Part shown: in pieces, positions 1-64,000 of the stretch
Layout: the number at the start of each line of letters is the position of its first letter
Position numbering within the stretch: the first letter of the stretch is position 1
Origin: Macrostomum lignano
Taxonomy: Eukaryota
Length of the DNA: 64,000 bases
Reading direction: 5' to 3'
Assembly: GCA_002269645.1 (NCBI GenBank)
Contig: NIVC01001454.1
Span: 58,842-122,841 of the forward strand
Notes under the pieces: model-generated
Database searches by the model: none
Seen by the model: the letters and a program-made list of their open reading frames with translations, nothing else
What the model was told of the DNA's origin: nothing
Made by a program: the position numbers and the translations under genes

Positions 1-99
1 GCTGGTGCGCCATTCAGCGCTGAAATTGGTTGGAAAGAATGCAAAAATTGTTAGTCGGAGTAGCTTCACCATAAACTCAGAACGAGTCGTGAGGTAATA

Positions 100-853
100 G
101 TCAAGGTGATCTCAGATGACTTGAGGTGTGTGAGTCAAGGTGATCTCAGATGACTTGAGGTGTGTGAGTCAAGGTGATCTCAGGTGACTTGAGGTGTGTG
201 AGTCAAGGTGATCTCAGGTGACTTGAGGTGTGTGAGTCAGGTGATCTCAGGTGACTTGAGGTGTGTGAGTCAAGGTGATCTCAGGTGACTTGAGGTGTGT
301 GAGTCAAGGTGATCTCAGATGACTTGAGGTGTGTGAGTCAAGGTGATCTCAGGTGACTTGAGGTGTGTGAGTCAAGGTGATCTCAGATGACTTGAGGTGT
401 GTGAGTCAAGGTGATCTCAGGTGACTTGAGGTGTGTGAGTCAAGGTGATCTCGAATGGCTTGAGGTGTGTGAGTCAAGGTGATCTCAGATGACTTGAGGT
501 GTGTGAGTCAAGGTGATCTCATGTGACTTGAGGTGTGTGAGTCAAGGTGATCTCAGATGACTTGAGGTGTGTGAGTCAAGGTGATCTCAGGTGACTTGAG
601 GTGTGTGAGTCAAGGTGATCTCAGATGACTTGAGGTGTGTGAGTCAAGGTGATCTCAGGTGACTTGAGGTGTGTGAGTCAAGGTGATCTCAGATGACTTG
701 AGGTGTGTGAGTCAAGGTGATCTCAGGTGACTTGAGATGTGTGAGTCAAGGTGATCTCAGGTGACTTGAGGTGTGTGAGTCAAGGTGATCTCAGGTGACT
801 TGAGGTGTGTGAGTCAAGGTGATCTCAGGTGACTTGAGGTGTGTGAGTCAAGG
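100..853. repeat. 34-bp minisatellite (GACTTGAGGTGTGTGAGTCAAGGTGATCTCAGRT), ~22 copies
   Basis: Unit recurs at 118, 152, ... with only A/G variation; each unit contains TGAGTCA. Confidence 0.95.
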
Positions 854-1514
854 GATATTCAAGTACCCAAGGTGAATGACTCAAAGGAGATCAAGTGGCA
901 GACAGTAAGAAATTCAACAACACAGCTTTAACACAGGCTTTATAAACAGATATTTACAGATATATCCAACGAAATCTGACTAATTTACAAGTCCGAACTA
1001 AGCGCACACATTGCCTGACAAGTCTGCTTAAATAAGAGTATATGCTTGTACTAGCATTCAGCGTTGGCTAAAAGTACAAAATAGACCTTTCGCGCAGTCC
1101 GAATCGCCTGTCTTTCATATGCAAACTCTGTGTAAAAAAACCTTTTCAAACCTGTTTCGGCCGCGCCCAAGGCACAAGCAGCACAATGTTGGCCTGCGCT
1201 TCTCTGTGTGTGCTCGGTGTGTAAGAGTTTAGCATGGAGAGATGAGATAAGCGCAAAGATAACTAATAATGGATGGCTATACTGGGTCGCTTAAGCAGAT
1301 TGATGGTCGTAGCAGCCCCCACTCTCTGCTTGCTCTGGCCGAAACACAGAGACAAAAGAACTCAAGAAAAACTGTCTTTTAAGGATTTAGCTGCTGCTGC
1401 TTTTTCTAGAAAATATTTTATTGTTCATTTTACTCTGCGCTGCGGCAAACGTGTGTTGATGGGGTTGACTCAGAATGGGGGGAGCTGTTTATACAAAACC
1501 ACTCATTCTCGTCA

Positions 1515-3035
1515 TGGGAGAGTCAGATAGTCCCAGGGGAGAGGAGAGAGGGTCAGACAGTCACAGGGAGAGGGTTAGACAGTCACAGGGGAGAGGGTTA
1601 GACAGTCACAGGAGAGAGGGTCAGACACTCACTGGGGAGAGAGCCATACAGTCACAGGGGAGAGAGTCAGAAACTCACTGGGGAGAGGGTCCGACAGTCA
1701 CAGGGGAGAGAGTTAGACAGTCACAGGGAGAGAGTTAGACAGTCACTGGGGAGAGAGTCAGACACTCACTGGGGAGAGAGTTAGCAGTCACAGGGAGAGA
1801 GTTAGACAGTCACAGGGAGAGAGTTAGACAGTCACAGGGAGAGAGTTAGCAGTCACAGGGAGAGAGTTAAACAGTCACAGGGGAGAGGGTTAGACAGTTG
1901 CAGGGAGAGAGTTAGACAGTCACAGGGAGAGAGTTAGACAGTCACAGGAGAGAGGGTCAGACACTCACTAGGGAGAGAGCCATACAGTCACAGGGGAGAG
2001 AGTCAGAAACTCACTGGGGAGAGGGTCCGACAGTCACAGGGGAGAGAGTTAGCAGTCACAGGGAGAGAGTTAGAAAGTCACAGGGAGAGGGTTAGACAGT
2101 CACAGGGAGAGAGTCAGACAGTCACAGGGAGAGAGTTAGACAGTCACAGGGGAGAGGGTTAGACAGTCACAGGGGAGAGGGTTAGACAGTCACAGGGAGA
2201 GGGTTAGACAGTCACAGGGAGAGAGTTAGACAGTCACTGGGGAGAGAGTCAGACACTCACTGGGGAGAGAGTCAGACACTCACTGGGGAGAGAGTTAGAC
2301 AGTCACAGGGAGAGAGTTAGACAGTCACAGGGAGAGAGTTAGACAGTCACAGGGAGAGAGTTAGACAGTCACAGGAGAGAGGGTCAGACAGTCACAGGGG
2401 AGAGGGTCAGACAGTCACAGGGGAGAGGGTTAGACAGTCACAGGGGAGAGGGTTAGACAGTCACAGGGGAGAGGGTCAGACAGTCACAGGGGAGAGGGTC
2501 AGACAGTCACAGGGGAGAGGGTCAGACAGTCACAGGGGGACAGGGTCAGACAGTCACAGGGGAGAGGGTCAGACAGTCACAGGGGACAGGGTCAGACAGT
2601 CACAGGGGAGAGGGTCAGACAGTCACAGGGGAGAGGGTCAGACAGTCACAGGGGGACAGGGTCAGACAGTCACAGGGGAGAGGGTCAGACAGTCACAGGG
2701 GAGAGGGTCAGACAGTCACAGGGGAGAGGGTCAGACAGTCACAGGGGAGAGGGTCAGACAGTCACAGGGGGACAGGGTCAGACAGTCACAGGGGGACAGG
2801 GTCAGACAGTCACAGGGGGACAGGGTCAGACAGTCACAGGGGAGAGGGTCAGACAGTCACAGGGGAGAGGGTCAGACAGTCACAGGGGGACAGGGTCAGA
2901 CAGTCACAGGGGAGAGGGTCAGACAGTCACAGGGGAGAGGGTCAAACAGTCACAGGGGAGAGGGTCAGACAGTCACAGGGGAGAGGGTCAGACAGTCACA
3001 GGGGAGAGGGTCAGACAGTCACAGGGGGACAGGGT
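1515..3035. repeat. 22-23-bp G-rich minisatellite (AGACAGTCACAGGGGAGAGGGTC)
   Basis: Directly visible tandem array with length variants of the G runs. Confidence 0.95.
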
Positions 3036-3357
3036 CTATCCGTTTAACTGTTTCTAGTGAGTGAAAGGTGAACTAAGTCCAGATATTGTGAACTGTCATG
3101 TGACCGGGTTCAAGACAAGGACACACAACTTCGGGGCAGAGTCAGATAAATAATTAAAAGGAGCAGCTTATAATTCAATTAATCAACGAATCAGTTAACA
3201 TCGAATCGTGAGCGGCTTTAAATTATTTATTTGCGAATCAATTATTTATTACTTTGGAAGTTCAGAGGGATGTGTGTGACCCATGTAGATTTCTGTGGAG
3301 TGGCTGAAGGCCCAAAACAAGAGTTGCCTGGTTTGGCTGACTTCGTCTCGGTAAAGG

Positions 3358-4986
3358 GTCAGAGAGTCAGAGAGCCAGAGACTCAGAGAGTCAGAGACTC
3401 AGAGAGTCAGAGACTCAGAGAGTCAGAGACTCAGAGAGTCAGAGACTCAGAGAGTCAGAGACTCAGAGAGTCAGAGACTCAGAGAGTCAGAGACTCAGAG
3501 AGTCAGAGACTCAGAGAGTCAGAGTCAGAGAGTCAGAGACTCAGAGACTCAGAGAGTTAGAGAGTCAGAGACTCAGAGAGTCAGAGAGTCAGAGACTCAG
3601 AGAGTCAGAGACTCAGAGAGTCAGAGTCAGAGAGTCACAGACTCAGAGACTCAGAGAGTTAGAGAGTCAGAGACTCAGAGAGTCAGAGACTCAGAGAGTC
3701 AGAGACTCAGAGACTCAGAGAGTTAGAGAGTCAGAGACTCAGAGAGTCAGAGAGTCAGAGACTCAGAGAGTCAGAGTCAGAGAGTCAGAGAGTCAGAGAC
3801 TCAGAGAGTCAGAAACTCAGAGAGTTAGAGAGTCAGAGACTCAGAGAGTCAGAGAGTCAGAGACTCAGAGAGTCAGAGTCAGAGAGTCAGAGAGTCAGAG
3901 ACTCAGAGAGTCAGAGACTCAGAGAGTTAGAGAGTCAGATACTCAGAGAGTCAGAGAGTCAGAGACTCAGAGAGTCAGAGTCAGAGACTCAGAGAGTCAG
4001 AGTCAGAGAGTCAGAGAGTCAGAGAGTCAGAGACTCAGAGAGTCAGAGAGTCAGAGACTCAGAGAGTCAGAGAGTCAGAGAGTCAGAGATTCAGAGAGCC
4101 AGAGACTCAGAGACTCAGAGAGTCAGAGACTCAGAGACTCAGAGAGTTAGAGACTCAGAGACTCAGAGAGTCAGAGAGTCAGAGACTCAGAGAGTCAGAG
4201 AGTCAGAGAGTCAGAGAGTCAGAGAGTCAGAGACTCAGAGAGTCAGAGACTCAGAGACTCATAGACTCAGAGACTCAGAGAGTCAGAGACTCAGAGACTC
4301 AGAGATTCAGAGAGCCAGAGACTCAGAGACTCAGAGAGTCAGAGACTCAGAGACTCAGAGAGTCAGAGAGTCAGAGACTCAGAGAGTCAGAGACTCAGAG
4401 AGTCAGAGAGTCAGAGACTCAGAGACTCAGAGAGTCAGAGAGCCAGATACTCAGAGAGTCAGAGAGTCAGAAACTCAGAGACTCAGAGAGTCAGAGACTC
4501 AGAGACTCAGAGACTCAGAGACTCAGAGAGTCAGAGACTCAGAGACTCAGAGATTCAGAGAGCCAGAGACTCAGAGACTCAGAGAGTCAGAGACTCAGAG
4601 AGTCAGAGACTCAGAGAGTCAGAGACTCAGAGAGTCAGAGACTCAGAGAGTCAGAGACTCAGAGAGTCAGAGACTCAGAGAGTCAGAGACTCAGAGAGTC
4701 AGAGACTCAGAGAGTCAGAGACTCAGAGAGTCAGAGACTCAGAGAGTCAGAGACTCAGAGAGTCAGAGACTCAGAGAGTCAGAGACTCAGAGAGTCAGAG
4801 ACTCAGAGAGTCAGAGACTCAGAGAGTCAGAGACTCAGAGAGTCAGAGACTCAGAGAGTCAGAGACTCAGAGAGTCAGAGACTCAGAGAGTCAGAGACTC
4901 AGAGAGTCAGAGACTCAGAGAGTCAGAGACTCAGAGAGTCAGAGACTCAGAGAGTCAGAGACTCAGAGAGTCAGAAACTCAGAGAG
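3358..4986. repeat. 8/16-bp satellite (TCAGAGAG/TCAGAGAC)
   Basis: Alternating AGAGACTC/AGAGAGTC units; near-perfect from ~4,580 to 4,975. Confidence 0.95.
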
Positions 4987-5589
4987 GGTCGTGAGCTGTC
5001 TCGATGCGCACATGAGCTGAGCTTCATTGATTAGTAAAACTCACCTGCAGTATTGTACTCGTCCAAGCCAACGGAACTCAAGGCAAAGCTGAGAAAAGCA
5101 GTCTAAATTATATAATCGATCCGTAAAAGCTGTTCAAAATTAAACACCAAAGACGAAGATATTATTTCAATTAACTGGCTACTGTTGTGTCTTAAAACAG
5201 GAGTATTCAAACTGCAGCTCAGTCTGTACGTACCTCTTTAAGTCTCAAGCTCTGACAGCACAGTACAGTGCAATGCACACCTGCAGTTGTTGCATATTTA
5301 GCTCATGCTTATATAAAATCGCGAGAGCCAAACTTCTAGCTATCTAAATAGCCAGTCACCAACCTCCCTTCCTCAACCAGTAGGAAAAGACAGGCCTTAA
5401 GAGAGAGATTGAGAGACCTGGCGAAAGACGATTGTAGAGAAAAATGGTTAGACCATTTCGGTTTATATTAAGCTCGTTTCATACAGAGTTCTAAAAGAAT
5501 GAGTCACGTTGCAACTGCTTTAAAATCGATTTTCCTTAAATATATACACATAAAAGTCCAAGAATCATTGTATTTTCTAGGCATGACGG

Positions 5590-5875
5590 CACACGCAGAC
5601 CACTCAGTGACACCTGGTGGAGGCACATGCAGACCACTCAGTGACACCTGGTGGAGGCACATGCAGACCACTCAGTGACACCTGGTGGAGGCACATGCAG
5701 ACCACTCAGTGACACCTGGTGGAGGCACACGCAGAACACTCAGTGACACCTGGTGGAGGCACATGCAGACCACTCAGTGACATCTGGTGGAGGCACACGC
5801 AGAACACTCAGTGACACCTGGTGGAGGCACACGCAGAACACTCAGTGACACCTGGTGGAGGCACACGCAGAACAC
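5590..5875. repeat. 34-bp minisatellite (GCAGACCACTCAGTGACACCTGGTGGAGGCACAT), ~8 copies
   Basis: GCAGAC recurs at 5,595, 5,629, ... Confidence 0.95.
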
Positions 5876-6290
5876 AGTGGCATCCACAGCACAGCGCCTC
5901 AGACAGGACGCCTAAATTCTCCGAGTGCGATCCCTCACTGCACTTTCATGCTGACTCTTCATCGCACCTTAAAGCATGGCTCACATTTGAGAAGCAATAC
6001 AAGAACAATCTGTGTGAGAATTAAATATAATTTATTGATTTGGTTTGCAATATATTTTGAGAGCTGCAGGCTCTAGTGGCCGCTCATTCAAAGACGTTTC
6101 TGCTTGAACTGACAGCATACACACACAGACACACAGACACACATTGACACACAGGCGGTGGCGTTGCGCCTGGATGGCCCAAGCCTCCTGGCGATTTTAA
6201 TGGAATGGTATTGTAATTTTTACTATAGGTAGTCAATCTAAAATACTTTTCAAAGAGTTACACAAGATAAATCTGAAAGGTCAGCTTCTT

Positions 6291-6635
6291 CTAGTCAGTC
6301 TCCATGGCAACGCAAACGCTTCCGTTGCAAGCGGACGTCACAGCGACAGTCGCAGACTTGTAAGCGTTGCGCCAAATTTCTATGAAACAGCAGGCAGAAT
6401 GAAATCGAAAGAAGATTAGCAGAGGCGAGCATGAGTAGGCGACTATGTTGGTTGCTATGGGCGAATAGGCCTGATTGTAGCTGGGCAGTGCGGCGATCTC
6501 GCGAGTCTCCAGCGTGTACACAATCCACAGGGCGGCGTTGCCTAGCAACAGAGCTGCGATGGAGTCGCGACCGGGTTTTAATTTCATCGCTTTCGATGTT
6601 AGACAGCGCCTGTGCTCGAGTTCGAATATTAGAAA
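6291..6635 (-). pseudogene. OTOP: Otopetrin C-terminal segment (last two TM helices), stranded beyond the Gypsy 5' LTR
   Basis: Reads TFLIFELEHRRCLTSKAMKLKPGRD...FRFHSACCFIEIWRNAYK...* and begins exactly at the LTR TG edge (6636). Confidence 0.9.
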
Positions 6636-6798
6636 TGTAAGATGATTTGTTTAGTTGATTGCATGTACGCAAGTTTACTAGCCCGTATGTACATTTGCTC
6701 GCTGTACAATCATAATATATAAGTGAGTGCTTGGCGCCCTGGGCAGCCAAGAGTCGGTCTACGCCTTAAGCCTATTTTCGTCTTGGCTTGTTCTTACA
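6636..6798 (+). mobile_element. 5' LTR (163 bp)
   Basis: Starts TGTAAGA and ends TCTTACA (7-bp terminal inverted repeat, TG...CA); contains TATATAA at ~6716; followed after 1 nt by the PBS. Confidence 0.85.
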
Positions 6799-6799
6799 T

Positions 6800-6811
6800 T
6801 GGTGGCAGCGG
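6800..6811 (+). promoter_or_regulatory. Primer-binding site, complementary to the tRNA-Leu 3' end
   Basis: TGGTGGCAGCGG is the complement of ...CCGCTGCCACCA, the 3' end of eukaryotic tRNA-Leu(AAG/UAG) as I recall it. Confidence 0.8.
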
Positions 6812-6816
6812 CGGCT

Positions 6817-7722
6817 ATGACTGAAAATGAAGGCAGTGCAGAGAGCCCTGCAGTGGCGGTGACTCAGCCCCAAGCTAGTTTTGTCAACATGTTTTTGCGG
6901 CCGCCTCAATAGCAGCATGGACAAGACTTTGAACTTTGGCTGGCGCGATTCAACAATTTCGCATCATCTCTTCCTGTGGATCAGCGCAAGAATGCTCTGC
7001 TGTCATTCTTCGACGACAAATCATATCAAGCGGCCAGCAATTTGGATGCTGCCCTGTCCTACGACGACTTTGAGAAGGCTCTGAAAAATCGATTTCGGCC
7101 ATCAACATCCTCTGCTGAGCTGCAGGCGCAGTTCTTCAATCTGACTCAAAAGGACGGTCAGTCGGTTGCAGACTATTCCGATGCCCTGATCGTTGCGGCA
7201 AAGCGTGCGTTCCCGAGTCTGATGGAGACGAAAGCAGGTGCCGAGCAGGAGAAGTCGGTGACAGCGAAGGACGAGCTGCTCAAAGGTCGGTTTCTATCCG
7301 GATTGAGGGACCCAGCTGTGCGAATGCAGACACAGATGCAGCCAAAGGCGACATTCGCTGATACAGTGGAAACAGCGCGATTCGTGGAATCGATCCAGTC
7401 GCAAGGAGGCACCGCTACGGCTCTAGCTGCTGAGGTTCCCGAAGCCTTTGCAGTCGGAATTCAACGGTCCCTGAAGGAGCTGTCCAACAAGCTCAGCCGC
7501 TGGGAGTCAAAGGACCAGGATCATCGTCAGAGCGGCGACAGACGCAGAGTCGTGACATGCTGGAAGTGCGGTAAGCCGGGCCATGTTCAAAGATTTTGCA
7601 CTCAGAAGTCGGGAAACTTCGATGGAGCGGCGACCGCCGGGGTGCCGTTCCGCAAGCGAGAATCCCGGCGCAACCAGTCGTGGAGGTGTCCTGCTCAGCC
7701 ACTGGTGCCAACATGCTGGTAA
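6817..7722 (+). pseudogene. gag: Gypsy gag with one in-frame TAG (6910-6912)
   Basis: ATG 6 nt after the PBS; MTENEG...RPPQ*QHGQDFELWLARF continues in frame into ORF 6976-7722; zinc knuckle CWKCGKPGHVQRFC (CX2CX4HX4C). Confidence 0.9.
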
Positions 7723-10700
7723 ACTGTCGCATCCTGCCAATGTGTGTCCCTGCCAGCTGTCTAGTTGACACTGGGTGTTCCCAGTCTCTGATGTCAAGCT
7801 CCCTATTTCGCAAGCTGAATGAGAGGCTCCTGCCTTTGACGACTCCGGTGCAGTTAAAGCTGGCAGACGGTAACTATTTGGCTGCCTGTGGTTGGCAGGA
7901 AGTGAAGCTAAGTTTCGGTGTGGCAACGGTTCGACAAAGAGTTTTAGTTGTGGACAATCTGGCCAAGGATTTTTTGCTGGGTGCAGATTTCCTGGCAAAC
8001 TGCGGCTGCGTCATCGACTGCAATCGCCAAACGCTCACTGTGTGCGGTCAGCAAGTAAAAATGGAGTCATCGGCAGCCAGTAGCTGTGTATTCGCCGTTG
8101 AGGTAGCAGACAGGACAACCGTGCCCGCTGGTCACGAAATCGTTTTCCCAGCGAGATTGGCAAGTGGGTCAGCTGCAGCTGTTGATGGTGAGTGCGGCAT
8201 CTTTGAGCCTGACAATTCGAAGGACATCTCCACGGTCATGTGTGGAGCGCGCAGCCTCTCGGTGTTGCGAGGAGGACTCATCGCCGTTCACTATGTCAAT
8301 ACGGACACCAAGCCGCATACATTTTACCCCGGAACAAGACTGGGGACTTTTGAGCCGATTTCTGATGGTGCCGATGCAGAGTTGTCAATGCAAGTTGAGA
8401 CAATGAAAGGTCAAATCGCTGAGAATTCACCGAATGTGTACATTGATGAAAAAAATCTGACAGCCAATCAAGTTCAGTGTATCAAAGATCTTCTGCATCA
8501 GTACCAGGATGTGTTCTCGAAAAGTCCAAACGACCTGGGCTGCACTTCACTCCTTGACCACAAAATTGACACCGGGTCGGCGAAACCCATCAGAGTGCCT
8601 CCTCGTCGATTGTCGCCGCCGAACCAGCGAGCTGTGTCAGAGATGGTCGAGCAGATGGTGCGAGACGACATCGTAGAACCTTCGAATTTTCCGTGGTCGA
8701 GCCCTGTTATTCTGGTGAAGAAGAAGGACGGCAGTTTGCGCTTCGTGAACGACTTCAGACTGCTCAACTCCGTGACCGTCAAAGACAGTCATCCACTGCC
8801 TCACACCAGCGATCTGATCGATGCTCTCGCAGGATCCACAATGTTCTCAACGCTCGACTTCACTAGCGGGTACACCCAGGTGATGCTGGACTCAGAGAGT
8901 CGCACAAAAACAGCATTTCCTCGCCACAGGGATTATTCCAGTACAAGAGACTACCGCAAGGTGTGTGCAATGGTCCTGCCACGTTTTCAAGGCTGATGGA
9001 ACTCGTTCTGAAGGGCCTCCGATGGGAAGTGTGCCTGTCATTTTTTGACGACGTTGTCATCTTTTCGACAGGATTCGAGGAGCATCTGCGGCGTCTTGAG
9101 CTTGTGTTGCAGAAATTCAGAACCGCTAACCTGAAGATGAAGCCAACCAAGTGCCACCTGTGCTATCAGGAAATCTCATTTCTAGGCTTTCGAGTCTCAA
9201 AAGATTGCGTGACCACTGACCCGGACAAGGTGAAAGCAGTGCAGGAGTGGCCAACGCCCGAAGATCGTTCAGAAGTGCGACAATTCCTGGGATTGTGTGG
9301 CTACTATCGTCGTTTTGTTAAAAAAACTACAGTGAGATTGCTGAACCGCTGTACAAGCTAACGCAAAAGGACGTGACCTTCCGCTGGACTCTCGAATGCT
9401 CAGCAGCATTTAATCGCCTAAAGCAGTGCCTTACTTCCAGCCCAGTCCTCATCAAGCCGACATTCGCAGAAGACGCTGAGTTTGTGCTGGATACCGATGC
9501 CTCTGGCGTGGCCATCTCCGGAGTTCTTCAAGAGCGCCGTGGTGGCAGGACGCAGGTGGTGGCGTACGGCAGTCGCATTTTGTCCAAAGCAGAGAGAAAC
9601 TACTGCACAACGAGGCGTGAGCTGCTGGCAATTGTGCACTTCGTCGGTCACAATCGCAGCTACTTGTTCGGAAAGAGATTTACACTGCGTACTGATCACG
9701 CCTCGCTGATCCATCTTCTGCGCTTTCGAGATCCCGATGGTCAGCTGGCACGGTGGCTGGATAAGCTAAGCGAATTCGACTACCAGACGGAGTACCGCAA
9801 GGGCGAGAAACATGGAAATGCAGACGCACTTAGTTGGCGACCGTGTCGAAAAGGACCTTGCCTGTGCAGTGGCTCGGCGCTCGCTGTCGAGTTCAATGAC
9901 GACAACGCGATTCGACGAGCACAGGCAGAGGATCGGTGCATGCAGCAGCTGCCGAACTGCTTGCGAAATGGTCAACCACCGGACAAGGCAGAGACGGACG
10001 GCTGGAGCAATCGGCAGCGGCAACTGCTGTCCGAGTTTAAGCGGCTGACACTGGTGAACGGACTGCTGTGCCGCCGATGGGAATCCGAAGATGGCAGCGC
10101 CTTTTGTCAGCAGTTGCTGGTGCCAGAGAGTCTACAGCGCTATGTTTTTGTCGAAGCTCATGCTGGAACGAGCGGCAGCCACTGCGGACCGCAGAAGACC
10201 ATTGACAGCAGATGTGACTGACTGATGTGCTGCATGCCTCGAATGCGCGACACTGAAGGATTCTGGCCAGCACAGACGGGCACCTCTACAGAGCATGGCG
10301 GTCGGCAGCGTTGGCAAGCGACTGGAAATGGACTTCATGGTGGGCCTGCCGAGGACCGAACGTGGAAATTCAGTCATCCTGGTAGTCATCGACACTTCAG
10401 CAAGTGGACTGAGGCCTTTCCACTGCCGTCTCAAGACGCTGAGACCACAGCCCGGACGTTTTTCAACGAGTGGGTGGCTCGCTTTGGAGTCCCGCAGTCG
10501 GTGCACACCGACCAGAGTCGGAACTGGGAGCCGCAGCTGTTTCAAGAGACGATGCAGCTGCTGAAAATTGACAAGACTCGGACGACAGGCTACCACCCTG
10601 AAGGAGATGGCGGTTGCGAACGGATGAACCGGACACTGGTGCAGCTGCTGCGAGCATGGGGGAACGACAATCAGCGAGACTGGGATCTTCATCTGCAGAT

Positions 10701-11367
10701 TGCACTGATGGGCTACCGCACTTCAGTCCACAAGTCGACTAGTCAGACACCTTCGGCGATGCATTTCGGCCGGGAACTGCGACTACCACTGGACTTGGCG
10801 TACGGAGGTCTGGCGCCGGATAGGCAACGTCCTTGTGAATGGGTGGCCGAGCTGCGGAGCTGGCTGCAGACATCGCACGAGAGGGCGCGACAAAACTTGG
10901 AGGCAGCGCAACTGCACCAGAAGGCGTACGACAGGAGGTGCCACGGCGAGGCATTCAGCGAGGACGATCTGGTCTGGCTGCACAATCCGGCGCTGAAGCG
11001 AGGCGAGAGCCGAAAATTTCATCGATGGTGGACTGGGCCATGGCGCGTTAAAAAGCAGATCTCGGACGTCACCTACCGCATTCAGCACGAGGTCAATGCA
11101 CGACGGCGAAGGGTGGTGCATTTCAATCGCCTGAAGCCATGCAACACGGCCAGTCCAGCTGCAGCACCTCAATTGCAACCAGCGGCGCAACTGCACAATC
11201 CTGACGAGGACGACCTGAGATTTGACGGCGTCCCAGCCGGCGCCCCAGCCGGCGCCCCGGTCGGCGCCCCTGCTGATGTTCAAGCGCATCCAGAACAGCC
11301 TGTATTGCTTCGTAGTGAGAGGGCCCGTGCCCCGCCAGAATTTTTTGGTGAAGTGTATACTCATTGA
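7596..11367 (+). pseudogene. pol: Gypsy pol (PR-RT-RNaseH-IN), broken by frameshifts, a deletion and a stop
   Basis: Protease LVDTGC; RT WSSPVILVKKKDGSLRFVNDFRLLN and FFDDVV; RNaseH LDTDAS...ELLAIV...TDH; integrase HAGTSGSH / CAACLEC, D(MDF)-D(HTDQ)-E(GGCERMN) and GPW. Frameshifts near 8918, 9320-9326 and 10392; deletion plus TGA near 10205-10221. Confidence 0.93.
7611..7651 (+). promoter_or_regulatory. -1 ribosomal frameshift signal (slippery heptamer plus stem-loop)
   Basis: G_GGA_AAC at 7611-7617 in the gag frame; 6-nt spacer; stem GGAGCGGC (7624-7631) / GCCGTTCC (7644-7651) with one G-U pair; pol is in the -1 frame. Confidence 0.8.
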
Positions 11368-11547
11368 ATGCAGATTTTCTCAGATTTTTTTGAAACATTG
11401 AAATTGCTTAAGTTAATTTTGATTTCCAATTTTATTTCACTCAAATATTTATTCGTTCAAATATTCGATCAGAATTCGTCGAACTCATACTCGAAACCTT
11501 TTCAAACATTAACTAAAAATGTAGAAAGTGAGTGGAAAACTTTTTTT

Positions 11548-11559
11548 AAAGAAGGAGAG
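11548..11559 (+). promoter_or_regulatory. Polypurine tract of the Gypsy element
   Basis: AAAGAAGGAGAG preceded by a T run, ~180 bp after the pol stop; host otopetrin sequence follows directly. Confidence 0.65.
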
Positions 11560-12182
11560 CCCGTGCACCTGCTGGGTCATCTGGCGCATCCTGACGAAGG
11601 CAATGATGCACAGAATTAAACATGCCGATAGCAGGATCAAATCCGTGATCTGATAGATCAGCTGAATTATGTCGGGTTTGCTAGACATGTCATTAACATA
11701 GATGGTAAAGTAGATCCCGGATGCAAGGCCAAAGGCGAGCAGAACTCGCAGTCCAGCAGTCCAGCTTTGACGGCTCAATTGTCCGTTGAATCTTGGACAG
11801 CCGGCGCCCGCTAGTGAGGAAGTGGGCCAGGCGACCAATGTTTCGGCGCATTGCATAGGCGCTGGTGGCAGCCATCAGAGCGTACTCGATCGTAAACGGC
11901 AGCAGGTACGGCGCCATCCTCCAGAAGGCGTCCTTGGAGCAGATGCTGGTCACCGAGCTGGTGACATTGGCTGTCCCCGACGCCGAGTAAGTGAGAGTCG
12001 ACACTGACGAACCGCGCTGACCAGAGTCAGCTCGGTGGCGCCGCTCGAAGCCAGCAACTTCTGGGCGGCTTTGGCGGCACTGTGACTGGTTTCCATGAGG
12101 GTTGCCTGGAACCAGTCGCACAGATTCGCGGCCAGGAGGTGGGCGAAACCCATTGAGCAACTCTGCGGCATGTTAGAGGGAT

Positions 12183-12211
12183 CTGTCTGTCTGTCTGTCT
12201 GTCTGTCTTAG

Positions 12212-12290
<79 letters not shown>

Positions 12291-12291
12291 A

Positions 12292-12328
<37 letters not shown>

Positions 12329-12329
12329 C
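12183..12329. repeat. (CTGT)n microsatellite filling an otopetrin intron (12335-12183)
   Basis: Minus-strand donor GCT|GTGAGT at 12335 and acceptor CAG|ATC at 12183/12182, phase 0. Confidence 0.9.
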
Positions 12330-13299
12330 ACTCACAGCCTTGCAGACATTGACTGACGCCTTGCTATACTTCAGCACCAGGCCAGTCTGGAGCAGTGTAA
12401 AGCAGATGCTCAGCGAATACTGGCTAATCTGGCCGGCCGACTAGGACACGCTTTCAGAGCACCCGCCGACAATGTCCATGAGCGTGTCCACGATCATCAA
12501 CGCCTCGTCGGTGACCTTCAGCGCGCCGAAAATACCGCAGGCGATTCGCAGGAAAAATGAAATCGAATGAGACTCCTCGGGAGGCAGCTCGGCGCAGGAT
12601 GCGACCGGAACTGCCCGACCACTGCGTCTGCGGCGCTACGACTCGCTTCCGGTCGGCTCCGAAACGTCGGCTGAAGCAGCAGCTGGGTTCTGAAATACAT
12701 TTTCAATTCTAAGCTCTTCAGTGTCTGACGAGGACAGCAAATTCTATGTGCCAGCGTCATAAAACTGTCAAGCTTCGTCAGGGACACCAGTCAATTTCAA
12801 GCCATCCGCCAACACCGAGTGCGTGAGATCCCCGTTCCCCAGGTACGCCCGACTTTGCTCCTGGATGGTGGGATCCCAGCTCCCCAGGTACTCGTACGCC
12901 CGACTTTTTGACCGTCTTTTGACGCCTTGATCAGTTCATTTGCACTGCTACCCCTGGTAGAATTTTTGTTAGCTACTCATTGTTTTTCATTTATTTTTCT
13001 ATTTTTTTATTTCGCTTTGGAGGTCTCAGGGCCCATTTGCATACAGTTTACATTTATGCTCTCTTTAGCCATCCGTCTGCAGCCCTTAAAGCCTGTGACT
13101 CATTTTTAATTTACATTCAGTGCTCACGGCTTTACGCGTACACTGGGTTTCAATATTCTCTGCCTCTCAACATTTCTGCATTTATTAACGTCCGGCTTTT
13201 ACTACATGTCAGTTGTTACTAGTACCAGCAAGCTGTACTTTTAATTTTGGCTGTACTTTTTACCGTGTCCGCGCTTCTGCGAAAAAAGGTGCACCAAAC

Positions 13300-13690
13300 T
13301 CGCCCCTCTTTTCCCTCTCCGTCTCTTTCCCCCTCTCTCTCCTCTCTCACCCTCTTTCTCTGCCCTCTATCTCTCCCCTCTGTCTCTCCCTCTCCCTTCT
13401 CTCTCTCCGTCTCTCTCCCCTCACCTTCCCTCTCTTTCTCCCTCCCTCTCCGTCTCTTTCCCCCCTCTCTCTCTCCTCTCTCTCCCTCTATCTCTCCCCT
13501 CTGTCTCTCCTCTCTCCCTCCTCTCTCTCCGTCTCTCTCTACTCTCTCTCCCCTTACCTTCCCTCTATCTCTACTCTCTCTCCCCTCTGTCTCCCCTCTG
13601 TCTTTCCCTCCCTCTCTCTCCTCTCTCTCCCCCATCTCTCTCCTTCCCTCTTTTTCCCTCTCGCTCTCCCTCTCGCCCTATCCCTATCTC
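13300..13690. repeat. CT-rich low-complexity tract in an otopetrin intron
   Basis: Almost pure polypyrimidine on the plus strand. Confidence 0.9.
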
Positions 13691-14289
13691 TGGATTAAAG
13701 TCACCCCAGTTTGGTCCTGAACAGCCTCACAGTGGTGCGGCGTCAACAGCAGAGGTGGCTGTCTTGCAATCCAACCGAAGAACGCAACTAAGAAAACGAT
13801 GGCAATCCCGTACAATCCGATGTAGAAACCTGCCAGGGCCCATCTCGGGAACGGGCTGGAGCTCGACTGTGGCAACATGAAACCAACAACTGTCATAGCG
13901 ATTGAGTATAGCAGAGAAACAGTTGGAATGAAGCTGTTGCTATGCATCACCGCATTAGTAGTATAATGGTAGACAGAGAAATAAAAGTTAGTTAAGTTAC
14001 GATAAAGTTTATAAAAGGCTTAAAATAGGATCTAATTAAATATTTATATCCTTGATACTTTATATCTATATTGTCTACTGTAAGTTTGCCTCGCTCACAG
14101 CTTGAATCTTGTAAAGTGAGGAGTACACAATTGTTCTACATTGTGTTGAATAGAGTATTGCGAGTACTTGCACTGTATTTAGCTGAATGGACAATACGAA
14201 CCTGAGTTTTGGAGTGAGAAGTGTAAGCCGAAAGATGTTAAACTGATAACTATTTCATTTAAATGATATTTTATCGCAAAATAGTGTTG

Positions 14290-15245
14290 TATTGTGGCGC
14301 TAAATTGTGTGCTATTGTGGCGCTAAATTGTGTGCTATTGTGGCGCTAAATTGTGTGATATTGTGGCGCTAAATTGTGTGATATTGTGGCGCTAAAATTT
14401 GTAATATTGTGGCGCTAAATTGTGTGATATTGTGGCGCTAAATTGTGTAATATTGTGGCGCTAAATTGTGTAATATTGTGGCGCTAAATTTTGTAATATT
14501 GTGGCGCTAAAATTTGTAATATTGTGGCGCTAAATTGTGTGATATTGTGGCGCTAAAATGTGTAATATTGTGACGCTAAATAGTCAAATATTGTGGCGCT
14601 AAACCGTGAAATATTGTAGCGCTAAATTGTGCAATATTGTGACGCTAAATCGTGAAATATTGTGGCGCTAAACCGTGAAATATTTTGCCACTAAATTGTG
14701 TGATATTGTGGCGCTAAATTGTGAAATATTGTAGCGCTAAATTGTGTGATATTGTAGCGCTAAATTGTGTAATATTGTAGCGCTAAATTGTGCAATATTG
14801 TGACGCTAAATCGTGAAATATTGTGGCGCTAAACCGTGAAATATTTTGGCGCTAAATTGTGTGATATTGTAGCGCTAAATTGTGTAATATTGTAGCGCTA
14901 AATTGTGCAATATTGTGACGCTAAATCGTGAAATATTGTGGCGCTAAACCGTGAAATATTTTGGCGCTAAATTGTGTGATATTGTGGCGCTAAATTGTGT
15001 AATATTGTAGCGCTAAATTGTGCAATATTGTGACGCTAAATCGTGAAATATTGTGGCGCTAAATCGTGAAATATTGTAGCGCTAAATTGTGTGATATTGT
15101 AGCGCTAAATTGTGTAATATTGTGGCGCTAAATCGTGAAATATTGGGGCGCTAAATTGTGTGATAATGTGGCGCTAAATTGTGTGACATTGTTGCGCTAA
15201 ATCGTGTGATATTGTGGCGCTAAATTGTGTGAAATTGCGGAGCCA
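14290..15245. repeat. 23-bp minisatellite (TATTGTGGCGCTAAATTGTGTGA)
   Basis: Unit recurs at 14,290, 14,313, ... with higher-order variants. Confidence 0.95.
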
Positions 15246-15786
15246 AAATTTTAGTGATAGTGTGCAGCAATAGTTTAAAATGATCCTTTTTGTTTTACAG
15301 AAAGAATTTTGTTTTACTGACGTAACTGGTATTTAAAGTATCTATGGATAAAATCATAAATACCTTGAATGAACAGAATCAAAGAGTTAACACGATAATA
15401 AAATACGGATGCAGTTGACCGGGTCACCGAAAAATTCGGTTTTATAATTCATAGCTTATTGACTGTGTAACGAAATGTGTAATAGAATGATAGAATGATA
15501 AAATAGATCCATAAATATTAGAGGACATGTACGTAGAAAATTAAAATACAATTACTAGAATCCTAATTTTACGAACAAAAAAATTTTATGAATATCAATA
15601 GTCAATAAATCGATTAGACAGGCGAGACATCAAAAGATCAACATTGGTTTACCTCCTATCAAAAGCATTAAACTATTTTTGTGCTGAAAAAATGAAAAAT
15701 GAAAGTGTTTTTTAGTAAAAAAATTCCTCCTAAAATTTTCCAATACATTCTAAACCTAGTCTACTTGAGTAGCTCTTGTAAGGCAA

Positions 15787-17330
15787 GGAGACTCAGGTGC
15801 AGTGTGGGATGAAGACAGGAGACTCAGGTGCAGTGTGGGATGAAGACAGGAGACTCAGGTGCAGTGTGGGATGAAGACAGGAGACTCAGGTGCAGTGTGG
15901 GATGAAGACAGGAGACTCGGTGCAGTGTGGGATGAAGACAGGAGACTCAGGTGCAGTGTGGGATGAAGACAGGAGATGCAGGTGCAGTGTGAGATGAAGA
16001 CAGGAGACTCAGGTGCAGTGTGGGATGAAGACAGGAGACTCAGGTGCAGTGTGGGATGAAGACAGGAGATGCAGGTGCAGTGTGAGATGAAGACAGGAGA
16101 CTCAGGTGCAGTGTGGGATGAAGACAGGAGACTCAGGTGCAGTGTGGGATGAAGACAGGAGATGCAGGTGCAGTGTGAGATGAAGACAGGAGACTCAGGT
16201 GCAGTGTGGGATGAAGACAGGAGACTCAGGTGCAGTGTGGGATGAAGACAGGAGATGCAGGTGCAGTGTGAGATGAAGACAGGAGACTCAGGTGCAGTGT
16301 GGGATGAAGACAGGAGATGCAGGTGCAGTGTGAGATAGAGACAGACAGGAGATGCAGGTGCAGTGTGAGATGAAGACAGGAGACTCAGGTGCAGTGTGGG
16401 ATGAAGACAGGAGACTCAGGTGCAGTGTGGGATGAAGACAGGAGATGCAGGTGCAGTGTGAGATAGAGACAGACAGGAGATGCAGGTGCAGTGTGAGATA
16501 GAGACAGACAGGAGATGCAGATGCAGTGTGAGATCGAGACAGGAGATGCAGGTGCAGTGTGAGATAGAGACAGGAGATGCAGGTGCAGTGTGAGATAGAG
16601 ACAGGAGATGCAGGTGCAGTGTGGGATAGAGACAGGAGATGCAGGTGCAGTGTGAGATAGAGACAGGAGATGCAGGTGCAGTGTGGGATAGAGACAGGAG
16701 ATGCAGATGCAGTGTGAGATAGAGACAGGAGATGCAGATGCAGTGTGGGATAGAGACAGGAGATGCAGGTGCAGTGTGAGATCGAGACAGGAGATGCAGG
16801 TGCAGTGTGAGATCGAGACAGGAGATGCAGGTGCAGTGTGGGATAGAGACAGGAGATGCAGGTGCAGTGTGAGATAGAGACAGGAGATGCAGGTGCAGTG
16901 TGGGATAGAGACAGGAGATGCAGGTGCAGTGTGGGATAGAGACAGGAGATGCAGGTGCAGTGTGAGATCGAGACAGGAGATGCAGGTGCAGTGTGGGATA
17001 GAGACAGGAGATGCAGGTGCAGTGTGAGATAGAGACAGGAGATGCAGGTGCAGTGTGGGATAGAGACAGGAGATGCAGGTGCAGTGTGGGATAGAGACAG
17101 GAGATGCAGGTGCAGTGTGAGATCGAGACAGGAGATGCAGGTGCAGTGTGGGATAGAGACAGGAGATGCAGGTGCAGTGTGAGATAGAGACAGGAGATGC
17201 AGGTGCAGTGTGGGATAGAGACAGGAGATGCAGGTGCAGTGTGGGATAGAGACAGGAGATGCAGGTGCAGTGTGGGATAGAGACAGGAGATGCAGGTGCA
17301 GTGTGAAATGAAGACAGGAGAGATGCAGAT
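15787..17330. repeat. 31-bp minisatellite (GAGACTCAGGTGCAGTGTGGGATGAAGACAG grading to GAGATGCAGGTGCAGTGTGAGATAGAGACAG)
   Basis: Unit recurs at 15,791, 15,822, ...; one variant replaces the other along the array; ends ~35 bp from the TRP stop codon. Confidence 0.95.
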
Positions 17331-17363
17331 GCAGTGGTGCTGCTGGCGGTCCTTCAGGCTCCC

Positions 17364-19106
17364 TCAGTCCTGGACAAAGCGCAGCACCAGTGCTCCTTCA
17401 GGCTTGCTCTGCACCGTTGTCTGCCTTCGACACTGGCTCAGCTTTCGTCGTGGCAGGCTGCACAGTCCGGCGAACACTTTGCTGTAGATCGCCAGCATCT
17501 GCAGCTGCCGCGCCCGCATCAGGTAGTCGGTGTTGGGCGACACAACCGACAGTCGGTCAGACAGAAAAGCGATCAACACGTTGAAGAAGAACAGCACGAG
17601 AACAACCTGAATGAAGACGAGCGCAAGGCCGAGTCGTCTCAGAGAGTCGGCTAAGAAGCCCTCTCCGAGGATCACAGCTCGGTAGAATCCCAGCCAGAGA
17701 CCAGTCGGCATCACATTGAAAGATAGCTGGAAAATTGGCTCGCACGGAATCATTGCTGCGAACATCCAGGAGGCGTTGGCAAGCATCAGGCTGACCAGGA
17801 CGAACAGCCAGCAGAGCATGTCCATCAGGCACCACAATTGGAAGAACATCCGATCTAGCAGGCCAAGTTCGAAGAACACTGCAACCAGACCTAGCAGCAT
17901 GCCAATGAGGAACATGGCATCAAGCACACCCATCAGACTGTTGGGCAGTTGATGAAACTGACCGGTGCAAAACGTATTCGCTTGGATAGAGAGAGTAAAA
18001 GCAAAAGAAACTGGCCACAATGGAATCAATAGAGCTGGCGAGAACCATTTGAAATCGGACAGGAACGTCTGCAAGAGTCGGACAATCGTACTTTTGTTCG
18101 TTGATGCAGCAACTTTCAGGATGTGAAATCTGGCAACAACAATGGCTATTTTACGAATTGAGAAAACGGCACACAAAGTATAAACAAAAATTTCCAGCAC
18201 TGCAACTCCGCTGTCATTTTCCGAGTCACCGATGCTGTGTAACAGATCGTTAAACTCGCAGCTGGTATTGCATTCCGTCCCGGATTTCACTTTGCGGTAA
18301 AATGTTGGCGCAGCGATAATTCCGATACCGCACAGCAGCGCAATGCAAAACACGGCGTTTATCCACAGCAGCTTTTTGTTCCGCGACAGAGTCTCAGCCG
18401 ACCAGCACGCGATGACGTCGGAGTCCCAGAAGCGCTTCATCGAGTCGTCCAGCGGCTCCGCGTCCCGCGTCATGTCGGTCAGCATCGTCAGCGGACTCGT
18501 GTCCCGCCTGTCGCCCCTCGGGAAGCTGTACTCGCTGAGGTCCACACAGCGCAGTCTCACTGCTCCTGCATCAATCAGGCTGCTGCAGTACCTGCTGCTG
18601 CAGTGCAGAATCCAGTGAGCCACTGAGAACTGCCGCCTGTTCACTGCCAGCTCCAGCGCATTCAGTCCCAGCGCTTCCTTGTCCAGCAGCTGGCACAGCT
18701 GCTCAGAGACCTGCTCATCGCTGCTGTGCAACTGCTGCAGAAAGCTCACAGCCTGCTGTTGGAGAGACTCACAATTCACAATCCACAGCTTGACGATGAG
18801 GCAGTGGACTGGGCAGCAGTCAGCATCCTTCATCACTTGCTGGCTTGTCGTCTCGAGCAGGTAGCGGAAGCAGTCGGGAGCCAGGCTGCAGCAGCTCAGC
18901 TCGATGAGAGACGTGTGCTGCGACAGGAGCTGGGCGAATGCGGCTCCGTCAGCGGAGCACGGGATGAAGTCGTGGGCGGCGTGAGGGAAGCTGAGCCGGT
19001 CAGATGCAGAGTCCCTGCTGCTCAGCAGCCTCTTCAGCGATGCCAAATCGTCTTTTTTCAAGATTTTTGAAATCCTGGAGTCACTGGAACCGGACTCTGG
19101 CGCCAT
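17364..19106 (-). CDS. Intronless, divergent TRPV-like cation channel (580 aa)
   Basis: Ankyrin-like GLNALELAVNRRQFSVAHWIL; pre-S1 SPLTMLTD...W; about six hydrophobic segments; pore-like FYRAVILGEG; S6/TRP-helix-like VLFFFNVLIAFLSDRLSVVSPNTDYLMRARQLQML (cf. TRPV5/6 LLMLNLLIAMMGDT...RDELWRAQ). Confidence 0.8.
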   Translation of the reverse strand: MAPESGSSDSRISKILKKDDLASLKRLLSSRDSASDRLSFPHAAHDFIPCSADGAAFAQLLSQHTSLIELSCCSLAPDCFRYLLETTSQQVMKDADCCPVHCLIVKLWIVNCESLQQQAVSFLQQLHSSDEQVSEQLCQLLDKEALGLNALELAVNRRQFSVAHWILHCSSRYCSSLIDAGAVRLRCVDLSEYSFPRGDRRDTSPLTMLTDMTRDAEPLDDSMKRFWDSDVIACWSAETLSRNKKLLWINAVFCIALLCGIGIIAAPTFYRKVKSGTECNTSCEFNDLLHSIGDSENDSGVAVLEIFVYTLCAVFSIRKIAIVVARFHILKVAASTNKSTIVRLLQTFLSDFKWFSPALLIPLWPVSFAFTLSIQANTFCTGQFHQLPNSLMGVLDAMFLIGMLLGLVAVFFELGLLDRMFFQLWCLMDMLCWLFVLVSLMLANASWMFAAMIPCEPIFQLSFNVMPTGLWLGFYRAVILGEGFLADSLRRLGLALVFIQVVLVLFFFNVLIAFLSDRLSVVSPNTDYLMRARQLQMLAIYSKVFAGLCSLPRRKLSQCRRQTTVQSKPEGALVLRFVQD

Positions 19107-19649
19107 TGTCTCTGCTGATGGAGTTCCGTCGGGTCAAATAGGAGTGGAGTATAGCCGTGGATTGGTGACAGACTAGTGCAGCTTCATCAATAAATAAGAT
19201 GAGACACTGACTGACATCCGTAACTGTTAGACCTCAGTATTGATTTTGTCTCCCAATGTAAACGAAAAATTAACGCAGAATTGTTTGACTTATCATTACA
19301 GTTTTTAGTAGCCATGCAGGTTTTCTATTTGCTGTGCAAGCACACTGCAATTAAACAGCTTGATCTGATAATGTAAATTTTAGTATTTCAGTGTGTGATT
19401 GACAGTCAATTAAAACCTTATTTACCCAAGGTTTGCGAGCAAACAAATGCAGACAGCTCAGGCTGGATGACCATAAAATCATTAGCAAATTAATTTTACT
19501 CAGAATGCTGCTTTATTGGATTTATCAGTTTGTCACTACATTAATCTGTAATTAATCATTTAATCTGTCTATGGCCAGAATGCATCGAAACACTTGCGAA
19601 CTTACAACCGTGTATAAGAAAGGTATGAGAGAAAGACTACTGCTGATTA

Positions 19650-19940
19650 ATAATAAAAATAATTGATTACACCTGCCCCTATTGGGCCAGATGTGCAACC
19701 GACAGCTCAGCCGCAGCTATTGCGTGGTGCATCTGAAGGCTGCGTACGGCTGTTCAGTCCAAGGACTGGGGGGGGGGTCACCACACACCCTCAATTACCC
19801 CAGCTAATGCTGGTGCACATTTTACAGCTGGGTGAACTGAAGCAATGCAGAGTTAAGTGTCTTGCTTAAGGACACAAATTGTTCGGGAAAGGAACCACCG
19901 ACCTTCAAGACGTGAGTCCGACGCTCTAGCCACTGGGCTA
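19650..19940 (-). mobile_element. tRNA-derived CORE-type SINE
   Basis: Minus strand: A box TAGCCCAGTGG, disrupted B box, CORE-like GTGTCCTTAAGCAAGACACTTAAC and CCCAGCTGTAAAATG, A/T-rich tail. Confidence 0.75.
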
Positions 19941-20657
19941 CAACCCCTAGGTTACAGACTAGCCGATATAAATAGTCTATGGCCGAAGCTGTTGATCCTG
20001 TCTGACTTTAACGACTCGCCAGCAGCCATCGAAACCAGTCCATGGCTTTCACCCAAGAAAATGGACATTGCCATTGGAAGTATTGAGCTGGCAGATAGCG
20101 GATTAATTCTTATATTTGTTGCTAAGAAAGCTACACGATCTGACTTCTGATCTGAAGTTTCTTTCACAGATTTGACAAGATTTTGCGAAAAGTATTTCAA
20201 GTTGTCGCCTGATATATGGCGAACTTTTGGCCTGCCAATTTTTAAAACACGCACAGGTTTTGCCTCGCATGCTGAATGGTAAAAATATAATAGCAACGAA
20301 TAAGCTTGCTTCTGAAAAGTCACTGTGAAAATGGAATAATGTTTTAAATCATTCTGATAGTTTAAACTGCTTTATAGATTACCTTGAAAAATCACTATCT
20401 GTAAGGTAATCAACTATCCCTGTAACGAAAATTACACTAAAAAATTCATGAAATTTAAAGTACTTTTTAAGCGACTTCAAATTCAGCAAATGAGTGATTT
20501 CATCTCAACTAATTCAAAGCATAATATACTACTAAACTAATTTCAAACTTTATAGTAGTCAAATTAGCATTTTCGAGTACAATAATGACACGTGTAGACG
20601 CAGAAACGCGTACTGCACGGTTCAGAATATCAATTTGATGGGGAATCTGGGTCAGGC

Positions 20658-20697
20658 CCAATGACAGCTTTTTCCTCTGTGAAAGCTGCTATAAAAA
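20658..20697 (+). promoter_or_regulatory. CCAAT and TATA boxes of precursor gene A
   Basis: CCAAT at 20658-20662 and TATAAAAA at 20690-20697, ~90 bp upstream of the ATG; AATAAA at 21151, 21165 and 21175 downstream of the stop. Confidence 0.6.
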
Positions 20698-20782
20698 CTG
20701 CGGAGAACTGCATGTGCTCACAGCTAGAAATATAAACCTTAACCACTGACAAGAACTCCGCCGCATCGCCACAGAACATATC

Positions 20783-21070
20783 ATGCCTGTCTACTCACGA
20801 AAGACCGCCATTGTATCGCGCGTTGTCATGGTAGCGGCATTCATTAGTTGCCTGTTTGTCCTAATTGCAACAACACAAACGGCGGAAGCTGCCATTGTCC
20901 GAGCAACCGAAGACTCCTATGCCGACCTCTTGGACGCCGGCGCTGGAGGATTCGATTTGAGAAGCAAACGCGGTCCCGAACTTATGATGCTGCGCTTGAT
21001 GCAGTGCCGCTGGTACCGCAGTCACAACTGGGTTGCCCCTAAAGAAATGCACTGCTCTAAGCTTATCTAA
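20783..21070 (+). CDS. Secreted prepropeptide A (95 aa): signal, acidic pro-region, KR, 32-aa two-Cys mature peptide
   Basis: Hydrophobic VVMVAAFISCLFVLIA ending AEA; pro-region with EDSY; KR at residues 62-63; mature GPELMMLRLMQCRWYRSHNWVAPKEMHCSKLI; TATA box, poly(A) signals and a diverged paralogue at 35,015. Confidence 0.85.
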   Translation: MPVYSRKTAIVSRVVMVAAFISCLFVLIATTQTAEAAIVRATEDSYADLLDAGAGGFDLRSKRGPELMMLRLMQCRWYRSHNWVAPKEMHCSKLI

Positions 21071-21284
21071 CTGAATCTAATTGTGGAACTCATGGCTTGT
21101 GAAACCGATTCTAAAATCGTGCGTTAATTTCTGGCGATCTATGATTAGCAAATAAATCGAGAAAAATAAAAACTAATAAACCCGACATCAAATAGTTCAG
21201 AAAATAGTGAATTATAACTGAGAAATGTTTTTTGTGACTTTGTTTCTTATCATTCATATATTATATCTTAGCGAGTGGGTTCAC

Positions 21285-22200
21285 GAGTGATTTAATGAAT
21301 GAGTTCATTAGTGTTTTCATGAGTGAGTTCATGAGTGATTTAATGAATGAGTTCATGAGTGATTTAATGAATGGGTTCATGAGAGATTTAATGAATGGGT
21401 TCATGAGTGATTTCATGAGTGAGTTCATGAGTGATTTAATGAGTGACTTCATGAGTGATTTTATGAGTGAGTTCATGAGTGATTTAATGAATGAGTTCAT
21501 GAGTGATTTCATGAATGGGTTCATGAGAGATTTAATGAATGGGTTCATGAGTGATTTCATGAGTGAGTTCATGAGTGATTTAATGAGTGAGTTCATGAGT
21601 GAGTTCATGAGTGAGTTCATGAGAGATTTAATGAATGGGTTCATAAGTGATTTCATGAGTGAGTTCATGAGTGAGTTCATGAGAGATTTAATGAATGAGT
21701 TCATGAGAGATTTAATGAATGGGTTCATAAGTGATTTCATGAGTGAGTTCATGAGAGATTTAATGAATGAGTTCATAAGTGATTTAATGAATGAGTTCAT
21801 GAGTGATTTAATGAATGAGTTCATAAGTGGTTTAATGAATGAGTTCATGAGAGATTTAATGAATGGGTTCATAAGTGATTTCATGAGTGAGTTCATGAGT
21901 GAGTTCATGAGTGATTTAATGAGTGAGTTCATGAGTGAGTTCATGAGTGAGTTCATGAGTGATTTAATGAATGAGTTCATGAGAGATTTAATGAATGGGT
22001 TCATAAGTGATTTCATGAGTGAGTTCATGAGTGAGTTCATGAGTGAGTTCATGAGTGATTTAATGAGTGAGTTCATGAGTGAGTTCATGAGTGAGTTCAT
22101 GAGTGATTTAATGAATGAGTTCATGAGTGATTTAATGAGTGAGTTCATGAGTGAGTTGATAAGTGACTTAATGAATAAGTTCATGAATTAGTTTATGAGT
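21285..22200. repeat. 12-bp satellite (ATGAGTGAGTTC/ATGAGTGATTTA/ATGAATGRGTTC), copy 1
   Basis: Lies between the poly(A) signals of gene A and the promoter of gene B. Confidence 0.95.
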
Positions 22201-23069
22201 GAGTTGATTAGTGAGTGAGTTGATGAGTGATTTAATGAATGAGTGAGTGAGTGAGTGAGTCCATGAATGCGTTGATGACTGATTGAGTTCATGCGATAGA
22301 TAGATGCGATAGAACATGACACTAAAGCTGAGTGACTGCATGACTGGGCGCGATCGCGTGGGCGAGCACATGGTATTTAGGATGATTGCTAAAATGGAGA
22401 ATTAATTTTTCTGGGTCCTTTGAACTAGAATGGACTGACACAAGTGCATATGCGAGCCTACAAGTGCATAGAAACTGAAGCTTGGCGATGAGCAATGAAG
22501 CAAATATAACACGTGACAATTTTTCTGACACTTGAATGAAAGGTCAGGCATATGCGATTGCTGTCTCATCCAATTTTTTCTGTACCTGTCGTCAAACAGT
22601 TTGATCTTCAGTCAATCAATCAACTGCTCTGAAAATAGACCCTCGATCCTACAGTTTTATGATTATTAACAATTGATAACTTGTCAAAGCTGCGCTAGCG
22701 AAGTCTCTAGAATGACAGAAATGGACTTTTATAATGATGAAATGAAACCTCAGTTTAGCAGCGAAGCCTAAAGAATCGAAAAAGTACATTAAGTTTTTAA
22801 TTCAATCGCATACAAATGAGAGAGAGATAGAAGGACTAAACGACTGCTGCTGACTAGCCGATATGAATAGTCTATGGCCAAAGCTATTGATTCTGTCTGA
22901 CTTTACCGACTAGTCCATGGCTTTCACCCCAGAGCGGTACAGTGCCGCTCGATGGCTCCACTATTTAAGCGAGCATCCAAGAGCGCTAAAAAGACAAAAC
23001 CAACCAGTTAACTCCAAACACCTTTCATTATTCAACAAACAGACCGAGTATTACAGCATAGCAAGCATT

Positions 23070-23486
23070 ATGAAGTTCCAACTCGCATTGCCAATTGTCG
23101 CTCTGGTGCTAATCTCCACTGCTCTAATCTGCTCGGCTGCTTGGATACGGCCGCGCTCGGCTGCTGCATACGGGCCGCGCTCGGCTGCTCCGTTAAGGGG
23201 GCCGCGCTCGGCTGCTCCGTTAAGGGGGCCGCGCTCGGCTGCTGCATACGGGCCGCGCTCGGCTGCTCCGTTAAGGGGGCCGCGCTCGGCTGATATGGAC
23301 GACGATTCTGAGCCTGATAACAACGTCGACTTTATTGGCGGAATCAACGCTGCTCTGGATGCCGCAGGCCTCGATGCCGACATCCAGACGGACGGCCAGA
23401 AGATCGTCTTCAACGCTTACAACAAACCGGTGGCCACAATGGACATTGCCACGGGAAATATCGAGCCGGCAGATGACAGCGACTAG
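23070..23486 (+). CDS. Secreted precursor B (138 aa): signal, five PR/S repeats, acidic C-terminal domain
   Basis: ATG at 23070 (in frame with track ORF 22917); signal MKFQLALPIVALVLISTALICSA; SAAAYGPR x2 and SAAPLRGPR x3; 16 D/E in the last 66 aa; TATTTAA at 22962; AATAAA at ~23625 and ~23652. Confidence 0.85.
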   Translation: MKFQLALPIVALVLISTALICSAAWIRPRSAAAYGPRSAAPLRGPRSAAPLRGPRSAAAYGPRSAAPLRGPRSADMDDDSEPDNNVDFIGGINAALDAAGLDADIQTDGQKIVFNAYNKPVATMDIATGNIEPADDSD

Positions 23487-23901
23487 AGAAAAAGATTGGC
23501 GCTAGTCTGACTGATTTTGATGGGAGGCTGCGCTTTGAAATGCAGATATGCTGATTGATTTAATGGACGCTTCGACGCTGAGCTAATGTTACCAACAATA
23601 GCAATAACACTGATTAGCTAATTAATAAAGAAGCTTATCGCCCACTGCTTAAATAAAATATAACGTGTCAATTTACTTGATTGCTGATTCTGCATTGCTA
23701 TTTTATCCAGTTGATTCTCAGCCGTCAAATTGCAACTGATAGCTTTTTTAAGCTTGCCTGATCTTAATCAGAACTTGTATTATTAACTGGCAGATTCAAT
23801 TAGCACACTTTGAGGGAATGCTTAGAAGTCAATAGAATCTCTTTAAATTGTCTGCATGTTGCTACTGAAGACTGTATTAAGTAGTATAAATTAAGCGCTA
23901 A

Positions 23902-24496
<595 letters not shown>

Positions 24497-26377
24497 AAGG
24501 AGCTGAAATCCTCATACTGCATACAACTTCAACAGCAGTGCGTCACAAAGTAAGAAATTGAAGATGCGCTCGTCAAACCAGTTGATAAAGCTGCAGTAAA
24601 AGTTTAAGCCGATGCAAAACGATCAGCAGCTCGTATATGCGGCTCGCAGATCTTGTCAGCGAATTTTTTACATTTCTGACAGATTGCTCCAGTTTTGCAT
24701 TGGAAACAATTTTTCCCATTATATTGTTTATTCTTTTCACACGAAGAAGTTTCTAAGCCAGATTAGACATTGCATGCTCCAATGGATATTGAAATGCACA
24801 CCTACAAGTTGGAAAATTTGCGTGAACTGGTTTGCGTCACAGCACAGATCTCAGTATACACGAATTCCTTATACATTTACAATGTCCACGATTTAAACTG
24901 CTTCGATTTCCAGGATCATCGAATCATTTGATGGTCTTACTTTTTGAGCCCATCAAACAATTCGATGGTTCTGAAATTAAAGCACTTTAAACCATAGACT
25001 ACGCGGTCCTGGCTTAGAATGAGCCCAATAACTATCAATAAATAAGCAATCGGAATTTACGTAGCAAATATGACGAATGCAAATGCAGAAAGGTATAGTA
25101 GCATATTGGACCATATACAAGGTTATTTTAGAACGCGTGTTAAATGTTACGTAATCGTAGAATTGAATGACAACAGTAATAACAAGCTGCTTTAACAATG
25201 AATAAAAATTACGTTAAAAAGAAGACATGTCTTTGCATCTTGTTCTTGATGAGTTAGTTGGTGTGTCACTTCAAGTAGAAGTTGAAGGTGTACAGTTGTT
25301 TGTGCGCCCTGACCAGCTTCTGGCAACGCTTCTCTCAACTTGACTGAAAATCATCGAGCGGGACGAGAAACAGACATCGCATCAGATTCACAATACAATG
25401 CATGGACTTTTGGCTATAGCGGGCAGAGAAATGCGTTTCTGCCATCCACTGAGACCCACTGAGGGGACAGAAGAAAGGCGAATTTTGGTACACTTTTGGT
25501 ACTTTGGAATCTTCGTAAGTCCTTTGTTCATCCACTAATCCATAATCATTAGATATTTATAACCAACAACAAATTAACCAACAAACAACAACAAAGCGCC
25601 ATGACAATAGTGGGTTTTTTCTGTCATAGACATCTAAGCACTCAAAACCGACTATATTGAGCAGCATTATAATCACTATAGTCGTCTTAATCTTGTATGT
25701 AGCGCCAAAAATTCTTGATTGTAGAAACAGAAATTGTAGATATTTGGAATGTTAGATTCTAGTTTTCAAATTGTAGCAGTCTCCTCAAAACCAGTTTCCG
25801 TAATAGTCCATTGATCCTTAATGGACAATTAAGTATCGCTTTTTCACGATCTAAATAGGAATTTGGACAATCAAAACAGCAAAAAAGCCATTCAAAACGG
25901 GAATTCACCCAATTTAATGTACATGTATTCTTTATATCTCTGGGCCACTGGAATGGTTAAAAGTGAGCAAAGTGTCTGCAGTCTGCTTGCTATTGGAAGA
26001 AAAATAAAAGTAAATCCTGTCGCTGCAGGCACCTGCCAAGTGCCTCTGACAGCTCAGCTGCCGATGGGCCGCCTTCTCGGCGGTGACCACCTGATCCGCT
26101 CCAGCAGCATGAAGCGCCATTCCTCCTGTGTCACCCCTTACAGACGTAATCCTCTATGGGCTGCTTATTCCTCTTTGCGTCCAGTGCCGTCAGAGATAGC
26201 AGCCTGCGCAACTTTCGCTAAACGTCGTCTCAGAAGACACGATGGCAAAACGACTAAATGGTGCTGTTGAACGCATCGCTATCAACCAAATGCGCTATGA
26301 AACCTCCGAAAGAAAAGGACCTAGTTTACGTGATCTCGTACATCTAGGTGAAATCTTTTTCTGCACGCTTTCAATAT

Positions 26378-27574
26378 CTATCGAAAAAAAGAATTTGGGA
26401 TTATTCGCTTATTCATCCCGATTGGTTGTTGGATGAAAAACGTATTCGCCTGGATAGAGAGAGTAAAAGCAAAAGAAACTGGCCACAATGGAATCAATAG
26501 AGCTGGCGAGAACCATTTGAAATCGGACAGGAACGTCTGCAAGAGTCGGACAATCGTACTTTTGTTCGTTGATGCAGCAACTTTCAGGATGTGAAATCTG
26601 GCAACAACAATGGCTATTTTACGAATTGAGAAAACGGCACACAAAGTATAAACAAAAATTTCCAGCACTGCAACTCCGCTGTCATTTTCCGAGTCACCGA
26701 TGCTGTGTAACAGATCGTTAAACTCGCAGCTGGTATTGCATTCCGTCCCGGATTTCACTTTGCGGTAAAATGTTGGCGCAGCGATAATTCCGATACCGCA
26801 CAGCAGCGCAATGCAAAACACGGCGTTTATCCACAGCAGCTTTTTGTTCCGCGACAGAGTCTCAGCCGACCAGCACGCGATGACGTCGGAGTCCCAGAAG
26901 CGCTTCATCGAGTCGTCCAGCGGCTCCGCGTCCCGCGTCATGTCGGTCAGCATCGTCAGCGGACTCGTGTCCCGCCTGTCGCCCCTCGGGAAGCTGTACT
27001 CGCTGAGGTCCACACAGCGCAGTCTCACTGCTCCTGCATCAATCAGGCTGCTGCAGTACCTGCTGCTGCAGTGCAGAATCCAGTGAGCCACTGAGAACTG
27101 CCGCCTGTTCACTGCCAGCTCCAGCGCATTCAGTCCCAGCGCTTCCTTGTCCAGCAGCTGGCACAGCTGCTCAGAGACCTGCTCATCGCTGCTGTGCAAC
27201 TGCTGCAGAAAGCTCACAGCCTGCTGTTGGAGAGACTCACAATTCACAATCCACAGCTTGACGATGAGGCAGTGGACTGGGCAGCAGTCAGCATCCTTCA
27301 TCACTTGCTGGCTTGTCGTCTCGAGCAGGTAGCGGAAGCAGTCGGGAGCCAGGCTGCAGCAGCTCAGCTCGATGAGAGACGTGTGCTGCGACAGGAGCTG
27401 GGCGAATGCGGCTCCGTCAGCGGAGCACGGGATGAAGTCGTGGGCGGCGTGAGGGAAGCTGAGCCGGTCAGATGCAGAGTCCCTGCTGCTCAGCAGCCTC
27501 TTCAGCGATGCCAAATCGTCTTTTTTCAAGATTTTTGAAATCCTGGAGTCACTGGAACCGGACTCTGGCGCCAT
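26378..27574 (-). pseudogene. Truncated duplicate of the TRPV-like gene (398-aa ORF: 379 aa shared, 19 aa novel, no pore)
   Basis: Matches the 580-aa protein up to SIQANTF, then reads across the duplication junction into FIQQPIGMNKRIIPNSFFR*. Confidence 0.85.
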
Positions 27575-28117
27575 TGTCTCTGCTGATGGAGTTCCGTCGG
27601 GTCAAATAGGAGTGGAGTATAGCCGTGGATTGGTGACAGACTAGTGCAGCTTCATCAATAAATAAGATGAGACACTGACTGACATCCGTAACTGTTAGAC
27701 CTCAGTATTGATTTTGTCTCCCAATGTAAACGAAAAATTAACGCAGAATTGTTTGACTTATCATTACAGTTTTTAGTAGCCATGCAGGTTTTCTATTTGC
27801 TGTGCAAGCACACTGCAATTAAACAGCTTGATCTGATAATGTAAATTTTAGTATTTCAGTGTGTGATTGACAGTCAATTAAAACCTTATTTACCCAAGGT
27901 TTGCGAGCAAACAAATGCAGACAGCTCAGGCTGGATGACCATAAAATCATTAGCAAATTAATTTTACTCAGAATGCTGCTTTATTGGATTTATCAGTTTG
28001 TCACTACATTAATCTGTAATTAATCATTTAATCTGTCTATGGCCAGAATGCATCGAAACACTTGCGAACTTACAACCGTGTATAAGAAAGGTATGAGAGA
28101 AAGACTACTGCTGATTA

Positions 28118-28419
28118 ATAATAAAAATAATTGATTACACCTGCCCCTATTGGGCCAGATGTGCAACCGACAGCTCAGCCGCAGCTATTGCGTGGTGCAT
28201 CTGAAGGCTGCGTACGGCTGTTCAGTCCAAGGACTGGGGGGGGGTCACCACACACCCTCAATTACCCCAGCTAATGCTGGTGCACATTTTACAGCTGGGT
28301 GAACTGAAGCAATGCAGAGTTAAGTGTCTTGCTTAAGGACACAAACTGTTCCGAGTTGGGATCGAGAAAGGAACCCCCGACCTTCAAGACGTAAGTCCGA
28401 CGCTCTAGCCACTGGGCTA
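28118..28419 (-). mobile_element. CORE-type SINE, duplicated copy
   Basis: Same element as 19,650-19,940, with a longer, interrupted B box (GGTTC-CTTTCT-CGATCCC). Confidence 0.75.
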
Positions 28420-29270
28420 AAACCCCTGGGTTACAGACTAGCCGATATTAATAGTCTATGGCCAAAGCTGTTGATCCTGTCTGACTTTAACGACTCGCCA
28501 GCAGCCATCGAAACCAGTCCATGGCTTTCACCCAAGAAAATGGACATTGCCATTGGAAGTATTGAGCTGGCAGATAGCGGATTTTTACTTAATATTTCTT
28601 GTTGCTAAGAAAGCTACACGATCTGACTTTTGATCTGAAGTTTCTTTCACAGATTTGACAAGATTTTGCGAAAAGTATTTCAAGTTGTCGCCTGATATAA
28701 CTTTTGGCGAACTTTTGGTCTGCCAATTTTTAAAACAAGCACAGGTTTTGCCTCGCATGCTGAATGGTAAAAATATAATAGCAACGAATAAGCTTGCTTC
28801 TGAAAAGTCACTGTGAAAATGGAATAATGTTTTAAATCATTCTGATAGTTTAAACTGCTTTATAGATTACCTTGAAAAATCACTATCTGTAAGGTAATCA
28901 ACTATCCCTGTAACGAAAATTACACTCGAAAATTCATGAAATTTAAAGTACTTTTTAAGCGACTTCAAATTCAGCAAATGAGTGATTTCATCTCAACTAA
29001 TTCAAAGCATAATATACTACTAAACTAATTTCAAACTTTATAGTAGTCAAATTAGCATTTTCGAGTACAATAATGACACGTGTAGACGCAGAAACGCGTA
29101 CTGCACGGTTCAGAATATTAATTTGATGGGGAATCTGGGTCAGGCCCAATGACAGCTTTTTCCTCTGTGAAAGCTGCTATAAAAACTGCGGAGAACTGCA
29201 TGTGCTCACAGTTAGAAATATAAACCTTAACCACTGACAAGAACTCCGCCGCATCGCCACAGAACATATC

Positions 29271-29558
29271 ATGCCTGTCTACTCACGAAAGACCGCCATT
29301 GTATCGCGCGTTGTCATGGTAGCGGCATTCATTAGTTGCCTGTTTGTCCTAATTGCAACAACACAAACGGCGGAAGCTGCCATTGTCCGAGCAACCGAAG
29401 ACTCCTATGCCGACCTCTTGGACGCCGGCGCTGGAGGATTCGATTTGAGAAGCAAACGCGGTCCCGAACTTATGATGCTGCGCTTGATGCAGTGCCGCTG
29501 GTACCGCAGTCACAACTGGGTTGCCCCTAAAGAAATGCACTGCTCTAAGCTTATCTAA
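29271..29558 (+). CDS. Secreted prepropeptide A, second copy (identical protein)
   Basis: Same 95-aa translation as 20783-21070. Confidence 0.85.
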   Translation: MPVYSRKTAIVSRVVMVAAFISCLFVLIATTQTAEAAIVRATEDSYADLLDAGAGGFDLRSKRGPELMMLRLMQCRWYRSHNWVAPKEMHCSKLI

Positions 29559-29772
29559 CTGAATCTAATTGTGGAACTCATGGCTTGTGAAACCGATTCT
29601 AAAATCGTGCGTTAATTTCTGGCGATCTATGATTAGCAAATAAATCGAGAAAAATAAAAACTAATAAACCCGACATCAAATAGTTCAGAAAATAGTGAAT
29701 TATAACTGAGAAATGTTTTTTGTGACTTTGTTTCTTATCATTCATATATTATATCTTAGCGAGTGGGTTCAC

Positions 29773-30796
29773 GAGTGATTTAATGAATGAGTTCATTAGT
29801 GTTTTCATGAGTGAGTTCATGAGTGATTTAATGAATGAGTTCATGAGTGATTTAATGAATGGGTTCATGAGAGATTTAATGAATGGGTTCATGAGTGATT
29901 TCATGAGTGAGTTCATGAGTGATTTAATGAGTGACTTCATGAGTGATTTTATGAGTGAGTTCATGAGTGATTTAATGAATGAGTTCATGAGTGATTTCAT
30001 GAATGGGTTCATGAGAGATTTAATGAATGGGTTCATGAGTGATTTCATGAGTGAGTTCATGAGTGATTTAATGAGTGAGTTCATGAGTGAGTTCATGAGT
30101 GAGTTCATGAGTGATTTAATGAATGAGTTCATGAGAGATTTAATGAATGGGTTCATAAGTGATTTCATGAGTGAGTTCATGAGTGAGTTCATGAGAGATT
30201 TAATGAATGGGTTCATAAGTGATTTCATGAGTGAGTTCATGAGTGAGTTCATGAGAGATTTATTGAATGAGTTCATGAGTGATTTAATGAATGGGTTCAT
30301 AAGTGATTTCATGAGTGAGTTCATGAGTGAGTTCATGAGAGATTTAATGAATGAGTTCATGAGAGATTTAATGAATGGGTTCATAAGTGATTTCATGAGT
30401 GAGTTCATGAGAGATTTAATGAATGAGTTCATAAGTGATTTAATGAATGAGTTCATGAGTGATTTAATGAATGAGTTCATAAGTGGTTTAATGAATGAGT
30501 TCATGAGAGATTTAATGAATGGGTTCATAAGTGATTTCATGAGTGAGTTCATGAGTGAGTTCATGAGTGATTTAATGAGTGAGTTCATGAGTGAGTTCAT
30601 GAGTGAGTTCATGAGTGATTTAATGAATGAGTTCATGAGAGATTTAATGAATGGGTTCATAAGTGATTTCATGAGTGAGTTCATGAGTGAGTTCATGAGT
30701 GATTTAATGAATGAGTTCATGAGTGATTTAATGAGTGAGTTCATGAGTGAGTTGATAAGTGACTTAATGAATAAGTTCATGAATTAGTTTATGAGT
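29773..30796. repeat. 12-bp satellite, copy 2 (~108 bp longer than copy 1)
   Basis: Track ORF lengths are 334 versus 298 aa, a difference of nine 12-bp units. Confidence 0.95.
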
Positions 30797-31665
30797 GAGT
30801 TGATTAGTGAGTGAGTTGATGAGTGATTTAATGAATGAGTGAGTGAGTGAGTGAGTCCATGAATGCGTTGATGACTGATTGAGTTCATGCGATAGATAGA
30901 TGCGATAGAACATGACACTAAAGCTGAGTGACTGCATGACTGGGCGCGATCGCGTGGGCGAGCACATGGTATTTAGGATGATTGCTAAAATGGAGAATTA
31001 ATTTTTCTGGGTCCTTTGAACTAGAATGGACTGACACAAGTGCATATGCGAGCCTACAAGTGCATAGAAACTGAAGCTTGGCGATGAGCAATGAAGCAAA
31101 TATAACACGTGACAATTTTTCTGACACTTGAATGAAAGGTCAGGCATATGCGATTGCTGTCTCATCCAATTTTTTCTGTACCTGTCGTCAAACAGTTTGA
31201 TCTTCAGTCAATCAATCAACTGCTCTGAAAATAGACCCTCGATCCTACAGTTTTATGATTATTAACAATTGATAACTTGTCAAAGCTGCGCTAGCGAAGT
31301 CTCTAGAATGACAGAAATGGACTTTTATAATGATGAAATGAAACCTCAGTTTAGCAGCGAAGCCTAAAGAATCGAAAAAGTACATTAAGTTTTTAATTCA
31401 ATCGCATACAAATGAGAGAGAGATAGAAGGACTAAACGACTGCTGCTGACTAGCCGATATGAATAGTCTATGGCCAAAGCTATTGATTCTGTCTGACTTT
31501 ACCGACTAGTCCATGGCTTTCACCCCAGAGCGGTACAGTGCCGCTCGATGGCTCCACTATTTAAGCGAGCATCCAAGAGCGCTAAAAAGACAAAACCAAC
31601 CAGTTAACTCCAAACACCTTTCATTATTCAACAAACAGACCGAGTATTACAGCATAGCAAGCATT

Positions 31666-32082
31666 ATGAAGTTCCAACTCGCATTGCCAATTGTCGCTCT
31701 GGTGCTAATCTCCACTGCTCTAATCTGCTCGGCTGCTTGGATACGGCCGCGCTCGGCTGCTGCATACGGGCCGCGCTCGGCTGCTCCGTTAAGGGGGCCG
31801 CGCTCGGCTGCTCCGTTAAGGGGGCCGCGCTCGGCTGCTGCATACGGGCCGCGCTCGGCTGCTCCGTTAAGGGGGCCGCGCTCGGCTGATATGGACGACG
31901 ATTCTGAGCCTGATAACAACGTCGACTTTATTGGCGGAATCAACGCTGCTCTGGATGCCGCAGGCCTCGATGCCGACATCCAGACGGACGGCCAGAAGAT
32001 CGTCTTCAACGCTTACAACAAACCGGTGGCCACAATGGACATTGCCACGGGAAATATCGAGCCGGCAGATGACAGCGACTAG
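31666..32082 (+). CDS. Secreted precursor B, second copy (identical protein)
   Basis: Same 138-aa translation as 23070-23486. Confidence 0.85.
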   Translation: MKFQLALPIVALVLISTALICSAAWIRPRSAAAYGPRSAAPLRGPRSAAPLRGPRSAAAYGPRSAAPLRGPRSADMDDDSEPDNNVDFIGGINAALDAAGLDADIQTDGQKIVFNAYNKPVATMDIATGNIEPADDSD

Positions 32083-32498
32083 AGAAAAAGATTGGCGCTA
32101 GTCTGACTGATTTTGATGGGAGGCTGCGCTTTGAAATGCAGATATGCTGATTGATTTAATGGACGCTTCGACGCTGAGCTAATGTTACCAACAATAGCAA
32201 TAACACTGATTAGCTAATTAATAAAGAAGCTTATCGCCCACTGCTTAAATAAAATATAACGTGTCAATTTACTTGATTGCTGATTCTGCATTGCTATTTT
32301 ATCCAGTTGATTCTCAGCCGTCAAATTGCAACTGATAGCTTTTTTAAGCTTGCCTGATCTTAATCAGAACTTGTATTATTAACTGGCAGATTCAATTAGC
32401 ACACTTTGAGGGAATGCTTAGAAGTCAATAGAATCTCTTTAAATTGTCTGCATGTTGCTACTGAAGACTGTATTAAGTAGTATAAATTAAGCGCTAAA

Positions 32499-32979
<481 letters not shown>

Positions 32980-35014
32980 AAGGAGCTGAAATCCTCATAC
33001 TGCATACAACTTCAACAGCAGTGCGTCACAAAGTAAGAAATTGAAGATGCGCTCGTCAAACCAGTTGATAAAGCTGCAGTAAAAGTTTAAGCCGATGCAA
33101 AACGATCAGCAGCTCGTATATGCGGCTCGCAGATCTTGTCAGCGAATTTTTTACATTTCTGACAGATTGCTCCAGTTTTGCATTGGAAACAATTTTTCCC
33201 ATTATATTGTTTATTCTTTTCACACGAAGAAGTTTCTAAGCCAGATTAGACATTGCATGCTCCAATGGATATTGAAATGCACACCTACAAGTTGGAAAAT
33301 TTGCGTGAACTGGTTTGCGTCACAGCACAGATCTCAGTATACACGAATTCCTTATACATTTACAATGTCCACGATTTAAACTGCTTCGATTTCCAGGATC
33401 ATCGAATCATTTGATGGTCTTACTTTTTGAGCCCATCAAACAATTCGATGGTTCTGAAATTAAAGCACTTTAAACCATAGACTACGCGGTCCTGGCTTAG
33501 AATGAGCCCAATAACTATCAATAAATAAGCAATCGGAATTTACGTAGCAAATATGACGAATGCAAATGCAGAAAGGTATAGTAGCATATTGGACCATATA
33601 CAAGGTTATTTTAGAACGCGTGTTAAATGTTACGTAATCGTAGAATTGAATGACAACAGTAATAACAAGCTGCTTTAACAATGAATAAAAATTACGTTAA
33701 AAAGAAGACATGTCTTTGCATCTTGTTCTTGATGAGTTAGTTGGTGTGTCACTTCAAGTAGAAGTTGAAGGTGTACAGTTGTTTGTGCGCCCTGGCCAGC
33801 TTCTGGCAACGCTTCTCTCAACTTGACTGAAAATCATCGAGCGGGACGAGAAACAGACATCGCATCAGATTCACAATACAATGCATGGACTTTTGGCTAT
33901 AGCGGGCAGAGAAATGCGTTTCTGCCATCCACTGAGACCCACTGAGGGGACAGAAGAAAGGCGAATTTTGGTACACTTTTGGTACTTTGGAATCTTCGTA
34001 AGTCCTTTGTTCATCCACTAATCCATAATCATTAGATATTTATAACCAACAACAAATTAACCAACAAACAACAACAAAGCGCCATGACAATAGTGGGTTT
34101 TTTCTGTCATAGACATCTAAGCACTCAAAACCGACTATATTGAGCAGCATTATAATCACTATAGTCGTCTTAATCTTGTATGTAGCGCCAAAAATTCTTG
34201 ATTGTAGAAACAGAAATTGTAGATATTTGGAATGTTAGATTCTAGTTTTCAAATTGTAGCAGTCTCCTCAAAACCAGTTTCCGTAATAGTCCATTGATCC
34301 TTAATGGACAATTAAGTATCGCTTTTTCACGATCTAAATAGGAATTTGGACAATCAAAACAGCAAAAAAGCCATTCAAAACGGGAATTCACCCAATTTAA
34401 TGTACATGTATTCTTTATATCTCTGGGCCACTGGAATGGTTAAAAGTGAGCAAAGTGTCTGCAGTCTGCTTGCTATTGGAAGAAAAATAAAAGTAAATCC
34501 TGTCGCTGCAGGCACCTGCCAAGTGCCTCTGACAGCTCAGCTGCCGATGGGCCGCCTTCTCGGCGGTGACCACCTGATCCGCTCCAGCAGCATGAAGCGC
34601 CATTCCTCCTGTGTCACCCCTTACAGACGTAATCCTCTATGGGCTGCTTATTCCTCTTTGCGTCCAGTGCCGTCAGAGATAGCAGCCTGCGCAACTTTCG
34701 CTAAACGTCGTCTCAGAAGACACGATGGCAAAACGACTAAATGGTGCTGTTGAACGCATCGCTATTAACCAAATGCGCTATGAAAGAAAAGGACCTAGTT
34801 TACGTGATCTCGTACATCTAGGTGAAATCTTTTTCTGCACGCTTTCAATATCTATCGAAAAAAAGTATTTGGGATTATTCGCTTATTCATCCCGATTGGT
34901 TGTTGGATGAAAAAAATTAGTTGGGGTGTATTGAGCATTTCAGCCACTATATACAAAGGCAAAATACGAGTATCTAGATTTCATTTCTCCTCTTAATTTT
35001 CCACGAGAAGACAA

Positions 35015-35275
35015 ATGGCAACAATTATGGCGAAAAGCAACGCGATCGATTCGAAATTTCTCCTACTAGCATCGGCCATCGTACTCTGCTGCGGTGCGAT
35101 CCCCAACCAAGGGCCTAGTGAGGACAGCTACTCAAACTACGTAGAAGAGTCTGTGGATTTTCAGGCGCCGGCTAAACGCGGACCGGAGAACATGTTAATG
35201 CGCAAGTTTATCTGCGATTACTACAGGCATCACAACTGGAAACCGCCTGCCTATCTGAAGTGTCACCAAATGTGA
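35015..35275 (+). CDS. Secreted prepropeptide C (86 aa), paralogue of A
   Basis: Signal KFLLLASAIVLCCGA; pro-region with EDSY; KR at residues 54-55; mature GPENMLMRKFICDYYRHHNWKPPAYLKCHQM is 13/31 identical to A with both Cys aligned; TATACAAA at ~34,949; AATAAA at 35,357. Confidence 0.85.
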   Translation: MATIMAKSNAIDSKFLLLASAIVLCCGAIPNQGPSEDSYSNYVEESVDFQAPAKRGPENMLMRKFICDYYRHHNWKPPAYLKCHQM

Positions 35276-36229
35276 GGTGGCGGCGATGACTGCCGCGATA
35301 AAAGCCCGTTAAACACTGTAGTTATTGGGCGATAATGAGCACAACACTGCTACATAAATAAATTCAAACCAGAAATTTCGATCTAACAAGTCTCAAAATA
35401 TTTTCGATCTGCTTCCGTTCTTGCTTTTTTTATAGCCTAGTGGCGAAAACTGAAACTGAATGACCTAATTCATCACAATATCGAAGGTACACGCGCTTGA
35501 CTTCTGTTGAACATTTGTATACGCCCTGATCTTCAGTCTATGATGCTATATTATACATGCCGAAAGAAAATATTGTATCTGAGACAAAATTGGCTTTAAT
35601 TTGTCAACACAAGCGAACATTTTTTTAACGCGCGTATATCGATGCTGATTGATTTGCTTGCTTTCGCTATAAAGTTGAATGCACGCTTTAACCAATTTGG
35701 AAGGCCTAATTACGTTGTTTAAAGTTGAAATCTCCTCTGGAGAAAATGCAGAAACGACCGCGTCTTCTCAAAACCAGTTTCCGTAGTGATGCCTCTACCA
35801 GATCCACTACGTCAACCAGATTGTTTACTACGAGTATTAAGGACTACTAGCTGTCTTGAGTTTTACTTTAATTTACTTTGCGCCCCTTCATGAAGCCTAT
35901 GCAATGGACAGATCCATTACATGACGTTTGGACGGTCCCAAATCAGCACATTTGAACAGATTTTACCTCGATGCCAAGATTGAGTGCATAGACTAGCAAT
36001 GCATTGGTTAATTTGCATAGCCATAGCCATATCTATGTTTATATGATAAAATATATTATTGTCCATGGTCCAATTACGCTTGCACAACTGTGGAAAGAAT
36101 TAATTAATTGTGCACCCGATTTCTTAACTTAGGACCACATTTGGACCATAGACAATGAGAAGCAAATCTTCTTTTAAAAAGAATCACCATACAAAACATA
36201 ACAGTTGCGTCATGTCAACCATAAAAGAA

Positions 36230-38120
36230 TCACAATGCCAACCATAAAAGAATCGCCATGTCAACCATAAAAGAATCGCCATGTCAACCATAAAAGAATC
36301 GCCATGTCAACCATAAAAGAATCGCCATGTCAACCATAAAAGAATCGCCATGCCAACCATAAAAGAATCGCCATGCCAACCATAAAAGAATCGCCATGTC
36401 AACCATAAAAGAATCGCCATGCCAACCATAAAAGAATCGCCATGCCAACCATAAAAGAATCGCCATGTCAACCATAAAAGAATCGCCATGTCAACCATAA
36501 AAGAATCGCCATGTCAACTATAAAAGAATCGCTATGTCAACCATAAAAGAATCGCTATGTCAACTATAAAAGAATCGCTATGTCAACCATAAAAGAATCG
36601 CCATGTCAACCATAAAAGACTCGCTATGTCAACTATAAAAGAATCGCCATGTCAACCATAAAAGACTCGCTATGTTAACTATAAAAGAATCGCCATGTCA
36701 ACCATAAAAGAATCGCCATGTCAACCATAAAAGAATCGCCATGCCAACCATAAAAGACTCGCTATGTTAACTATAAAAGAATCGCCATGTCAACCATAAA
36801 AGAATCGCCATGCCAACCATAAAAGAATCGCCATGTCAACTATAAAAGAATCGCCATGTCAACCATAAAAGAATCGCCATGTCAACCATAAAAGAATCGC
36901 CATGTCAACCATAAAAGAATCGCCATGCCAACCATAAAAGAATCGCCATGCCAACCATAAAAGAATCGCCATGCCAACCATAAAAGAATCGCCATGCCAA
37001 CCATAAAAGAATCGCCATGCCAACCATAAAAGAATCGCCATGTCAACCATAAAAGAATCGCCATGTCAACCATAAAAGAATCGCCATGTCAACTATAAAA
37101 GAATCGCCATGTCAACCATAAAAGAATCGCCATGTCAACCATAAAAGAATCGCCATGTCAACCATAAAAGAATCGCCATGTCAACCATAAAAGAATCGCC
37201 ATGTCAACCATAAAAGAATCGCCATGCCAACCATAAAAGAATCGCCATGCCAACCATAAAAGAATCGCCATGCCAACCATAAAAGAATCGCCATGCCAAC
37301 CATAAAAGAATCGCCATGCCAACCATAAAAGAATCGCCATGCCAACCATAAAAGAATCGCCATGCCAACCATAAAAGAATCGCCATGTCAACCATAAAAG
37401 AATCGCCATGTCAACCATAAAAGAATCGCCATGTCAACTATAAAAGAATCGCCATGTCAACCATAAAAGAATCGCCATGTCAACCATAAAAGAATCGCCA
37501 TGTCAACCATAAAAGAATCGCCATGTCAACCATAAAAGAATCGCCATGTCAACTATAAAAGAATCGCCATGTCAACCATAAAAGAATCGCCATGTCAACC
37601 ATAAAAGAATCGCCATGTCAACCATAAAAGAATCGCCATGCCAACCATAAAAGAATCGCCATGCCAACCATAAAAGAATCGCCATGCCAACCATAAAAGA
37701 ATCGCCATGTCAACCATAAAAGAATCGCCATGTCAACCATAAAAGAATCGCCATGTCAACTATAAAAGAATCGCCATGTCAACCATAAAAGAATCGCCAT
37801 GTCAACCATAAAAGAATCGCCATGTCAACCATAAAAGAATCGCCATGCCAACCATAAAAGAATCGCCATGCCAACCATAAAAGAATCGCCATGCCAACCA
37901 TAAAAGAATCGCCATGCCAACCATAAAAGAATCGCCATGCCAACCATAAAAGAATCGCCATGTCAACCATAAAAGAATCGCCATGTCAACCATAAAAGAA
38001 TCGCCATGTCAACTATAAAAGAATCGCCATGTCAACCATAAAAGAATCGCCATGTCAACCATAAAAGAATCGCCATGTCAACCATAAAAGAATCGCCATG
38101 TCAACTATAAAAGAATCGCC
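36230..38120. repeat. 23-bp minisatellite (AACCATAAAAGAATCGCCATGYC), ~80 copies
   Basis: Directly visible. Confidence 0.97.
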
Positions 38121-38956
38121 GTATTAAATAGGTAGCTGAACGGCTCATTTGGCTTGGAAACTGCCAAATTTAGTATTACAATAATGATCAGAAATCGATT
38201 AGAAATTTCCACTGTTATAACATAAGCAGAAAATGTATATGAAAATGAGAAATTAAGAAATTTATGCAAAAACCAGAATTAAAGTAAAAGACATCGTTTG
38301 ATTTATACAAAACGGATATAATTCTTTTTAAAAAGCTCAACCTAGCATTACTCATCTTAATCAATGTATACTACTGCTGCAAATGCCAATGATCTGAAAC
38401 CAAGCTTCACTTATATTTAGTTTAAAAAATCACTCACACGACACATATTGAATAAAAAACTACAAATTTACTAATTCTACTAACTATAGTAATGGTGAAA
38501 TAATTATGTATAATAAAAACAACGTTGCTTGCAATGAAAGCGCTACGTTTAACAAAAAATATATAGTATTGAGACTTTATTATCTGTTGTGTATTTTAAT
38601 GCTAAATAAACTGGTTGAATTATTTTAGCATTCTACGAGTAGAATTACAAATCTGACATAAATATTATGTACATAACAAATAGAAACTATTTACAGAGCA
38701 ATACTGTCTGCAGATGTATGTTTGATATAAATGAATAAATATTATAAATATTTATATTGGTGTAAATAAAGAACAGATTTTAACTGTGTAAAAAACATTT
38801 TCTGAACTCGTTCTTTTGTCAAAGCAAACCCACGGGACCGACTACACACAAATTAATGTGAGAAAATTTACTTGTGATGCGGTTGTGTGTGTGGTTTAGA
38901 TGATTTGCTTATTGTTATGCGATCTTTATTGGAATCAAGCGACTGAGTGGGGTCAC

Positions 38957-39380
38957 AACTGAAGGATCAGGGAGGGTAACTGAAGGATCAGGGAGGGTAA
39001 CTAAAGGATCAGGGAGGGTAACTGAAGGATCAGGGAGGGTAACTGAAGGATCAGGGAGGGTAACTGAAGGATCAGGGAGGGTAACTAAAGGATCAGGGAG
39101 GGTAACTGAAGGATCAGGGAGGGTAACTGAAGGATCAGGGAGGGTAACTGAAGGATCAGGGAGGGTAACTGAAGGATCAGGGAGGGTAACTGAAGGATCA
39201 GGAACGGGTAAAAGGGGGGCATAACTGAAGGATCAGGCAGGGTAGCAGGTGTCATAACTGAAGGATCAGGGAGGGTAGCAGGTGTCATAACTGAAGGATC
39301 AGGGAGGGTAGCAGGTGTCATAACTGAAGGATCAGGGAGGGTAGCAGGTGTCATAACTGAAGGATCAGGGAGGGTAGCAG
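38957..39380. repeat. 21-bp (AACTGAAGGATCAGGGAGGGT) then 33-bp derivative minisatellite
   Basis: Unit recurs at 38,957, 38,978; the later unit adds AGCAGGTGTCAT. Confidence 0.93.
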
Positions 39381-39904
39381 GATTTAGAGTACATCAAATA
39401 TAAAAGCGGCCTGACTTTCACAAATATTAGACTTTATTCAGCAGGTACAGAAAAAGCAGAACTGGATAAGAAAAAAGCAACAGCTATCAAATGAAAAAAG
39501 TTAATTACAGAAGAAAATGATTTCATATCTGAAAAGCTACATGCTTCTAAATAAATTTACAACATCAACTCAACCAACATGTTGAAGTTGGCATCCCGAA
39601 ACCACTGGTCAAGAAGTGGCGGCAATAATCCAAATCTAGCCATTGTTCTCTAGTCTAAAGCCAGGTGTCTCATGACGCAAATTGCATCACCTAAGATAAA
39701 AACCGAATTGCGTCACCTAGGGCTGAGGTCTGAGAAGAGTTACTTGACCACTGATTTCGGGGTTGGGAACTTTAACCTGTTGCTGAGTGCAGATATGAAG
39801 AAGAATTGCTGAATTCCCAACCGACGTACTGTACAATATTAGACAACAGTTTAACAAAAACTCGTATGAGACAGAAATAGATATTATGTACATTTCCTCT
39901 TTAA

Positions 39905-40426
39905 AGTGGCGGACACAATCTGAGACACACAGAGGTCAGTGGCGGGCACAAACTCAAACACACGGAGGTCAGTGGCGGACACAAACTCAAACACACGAAG
40001 GTCAGTGGCGGACACAAACTCAAACACACGGAGGTCAGTGGCGGACACAAACTCAAACACACGGAGGTCAGTGGCGGACACAAACTCAAACACACGAAGG
40101 TCAGTGGCGGACACAAACTCAAACACACGGAGGTCAGTGGCGGACACAAACTCAAACACACGAAGGTCAGTGGCGGACACAAACTCAGACACACGGAGGT
40201 CAGTGGCGGACACAAACTCAAACACACGAAGGTCAGTGGCGGACACAAACTCAAACACACGAAGGTCAGTGGCGGACACAAACTCAAACACACGGAGGTC
40301 AGTGGCGGACACAAACTCAAACACACGGAGGTCAGTGGTGGACACAAACTCAGACACACGGAGGTCAGTGGCGGACACAAACTCAAACACACGGAGGTCA
40401 GTGGCGGACACAAACTCAAACACACG
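39905..40426. repeat. 33-bp minisatellite (GTCAGTGGCGGACACAAACTCAAACACACGRAG)
   Basis: Period gives 11-aa repeats in four spurious ORFs. Confidence 0.95.
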
Positions 40427-40503
40427 GGGATCAAAAGTTTAAGACAGCTATAAAAAATGAATCAAAATGATACCAGATCATGTCAATCATCTGTCAGTGT
40501 GAA

Positions 40504-43500
40504 TCAAAGGAAGGCAACGGCCTCTTCGCCTTCAGTGTCAACTTTGGAATTATAAGACTTTCTCCGTGGTCGCTTTCGTGCACCTTGTTGTCGAGGGCAT
40601 CGACTACCGGAGCTTGCCGCACCAGAGGCAGCGGCGCCGTCATCCGTGTCGGCTTGTCGACGATTGACAGTTGAGGTTGTCGGCGGCTCGGTCGTGGACG
40701 CCGAGGCAGCAAGGGCCGCATGACGGCAGAGAAGTGGATCCAGCTGCGCGGTAGATAAATAGATAGAGAAGCTATTCTTAGTATATATGGTTTGTAGGCT
40801 AATGATTGCTCTAAACTGTAGGCTAATGATTGCTCTAAACTGTAGGCTAATGATTGCTCTAAACTGTAGGCTAATGATTGCTCTAAATTGTAGGCTAATG
40901 ATTGCAATAAACTGTAGGCTGATGATTGCTCTAAACTGTAGGCTAATGATTGCTCTAAACTGTAGGCTAATGATTGCTCTAAACTGTAGGCTAATGATTG
41001 CTCTAAACTGTAGGCTAATGATTGCTCTAAACTGTAGGCTAATGATTGCTCTAAACTGTAGGCTAATGATTGCTCTAAATTGTAGGCTAATGATTGCAAT
41101 AAACTGTAGGCTAATTCTAGCAGTTTCCCACCTTAGTCAGCTGTTTATTAAATTTAACGCAGGCCGGTTGGCGTTGACAGAATCTCCTGATGCCAATGTA
41201 AACAAAAACGGTAAGAACCGGCGCGCCAGACAGCAGACAGCCGACAGCAATTAACAGAGCGCCTTCACTGCTGCTACTACTGGCAGTAACATGAGTGTTA
41301 GACCAAGAGGAATGAGAATACGCCAGACACGATGACGCAATCGCCGCAGCGGCTAAAACAGCCAACATAGTTGATAACAAAACGCTATAAATGATTACAG
41401 CGGACTTTTGATGCCGGCTAATAGTTTTTCGCTTTTTGATCGGCTGTAGCAGAGCTCGGACGGACAATCCCAGACCGGCCAAACCAACCAGCGCAACCAG
41501 TCCGCGCAACGAGGCCAGCAAAGCAAAATTGAAACTAGACGTGGTTGCTAAGCTAAAGCAGAAGACCAGCGCAAGCACTGCAACACCTGCTAAGGTTAAC
41601 AGGCAGCCAAGTAGCAGGGACAGAAAGCACGAAGGTTGAGGCGGTTGTTTCTGAGCAACTAAATTAGCTGCTAAGGTGAACTCGGCCACCGAGCCAATTA
41701 GCGGCCAGCCAATCAATCCGCATAGCAACGGCATAGCAACGCCAGTTAGCGACAAAGCCAGGTGCAAACCGCCAATTCTGACGCTGGTCGATTCCGAATC
41801 AGCCGAGAGTCGGCGAAGCCAGCAGACGGCGGATTCGACTAGCAGCAGGACGGCGGCGCCGGCCCCGGCAAACACGGCGCCAGCGTGACCGGCAATTCCG
41901 GCGTGGCTAACCGCTCCGCTGCCGGTTAGCAACGGTTGCCATGGTAGCCAGACGAGACTACTACTACGATTGCTAGTAGTATGAGAAGACGAATAATTTC
42001 CTGTGTCATTATTAACTGCGACAATAGCATCTGTTTCTGGCATGCCGACAATGGTTGCTATGATGAGCACGGTTACCATAGCAACCGTCCAGGCAACAAG
42101 TTTGCCGAGAAGTTTTCGAACAGACGCATCAATCAAATCAAACTGACGGCACGAGTGGCGCAATTGAGTTGCCAAGGCGACCACTGCGAAGCAGACCAGA
42201 GAAACGGCGGGAGAATCCAAAGACCCAATGGTCCACGATAGCAACAGCATTCCAGTGAATCCCCCTAGCAACGCGCTGGGAACAGCTGTAATGCTGTACA
42301 AGCAATTCGACGGCGCCAAAAGCAGACAGCCTGCAGACCAGATAGCGCAATAAAAGCAGCACAATGGCCGGAATGTGGTCCAGTTTTGGCCCAGCCCAAC
42401 CGCTAGTGATGCAATTGCAGCTTCAATTGTTAGCGCCGCAGATGACGGTCCCAGTACAATAGCTAGCCTGTTGCCATAGCAACCGGGCGGGAACAGGACG
42501 GAGACTAGCAACTGGGCTAGTCCGGCAGTAAGCACCGCCAACCCAGCCCCAATGCCTCGCCGATAACCGGCCAATGGAGCAAAAACTGAAGCCCCCGCTG
42601 CTGACCAAACCAATAAGCAAATTGAGAATAGACTCAACAATTTTACAAGTTGCCATTTTCCAAGCTGACGGATACTTCTATCGGCAGTAGTGCTGTCAGT
42701 AGTAGATTTCCTACAGATGCGTTGAATATCGGTTAGCAGTCCAACAGGTTTAGTCTGGCTAGCTTTATCCATTGATGAAGAACAATCCAACAGTTCAACA
42801 GCAGTTGGCATCTGTTCCACTGCAATCAGCTCCGCTACCGCTTCGCTAGGCCACACAGCCGGAGGCGAAGGCATCAGCACGGCCGAGTCTAAGAAAGCGT
42901 GCAAACTTTGCACCAGTTCGCGCCTCGGCCGCCTTCTGCCAGCCAGTCTGGCCAACTGTGGCTGCTGCATTTGTTGATCAATGTCGCGCAGCTGACGCCG
43001 GAATTCCGCATCGCCGCATAGGCAGGCAAACAGGCGACCGACTTGGCGACAGCTGGTTAGAAACAGGCAGCGGACTGGTAGACTGCCGGTCAGTGTGGGC
43101 CACGGCATTGGCGAACGGAGATGGCAGAGCAGCAGCACAGATTGCTGGCTAGTCAGATCCGGCAGGTTCTCTGCCACTAGCACTAGAATGGCTTCACTAG
43201 CAGTTATTGGTGTTGCCGGGCCCCGCCTGACAAAACTTCCATTGCCAAGCAGTTTCAAAGCTTCGGCAACAGTGCCTGGACTATCCAAGGTGGCCTGCGC
43301 CGATGACAGAAGCGGCTCCAGACGGCATACGTTAACTAGATAATTGACAAATCTAGATTCGGCGTTATCTTCCACGTCCGCATCGACATCGGTGGTTAAA
43401 ACTGGTGGTATATCGACGCCTAACCGTAGCGAGCCAACCTCCAAGTGCTGACGGAATTGTACAATAGCGTGAAATTGCAGCACGGCAGACATTGGCTTGG

Positions 43501-46500
43501 ACCAGTGGCTGTCCTGCCCACATCCATCATCTTCATCGCTGTCGTTGTCAGTTGAGTCGTCTGTAGCATCTGAGTCTTTGTTCAATATAATTCTTCTCTC
43601 GTATTGACCAGACCAACGAGAGGTTTCTAGCCAATAGAAATCAGTCAGCTGAGTTGCCTGCTCCTGGCTTGGGGTGAGCTCGTAAGTGAGCACCTGGGTC
43701 TGGAGAGACACGGGTTCAGGATTCTTTAGCAAACTCTTCTGATAATCTGCCTGTCCGCTCCTTCCTCAGTCCCTGAATCTGCCTCTCCGCTCCTTCCTCA
43801 GTCCCTGAATCTGCCTCTCCGACACCTTCCTCAGCCCCTGAATCTGCCTCTCCGCCCTTCCTCAGCCCCTAAATCTGCCTCTCCGCCCCTTCCTCAGTCC
43901 CCGAATCTGCCTCTCCGCCCTTCCTCAGCCCCTAAATCTGCCTCTCCGCCCTTTCCTCAGTCCCCGAATCTGCCTCTCCGCCCCTTCCTCAGTCCCTGAA
44001 ACTGCCTCTCCGCCCCTTCCTCAGCCCTTGAATCTGCCTCTCCGCTCCTTCCTCAGTCCCTGAATCTGCCTCTCCGCTCCTTCCTCAGTCCCTGAATCTG
44101 CCTCTCCGCCCCTTCCTCAGTCCCTGAATCTGCCTCTCCGCCCGTTCCTCAGCCCCAGAATCTGCCTCTCCGCCCTTCCTCAGCCCCTAAATCTGCCTCT
44201 CCGCCCCTTCCTCAGCCCCTGAATCTGCCTCTCCGCCCCTTCCTCAGCCCCTGAATCTGCCTCTCCGCCCCTTCCTCAGCCCCTAAATCTGCCTCTCCGC
44301 CCCTTCCTCAGTCCCCGAATCCGCCTCTCCGCCCCTTCCTCAGTCCCCGAATCCGCCTCTCCGCTATCTCTCAGTCCCTGAATCTGCCTCCAGCACAGAT
44401 ATAATCGAGCACAAACAAACCTCAGGTAGCGCAGGAGCAGGCGACCCAGGCTCATCAAAATCTTCATCCTCAACCGATAGCTGCTGGCGCAGGTCTCCAG
44501 TGTCCTGCACGCTGTCAACAGTGGCCGAAGATGCAGACGCTGGCGTCAGCAGAGCCGGCTCCGATCTGCACCCAAATCCGTGAGCATCAGCTGGCCTACT
44601 GGTGCCGCCAGCAGACGAGAAGCAGCGCTGCACGGAGGCCGAGCAAGCCAATGCCGGGCTGATCTTATGCCGGCGCATTGCGTGCAGATCGTCAAATCTG
44701 TGACTTTTCACATTGTCCTGGTCCAGCTCGCCCAGCTGCGAAGCCTCCTCAGGGTCTAAGAAAAACTCCTCCATTAGAATCTCGTTGCCGGAGAATGTGC
44801 GCCTGGCGAGGTCCAGCGGTGTGTAGCAATCTGACCGCTGCTGGTGCTGCTGGGATGAAGCTCTTCGACGGTGATGATGCTGCTGATGCTGGACTTCGGA
44901 AGCTGATTCAGCATCTGAGGATTGGGGTAAATATAAATCTATAGGAATCCTGTAGATTTGGGACTGGAAATCCTGTAGATTTGGGATTGGGAATCTTGCA
45001 GATTTGGGATTGGGAATCCTGTAGATTTGGGGATCAGGAATCCTGTAGATTTGGGAGTGGGAATCCTGTAGATTTGGGACTGGAAATCCTGTAGATTTGG
45101 GATTGGAAATCCTGTAGATCTGAGGAATCGGGAATCCTGTAGATTTGGGACTGGAAATCCTGTAGATTTGGGATTGGAAATCCTGTAGATTTGAGGAATC
45201 GGGAATCCTGTAGATTTGGGATTGGAAATCCTGTAGATTTGGGATTGGGAATCCTGTAGATTTGGGAGTGGGAATCCTGTAGATTTGGGATTGGAAATCC
45301 TGTAGATTTGGGACTGGAAATCCTGTAGATTTGGGATTGGAAATCCTGTAGATTTGGGACTGGAAATCCTGTAGATTTGGGATTGGGAATCTTGCAGATT
45401 TGGGATTGGGAATCCTGTAGATTTGGGACTGGAAATCCTGTAGATTTGGGATTGGAAATCCTGTAGATTTGAGGAATCGGGAATCCTGTAGATTTGGGGA
45501 TCAGGAATCCTGTAGATTTGGGGATCAGGAATCCTGTAGATTTGGGGATCAGGAATCCTGTAGATTTGGGAGTGGAAATCCTGTAGATTTGGGATTGGGA
45601 ATCTTGTAGATTTGGGGAACGGGAATCCTGTAGATTTGGGGATCAGGAATCCTGTAGATTTGGGATTGGGAATCCTGTAGATTTGGGATTGGGAATCCTG
45701 TAGATTTGGGGATCGGGAATCCTGTAGATTTGGGATTGGGAATCCTGTAGATTTGGGATTGGAAATCCTGTAGATTTGGGATTGGGAATCCTGTAGATTT
45801 GGGATTGGGAATCCTGTAGACTCGGGATTGGAAATCCTGTAGATTTGAGGAATCGGGAATCCTGTAGATTTGGGATTGGAAATTCTGTAGATTTGGGATT
45901 GGGAATCCTGTAGATTTGGGATTGGAAATTCTGTAGATTTGGGATTGGGAATCCTGTAGATTTGGGATTGGGAATCCTGTAGATTTGGGATTGGGAATCC
46001 TGTAGACTCGGGATTGGAAATCCTGTAGATTTGAGGAATCGGGAATCCTGTAGATTTGGGATTGGAAATTCTGTAGATTTGGGATTGGGAATCCTGTAGA
46101 TTTGGGGATCGGGAATCCTGTAGATTTGGGACTGGGAATCCTGTAGATTTGGGATTGGGAATCCTGTAGATTTGGAATCATGAATCATGAATTATGGACT
46201 TGGGATGTGGGATCAGGGAATCCTCATAGGCTTGAGATGTGGGATCAGGGAATCCCTATAGGCTTGGGATGTGGGATCAGGGAATCCCCATAGGCTTGGG
46301 ATGTGGGATCAGGGAATCCTCATAGGCTTGAGATGTGGGATCAGGGAATCCCTATAGGCTTGGGATGTGGGATCAGGGAATCCCCATAGGCTTGAGATGT
46401 GGGATCAGGGAATCCCCATAGGCTTGGGATGTGGGATCAGGGAATCCTCATAGGCTTGGGATGTGGGATCATAGGGCTTAGCTCATCAAAACATCAGTAA

Positions 46501-49500
46501 GCAAGCTCACATACCCGAACTGAATCCATCTCCGCCAACAAAGAATTTCACAACGCTTGCTGATGCGGTTGGTTCCATTGTCTCCGGCCCCGTCTCCCAA
46601 TCAGAGTCCATGACGGCGGCTTTGCTCTGCTGCTGTTCCGGTCCATCGGATGCCAAGGACTCGTCCTGCAGTTGCGGCACGGCCGTTGAAGAGGACTTGC
46701 GACTCAGGGTAGCGCTGGACCCGTTTTTAGTAGCCTTAGGAAGCCCTGATAAGTCAGCCAATCCCAGATCCTCGCTGGCAACGGAGTCGCGATGCAGCAT
46801 CGGCGAGCTGAAATGTCATCGTTAAGTTTTGTTTGGAGAGTTTTTATAATTAGGCTGGAAATTTCACCTAGACTTTAATAAACTGCGGTCCTTATTCCCA
46901 GAGGGATAAATAAGGACTGGGATCTGTAGTAAAAAAGAAAATAGTGAGAAATTCAGGAATCCCAAAAAATATTGAGATCAGAAATCCCTAAAGGGTTGGA
47001 ATCAGTAATCCCTAAATTTTTGAAATCAGGAATCTCTAAAGGGTTTGGCCCAGGAGTCCCTACAATTGTTGGGATCAGGAATACCTAAAGGGATGGGATC
47101 AGGAATACCTAAAGGGATGGGATCAGGAATACCTAAAGGGATGGGATCAGGAATCCCCAAAATTGTTGGGACCAGGAACCCTTAAAATATAGGGATCAGG
47201 AAGCCCAAAAAGGTTGGGATCAGGAATCCTTAAAATATAGGGATCAAGAAGCCCAAAAAGGTTGGGATCAGGAAACCCAAAAGGGATGGGATCAGGAATC
47301 CATAAAGGGATGGGATCAGGAATCCATAAAATTGTTGGGATCAAGAACCCCTAAAGATTAGGATCAGAGATCCCAAATCCCTCACCAAGAAGCTGCACCG
47401 GAGTCGCCAGAAGCAACCGACCCAGTTCGATCATCGCAGTCTCCAGCGTCGCCTTCCAATCGCTCAACAGGCTGCCGTTTCTCTTCGTCGACAGCCTCCT
47501 CTGCTGCCGCCTCCTCCAGCTGGCAGCACTCGTTTAAATTGTCCAGCGTCGGTTGAAACGGCTCCAACACGTGCACTTTCCCTCGCTTGCTGCCGCCGCC
47601 GGAGCCACTGCCGCCTCCGCCGTCGCCGCTGCTGCCTCGACTTCGTCTACGCCGATTCCGACGTGACACGGCCATTTCAACGACGTCGTCGAAATCTAAC
47701 GGGCCAGCGTTTTCATTTGTCACGGGCTTAGTATTAGTAGTATGAGTCGCAGTTGGCGAGACCGGCTGCGATCGAATCACCTGACTGACCCTGGCACCCG
47801 TACCGGCGTGTTTCGCTAATCGGCGCGCTTCGTCGGCGCGCTCTATACGGCGCCGAATTTTGCGCAGAGCGCGCGGTTCAATCGGTCGAAGTGGCTGAGG
47901 CGTGTGCGGATACTCGCGCTGGCGATGATCTGCGCGAGTTTATAAATGCGTGCCGTTTTATTTATTAACTACCGATATGTTGCGCTGACTAATTAAATTT
48001 ATACAGCTTAATGGTGAACATAAGCTGTATAAGAGTCTGCGACTCTGAAACGACTCTGGGGCCGCAGAGTCAGATCTGGGACGCACCTAAGTCGCAGCAG
48101 AATCACTGAGTTGCGTCTGAAGCGCATCTGCGTCACTTCATGAATTTGAATCGCAAATTGCATTTATAACAACTCTATTTAGTCTACTTGAGTTAGTAGA
48201 AAGTGAAGCGCCAGCACAACTACTCTTGGATGACATTTTTCATGACTATTTTATAATTCTGCAGCTCACGTGATGCGCCCATGACTCAACAGTCGCCTCT
48301 GTCGCATTGCAGTCGTTTGAGTAGAGTCGCTAGAGTCACTAGTGAGCAGTTTGCAATGACTCTTTAGCGATTCTTGTCAGGGTAACGTTTTCAAATGGGA
48401 GGGTACACAATAACCTACTGCAATATCACGTGACAGGGTACACAATAACCTACTACAACACCAGAGGATAAAGTACACAATAACCTACTACAACACCAGA
48501 GGATAAAGTACACAATAACCTACTACAACACCAGGGGATAAAGTACACAATAACCTACTACAACACCAGAGGATAAAGTACACAATAACCTACTACAACA
48601 CCAGAGGATAAAGTACACAATAACCTACTACAACACCAGAGGATAAAGTACACAATAACCTACTACAACACCAGGGGATAAAGTACACAATAACCTACTA
48701 CAACACCAGGGGATAAAGTACACAATAACCTACTACAACACCAGGGGATAAAGTACACAATAACCTACCACAACACCAGGGAATAAAGTACACAATAACC
48801 TACTACAACACCAGGGGATAAAGTACACAATAACCTACTACAACACCAGGGGATAAAGTACACAATAACCTACCACAACACCAGGGGATAAAGCACACAA
48901 TAACCTACCACAACATCAGGGGATAAAGCACACAATAACCTACTACAACATCAGGGGATAAAGCACACAATAACCTACTACAACACCAGGGGATAAAGTA
49001 CACAATAACCTACCACAACATCAGGGGATAAAGTACACAATAACCTACCACAACACCAGGGGATAAAGTACACAATAACCTACCACAACACCAGGGGATA
49101 AAGTACACAATAACCTACCACAACATCAGGGGATAAAGCACACAATAACCTACCACAACATAAGGGGATAAAGTACACAATAACCTACTACAACACCAGG
49201 GGATAAAGCACACAATAACTTACCACAACATCAGGGGATAAAGCACACAATAACCTACCACAACATCAGCGGATAAACAAGCACCTACACTATCAAAGCA
49301 ACAACATTATCAAGCTGTCACAATCGCTGCCAATACAAAAAAACCGCTCACTAGCAAACTCTTCTTCGTCAAAGCGCCGACCAGCTAGCCAAGAAGCGCT
49401 AGCAGCAGCAGCAGCAGCACCCGAGGCCTCCTCAGGAATGGTTGGCGACACAGGTGATGGACGGAACAGGCACCGGAATGACTCATCGGACTGCATGAGC

Positions 49501-49784
49501 ACCAGCTGGTCAATGCCGGGAGCTGCTGAACAAGCTGGAACAGTAGACTGGCTGGGGACGGTAAGGGAGCTACCCGAGGACACACGTGGCAGATCGGCAG
49601 TTGGCGAAGCCAGATCAGTGTGACTGGCGGTCGCTGGGGCGTAGATGTCTCGAAGCCAGGAATCCGGTCGCGAAGGAATTGGATCGGACGCCAGATTGGA
49701 AACGGTTGAGATGGCAGTACCGCCGCCTTCCTGGACTAAATCCATCTGGCCCAGAGTGGACTCGTGTCCATCGCAAGCTGTCAT
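40504..49784 (-). CDS. SLC4 / Band-3 anion-exchanger-like protein, six exons, 1,536 aa, diverged TM domain
   Basis: Exons 49784-49352, 47929-47386, 46807-46515, 44914-44421, 43738-41132 and 40743-40504 all have GT-AG ends and matching phases (1,2,1,0,0); total 4,611 nt = 1,537 codons. Motifs: KFFVG, SHRFDDLHAMRRHKI (AE2 SHRFEDVPGVRRHL), WLETSRW, PVRCLFL, QVGRLFACLCGDAEF, AFLDSAVLMP, GLLTDIQR. Confidence 0.82.
40793..41114. repeat. 24-bp minisatellite in SLC4-like intron 5
   Basis: GGCTAATGATTGCTCTAAACTGTA, ~13 copies. Confidence 0.95.
41132..43738 (-). CDS. SLC4-like exon 5 (2,607 bp; cytoplasmic core and membrane domain)
   Basis: Open for 869 codons; acceptor ATCAG|AAG and donor AAG|GTGGGA. 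Confidence 0.88.
43745..44395. repeat. ~32-bp minisatellite filling SLC4-like intron 4
   Basis: CTGAATCTGCCTCTCCGCCCCTTCCTCAGTCC units. Confidence 0.95.
44945..46470. repeat. 23-bp (GGAATCCTGTAGATTTGGGATTG) then 32-bp (GGATCAGGGAATCCCCATAGGCTTGGGATGTG) arrays in SLC4-like intron 3
   Basis: The 23-bp array spans 44,945-46,175 and the 32-bp array 46,200-46,470. Confidence 0.95.
46960..47375. repeat. Degenerate ~24-bp GGGATCAGGAAT-core array in SLC4-like intron 2
   Basis: Repeated GGGATCAGGAATmCCTAAAGG. Confidence 0.85.
48405..49275. repeat. 35-bp minisatellite in SLC4-like intron 1
   Basis: TAACCTACTACAACACCAGGGGATAAAGTACACAA recurs at 48,481, 48,516, ... Confidence 0.95.
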
Positions 49785-50150
49785 TGTTTGTATTTATCAA
49801 TATTTATTACTTATCTGTTTTAAATGCTATGCCGTACCTTCAGAGCCATAAAAAGACTTTTCTAAAAAACATGCATAAATTGTAATATGAATTGGCCATT
49901 AAATTATTTATAATTCTTTAAATCATTCAAATAAAAAAGTACAAGATTAAACTGAAACTATTTAGTAGCATAGGACAAAATAGTTATTGCATATATTTTT
50001 GGTAAACCAATTAAATAAATTCATTTTAGATTTTTCAGAATACAACAACAGTAAATTAAAAAATATCAACAATTTAACAAATAAAAATAAGCCAAGTCTA
50101 CAAAGAATACGAGAACAAAAGAAGAGAAATGGTTAAAACTGCCCTATGCC

Positions 50151-50316
50151 CCAAAGTTTTACAAGAACTACATGGATAACACATTTGCCATTTTTGATAA
50201 TCAGAAGGACCATTTAGAATTTTTTGAGGCTATCAATTCTACTTATCTATTCAAATATCAGGTTCATTGCTAAAGGTGGAGAAAAGAAACTTTCTTTTTT
50301 AGACACTAAGGTTGTC
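50151..50316 (+). mobile_element. Decayed Penelope-like reverse-transcriptase fragment
   Basis: KFYKNYMDNTFAIF (RYVDDTFAIF), FFEAINS, then after a frameshift IRF...LSFLDTKV (IKFT...LPFLDTLV). Confidence 0.65.
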
Positions 50317-50468
50317 TGCTCTGGATAGAGCCCTCAATTGAAAGAAAGTCTTATTACAAGGGGTATCCCAAAAGTTCCAGGAATGTTTGCTCTAGCTCCT
50401 CAGTACCTTGACCAATTTTTGTTTTATGCATCAAACTAAAGATAATTTTGCAACAAAAAATTGTCAAT

Positions 50469-51220
50469 TGAATTCCATTTTTATCTAGTTTCAATTAAGA
50501 GTTAATACCAGGGAATGTGAGAGAAGGTCAGTACTGGTGTTACACAACCTCAAATGTCTGTGGTGTCCTTTTTCCATCATCACTTTTTTTGACAAAATTA
50601 ACTTCGAATTTGTTAGAAAGATGTGGAAACATCTATGAATGAAACAAGTAAAATTGCTTAGGCCTATTTCATACTTAATGCTTGCTTTTGGCTAAAGATT
50701 TAATGATGAGTTCTTTTTAAAGGCTTGAGAGTCAACAGAGTCAAATTTTTCAGAATCATTCAAAGTGAACTGGCCATCCATGAACCATTGGATTTTTATC
50801 TATAAATAGCTGTTTTCTTAATGCTGTTCTCATCATACGTTGAGAAAAAATTAGCAATTTTGGCTCTACTCTGTCCTGCAGACCACTGGGCAAAAACTTG
50901 ACTCCATTGACTCCCAAGGCTATGGAGAGAACTCATCTTTAAATCTTTAGCCAAAAGAAAGCATTTAGTATGAACTAAGCAAACACTGACACCACTAGAT
51001 CTGATAAGCAATTTTACTAATTTACCAATTTGAAACCAATTTTTTTGGTTTTATCCATAGACATTTCTACATTTTCTGACAAATTCAAAGTTAATTTTGG
51101 CAAAAACTGATGTTAGAAAAAGGACACCATAGACATTTGAAGTTGTGTAACACTAGTATAGAACTTCCGTCACATTTTCTAGTGTAACTCTTAACCAAAA
51201 CTAGATGAAAAGGAGATTCA
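50469..51220. mobile_element. Foldback/MITE-like element with ~175-bp imperfect inverted arms
   Basis: 50,469-50,645 is the reverse complement of 51,048-51,220 (e.g. GTGTTACACAACCTCAAATGTCTGTGGTGTCCTTTT versus GTGTTACACAACTTCAAATGTCTATGGTGTCCTTTT). Confidence 0.7.
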
Positions 51221-52413
51221 AATAAGGAGATGTTTCCTCTTATAATATTAACCCTTATTTTCAACAAGTATAAATTATATTACTCTGTTGATCACTGTTT
51301 CCTACATAGGGGTGGTACACACTTAATAAAAATAATTGCAATCCAAGCCATTATTTTTTAACAATAAATAAGACCTATTAATGAGTAATAGTTTAAAAGT
51401 CAAACTCCTTCATTGGAGAAGAATCTGCAGAAGTTAAGCCCTCAAAGTTGAGATAGGAAAGTTGAACACAAGAACTAAAGTCAGTTAAAATTATCTAGGT
51501 AAAACTATGGACTTTCAATTTCATCTTAGTTAAACTGCAATCTAGCAATTTCTTTTCTATGAAACTGAAATCTATAACAATCCTTTAAGTAAAACTGAAA
51601 ACTATTATATACATATATTTATGTGCACACATAGGCTATCAGCTCATGTGTATACATGTGCACATATACAGACACATACATGCACAATAGTTGGCCAAAG
51701 CAGCCAATCTGGCCAACCAATTTGGCAGCCAACCAAGAAAGTCGCAAAAAATGCCCACCCAAAACACACCAAAGTAGTAGTACTAAGTAGCTGATGAGGC
51801 ATTTTGGCTTAATAAGATAGTCAAGGTTACTTCTGCCATTTCTTCAAAGTTGCATTAATTTTGCTTTAGGGTTTTATACATCTAAGTTGCATTTTTGGCT
51901 AAAAACTAAGTCACATTTTTGTTAAAACTAAGTCGCATGGCTGACCAAATTTTGGAGGTTGCACATGTATGCACAGACATGTATACGCACGCAGGTATAG
52001 GGCCTATACAATGTATAACACAACATGAGGACTTGGGGTTGAAGAAATGACTACAGGGATTCAACATTGGCAATTTGGCAATGGCATAGGGGCATAATAA
52101 CAAAAAATTATTATGCCATTTTAGCATAATAGCATCAAAATCATTATGCCATTTTTAACTTTGACATGTCATGTCCTGCTTATAATACAAAAAACCTAGA
52201 TACTATATAATGATTTCACATAATTATATAGATTCTTGATTAAATATTAGGCCTATTCTTTGCATTCCATACCAATGTAGTTTTATTGTTAGCCTTTCAA
52301 TAAATATAAATCTAAAATTATTTCAAAGATGTAGTATACCATTTATATCTATTCAAACAAGCAAATTAAATATATATGTTAAATTTATTTAGGCCCTAAG
52401 TCAATCTAGTGGA

Positions 52414-54746
52414 CAGTGCTGGGCAAGTTAATCAATTTTTTAACTTATTAAAAGTTAAAAAGTTAATTTAATTGCTCCAAAAAATTAACTGTAACTAGTT
52501 AAATATTTAACTTTTGCCAAAAATTTAACTTCTGAAAAGTTAATTCCTATTTCTCCCTAATGGAAAAAGTGACATTTTCCTGGACATGTGTCTGGCGCAT
52601 TTTTTAAATTTCAGGTTGGCGCGGCATGGCTGTGGCCAGTGTTCTGTTGTTGAATTAATGAATGCAGAAACAAGATAGATAATTATCCAGGCACTCAGTG
52701 GCACCAAAAGAGGGCTTGGCCAATAGGAGGGCGGCTCGTATATTTATGCACACGGGGAAGGAAAGTTCTAGAAAGACTGGGAGAGGAAACTTCAGGAACT
52801 ATGCGTAAACAAGTCCTGCTGTGGAAGTTTCTAGAAACCCTGTCCACGAACTATCCCTATGCATTGCATGCCTTTGAAATACACAACAGCCAGGTCGCGG
52901 CATGGCGTGGCGTGCAGTGACACGGTGCGCAGTGGCGCGAAGCAGCGCAGGTCGTGCGGCAGCGCAGGAAGTTGCATGGCAGCACTGGAGGTTGCACAGC
53001 GGCGCAGGAAGTCGCGCAGTATGGTGCAACGCAACAAGGAAATATCTATGCAGTGCGACGCAGAGCAGCGCAGCAGGAAAGGCAGAATCATTACATGTAT
53101 ACAATGATAACTTCTAGTAGTCCTTGGGTAGACTATCAATAATAGTTGAAGATTCCAGAGAATCTTCCGGAATATTCTATACATTATAACTTGTAACTGA
53201 AATAATATACATGTACATGTAATAGTTTGTGACGTGTTAAATAATGCTTAGAAAGGCGAAGTTATTTTATGTATGTAATAATTTTACTTTTTAATGGCAT
53301 ACAAGCTGTTGAAACCGCGGATTTTGAATCTGGGGAACTCCATTTCCCAGAATTATTTTTGCATGTATTTGAGTTTGCATGTATTTTGTTCGAGTTCAAA
53401 CTCAAACAAAAGTTTGTAATTAATTGTTAGGATAGAGTTAAACAAAATAAAGTACATTCCTATAAAATTAGGATTTGAAGCAAGCATTGATATTGTTGGC
53501 TAGGGTGCTGTGCAGAATGTCAGGCAAACTCTGGCCTTTACCTCTGCCTCTCCCTATGTCCCTTCAACTCCTTGGATCCTTTGAAACTTCTATCTTCTCT
53601 TCTGTTTCTTATCTTCTCTCCCATCTCTTGTCTCTCATATCTCATTTCTCCTTTTTTATCTCTTCTCATTTCTCTCTGCTGTCCCTTCTATCTTTGCTCT
53701 CTCTCCTCTTTCCCTCTCTCTGCTCTTGTCTCTCTGATCTCTCCTGTCCTATTTCTCTTCTCTTTAATCTCTTGCCTCTTTCCTCTCCTCCCTCCTTTTT
53801 ACCAATTTTCACTGTCCTCTTGATTCTTTCTCCTCCCCAGCATGGAATTCTTGCATCTGGCATATAAAACGGAAAATTGCAACTTTTTTTCGGTGCGCAA
53901 TTACATATTGAACCAAATGTAATTTTTACAATCTTAAACAAAATTTAGTGGTGCAATTTTTGGCATTACCAATTGTCAAAATAATGTTTTGCAATAGTCT
54001 CATATTCTCATTTTTAGACGACTTGTTACAATAAATAGAACACTGATTATCTTTGTTTTTTAAGTAAAAAAAATTAAATTTAAACAGTTCGTAAATAACA
54101 AACTATAAAATGTTACGTTTTTGTAAATTCTACATTTAATACTGTAAAATCAGTAATTTAAACTGTGCAAGCAGTCGCAAAATAATTGGCAATTTTTGTC
54201 GCATTTTTTGTAGCTTGTACAGGTGCGCAATTTTTTGCAATTTTTTTCCGAAATGCAAAAACGCGTTGCAATTTTTGTGCAAGAATTCCATCCTAGTCTC
54301 CTCCCCTCCTCTCTCCTCACTCACTTCTCATCTCTCCCTTGTCTCCACCTCTTATCTCTTATTTCTTATCTCTTCTCTTTTTTTTCTACTCTCCCATCTC
54401 TTGTCTGTTCACTCTCATTTCTGCTCTCTCAATTCCCTTCTTTCATCTGTCATCTTTATTCATATATGTTCTTGATCTTACCTCTCTCTTCTTGTACTCT
54501 TCTCTTTTCCTTTTTTGACTCAGGACTCTCTTTCTTTCTTCTCATTTTAACAAAAAATTAAAGAAAAACTCCTATGAAAGAATAAATAATTTAACAAAGA
54601 AATAAGTAACTTTTGTCATTTAACTTTAACTTACAGAAAAAATTTAATGATTTTTGTTAACTAGTTAATACATAAAAAATTAAATGAAATTGACCAATTA
54701 AAAAAATTAACTAGTTTAACAATTAACTAGTTAACGCCCAGCACTG
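52414..54746. mobile_element. Non-autonomous hAT-type DNA transposon (2,333 bp)
   Basis: TIRs CAGTGCTGGGC (52414) and GCCCAGCACTG (54736-54746); exact 8-bp TSD CTAGTGGA (52406-52413 and 54747-54754); subterminal TTAAC repeats; no transposase ORF. Confidence 0.85.
53838..54296. mobile_element. MITE nested in the hAT element
   Basis: Perfect 14-bp inverted core ATGGAATTCTTGCA / TGCAAGAATTCCAT; flanking direct repeat TCTCCTCCC (53829-53837 and 54297-54305). The flanks are CT-rich, so the TSD is less certain. Confidence 0.65.
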
Positions 54747-56756
54747 CTAGTGGACCAAGACATATATAAAACTGGGACTTGTAGCTATAGCACGCTTAAT
54801 AGCCATAGGCTTAGGGCCAGTAGCCTAGGCTATAAGGTATATTCATATAGATAGATTGGTCCTGTAGGCCATAGTAATAGTATATAAGAAAATAATGGTA
54901 ATACTGTAAAATACTATAGAATTCTAGCCAAAAAAACTAGGCCATAAAGAACCTTCTGGTTTTGGCCTAATAACCCCTTATTATTTTCAATCATCTTACA
55001 TGCTAACATGCATGTTAGAACAAAGAAGCCTTAAATTATGGTTACAAAATGACGACAACAATTCTAGAATTTCTAGGTAGGCCCTAGGCTTAGGCTAATC
55101 ACATACCCATATAATCAATCAAGGAGAAAGCCATCAAGGCTGCTTTTGTTTTTAGTGATATTTCGAAGAATGCACACTTTTAATTTTAAATACAGTTGTT
55201 TGTAAACGTTTTAACAATTAGGAATTATATTCTGAATCGCTTGTATTTTTTACAGGTAATTTTTGCTCATTGAGACATAAAACTTCAAGTTTTCTGAAAT
55301 TTAGGCCTATAAATGAAAAAAATGACTGTACGGTTTTGTTAGTAAAGTTCGTTTAAAAATATTGACAACGTCAATTACATTTATCGTGGTGGTGGTGCCA
55401 CCGTGGTGGGAGGCATTAGGCCTAATCAATCTGCCAACAAAAACCAATAATTCAAAAAAGCAAGCCCTTAGCTGCAGGGCTGTCCCGGGGAGACACAGCG
55501 GGAAGGCGCGAATGCCCATTCCGCTAGTCCAGGTTATATTTGAATATGCATCCAAATAGGCCCTATGCCATGTCACTACAGCCGTGTCAGCTTGTGACAG
55601 AATTTCGGTCTTTTTTCCTATCCAACAAAACATGCTAGGCAGCTTTACCCTAAATGAGCTTATCCTTTTATTAGGGCCTCTAGAATAGCCTACCTAGCTT
55701 ATAGTAAATGCTGAATTGAAATGATGACAATTAAGAGTTTTATTGGATGTCTTAATATGCTGATATGTGATAGGCCTATATACACTAGAATATTATACAA
55801 GATAGAATACACTTGTCAAAAGTTTTAAATGTTATTTATTAGGCCCTAGTTATGAATTTTGAGTTTTATCCTACCATTTTTAAGTTCTTTCTGTTCTTTT
55901 TTGATTCTGACCCCTAGGCCCTAGCCTAGCTAAATAGTTTCAAAGGATAATAAAGGCACTAAGTCACTGATAAAGCATTTAAAAGGCCCTAAGTCACTAA
56001 GTAAAAAGTATTGAATTAATTGTATTTGTAATAACTGCTAGGCTACTAATTGATGGTAAACTGATTTTTTTGCCTATTTTTATAGTTAGGCTAAAATGAC
56101 TGTCAGTTTTTAAGCAAGGTTAGGCCTAGCACTAGGCCTAATTTTAATAGGCCTTACAGCCTAGGCATAGGCCTACTTGCCATTCTAACCAAAGACTAAT
56201 ATTTATCCACTGCCACAAACTATTGAATTTAAATTAGCTAAATATTAATATAAGAATTTTAATTCAAACTAGGCCTTAAGCTAGGCCTATATCATAGTTC
56301 ATTATATAATATAAAGCTTTAAAATTAAAATGAATCCAAGTTTAGAATAAAGCTACAAATGATAATATACTAATGCTAATATGACATTTAGGGGGGCCTA
56401 TTGGACCTTTGTTTGTTATTTATTTGATTTGCAATTAAGCCCCTAATGTTGTGCTTGTGTGTAATGTGTACAATTTCTGCACTAAGCCTAACATATTTGT
56501 AGCTCTAATATTTTAGCTCTAGATTATTTGAATATTATTAGGATTGTTCTAATTGCAATGTGATTAAATGTTTCTATAATTTTTTGCTAGGCTAGCCTTT
56601 TTATTGAGTATTGTATAATGAATAAAACCTAAAAAATGAAAAAATGAAATAGATATTACTAGTATTGCAGTTTTACTAATGTTTTTTGCAAGCAGCTTAG
56701 CTGTGGCTGAGCAACTTTTTGCTTTTCAAAATAAGCCCTAGTTGCCTCAAGAATCT

Positions 56757-57750
56757 AAAACATATTATTTTTCTATAAGAAAATGCATGCCCTTCTTGTA
56801 AAACTTAGCAATCTGAGTCAAAGAAGTTTATGATATTCAACTTTAGCTCTTTGTTGCTAGCAAATTTCTTCTTGGCCAAGTTGGCTAGCAAAATAAACAG
56901 ATAATAGTCATTTGGGAAGATTTCTAGACTATATGATAGATTTGGCAAAATATCCCAACCAAGCTCTACCAATATTTGATATGTACAAATAGCCATATGT
57001 GACTATAATTATTGTGTAAGAACAAAATAAATTTGCAGTTGACAACAGACAGCTGCTTCTACTGTAGTTTCTTGTGTACAGTACACAGCTAGCTGCTATA
57101 GTGGTTGGCTATGATAGTTTGCCCATATGGAAGGAAATTGATATGCAGCATACTATATGTTGTCTACCACATTGTCATAAGATCTTCTTTGGGTGCAGTT
57201 CCCACTTTGCTGATTGTCCAACCACTTCACCTAGGTATTACCACTTAGCAAAGTGACATGCATTGTCATAGAACACCTAATTTTCATTGCAGGTGATGAT
57301 CTTGTCAATGAAAGGATTATATTCATTCTAAAGCAGCAATGTCCCGCAGATTTCCACTTATATCTGCTTGTTTTCTGGTGACAACTGATGTGACACCCAC
57401 TTTGTCAGCTTCTTGGTAAAGCCAAGGGCTTGCAAATGATTGCAGACAATTGATTCACTACACCCTAGTTTGATAGTGATGTTGGCACATGATGTGGCCA
57501 TGTTGGCCACAATCAGATCATACAGTATCTAGTCATCCAGAATAGAAGGCTAGCCATCATATTCTTTATCTAAAAAGGTCTTAGTTTCTACTCCTAAACC
57601 ATTTGAAACAAAGCTAAGCAGTTCTGTTGCTCATACTTCATATATAACCTTCTCTAAACACCTTGGATATATCAAGTAGCAGCTGCGGCCAAGCATCCAA
57701 GCCTATACTCATAGAATAAAAGTACAAGTTTTGAATTTTGGCTAGTCCAT
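56757..57750 (-). mobile_element. Heavily mutated mariner transposase pseudogene
   Basis: LLFYEYRLG...AAAAT*YI (HTH start); KKLTKWVSHQLSPEN (WVPHEL); IITCNEN*VFYDN (TGDEKW); LHPKK; LHNN (HDN); LGWDILPNLSYSLEIFPNDYYLF (PHPPYSPDLAPSDY). Confidence 0.88.
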
Positions 57751-58949
57751 GTTCAAGGCTTAAGCTAGGCAATCAAAATTGATTATATCTACAAAGGCTG
57801 ACATCATTTTTTAGAGCATAAAAAACTGATTCTTTGAGTTTCTAAGTGCAGCTATTCATCAAAGTAGCATATATTGATATTTTTAAAAACCAAAAGAAAT
57901 TTTTGGTATACCAAAAACCAAATGGGACCACATGGACCTCTCTTACATTTTGGTTTATAGGGCCTACTTGTCCTATCATTCTTTTTAATTAAAACTTGAT
58001 TAGCAGCTAGCTAGATTCTAAGGATAACAATCTAAGTTATCATTCTTTTTAGTCTTGTCAAGCAAGCCTTCTTTACTTTAAAGTCAGTTTGTCTTAGGCA
58101 ACAAAAATATAATAGAATAGATGTATATACACCTAAGTTTAATTTCTAATAGACACTAAAAATGCAATAGCTTTTTTAGCCCTTATCTATAAATAAAAAT
58201 AAATTTAATAAAGATAAAGTTGCCAAACCTTAGCAAAAATGTTCTATATTTTCTGTGCAATAGAGATGCTATTATAGTAAGGAATGGAAACTCTAATAAA
58301 GATCCTAAGACTTGCCTGTGTTTTGTCAATACAAAAGGCTAATTTGAATAAAAATATTCTTTTCTTGATAATAAAAAACAAGATAACAATGCCTTTCTAT
58401 TTAAAGGCATTTATATAGAATAAAAAGCAAACATGAATTATTTTAAAGAGATAAAAATATATTTTCATTGAGAAAAAACTTATGAATTAAATATATATAT
58501 CTAGTTTTCATTGAGATAAAAAATGCAGAGCTAGAATAACAAACTTTTAACATTCAATTTAAACTAGCCTTTTCATTATATACACTTGAAATTTTGAAAG
58601 AATTCTCATTGTTTTTACTTTTTTTAACAGGTTCACTTTGTTGCCCATAGTCAGGAAACAACTTCTAGTATGTTGAATTTTATCTACTAACAGAGAAAAA
58701 ACAAATTAAGAAAACTGGCTATAGTTAGTAAAAAATATTATTTTGCATTTTCCTAGAAGCCTTTTGCTTCTAATTATAATAAAAAATACCAATAAATTTA
58801 TAACTTTTTTTGGATTTTTCTAACTGTGGCAAGTTTTTTTGCTGTATATTTACCATTTCATTATCATTTCTTTGTTTATGAATTTAGCCAATACCTTATT
58901 ACTTAAGATAAAAAACCTATTGTGCTTCTCTTTTTGAGCAGTTAGTGTC

Positions 58950-59662
58950 AGCAACTCCCCATTGAGCCAATTGGCATCTCAGCCACTCCCCATTGAGCCA
59001 ATTGGCAATGGCATCTCAGCCACTCCCCATTGAGTGTTTTAATTGGCATCTCAGCAACTCCCCATTGAGCCAATTGGCATCTCAGCCACTCCCCATTGAG
59101 CCAATCTTGGTATCTCAGCAACTTCCCATTGAGACAATTGGCAATGGCATCTCAGCCACCCCATTGAGTCATTTAATTGGCATCTCAGCCACTCCCCATT
59201 GAGCCAATTGGCATCTCAGCAACTCCCCATTGAGCCAATTGGCATCTCAGCAACTCCCCATTGAGCCAATTGGCATCTCAGCAACTCCCCATTGAGCCAA
59301 TTAGCATCTCAGCAACTCCCCATTGAGTCAATTGGCATCTCAGCAACTCCCCATTGAGCCAATTGGCATCCCAGCAACTCCCCATTGAGCCAATTGGCAT
59401 CCCAGCAACTCCCCATTGAGTCAATTGGCATCCCAGCAACTCCCCATTGAGCCAATTGGCATCTCATCCACTCCCCATTGAGCCAATTGGCATCTCATCC
59501 ACTCCCCATTGAGCCAATTGACATCTCAGCAACTCCCCAGTGAGCCAATTGGCATCTCATCCACTCCCCATTGAGTCAATTGGCAATGGCATCTCAGCCA
59601 CTCCCCATTGAGTCATTTAATTGGCATCTCAGCAACTCCCCATTGCAAAGCCAATTGGCATC
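58950..59662. repeat. 31-bp minisatellite (TTGGCATCTCAGCAACTCCCCATTGAGCCAA) upstream of cullin-3
   Basis: ~20 units, most carrying the palindrome GCCAATTGGC; ends ~85 bp before the ATG. Confidence 0.95.
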
Positions 59663-59745
59663 CACAACCCAAGCTAATAAACACCCAGACGCTAGTATTA
59701 GCATATTTTAATTTCTAAAATTGATGCGTCGCTGCTAGGCCCAGC

Positions 59746-62700
59746 ATGAATCGCAATGCGCCAAATGCAATTGGCGGCGGCGCCAGTGGCGGCGGTGGCA
59801 GCGGAGGCGGCAGCAATAACAGTTATTCCAAGATGCGTATCAAAGCGTTTCCAATGTCTATGGACGAACGCTACGTTAATCAAATCTGGGATCAGCTGAA
59901 ACGAGCTATCCAAGAAATTCAAAAGAAGAACAATAGCGGATTAAGCTTTGAAGAGCTCTACCGCAACGCCTACACTTTGGTGTTGCACAAATACGGCGAG
60001 AAGCTCTATTCAGGCACCAGAGACGTGGTCGCCGAGCACATGGCTAAAATTAAAGACGACGTTCTGGCCAGCGTTAATAATGTCTTTCTGGCCACGCTGA
60101 ACTCGCTGTGGAAAGACCACCAGACTGCTATGGTGATGATTCGCGACATTCTCATGTACATGGATCGGGTGTACGTTAACCAGCAGAACCTGCCGTCCGT
60201 GTACAATATGGGCCTGACCGTCTTCAAAGAGCAAGTTGTTAGGCATCCGGTTGTGTGCGAGCACCTGCGCAATACCCTGCTGGAGATGGTTGCTAGGGAG
60301 CGCAGGGGTGAGTCCATTGCGCGCAGCCAGATCAAGGACGCCTGTAATATGCTGTGCCAGCTGGGCGTGGACTCGCTGCAGGTAATGATGCGGTAACATG
60401 AAGCTATCTCACTTATTTATGATGGGAATCAGACCCTATAAGGATTATAGGGAAGAATTGGGATCACGAGTAATTATGTCATTATCTATCATGTCATACA
60501 AATGGGAAGAATTGGGATCACACAGTAATTATCCCATTGTCATACTATACAAATTGGGAAGAATTGGGATCACACAGTAATTATCCCATTGTCATACTAT
60601 ACAAATTGGGAAGAATTTGGATCACACAGTAATTATCCCATTGTCATACTATACAAATTGGGAAGAATTGGGATCACACAGTAACTATCTCATTGTCATA
60701 CTATACAAATTGGGAAGAATTGGGATCACACAGTAACTATCCCATTGTCATACTATACAAATTGGGAAGAATTGGGATCACACAGTAACTACCCCATTGT
60801 CATACTATACAAATTGGGAAGAATTGGGATCACACTAAAGTTATCATACTAGAGGGGAATCTATTGATAATCTAAGCATTAATCTCAATCTCGCCAATTT
60901 CCAATTCCAGGTCTACGAAGAAGACTTTGAGCAGGCGTTTCTCAAACAGTCGCGCGACTTTTATCGCAGCGAAAGCGACGACTTCCTAGCTGAGAACTGC
61001 TCGGCCAGCCTGTACATCAAAAAGGTTGAGAGCAGGATGGCTGAAGAGATGGAACGGGCCAGGCACTATTTGGATCGCAGCACAGAGCCGAAGATCATTG
61101 CCGTACTAGAAGAGGAACTGATTAGTAGGCATATGCGAACTATAGTCGAAATGGAATCGTCTGGCTTAGTGTCAATGCTTCGCGCTGATAAACACGAGGA
61201 TATTCACTGCATGTACCGGCTGCTGCAGAGAGTGCCAGATGGTGTGAAGATTATGACAGACTGTATCAGCACCTACCTGCGCGAACAGGGCAAGGCTATT
61301 GTGGCCGAAGAGAATAGGGAGCCGTCTGCCTATGTTCAGGTTTGTGTGTTCTTAGGGGTGCCGCGTACTTTTTCAAGATTGGCGCCACTAGAATATTGAA
61401 CTGGCGCTAATTATAACCATCTCTAGATAAGATCTAATATTGGCGCCACTTTTTATCATCTCGGATTGGCGCCACTAGAATAATCTCAGATTGGCGCCAT
61501 AGAATCATTTCAGATTGGCGCCACTAGAATCATCTCAGATTGGCGCCACTAGAATCATCTCAGATTGGCGCCACTAGAATCATCTCAGATTGGCGCCACT
61601 AGAATCATCTCAGATTGGCGTCACTGGAATCATCTCAGATTGGCGCCATAGAATCATCTCAGATTGGCGCCACTTAGAATCATCTCAGATTGGCGCCACT
61701 AGAATCATCTCAGATTGGCGCCACTTAGAATCATCTCAGATTGGCGCCAGTAGAATCATCTCAGATTGGCGGCACTAGAATCATCTCATATTGGCGCCAC
61801 TAGAATCATCTCAGATTGGCGGCACTAGAATCATCTCATATTGGCGCCACTAAAATCATCTTAGATTGGCGCCACTTAGAATCACCTCAGATTGTCGCCA
61901 TTTAGAATAATCTCAGATTAGCGCCACTTAGAATAATCTCAGATTGGCGCCACAAAATCGTCTCAGATTTGCGCCACTAGAATCATCTCAGATTGGCGGC
62001 ACTTAGAATTATCTCATATTGGCGCCAGTAGAATCATCTCAGATTGGCGCCACTTAGAATCATCACAGATTGTCGCCACTTAGAATAATCTCGGATTAGC
62101 GCCACTTAGAATCATCTCATATTGGCGCCACTTAGGATCATCTCATATTGGCGCCAATTAGAATCATCTCAGATTGGCGCCAATTAGAATCATCTCAGAT
62201 TGGCGCCACTTAGAATAATCTCAGATTGGCGCCACTTAAAATCATCTCAGATTGGCGCCACTAGAATAATTTCAGATTGGCGCCACTAGAATCATCTCAG
62301 ATTGGCGCCACTAGAATAATTTCAGATTGGCGCCACTAGAATCATCTCAGATTGGCGCCACTAGAATAATTTCAGATTGGCGCCACTAGAATCATCTCAG
62401 ATTGGCGCCACTTAGAATCATCTCAGAATCATCTTAGAATCACTTAGAATACTGGTACCCCACATTGTCTCCCATCGCAGGCCCTACTAGATCTGCGCGA
62501 TCGCTGCGATTGCCTACTAGCTCAGGCTCTGAATCGCGACAGGCTGTTCAAACAGCAGATTAGCAGCGATTTCGAATACTTCGTCAATTTAAACGTTCGC
62601 TCGCCGAATACCTGTCTCTGTTCATCGACGAGAAGCTTCGTCGTGGCTCGCGCGGCGCCGCTGCCGATAACGAAATCGAGCCGTTGCTGGACAAATGCAT

Positions 62701-63383
62701 GGTGCTGTTCCGCTACCTGCAGGAGAAGGACGTGTTTGAAAAGTATTATAAACAGCACCTGGCTAAGCGGCTCATATTGAATAAGTCCTCGTCCGATGAC
62801 ACTGAGAAGTCCATGATCTCCAAGCTCAAAGCCGAGTGCGGCTGCCAGTTCACTAGCAAACTGGAGGGCATGCTCAAGGACATGACCGTGAGCAATATGC
62901 TCAACGAAGAGTTTGGCAACTATTTGAGCCAGGCTGGCGGAGCTGGTGCTCAGCGTAGCATCGACTTTGGTCTGCGCGTGCTCACTACCGGCTTCTGGCC
63001 CACTCAGACTACTCAGAATAAGGTTGGTTTGTTTTTCTGTCTGTGTGTCTGTCTGCCTGCCTGCCTGCCTGCCTGGCTTTCTGTCTGTCTGTCTGTCTGC
63101 CTGGCTTTCTGTCTGTCTGTCTGTCTGCCTGGCTTTCTGTCTGTCTGTTTGTCTGCCTTAGTGTCTGTCTGTCTGTCTGTCTGCCTTAGTGTCTGTCTGT
63201 CTGTGTCTGTCTGTCTGTTTGTTTGTCTGTCTGTCTGTGTGTCTGTCTGTCTGTCTGTCTTAGTGTCTGTCTGTCTGTCTGTCTGTCTTAGTGTCTGTCT
63301 GTGTGTCTGTCTGTCTGTCTGTCTTAGTGTCTGTCTGTCTGTCTTAGTGTCTGTCTGTCTTAGTGTCTGTCTGTCTGTCTTAG

Positions 63384-63420
<37 letters not shown>

Positions 63421-63423
63421 TAG

Positions 63424-63460
<37 letters not shown>

Positions 63461-64000
63461 TTCTTAGTGTCTGTCTGTCTGTCTGTCTGTCTTAGTGTCT
63501 GTCTGTCTGTCTGCGCCTGCCTGCCTGTCTGTGTGTCTGTCTTTATGTATGTCTCGTTGGCCAACCAGTATTCCCAGTGCCGTGGTCACCTATAAATAGC
63601 TCCCCACTATCCTACTAATCCCACGCCCTCCACCGCCAACTCCCGCAGGTTGCTCTGCAGACGAGGCCCGGCAAGCGTACGACCAGTTCCACCGGTTCTA
63701 CATGAGCAAGCACAGCGGCAGGCAGCTCACACTGCAGCCAAACATGGGCACCGCTGATCTGTCCGCCACCTTCAGCGCGCCGCCCCGCCGTCGGGCGCGG
63801 AGCCGAAGCCGCTGACGAGCCGTCCTCGACCAGCAATTCTTTAGCAGTCGGCGCCCGCCGTCGCTACATCCTGAGCGTGTCCACTACCAGATGGTGGTGC
63901 TGGCTTCAGTTCAATAGGCGGCCGAAGATCACGTTTGAGCAGCTTCAGGCTGAGACCAACATTCCGGAGAAGGATTTGCAGCGAGCTCTAGGCGCTCTCT
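59746..64000 (+). CDS. CUL3: Cullin-3 (partial; continues past the window end), with apparent 1-bp indels
   Basis: Exons 59746-60381, 60911-61339, 62481-63022 and 63649->64000 with GT-AG ends, all phase 0. Motifs: [110 protein letters not shown]. Frame breaks near 62605, 63658, 63779, 63884 and 63902. Confidence 0.93.
60500..60835. repeat. 52-bp minisatellite in CUL3 intron 1
   Basis: CATACTATACAAATTGGGAAGAATTGGGATCACACAGTAATTATCCCATTGT recurs at 60,541, 60,593, ... Confidence 0.95.
61420..62430. repeat. 25/26-bp minisatellite in CUL3 intron 2
   Basis: TTGGCGCCAC(T)TAGAATCATCTCAGA units. Confidence 0.95.
63040..63535. repeat. (CTGT)n-based microsatellite in CUL3 intron 3
   Basis: CTGT interspersed with CTTAGTGT. 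Confidence 0.95.

What the first reader, a model, noticed from the sequence alone, without database searches (positions are those of the whole stretch)
23070..23486. Charge-bipartite precursor B with six PR|S sites: a possible polyprotein of short Pro/Arg peptides
Seen: after a clear signal peptide comes WIRPR, then SAAAYGPR, SAAPLRGPR, SAAPLRGPR, SAAAYGPR, SAAPLRGPR (10 Arg, no acidic residue), built from 24- and 27-bp DNA units in the order A-B-B-A-B. A 66-aa tail follows with 16 D/E and 2 K, containing a short beta-hairpin-like stretch (IQTDGQKIVFNAYNKPVATMDIATGNIE). There are no dibasic sites. Established: Pro at P2, Arg at P1 and a small residue at P1' is the preference of thrombin-like serine proteases, and Pro/Arg-rich antimicrobial peptides such as apidaecins are released from repetitive precursors. 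Inference: cleavage at PR|S would release two 8-mers and three 9-mers kept latent by the acidic tail. Alternatively the protein is an uncleaved polyampholyte (adhesive, mucus or plug component) or a protease bait.
Basis: partly seen in the sequence, partly recalled or inferred. Interest (0 to 1): 0.7.

Follow-up and report, generated by a model that had tools for sequence, protein, structure and literature searches.

The report
Orphan secreted repeat protein, flatworm
This is a real, transcribed gene found only in the flatworm Macrostomum lignano; it encodes a small secreted protein with a young arginine-rich repeat and an acidic tail predicted to fold, and whether it is cut into short peptides is plausible but unproven.

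Summary
Window 23070-23486 (+) encodes a 138-aa protein: a signal peptide, six ...PR|SAA units (24/27 bp, 10 Arg, no acidic residue), then a 66-aa tail with 16 D/E and 2 K.

- The window is Macrostomum lignano DNA. The gene is an RNA-seq-derived NCBI model (hypothetical protein). An identical second copy lies at 31666-32082 in an 8.5-kb tandem duplication.
- The six sites are one site copied by a very young in-frame minisatellite: the units are 100% identical, and near-identical genomic copies carry 5 or 7 units.
- The tail is not just counter-charge. AlphaFold2 predicts, with pLDDT 92-95, a helix plus a four-stranded beta-meander. It has no significant match in sequence or fold databases.
- The gene sits between two paralogous prohormone-like genes (signal, acidic spacer, KR, 32-aa two-Cys peptide). 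In another contig it is fused in frame to one of them.

Cleavage at PR|S is chemically plausible. Three of the six sites are RGPR|S, which fits the minimal RXXR convertase motif, and "proline-directed arginyl cleavage" is an established process. It is untested here. The apidaecin-like antimicrobial reading is weak. Function is unresolved and interest is moderate.

The parts
22959..23069 (+). Annotated 5' part of the transcript (NCBI model is 5'-partial, starting at HYLSEHP); contains a TATA-like TATTTAA at 22962-22968
   Evidence: P0002 model = 22959-23486. There is no ATG between 22959 and 23070. TATA-like motif found. Whether it is the promoter is unclear, because it lies inside the annotated transcript.
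23070..23141 (+). Signal peptide, residues 1-24 (n-region MK, uncharged hydrophobic core F3-I20, c-region C-S-A-A; cut predicted after SAA or CSA)
   Evidence: Sequence. Hydropathy 2.4-2.8 over residues 4-20. AF2 helix 6-25. Heuristic only, because no SignalP was available.
23133..23285 (+). Arg-rich tandem repeat array: six in-frame units (24, 24, 27, 27, 24, 27 bp) = SAAWIRPR, SAAAYGPR, SAAPLRGPR x2, SAAAYGPR, SAAPLRGPR; six PR|S junctions, three of them RGPR|S (RXXR)
   Evidence: 74% GC against about 50-55% in the rest of the ORF. Predicted disordered, pLDDT below about 55. Copy number is 5 here and 7 in L001/L002.
23286..23327 (+). Acidic linker SADMDDDSEPDNNV (residues 73-86); its last codon is the breakpoint of the B-C fusion seen in L001
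   Evidence: pLDDT about 60-75.
23328..23468 (+). Predicted folded acidic mini-domain, residues 87-133: helix 88-98 and strands 103-107, 111-116, 119-125, 131-133
   Evidence: AF2 single-sequence models: full protein pLDDT about 89-91 here; tail alone mean pLDDT 83.7, pTM 0.63, core 92-95, all five models 80-84. No significant fold or sequence relative.
23469..23486 (+). Acidic C-terminal end ADDSD plus stop codon
23624..23657 (+). Two AATAAA polyadenylation-type hexamers (23624, 23652)
31666..32082 (+). Second, identical copy of gene B (B')
   Evidence: No difference from copy 1 across 22370-23980. Annotated in NCBI.
20783..21070 (+). Neighbour gene A (95 aa): signal, acidic spacer, KR, then 32-aa basic two-Cys peptide; second copy A' at 29271-29558
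35015..35275 (+). Neighbour gene C (86 aa), a paralogue of A (32% identity; KRGPE.M..R...C..YR.HNW..P....C conserved)
17966..34914 (.). Two tandem copies of an approximately 8.5-kb segmental duplication (17966-26440 and 26434-34914), each carrying A, a 12-bp minisatellite, B and a (CTGC)n array
   Evidence: Self-BLAST, 96-98.6% identity.

Best explanation
Gene B is a genuine, transcribed, single-exon gene restricted to Macrostomum, and it encodes a small secreted modular protein. It has three parts: (1) a cleavable signal peptide; (2) an intrinsically disordered, purely cationic segment created by recent in-frame expansion of a GC-rich 24/27-bp minisatellite, still variable at 5 or 7 units; (3) after a 14-residue acidic linker, an acidic domain of about 47 residues that folds into a helix packed on a four-stranded beta-meander. 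It belongs to a tandemly duplicated cluster of small secretory genes, and its two neighbours have textbook prohormone architecture.

Most likely mechanism (inferred, not shown): B travels the regulated or secretory pathway as a charge-balanced pro-protein. It is cut C-terminal to Arg at the exposed Pro-Arg|Ser junctions. The most probable sites are the three RGPR|S (RXXR) sites, recognised by a furin/PC-type convertase, with the last one at R72|S73. That cut separates the folded acidic C-terminal domain (66 aa, about 7 kDa) from short Arg-containing peptides. The stable, information-bearing product is more likely the folded tail than the 8- or 9-mers.

Shown: sequence anatomy, annotation from RNA-seq, repeat dynamics, cluster context, predicted disorder and fold, absence of homologues. 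Inferred: secretion, cleavage, and which fragment is active.
For: Gene reality and expression:
- NCBI models BOX15_Mlig028992g1 and Mlig026277g1, plus the window's own models.
- The Mlig_3_7 annotation is built only from RNA-seq and transcripts (PMC5730564).
- The annotated frame has the best codon usage of six for the signal and tail; AATAAA lies downstream.
- 0 substitutions in the 414-nt ORF between the window and L002, against about 8 in 700 bp upstream and 3 in the 3' UTR.

Secretion: canonical n/h/c signal-peptide layout.

Repeat as a young minisatellite: 78-bp superunit 100% identical; units identical at the DNA level; 5 versus 7 units in copies that are about 99% identical; 74% GC.

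Disorder of the repeats and a folded tail.

Cleavability:
- Six PR|S sites, three of them RXXR, in a segment predicted to be disordered and therefore exposed.
- Established knowledge: Schwartz 1986, 'proline-directed arginyl cleavage' (citation seen). From my own knowledge, proBNP RAPR|S is cut by furin, proANP PR|S by corin, and Gly-Pro-Arg is the classic substrate sequence for thrombin and trypsin-like proteases.

Context: the flanking paralogues A and C have signal, acidic spacer, KR and a basic Cys-loop peptide. An in-frame B-C fusion places B's N-terminal module in front of C's KR-peptide.
Against: - No peptide, protein or tissue-expression data exist for this gene in anything I could search.
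- There are no dibasic sites, no Gly-basic amidation signals and no spacers, so it lacks the usual hallmarks of a flatworm neuropeptide precursor.
- Pro at P2 and a non-basic P2 make RGPR a weak furin site.
- No orthologues were available, so there is no evidence of selection on the sites, the peptides or the tail.
- The AF2 models are single-sequence. Their confidence may partly reflect a generic WD40/beta-meander sequence grammar.
- Clustering with A and C does not prove co-expression.
Confidence: 0.4

Rival explanations
1. One reading: a polyprotein whose active products are the short Pro/Arg peptides (2 x SAAAYGPR, 3 x SAAPLRGPR, plus WIRPR). They would be released at every PR|S by a thrombin- or trypsin-like protease and kept latent by the acidic tail. 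They would act as antimicrobial or signalling peptides.
For: - Six identical PR|SAA junctions in a disordered segment.
- GPR|S is an ideal trypsin- or thrombin-type site (established knowledge).
- The charge-bipartite layout resembles the anionic propiece plus cationic peptide logic of many host-defence precursors.
- The neighbours A and C also pair an acidic spacer with a cationic peptide.
Against: - The peptides are 8-9 aa with net charge about +0.5 and +1.5 and have 1-2 Pro. That is far from known Pro/Arg antimicrobial peptides, which are 16 aa or longer, rich in PRP motifs and strongly cationic (own knowledge).
- There is no amidation or pyroGlu signal.
- Copy number reflects minisatellite expansion only days to generations old in evolutionary terms, not selected multiplicity.
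- The tail is predicted to be folded, which is unnecessary for a mere counter-ion.
Confidence: 0.15
2. An uncleaved secreted diblock polyampholyte. The cationic disordered block and the acidic block stay in one chain and act through charge. Possible roles are self-coacervation for dense packing in gland granules, or a component of mucus, rhabdites, eggshell/cement, seminal fluid or adhesive secretion.
For: - Strong charge segregation: +10 against about -14 here, and +14 against -14 (net about 0) in the 7-unit allele.
- Disordered repeats.
- A repeat-number polymorphism is tolerated.
- M. lignano secretions are known to work through charge interactions (PMC6410801).
- Many gland-specific M. lignano transcripts are orphans (own knowledge of the literature listed).
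Against: - At 114 residues, the mature protein is very small for a structural or adhesive protein.
- It has no Cys, DOPA-type Tyr richness, glycosylation sequons or known interaction domains.
- The exposed RXXR and PR|S sites would have to escape convertases in the secretory pathway.
Confidence: 0.25
3. A young, effectively neutral gene. It would be transcribed, but its product would have no selected function, or the repeat part would be a tolerated minisatellite insertion into a small orphan ORF.
For: - No homologue among 5.8 billion and 1.84 billion proteins apart from copies from the same genome.
- The window is saturated with minisatellites that create long spurious ORFs.
- Codon usage of the repeat is atypical.
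- Structural variants (duplication, in-frame fusion, 5 or 7 units) coexist in one inbred line.
Against: - It has a complete signal peptide, the best-of-six codon usage in the non-repeat parts, and only in-frame (24/27 bp) units.
- A confidently predicted compact fold is unusual for random sequence.
- There are zero substitutions in the ORF against about 1% in the flanks, although this evidence is weak.
- It is annotated from RNA-seq in every copy.
Confidence: 0.15

Closest known systems
Monobasic Pro-Arg prohormone processing sites ('proline-directed arginyl cleavage', Schwartz 1986; proANP ...PR|S cut by corin; proBNP RAPR|S cut by furin/corin)
   Same: Arg at P1, Pro at P2 and Ser at P1' in a secreted precursor. 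Three sites are R-G-P-R|S, with the same spacing as proBNP's R-A-P-R|S.
   Different: There is no sequence homology. The site is tandemly repeated. No processing data exist. Which flatworm enzyme might do this is unknown.
Multi-copy Pro/Arg antimicrobial peptide precursors (apidaecin type)
   Same: A secreted precursor with head-to-tail repeated units that contain Pro and Arg.
   Different: Apidaecin units are about 18 aa, contain PRP-type motifs and are flanked by dibasic sites and dipeptidyl spacers. Here the units are 8-9 aa with 1-2 Arg, and there are no spacers, no dibasic sites and no homology.
Charge-bipartite host-defence or hormone precursors (anionic propiece plus cationic mature peptide), including the window's own genes A and C
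   Same: A signal peptide followed by oppositely charged halves. Same gene cluster, same strand, single exon, TATA-like motif and AATAAA.
   Different: In B the order is reversed, with the cationic half first. There is no KR site and no Cys. The acidic half is predicted to fold. B shows no detectable sequence similarity to A or C beyond shuffled controls.
Single blade of a WD40 beta-propeller, or one subdomain of a bulb-type (B_lectin, beta-prism II) lectin
   Same: IQTDGQKIVFNAYNKPVATMDIATGN follows the local pattern xDGxxIVxxxxxKxVxxxDIxTG of a WD40 blade and resembles QxDGNxVxF...NxP of bulb lectins. The predicted structure is a four-stranded antiparallel meander.
   Different: There is only one unit. 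Each aligned stretch scores 15 bits or less. The Pfam WD40 and B_lectin models give no hit even at E <= 10. The hits span unrelated families: WD40, B_lectin, FN3 and autotransporter repeats. Resemblance is therefore one of beta-hairpin grammar, not membership.
Charge-based temporary adhesion/release system of M. lignano (Mlig-ap1 Lys/Arg repeats; postulated small anionic releasing factor)
   Same: Same organism. Cationic repeats and a small, strongly anionic secreted moiety are the kinds of players that model needs (PMC6410801).
   Different: There is no expression link to adhesive organs. Releasing vesicles were reported to be poor in protein and positive for polysaccharide. This is only a lead.

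Membership tests
Pro/Arg-rich antimicrobial peptide precursors (apidaecin type) | Mature units of at least about 16 aa, more than 25% Pro, PRP/PxP motifs, strongly cationic | tested here: not met
   Units are 8-9 aa with 12-22% Pro, no PRP motif and net charge about +0.5 and +1.5.
Pro/Arg-rich antimicrobial peptide precursors (apidaecin type) | Dibasic processing sites and dipeptidyl (EAEP-type) spacers between units | tested here: not met
   No [KR][KR] anywhere. Units abut directly.
Pro/Arg-rich antimicrobial peptide precursors (apidaecin type) | Detectable sequence homology | tested here: not met
   The only hits are copies from the M. lignano genome itself. No Pfam family.
Proprotein-convertase substrates | R-X-X-R or R-X-K/R-R motif in an exposed segment of a secretory protein | tested here: met
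   RGPR|S at residues 43-46, 52-55 and 69-72, in a segment with pLDDT below 55. This is the minimal motif only; P2 is Pro.
Proprotein-convertase substrates | Demonstrated cleavage | not testable with these tools
   Needs mass spectrometry or in vitro digestion.
Flatworm/bilaterian neuropeptide precursors | Signal peptide | tested here: met
   Heuristic n/h/c analysis. No SignalP was available.
Flatworm/bilaterian neuropeptide precursors | Repeated peptides flanked by KR/RR/R, with a C-terminal Gly for amidation | tested here: not met
   No dibasic site. Gly is followed by Pro-Arg, so it is not an amidation signal.
Flatworm/bilaterian neuropeptide precursors | Conservation of the peptide across species and neuronal expression | not testable with these tools
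   No orthologue in the searchable databases. No expression data found.
WD40 repeat / beta-propeller | Match to the WD40 profile and at least 4 tandem blades | tested here: not met
   Pfam gives nothing at E <= 10. There is a single unit. Matches to WD40 proteins are 4-12 bits per stretch.
Bulb-type mannose-binding lectin (B_lectin) | Match to the B_lectin profile; three subdomains with QxDxNxVxY | tested here: not met
   Pfam gives nothing at E <= 10. There is one degenerate motif, QTDGQKIVF (N to Q, V to I, Y to F). PDB agglutinin 1jpc scores E = 1.5.
Gene family of the neighbours A and C | Sequence similarity to A/C (EDSY spacer, KRGPE...C...YR.HNW..P....C) | tested here: not met
   Smith-Waterman scores are no better than shuffles. 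tblastn finds no cross-hit. B shares only location, strand and gene layout with A and C.

The most novel reading that the evidence does not exclude
B would be a self-masked, two-part secretion reagent. The cationic repeat block neutralises the anionic domain and packages it by intramolecular or coacervate charge pairing; the 7-unit allele is exactly charge-neutral. PR|S cleavage at exocytosis would unmask the small, folded, strongly anionic domain. That domain could be the still-unidentified anionic 'releasing factor' of the duo-gland adhesive organs. Alternatively, it could be a single-blade unit that oligomerises into a propeller- or lectin-like ring. In either case minisatellite copy number would tune the charge stoichiometry.
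Probability: 0.04. Interest if true: 0.75.

Novelty: new variant of a known kind. Interest (0 to 1): 0.35.

Why it matters
If the processing model holds, B would be a compact example of a lineage-specific secretory pro-protein. Its cleavable cationic part is being built in real time by an in-frame minisatellite, next to two orphan prohormone-like genes, in a flatworm where transgenesis, RNAi and in situ hybridisation are routine. That makes three questions directly testable:
- how new secreted peptide genes arise;
- how repeat number is tolerated;
- whether Pro-Arg monobasic processing operates in basal flatworms.

The predicted mini-fold of about 47 residues, with no known relative, is also a cheap target for structure determination.

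If B is uncleaved or neutral, it is simply one more orphan repeat protein in a repeat-rich genome.

Tried and rejected
- Word-indexed homology search with the full protein found only three M. lignano copies. With the tail alone it found nothing. With an A+C profile it found only themselves.
- Exhaustive HMMER search of the tail against 1.84 billion representatives gave 25 non-self hits with E < 1e-3. All are long multi-repeat proteins (WD40, B_lectin, FN3, autotransporter PATR) whose many 4-15-bit stretches add up. I rejected these as homology.
- Pfam for B, the tail, A and C: nothing, even at E <= 10 for the tail. PDB sequence search: nothing significant.
- Foldseek of both AF2 models against PDB and BFVD: best E-values 0.28 (tail model, PDB), 0.31 (full-length model, PDB) and 0.06 (tail model, BFVD); top-ranked matches have TM about 0.45 or less, highest in the lists 0.54; mixed folds. 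Rejected.
- B tail, mature B and B signal peptide against A and C by Smith-Waterman with 2000 shuffles: no similarity. B is therefore not a diverged paralogue of its neighbours.
- Literature: full-text search for the gene ids and the peptide strings gave 0 papers. Supplement searches gave no mention in Weber 2018, Grudniewska 2018, the 2026 ploidy paper or Wudarski 2017; for the 2023 sex-limited evolution paper no supplementary files were held as text, so nothing could be searched.
- Exact-product look-ups of the 138-aa and 189-aa ORFs in ENA/JGI/Logan contigs: none.
- The 78-nt 'intron' in NCBI model Mlig026277g1 is not a GT-AG intron. It is a gap of one A-B-B superunit in transcript-to-genome mapping, so I do not count the implied '4-unit' form as a reliable allele.
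- The upstream in-frame ATG at 22917 (189-aa ORF) is rejected as the start. It lies outside the annotated transcript and would bury the signal peptide.
Full report
**Observation.** Window 23070-23486 (+) is an ORF of 138 codons plus stop. It encodes MKFQLALPIVALVLISTALICSAA, then WIRPR, then SAAAYGPR, SAAPLRGPR, SAAPLRGPR, SAAAYGPR, SAAPLRGPR, then a 66-residue tail SADMDDD...PADDSD. Residues 25-72 hold 10 Arg and no acidic residue (pI 12). Residues 73-138 hold 14 Asp, 2 Glu and 2 Lys (pI 4.05). There are six Pro-Arg pairs followed by Ser, no dibasic pair and no N-glycosylation sequon.

At the DNA level the array starts at 23133 and consists of units of 24, 24, 27, 27, 24 and 27 bp. The first unit (SAAWIRPR) is a diverged copy whose SAA doubles as the c-region of the signal peptide. 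All A units are identical to each other and all B units are identical to each other. Tandem Repeats Finder reports a 78-bp A-B-B superunit at 100% identity, score 288.

**Source and reality of the gene.** The protein matches two NCBI entries from Macrostomum lignano, BOX15_Mlig028992g1 and BOX15_Mlig026277g1, both 'hypothetical protein'. A third entry is the window's own model. The window comes from contig NIVC01001454.1 of assembly GCA_002269645.1. Five small genes are annotated there on the + strand: A, B, A', B' and C. According to its authors, that annotation was built only from RNA-seq (StringTie/TACO), a de novo transcriptome mapped with BLAT, and TransDecoder (PMC5730564). A model therefore implies transcription.

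The model is 5'-partial and starts at 22959. The only ATG between that point and the ORF is 23070, with A at -3, so the 138-aa reading is the natural one. The 189-aa ORF from 22917 lies outside the transcript and would bury the signal peptide. Codon usage trained on four long coding stretches of the window ranks the annotated frame best of six for the signal and for the tail of B, and also for A and C. The repeat part is atypical, at 74% GC against 50-55%. AATAAA occurs 138 and 166 nt after the stop. The signal peptide has the canonical layout: n-region MK, an uncharged hydrophobic core of about 18 residues, then C-S-A-A. This is a heuristic call; no SignalP was available.

**The repeats are one site copied recently.** The window holds two copies of an approximately 8.5-kb tandem duplication, 17966-26440 and 26434-34914, at 96-98.6% identity. 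The two B genes and their flanks are identical across 22370-23980.

Two other contigs of the same highly redundant assembly carry the locus; the authors report 180 Mb in blocks that are at least 95% identical. L002 has A, B and C, with seven units after WIRPR (A-B-B-A-B-B-B). L001 has the same seven units. Between the window and L002 the ORF differs only by the 54-bp repeat indel. About 8 differences lie in the 700 bp upstream and 3 in the 3' UTR. This is weak evidence of constraint and strong evidence that repeat number changes faster than point substitutions.

The 'six PR|S sites' are therefore not six independent observations. The independent evidence amounts to three unit types (WIRPR, AYGPR, PLRGPR) that share the junction PR|SAA. 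All units are multiples of 3 bp, as expected if only in-frame changes survive. With seven units the mature protein carries +14 against about -14. With five units it carries +10 against -14.

**The tail.** AlphaFold2 goes further, even without an alignment:
- In the full-length model the repeats are disordered (pLDDT about 46-57), but residues 91-130 reach 89-91.
- The tail alone gives mean pLDDT 83.7 and pTM 0.63, with 92-95 over its core, and all five models score 80-84.
- The predicted elements are a helix (88-98) and strands 103-107, 111-116, 119-125 and 131-133.

The tail is therefore predicted to be a compact acidic mini-domain of about 47 residues, preceded by a 14-residue acidic linker. 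It is not simply a floppy counter-ion.

Nothing known matches it:
- Pfam gives nothing, even at E <= 10.
- PDB sequence search gives nothing below E = 0.1.
- Foldseek against PDB and BFVD gives E >= 0.06; the top-ranked matches have TM about 0.45 or less (highest in the lists 0.54), and the folds are mixed.
- An exhaustive HMMER scan of 1.84 billion representatives returned 25 non-self hits with E < 1e-3. They are WD40, bulb-lectin, FN3 and autotransporter-repeat proteins in which many stretches of 4-15 bits add up.

What those hits share with the tail is the local grammar xDGxxIVxxxxxKPVxxxDIxTG. This is typical of a WD40 blade or of one bulb-lectin subdomain. It is a description of a four-stranded meander, not evidence of family membership. 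It may also be part of the reason AF2 is so confident.

**Context.** A (20783-21070, duplicated at 29271-29558) and C (35015-35275) are paralogues with 32% identity. They share an EDSY motif in an acidic spacer, then KR, then a 32-residue basic peptide GPE.M..R...C..YR.HNW..P....C. This is textbook prohormone or host-defence precursor architecture. They too have no homologue in 5.8 billion proteins or in the PDB.

B shows no similarity to A or C beyond shuffled controls. A crude scan for signal-peptide ORFs finds no other plausible small secretory gene in the window.

In L001 a 5.2-kb deletion with CAxCGT microhomology joins B's codon 86 in frame to C's codon 24. The result is signal, repeats, acidic linker, then C's spacer, KR and peptide. 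NCBI annotates this as Mlig026277g1. Its 78-nt 'intron' is exactly one A-B-B superunit and cannot be a GT-AG intron in that register. It is therefore a mapping gap from a transcript with fewer units. I do not treat the implied 4-unit form as secure, because short-read assemblies collapse repeats.

**Mechanism.** The following is shown:
- a transcribed gene for a protein with a secretory signal;
- a disordered cationic repeat block;
- a predicted folded acidic domain;
- rapid in-frame copy-number change;
- membership of a small secretory gene cluster.

The following is inferred. The protein is a pro-protein cut after Arg at the exposed Pro-Arg|Ser junctions. The established basis is:
- monobasic 'proline-directed arginyl cleavage' of peptide precursors (Schwartz 1986; the reference was verified);
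- from my own knowledge, proANP ...PR|S cut by corin, proBNP RAPR|S cut by furin/corin, and Gly-Pro-Arg as the classical substrate sequence for thrombin and trypsin-like enzymes.

Three of the six sites are R-G-P-R|S, the minimal RXXR convertase motif. If only those three are used, the products are:
- (A)WIRPRSAAAYGPRSAAPLRGPR;
- SAAPLRGPR;
- SAAAYGPRSAAPLRGPR;
- the 66-aa acidic fragment starting at S73.

I think the folded tail is the more likely functional product, with the repeats serving as a cleavable, charge-balancing segment. I put about 0.4 on this overall picture.

**Rivals.**
The peptides are too short and too weakly charged for Pro/Arg antimicrobial peptides. They carry no amidation signal, and their multiplicity is too young to indicate selection.
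- An uncleaved diblock polyampholyte acting in a gland secretion gets about 0.25. The charge segregation is striking, and M. lignano adhesion and release are known to depend on charge (PMC6410801). However, the protein is very small and lacks every feature of known adhesive or structural proteins.
- A transcribed but functionless young gene gets about 0.15.

**Comparison with known systems and novelty.** B works most like a prohormone with Pro-Arg monobasic sites. It resembles repetitive antimicrobial-peptide precursors only superficially. It fails the testable membership criteria of the apidaecin type, of classical neuropeptide precursors (no dibasic or amidation signals), and of the WD40, B_lectin and A/C families. 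It meets only the generic criteria of a signal peptide and an exposed RXXR motif.

It is already in GenBank as a hypothetical protein. I found no paper that mentions it. I rate it a new variant of a known kind, namely a lineage-restricted secretory repeat pro-protein, of moderate interest.

The most novel reading not excluded is that the unmasked acidic domain is the unidentified anionic releasing factor of the duo-gland adhesive organ, or a self-assembling single-blade unit. This is unlikely: releasing vesicles were reported to be protein-poor, and no expression link exists.

**What would settle it.**
- In situ hybridisation or a reporter line for cell type.
- Trypsin-free peptidomics and top-down MS for the predicted fragments.
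- In vitro convertase digestion.
- Biophysics of residues 73-138.
- RNAi with adhesion, mating and egg-laying read-outs.

Noticed in passing
window 20783-21070, 29271-29558, 35015-35275 (+): Genes A, A' and C are orphan paralogous prohormone-like ORFs: signal peptide, acidic spacer with EDSY, KR, then a conserved 32-aa basic peptide with two Cys 15 residues apart (GPE.M..R...C..YR.HNW..P....C). No homologue was found in 5.8 billion proteins, Pfam or the PDB. They may be a more promising bioactive-peptide lead than B itself.
   Followed up: partly
L001 10112-10615 (NIVC01002271.1), compared with L002 10423-15626: An in-frame B-C fusion gene created by a 5.2-kb deletion with CAxCGT microhomology. 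B's signal, repeats and acidic linker are joined to C from codon 24 onward. It is annotated by NCBI as Mlig026277g1 with a 78-nt pseudo-intron equal to one A-B-B repeat superunit. Whether it is a real haplotype or an assembly artefact was not resolved.
   Followed up: partly
window 17966-26440 and 26434-34914: The tandem segmental duplication starts inside the 580-aa multi-pass membrane protein gene (17364-19106, minus strand). The second copy (26378-27574) is therefore a truncated 5' fragment of 398 codons that runs into junction sequence. Neither has a Pfam match.
   Followed up: partly
window 23133-23285 compared with L002 10175-10381: Charge bookkeeping: the 7-unit allele gives +14 (Arg) against -14 (16 D/E minus 2 K), a net-neutral mature protein. 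The 5-unit allele in the window gives +10 against -14. This may be coincidence.
   Followed up: no
window 6976-11367 (+): A Ty3/gypsy-type LTR retrotransposon remnant. ORFs with gag/zinc knuckle, aspartic protease, RT, RNase H and integrase domains are spread over several broken frames.
   Followed up: partly
window 21116-22300 and 29750-30890; 23900-24520 and 32400-33000; 15786-17336; 36177-38120; 44943-46470; 61432-62427: Very long minisatellite and microsatellite arrays (12-bp, 4-bp, 31-bp, 23-bp units and others). They generate spurious ORFs of 150-340 codons on both strands, for example the MNSLIKSL and ACLPACLP 'proteins'.
   Followed up: no
window 59746-60396 and 62684-63100 (+): Two exons of a cullin-family gene (Pfam Cullin, E = 7e-46 and 2e-51). 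The second ORF runs on into a (CTGT/CTGC)n array.
   Followed up: no
window 41117-43732 (-): An 871-codon ORF for a large multi-pass membrane protein. Its only Pfam hit is sub-threshold (Band_3_cyto, 22.6 bits against a cut-off of 34.3).
   Followed up: no
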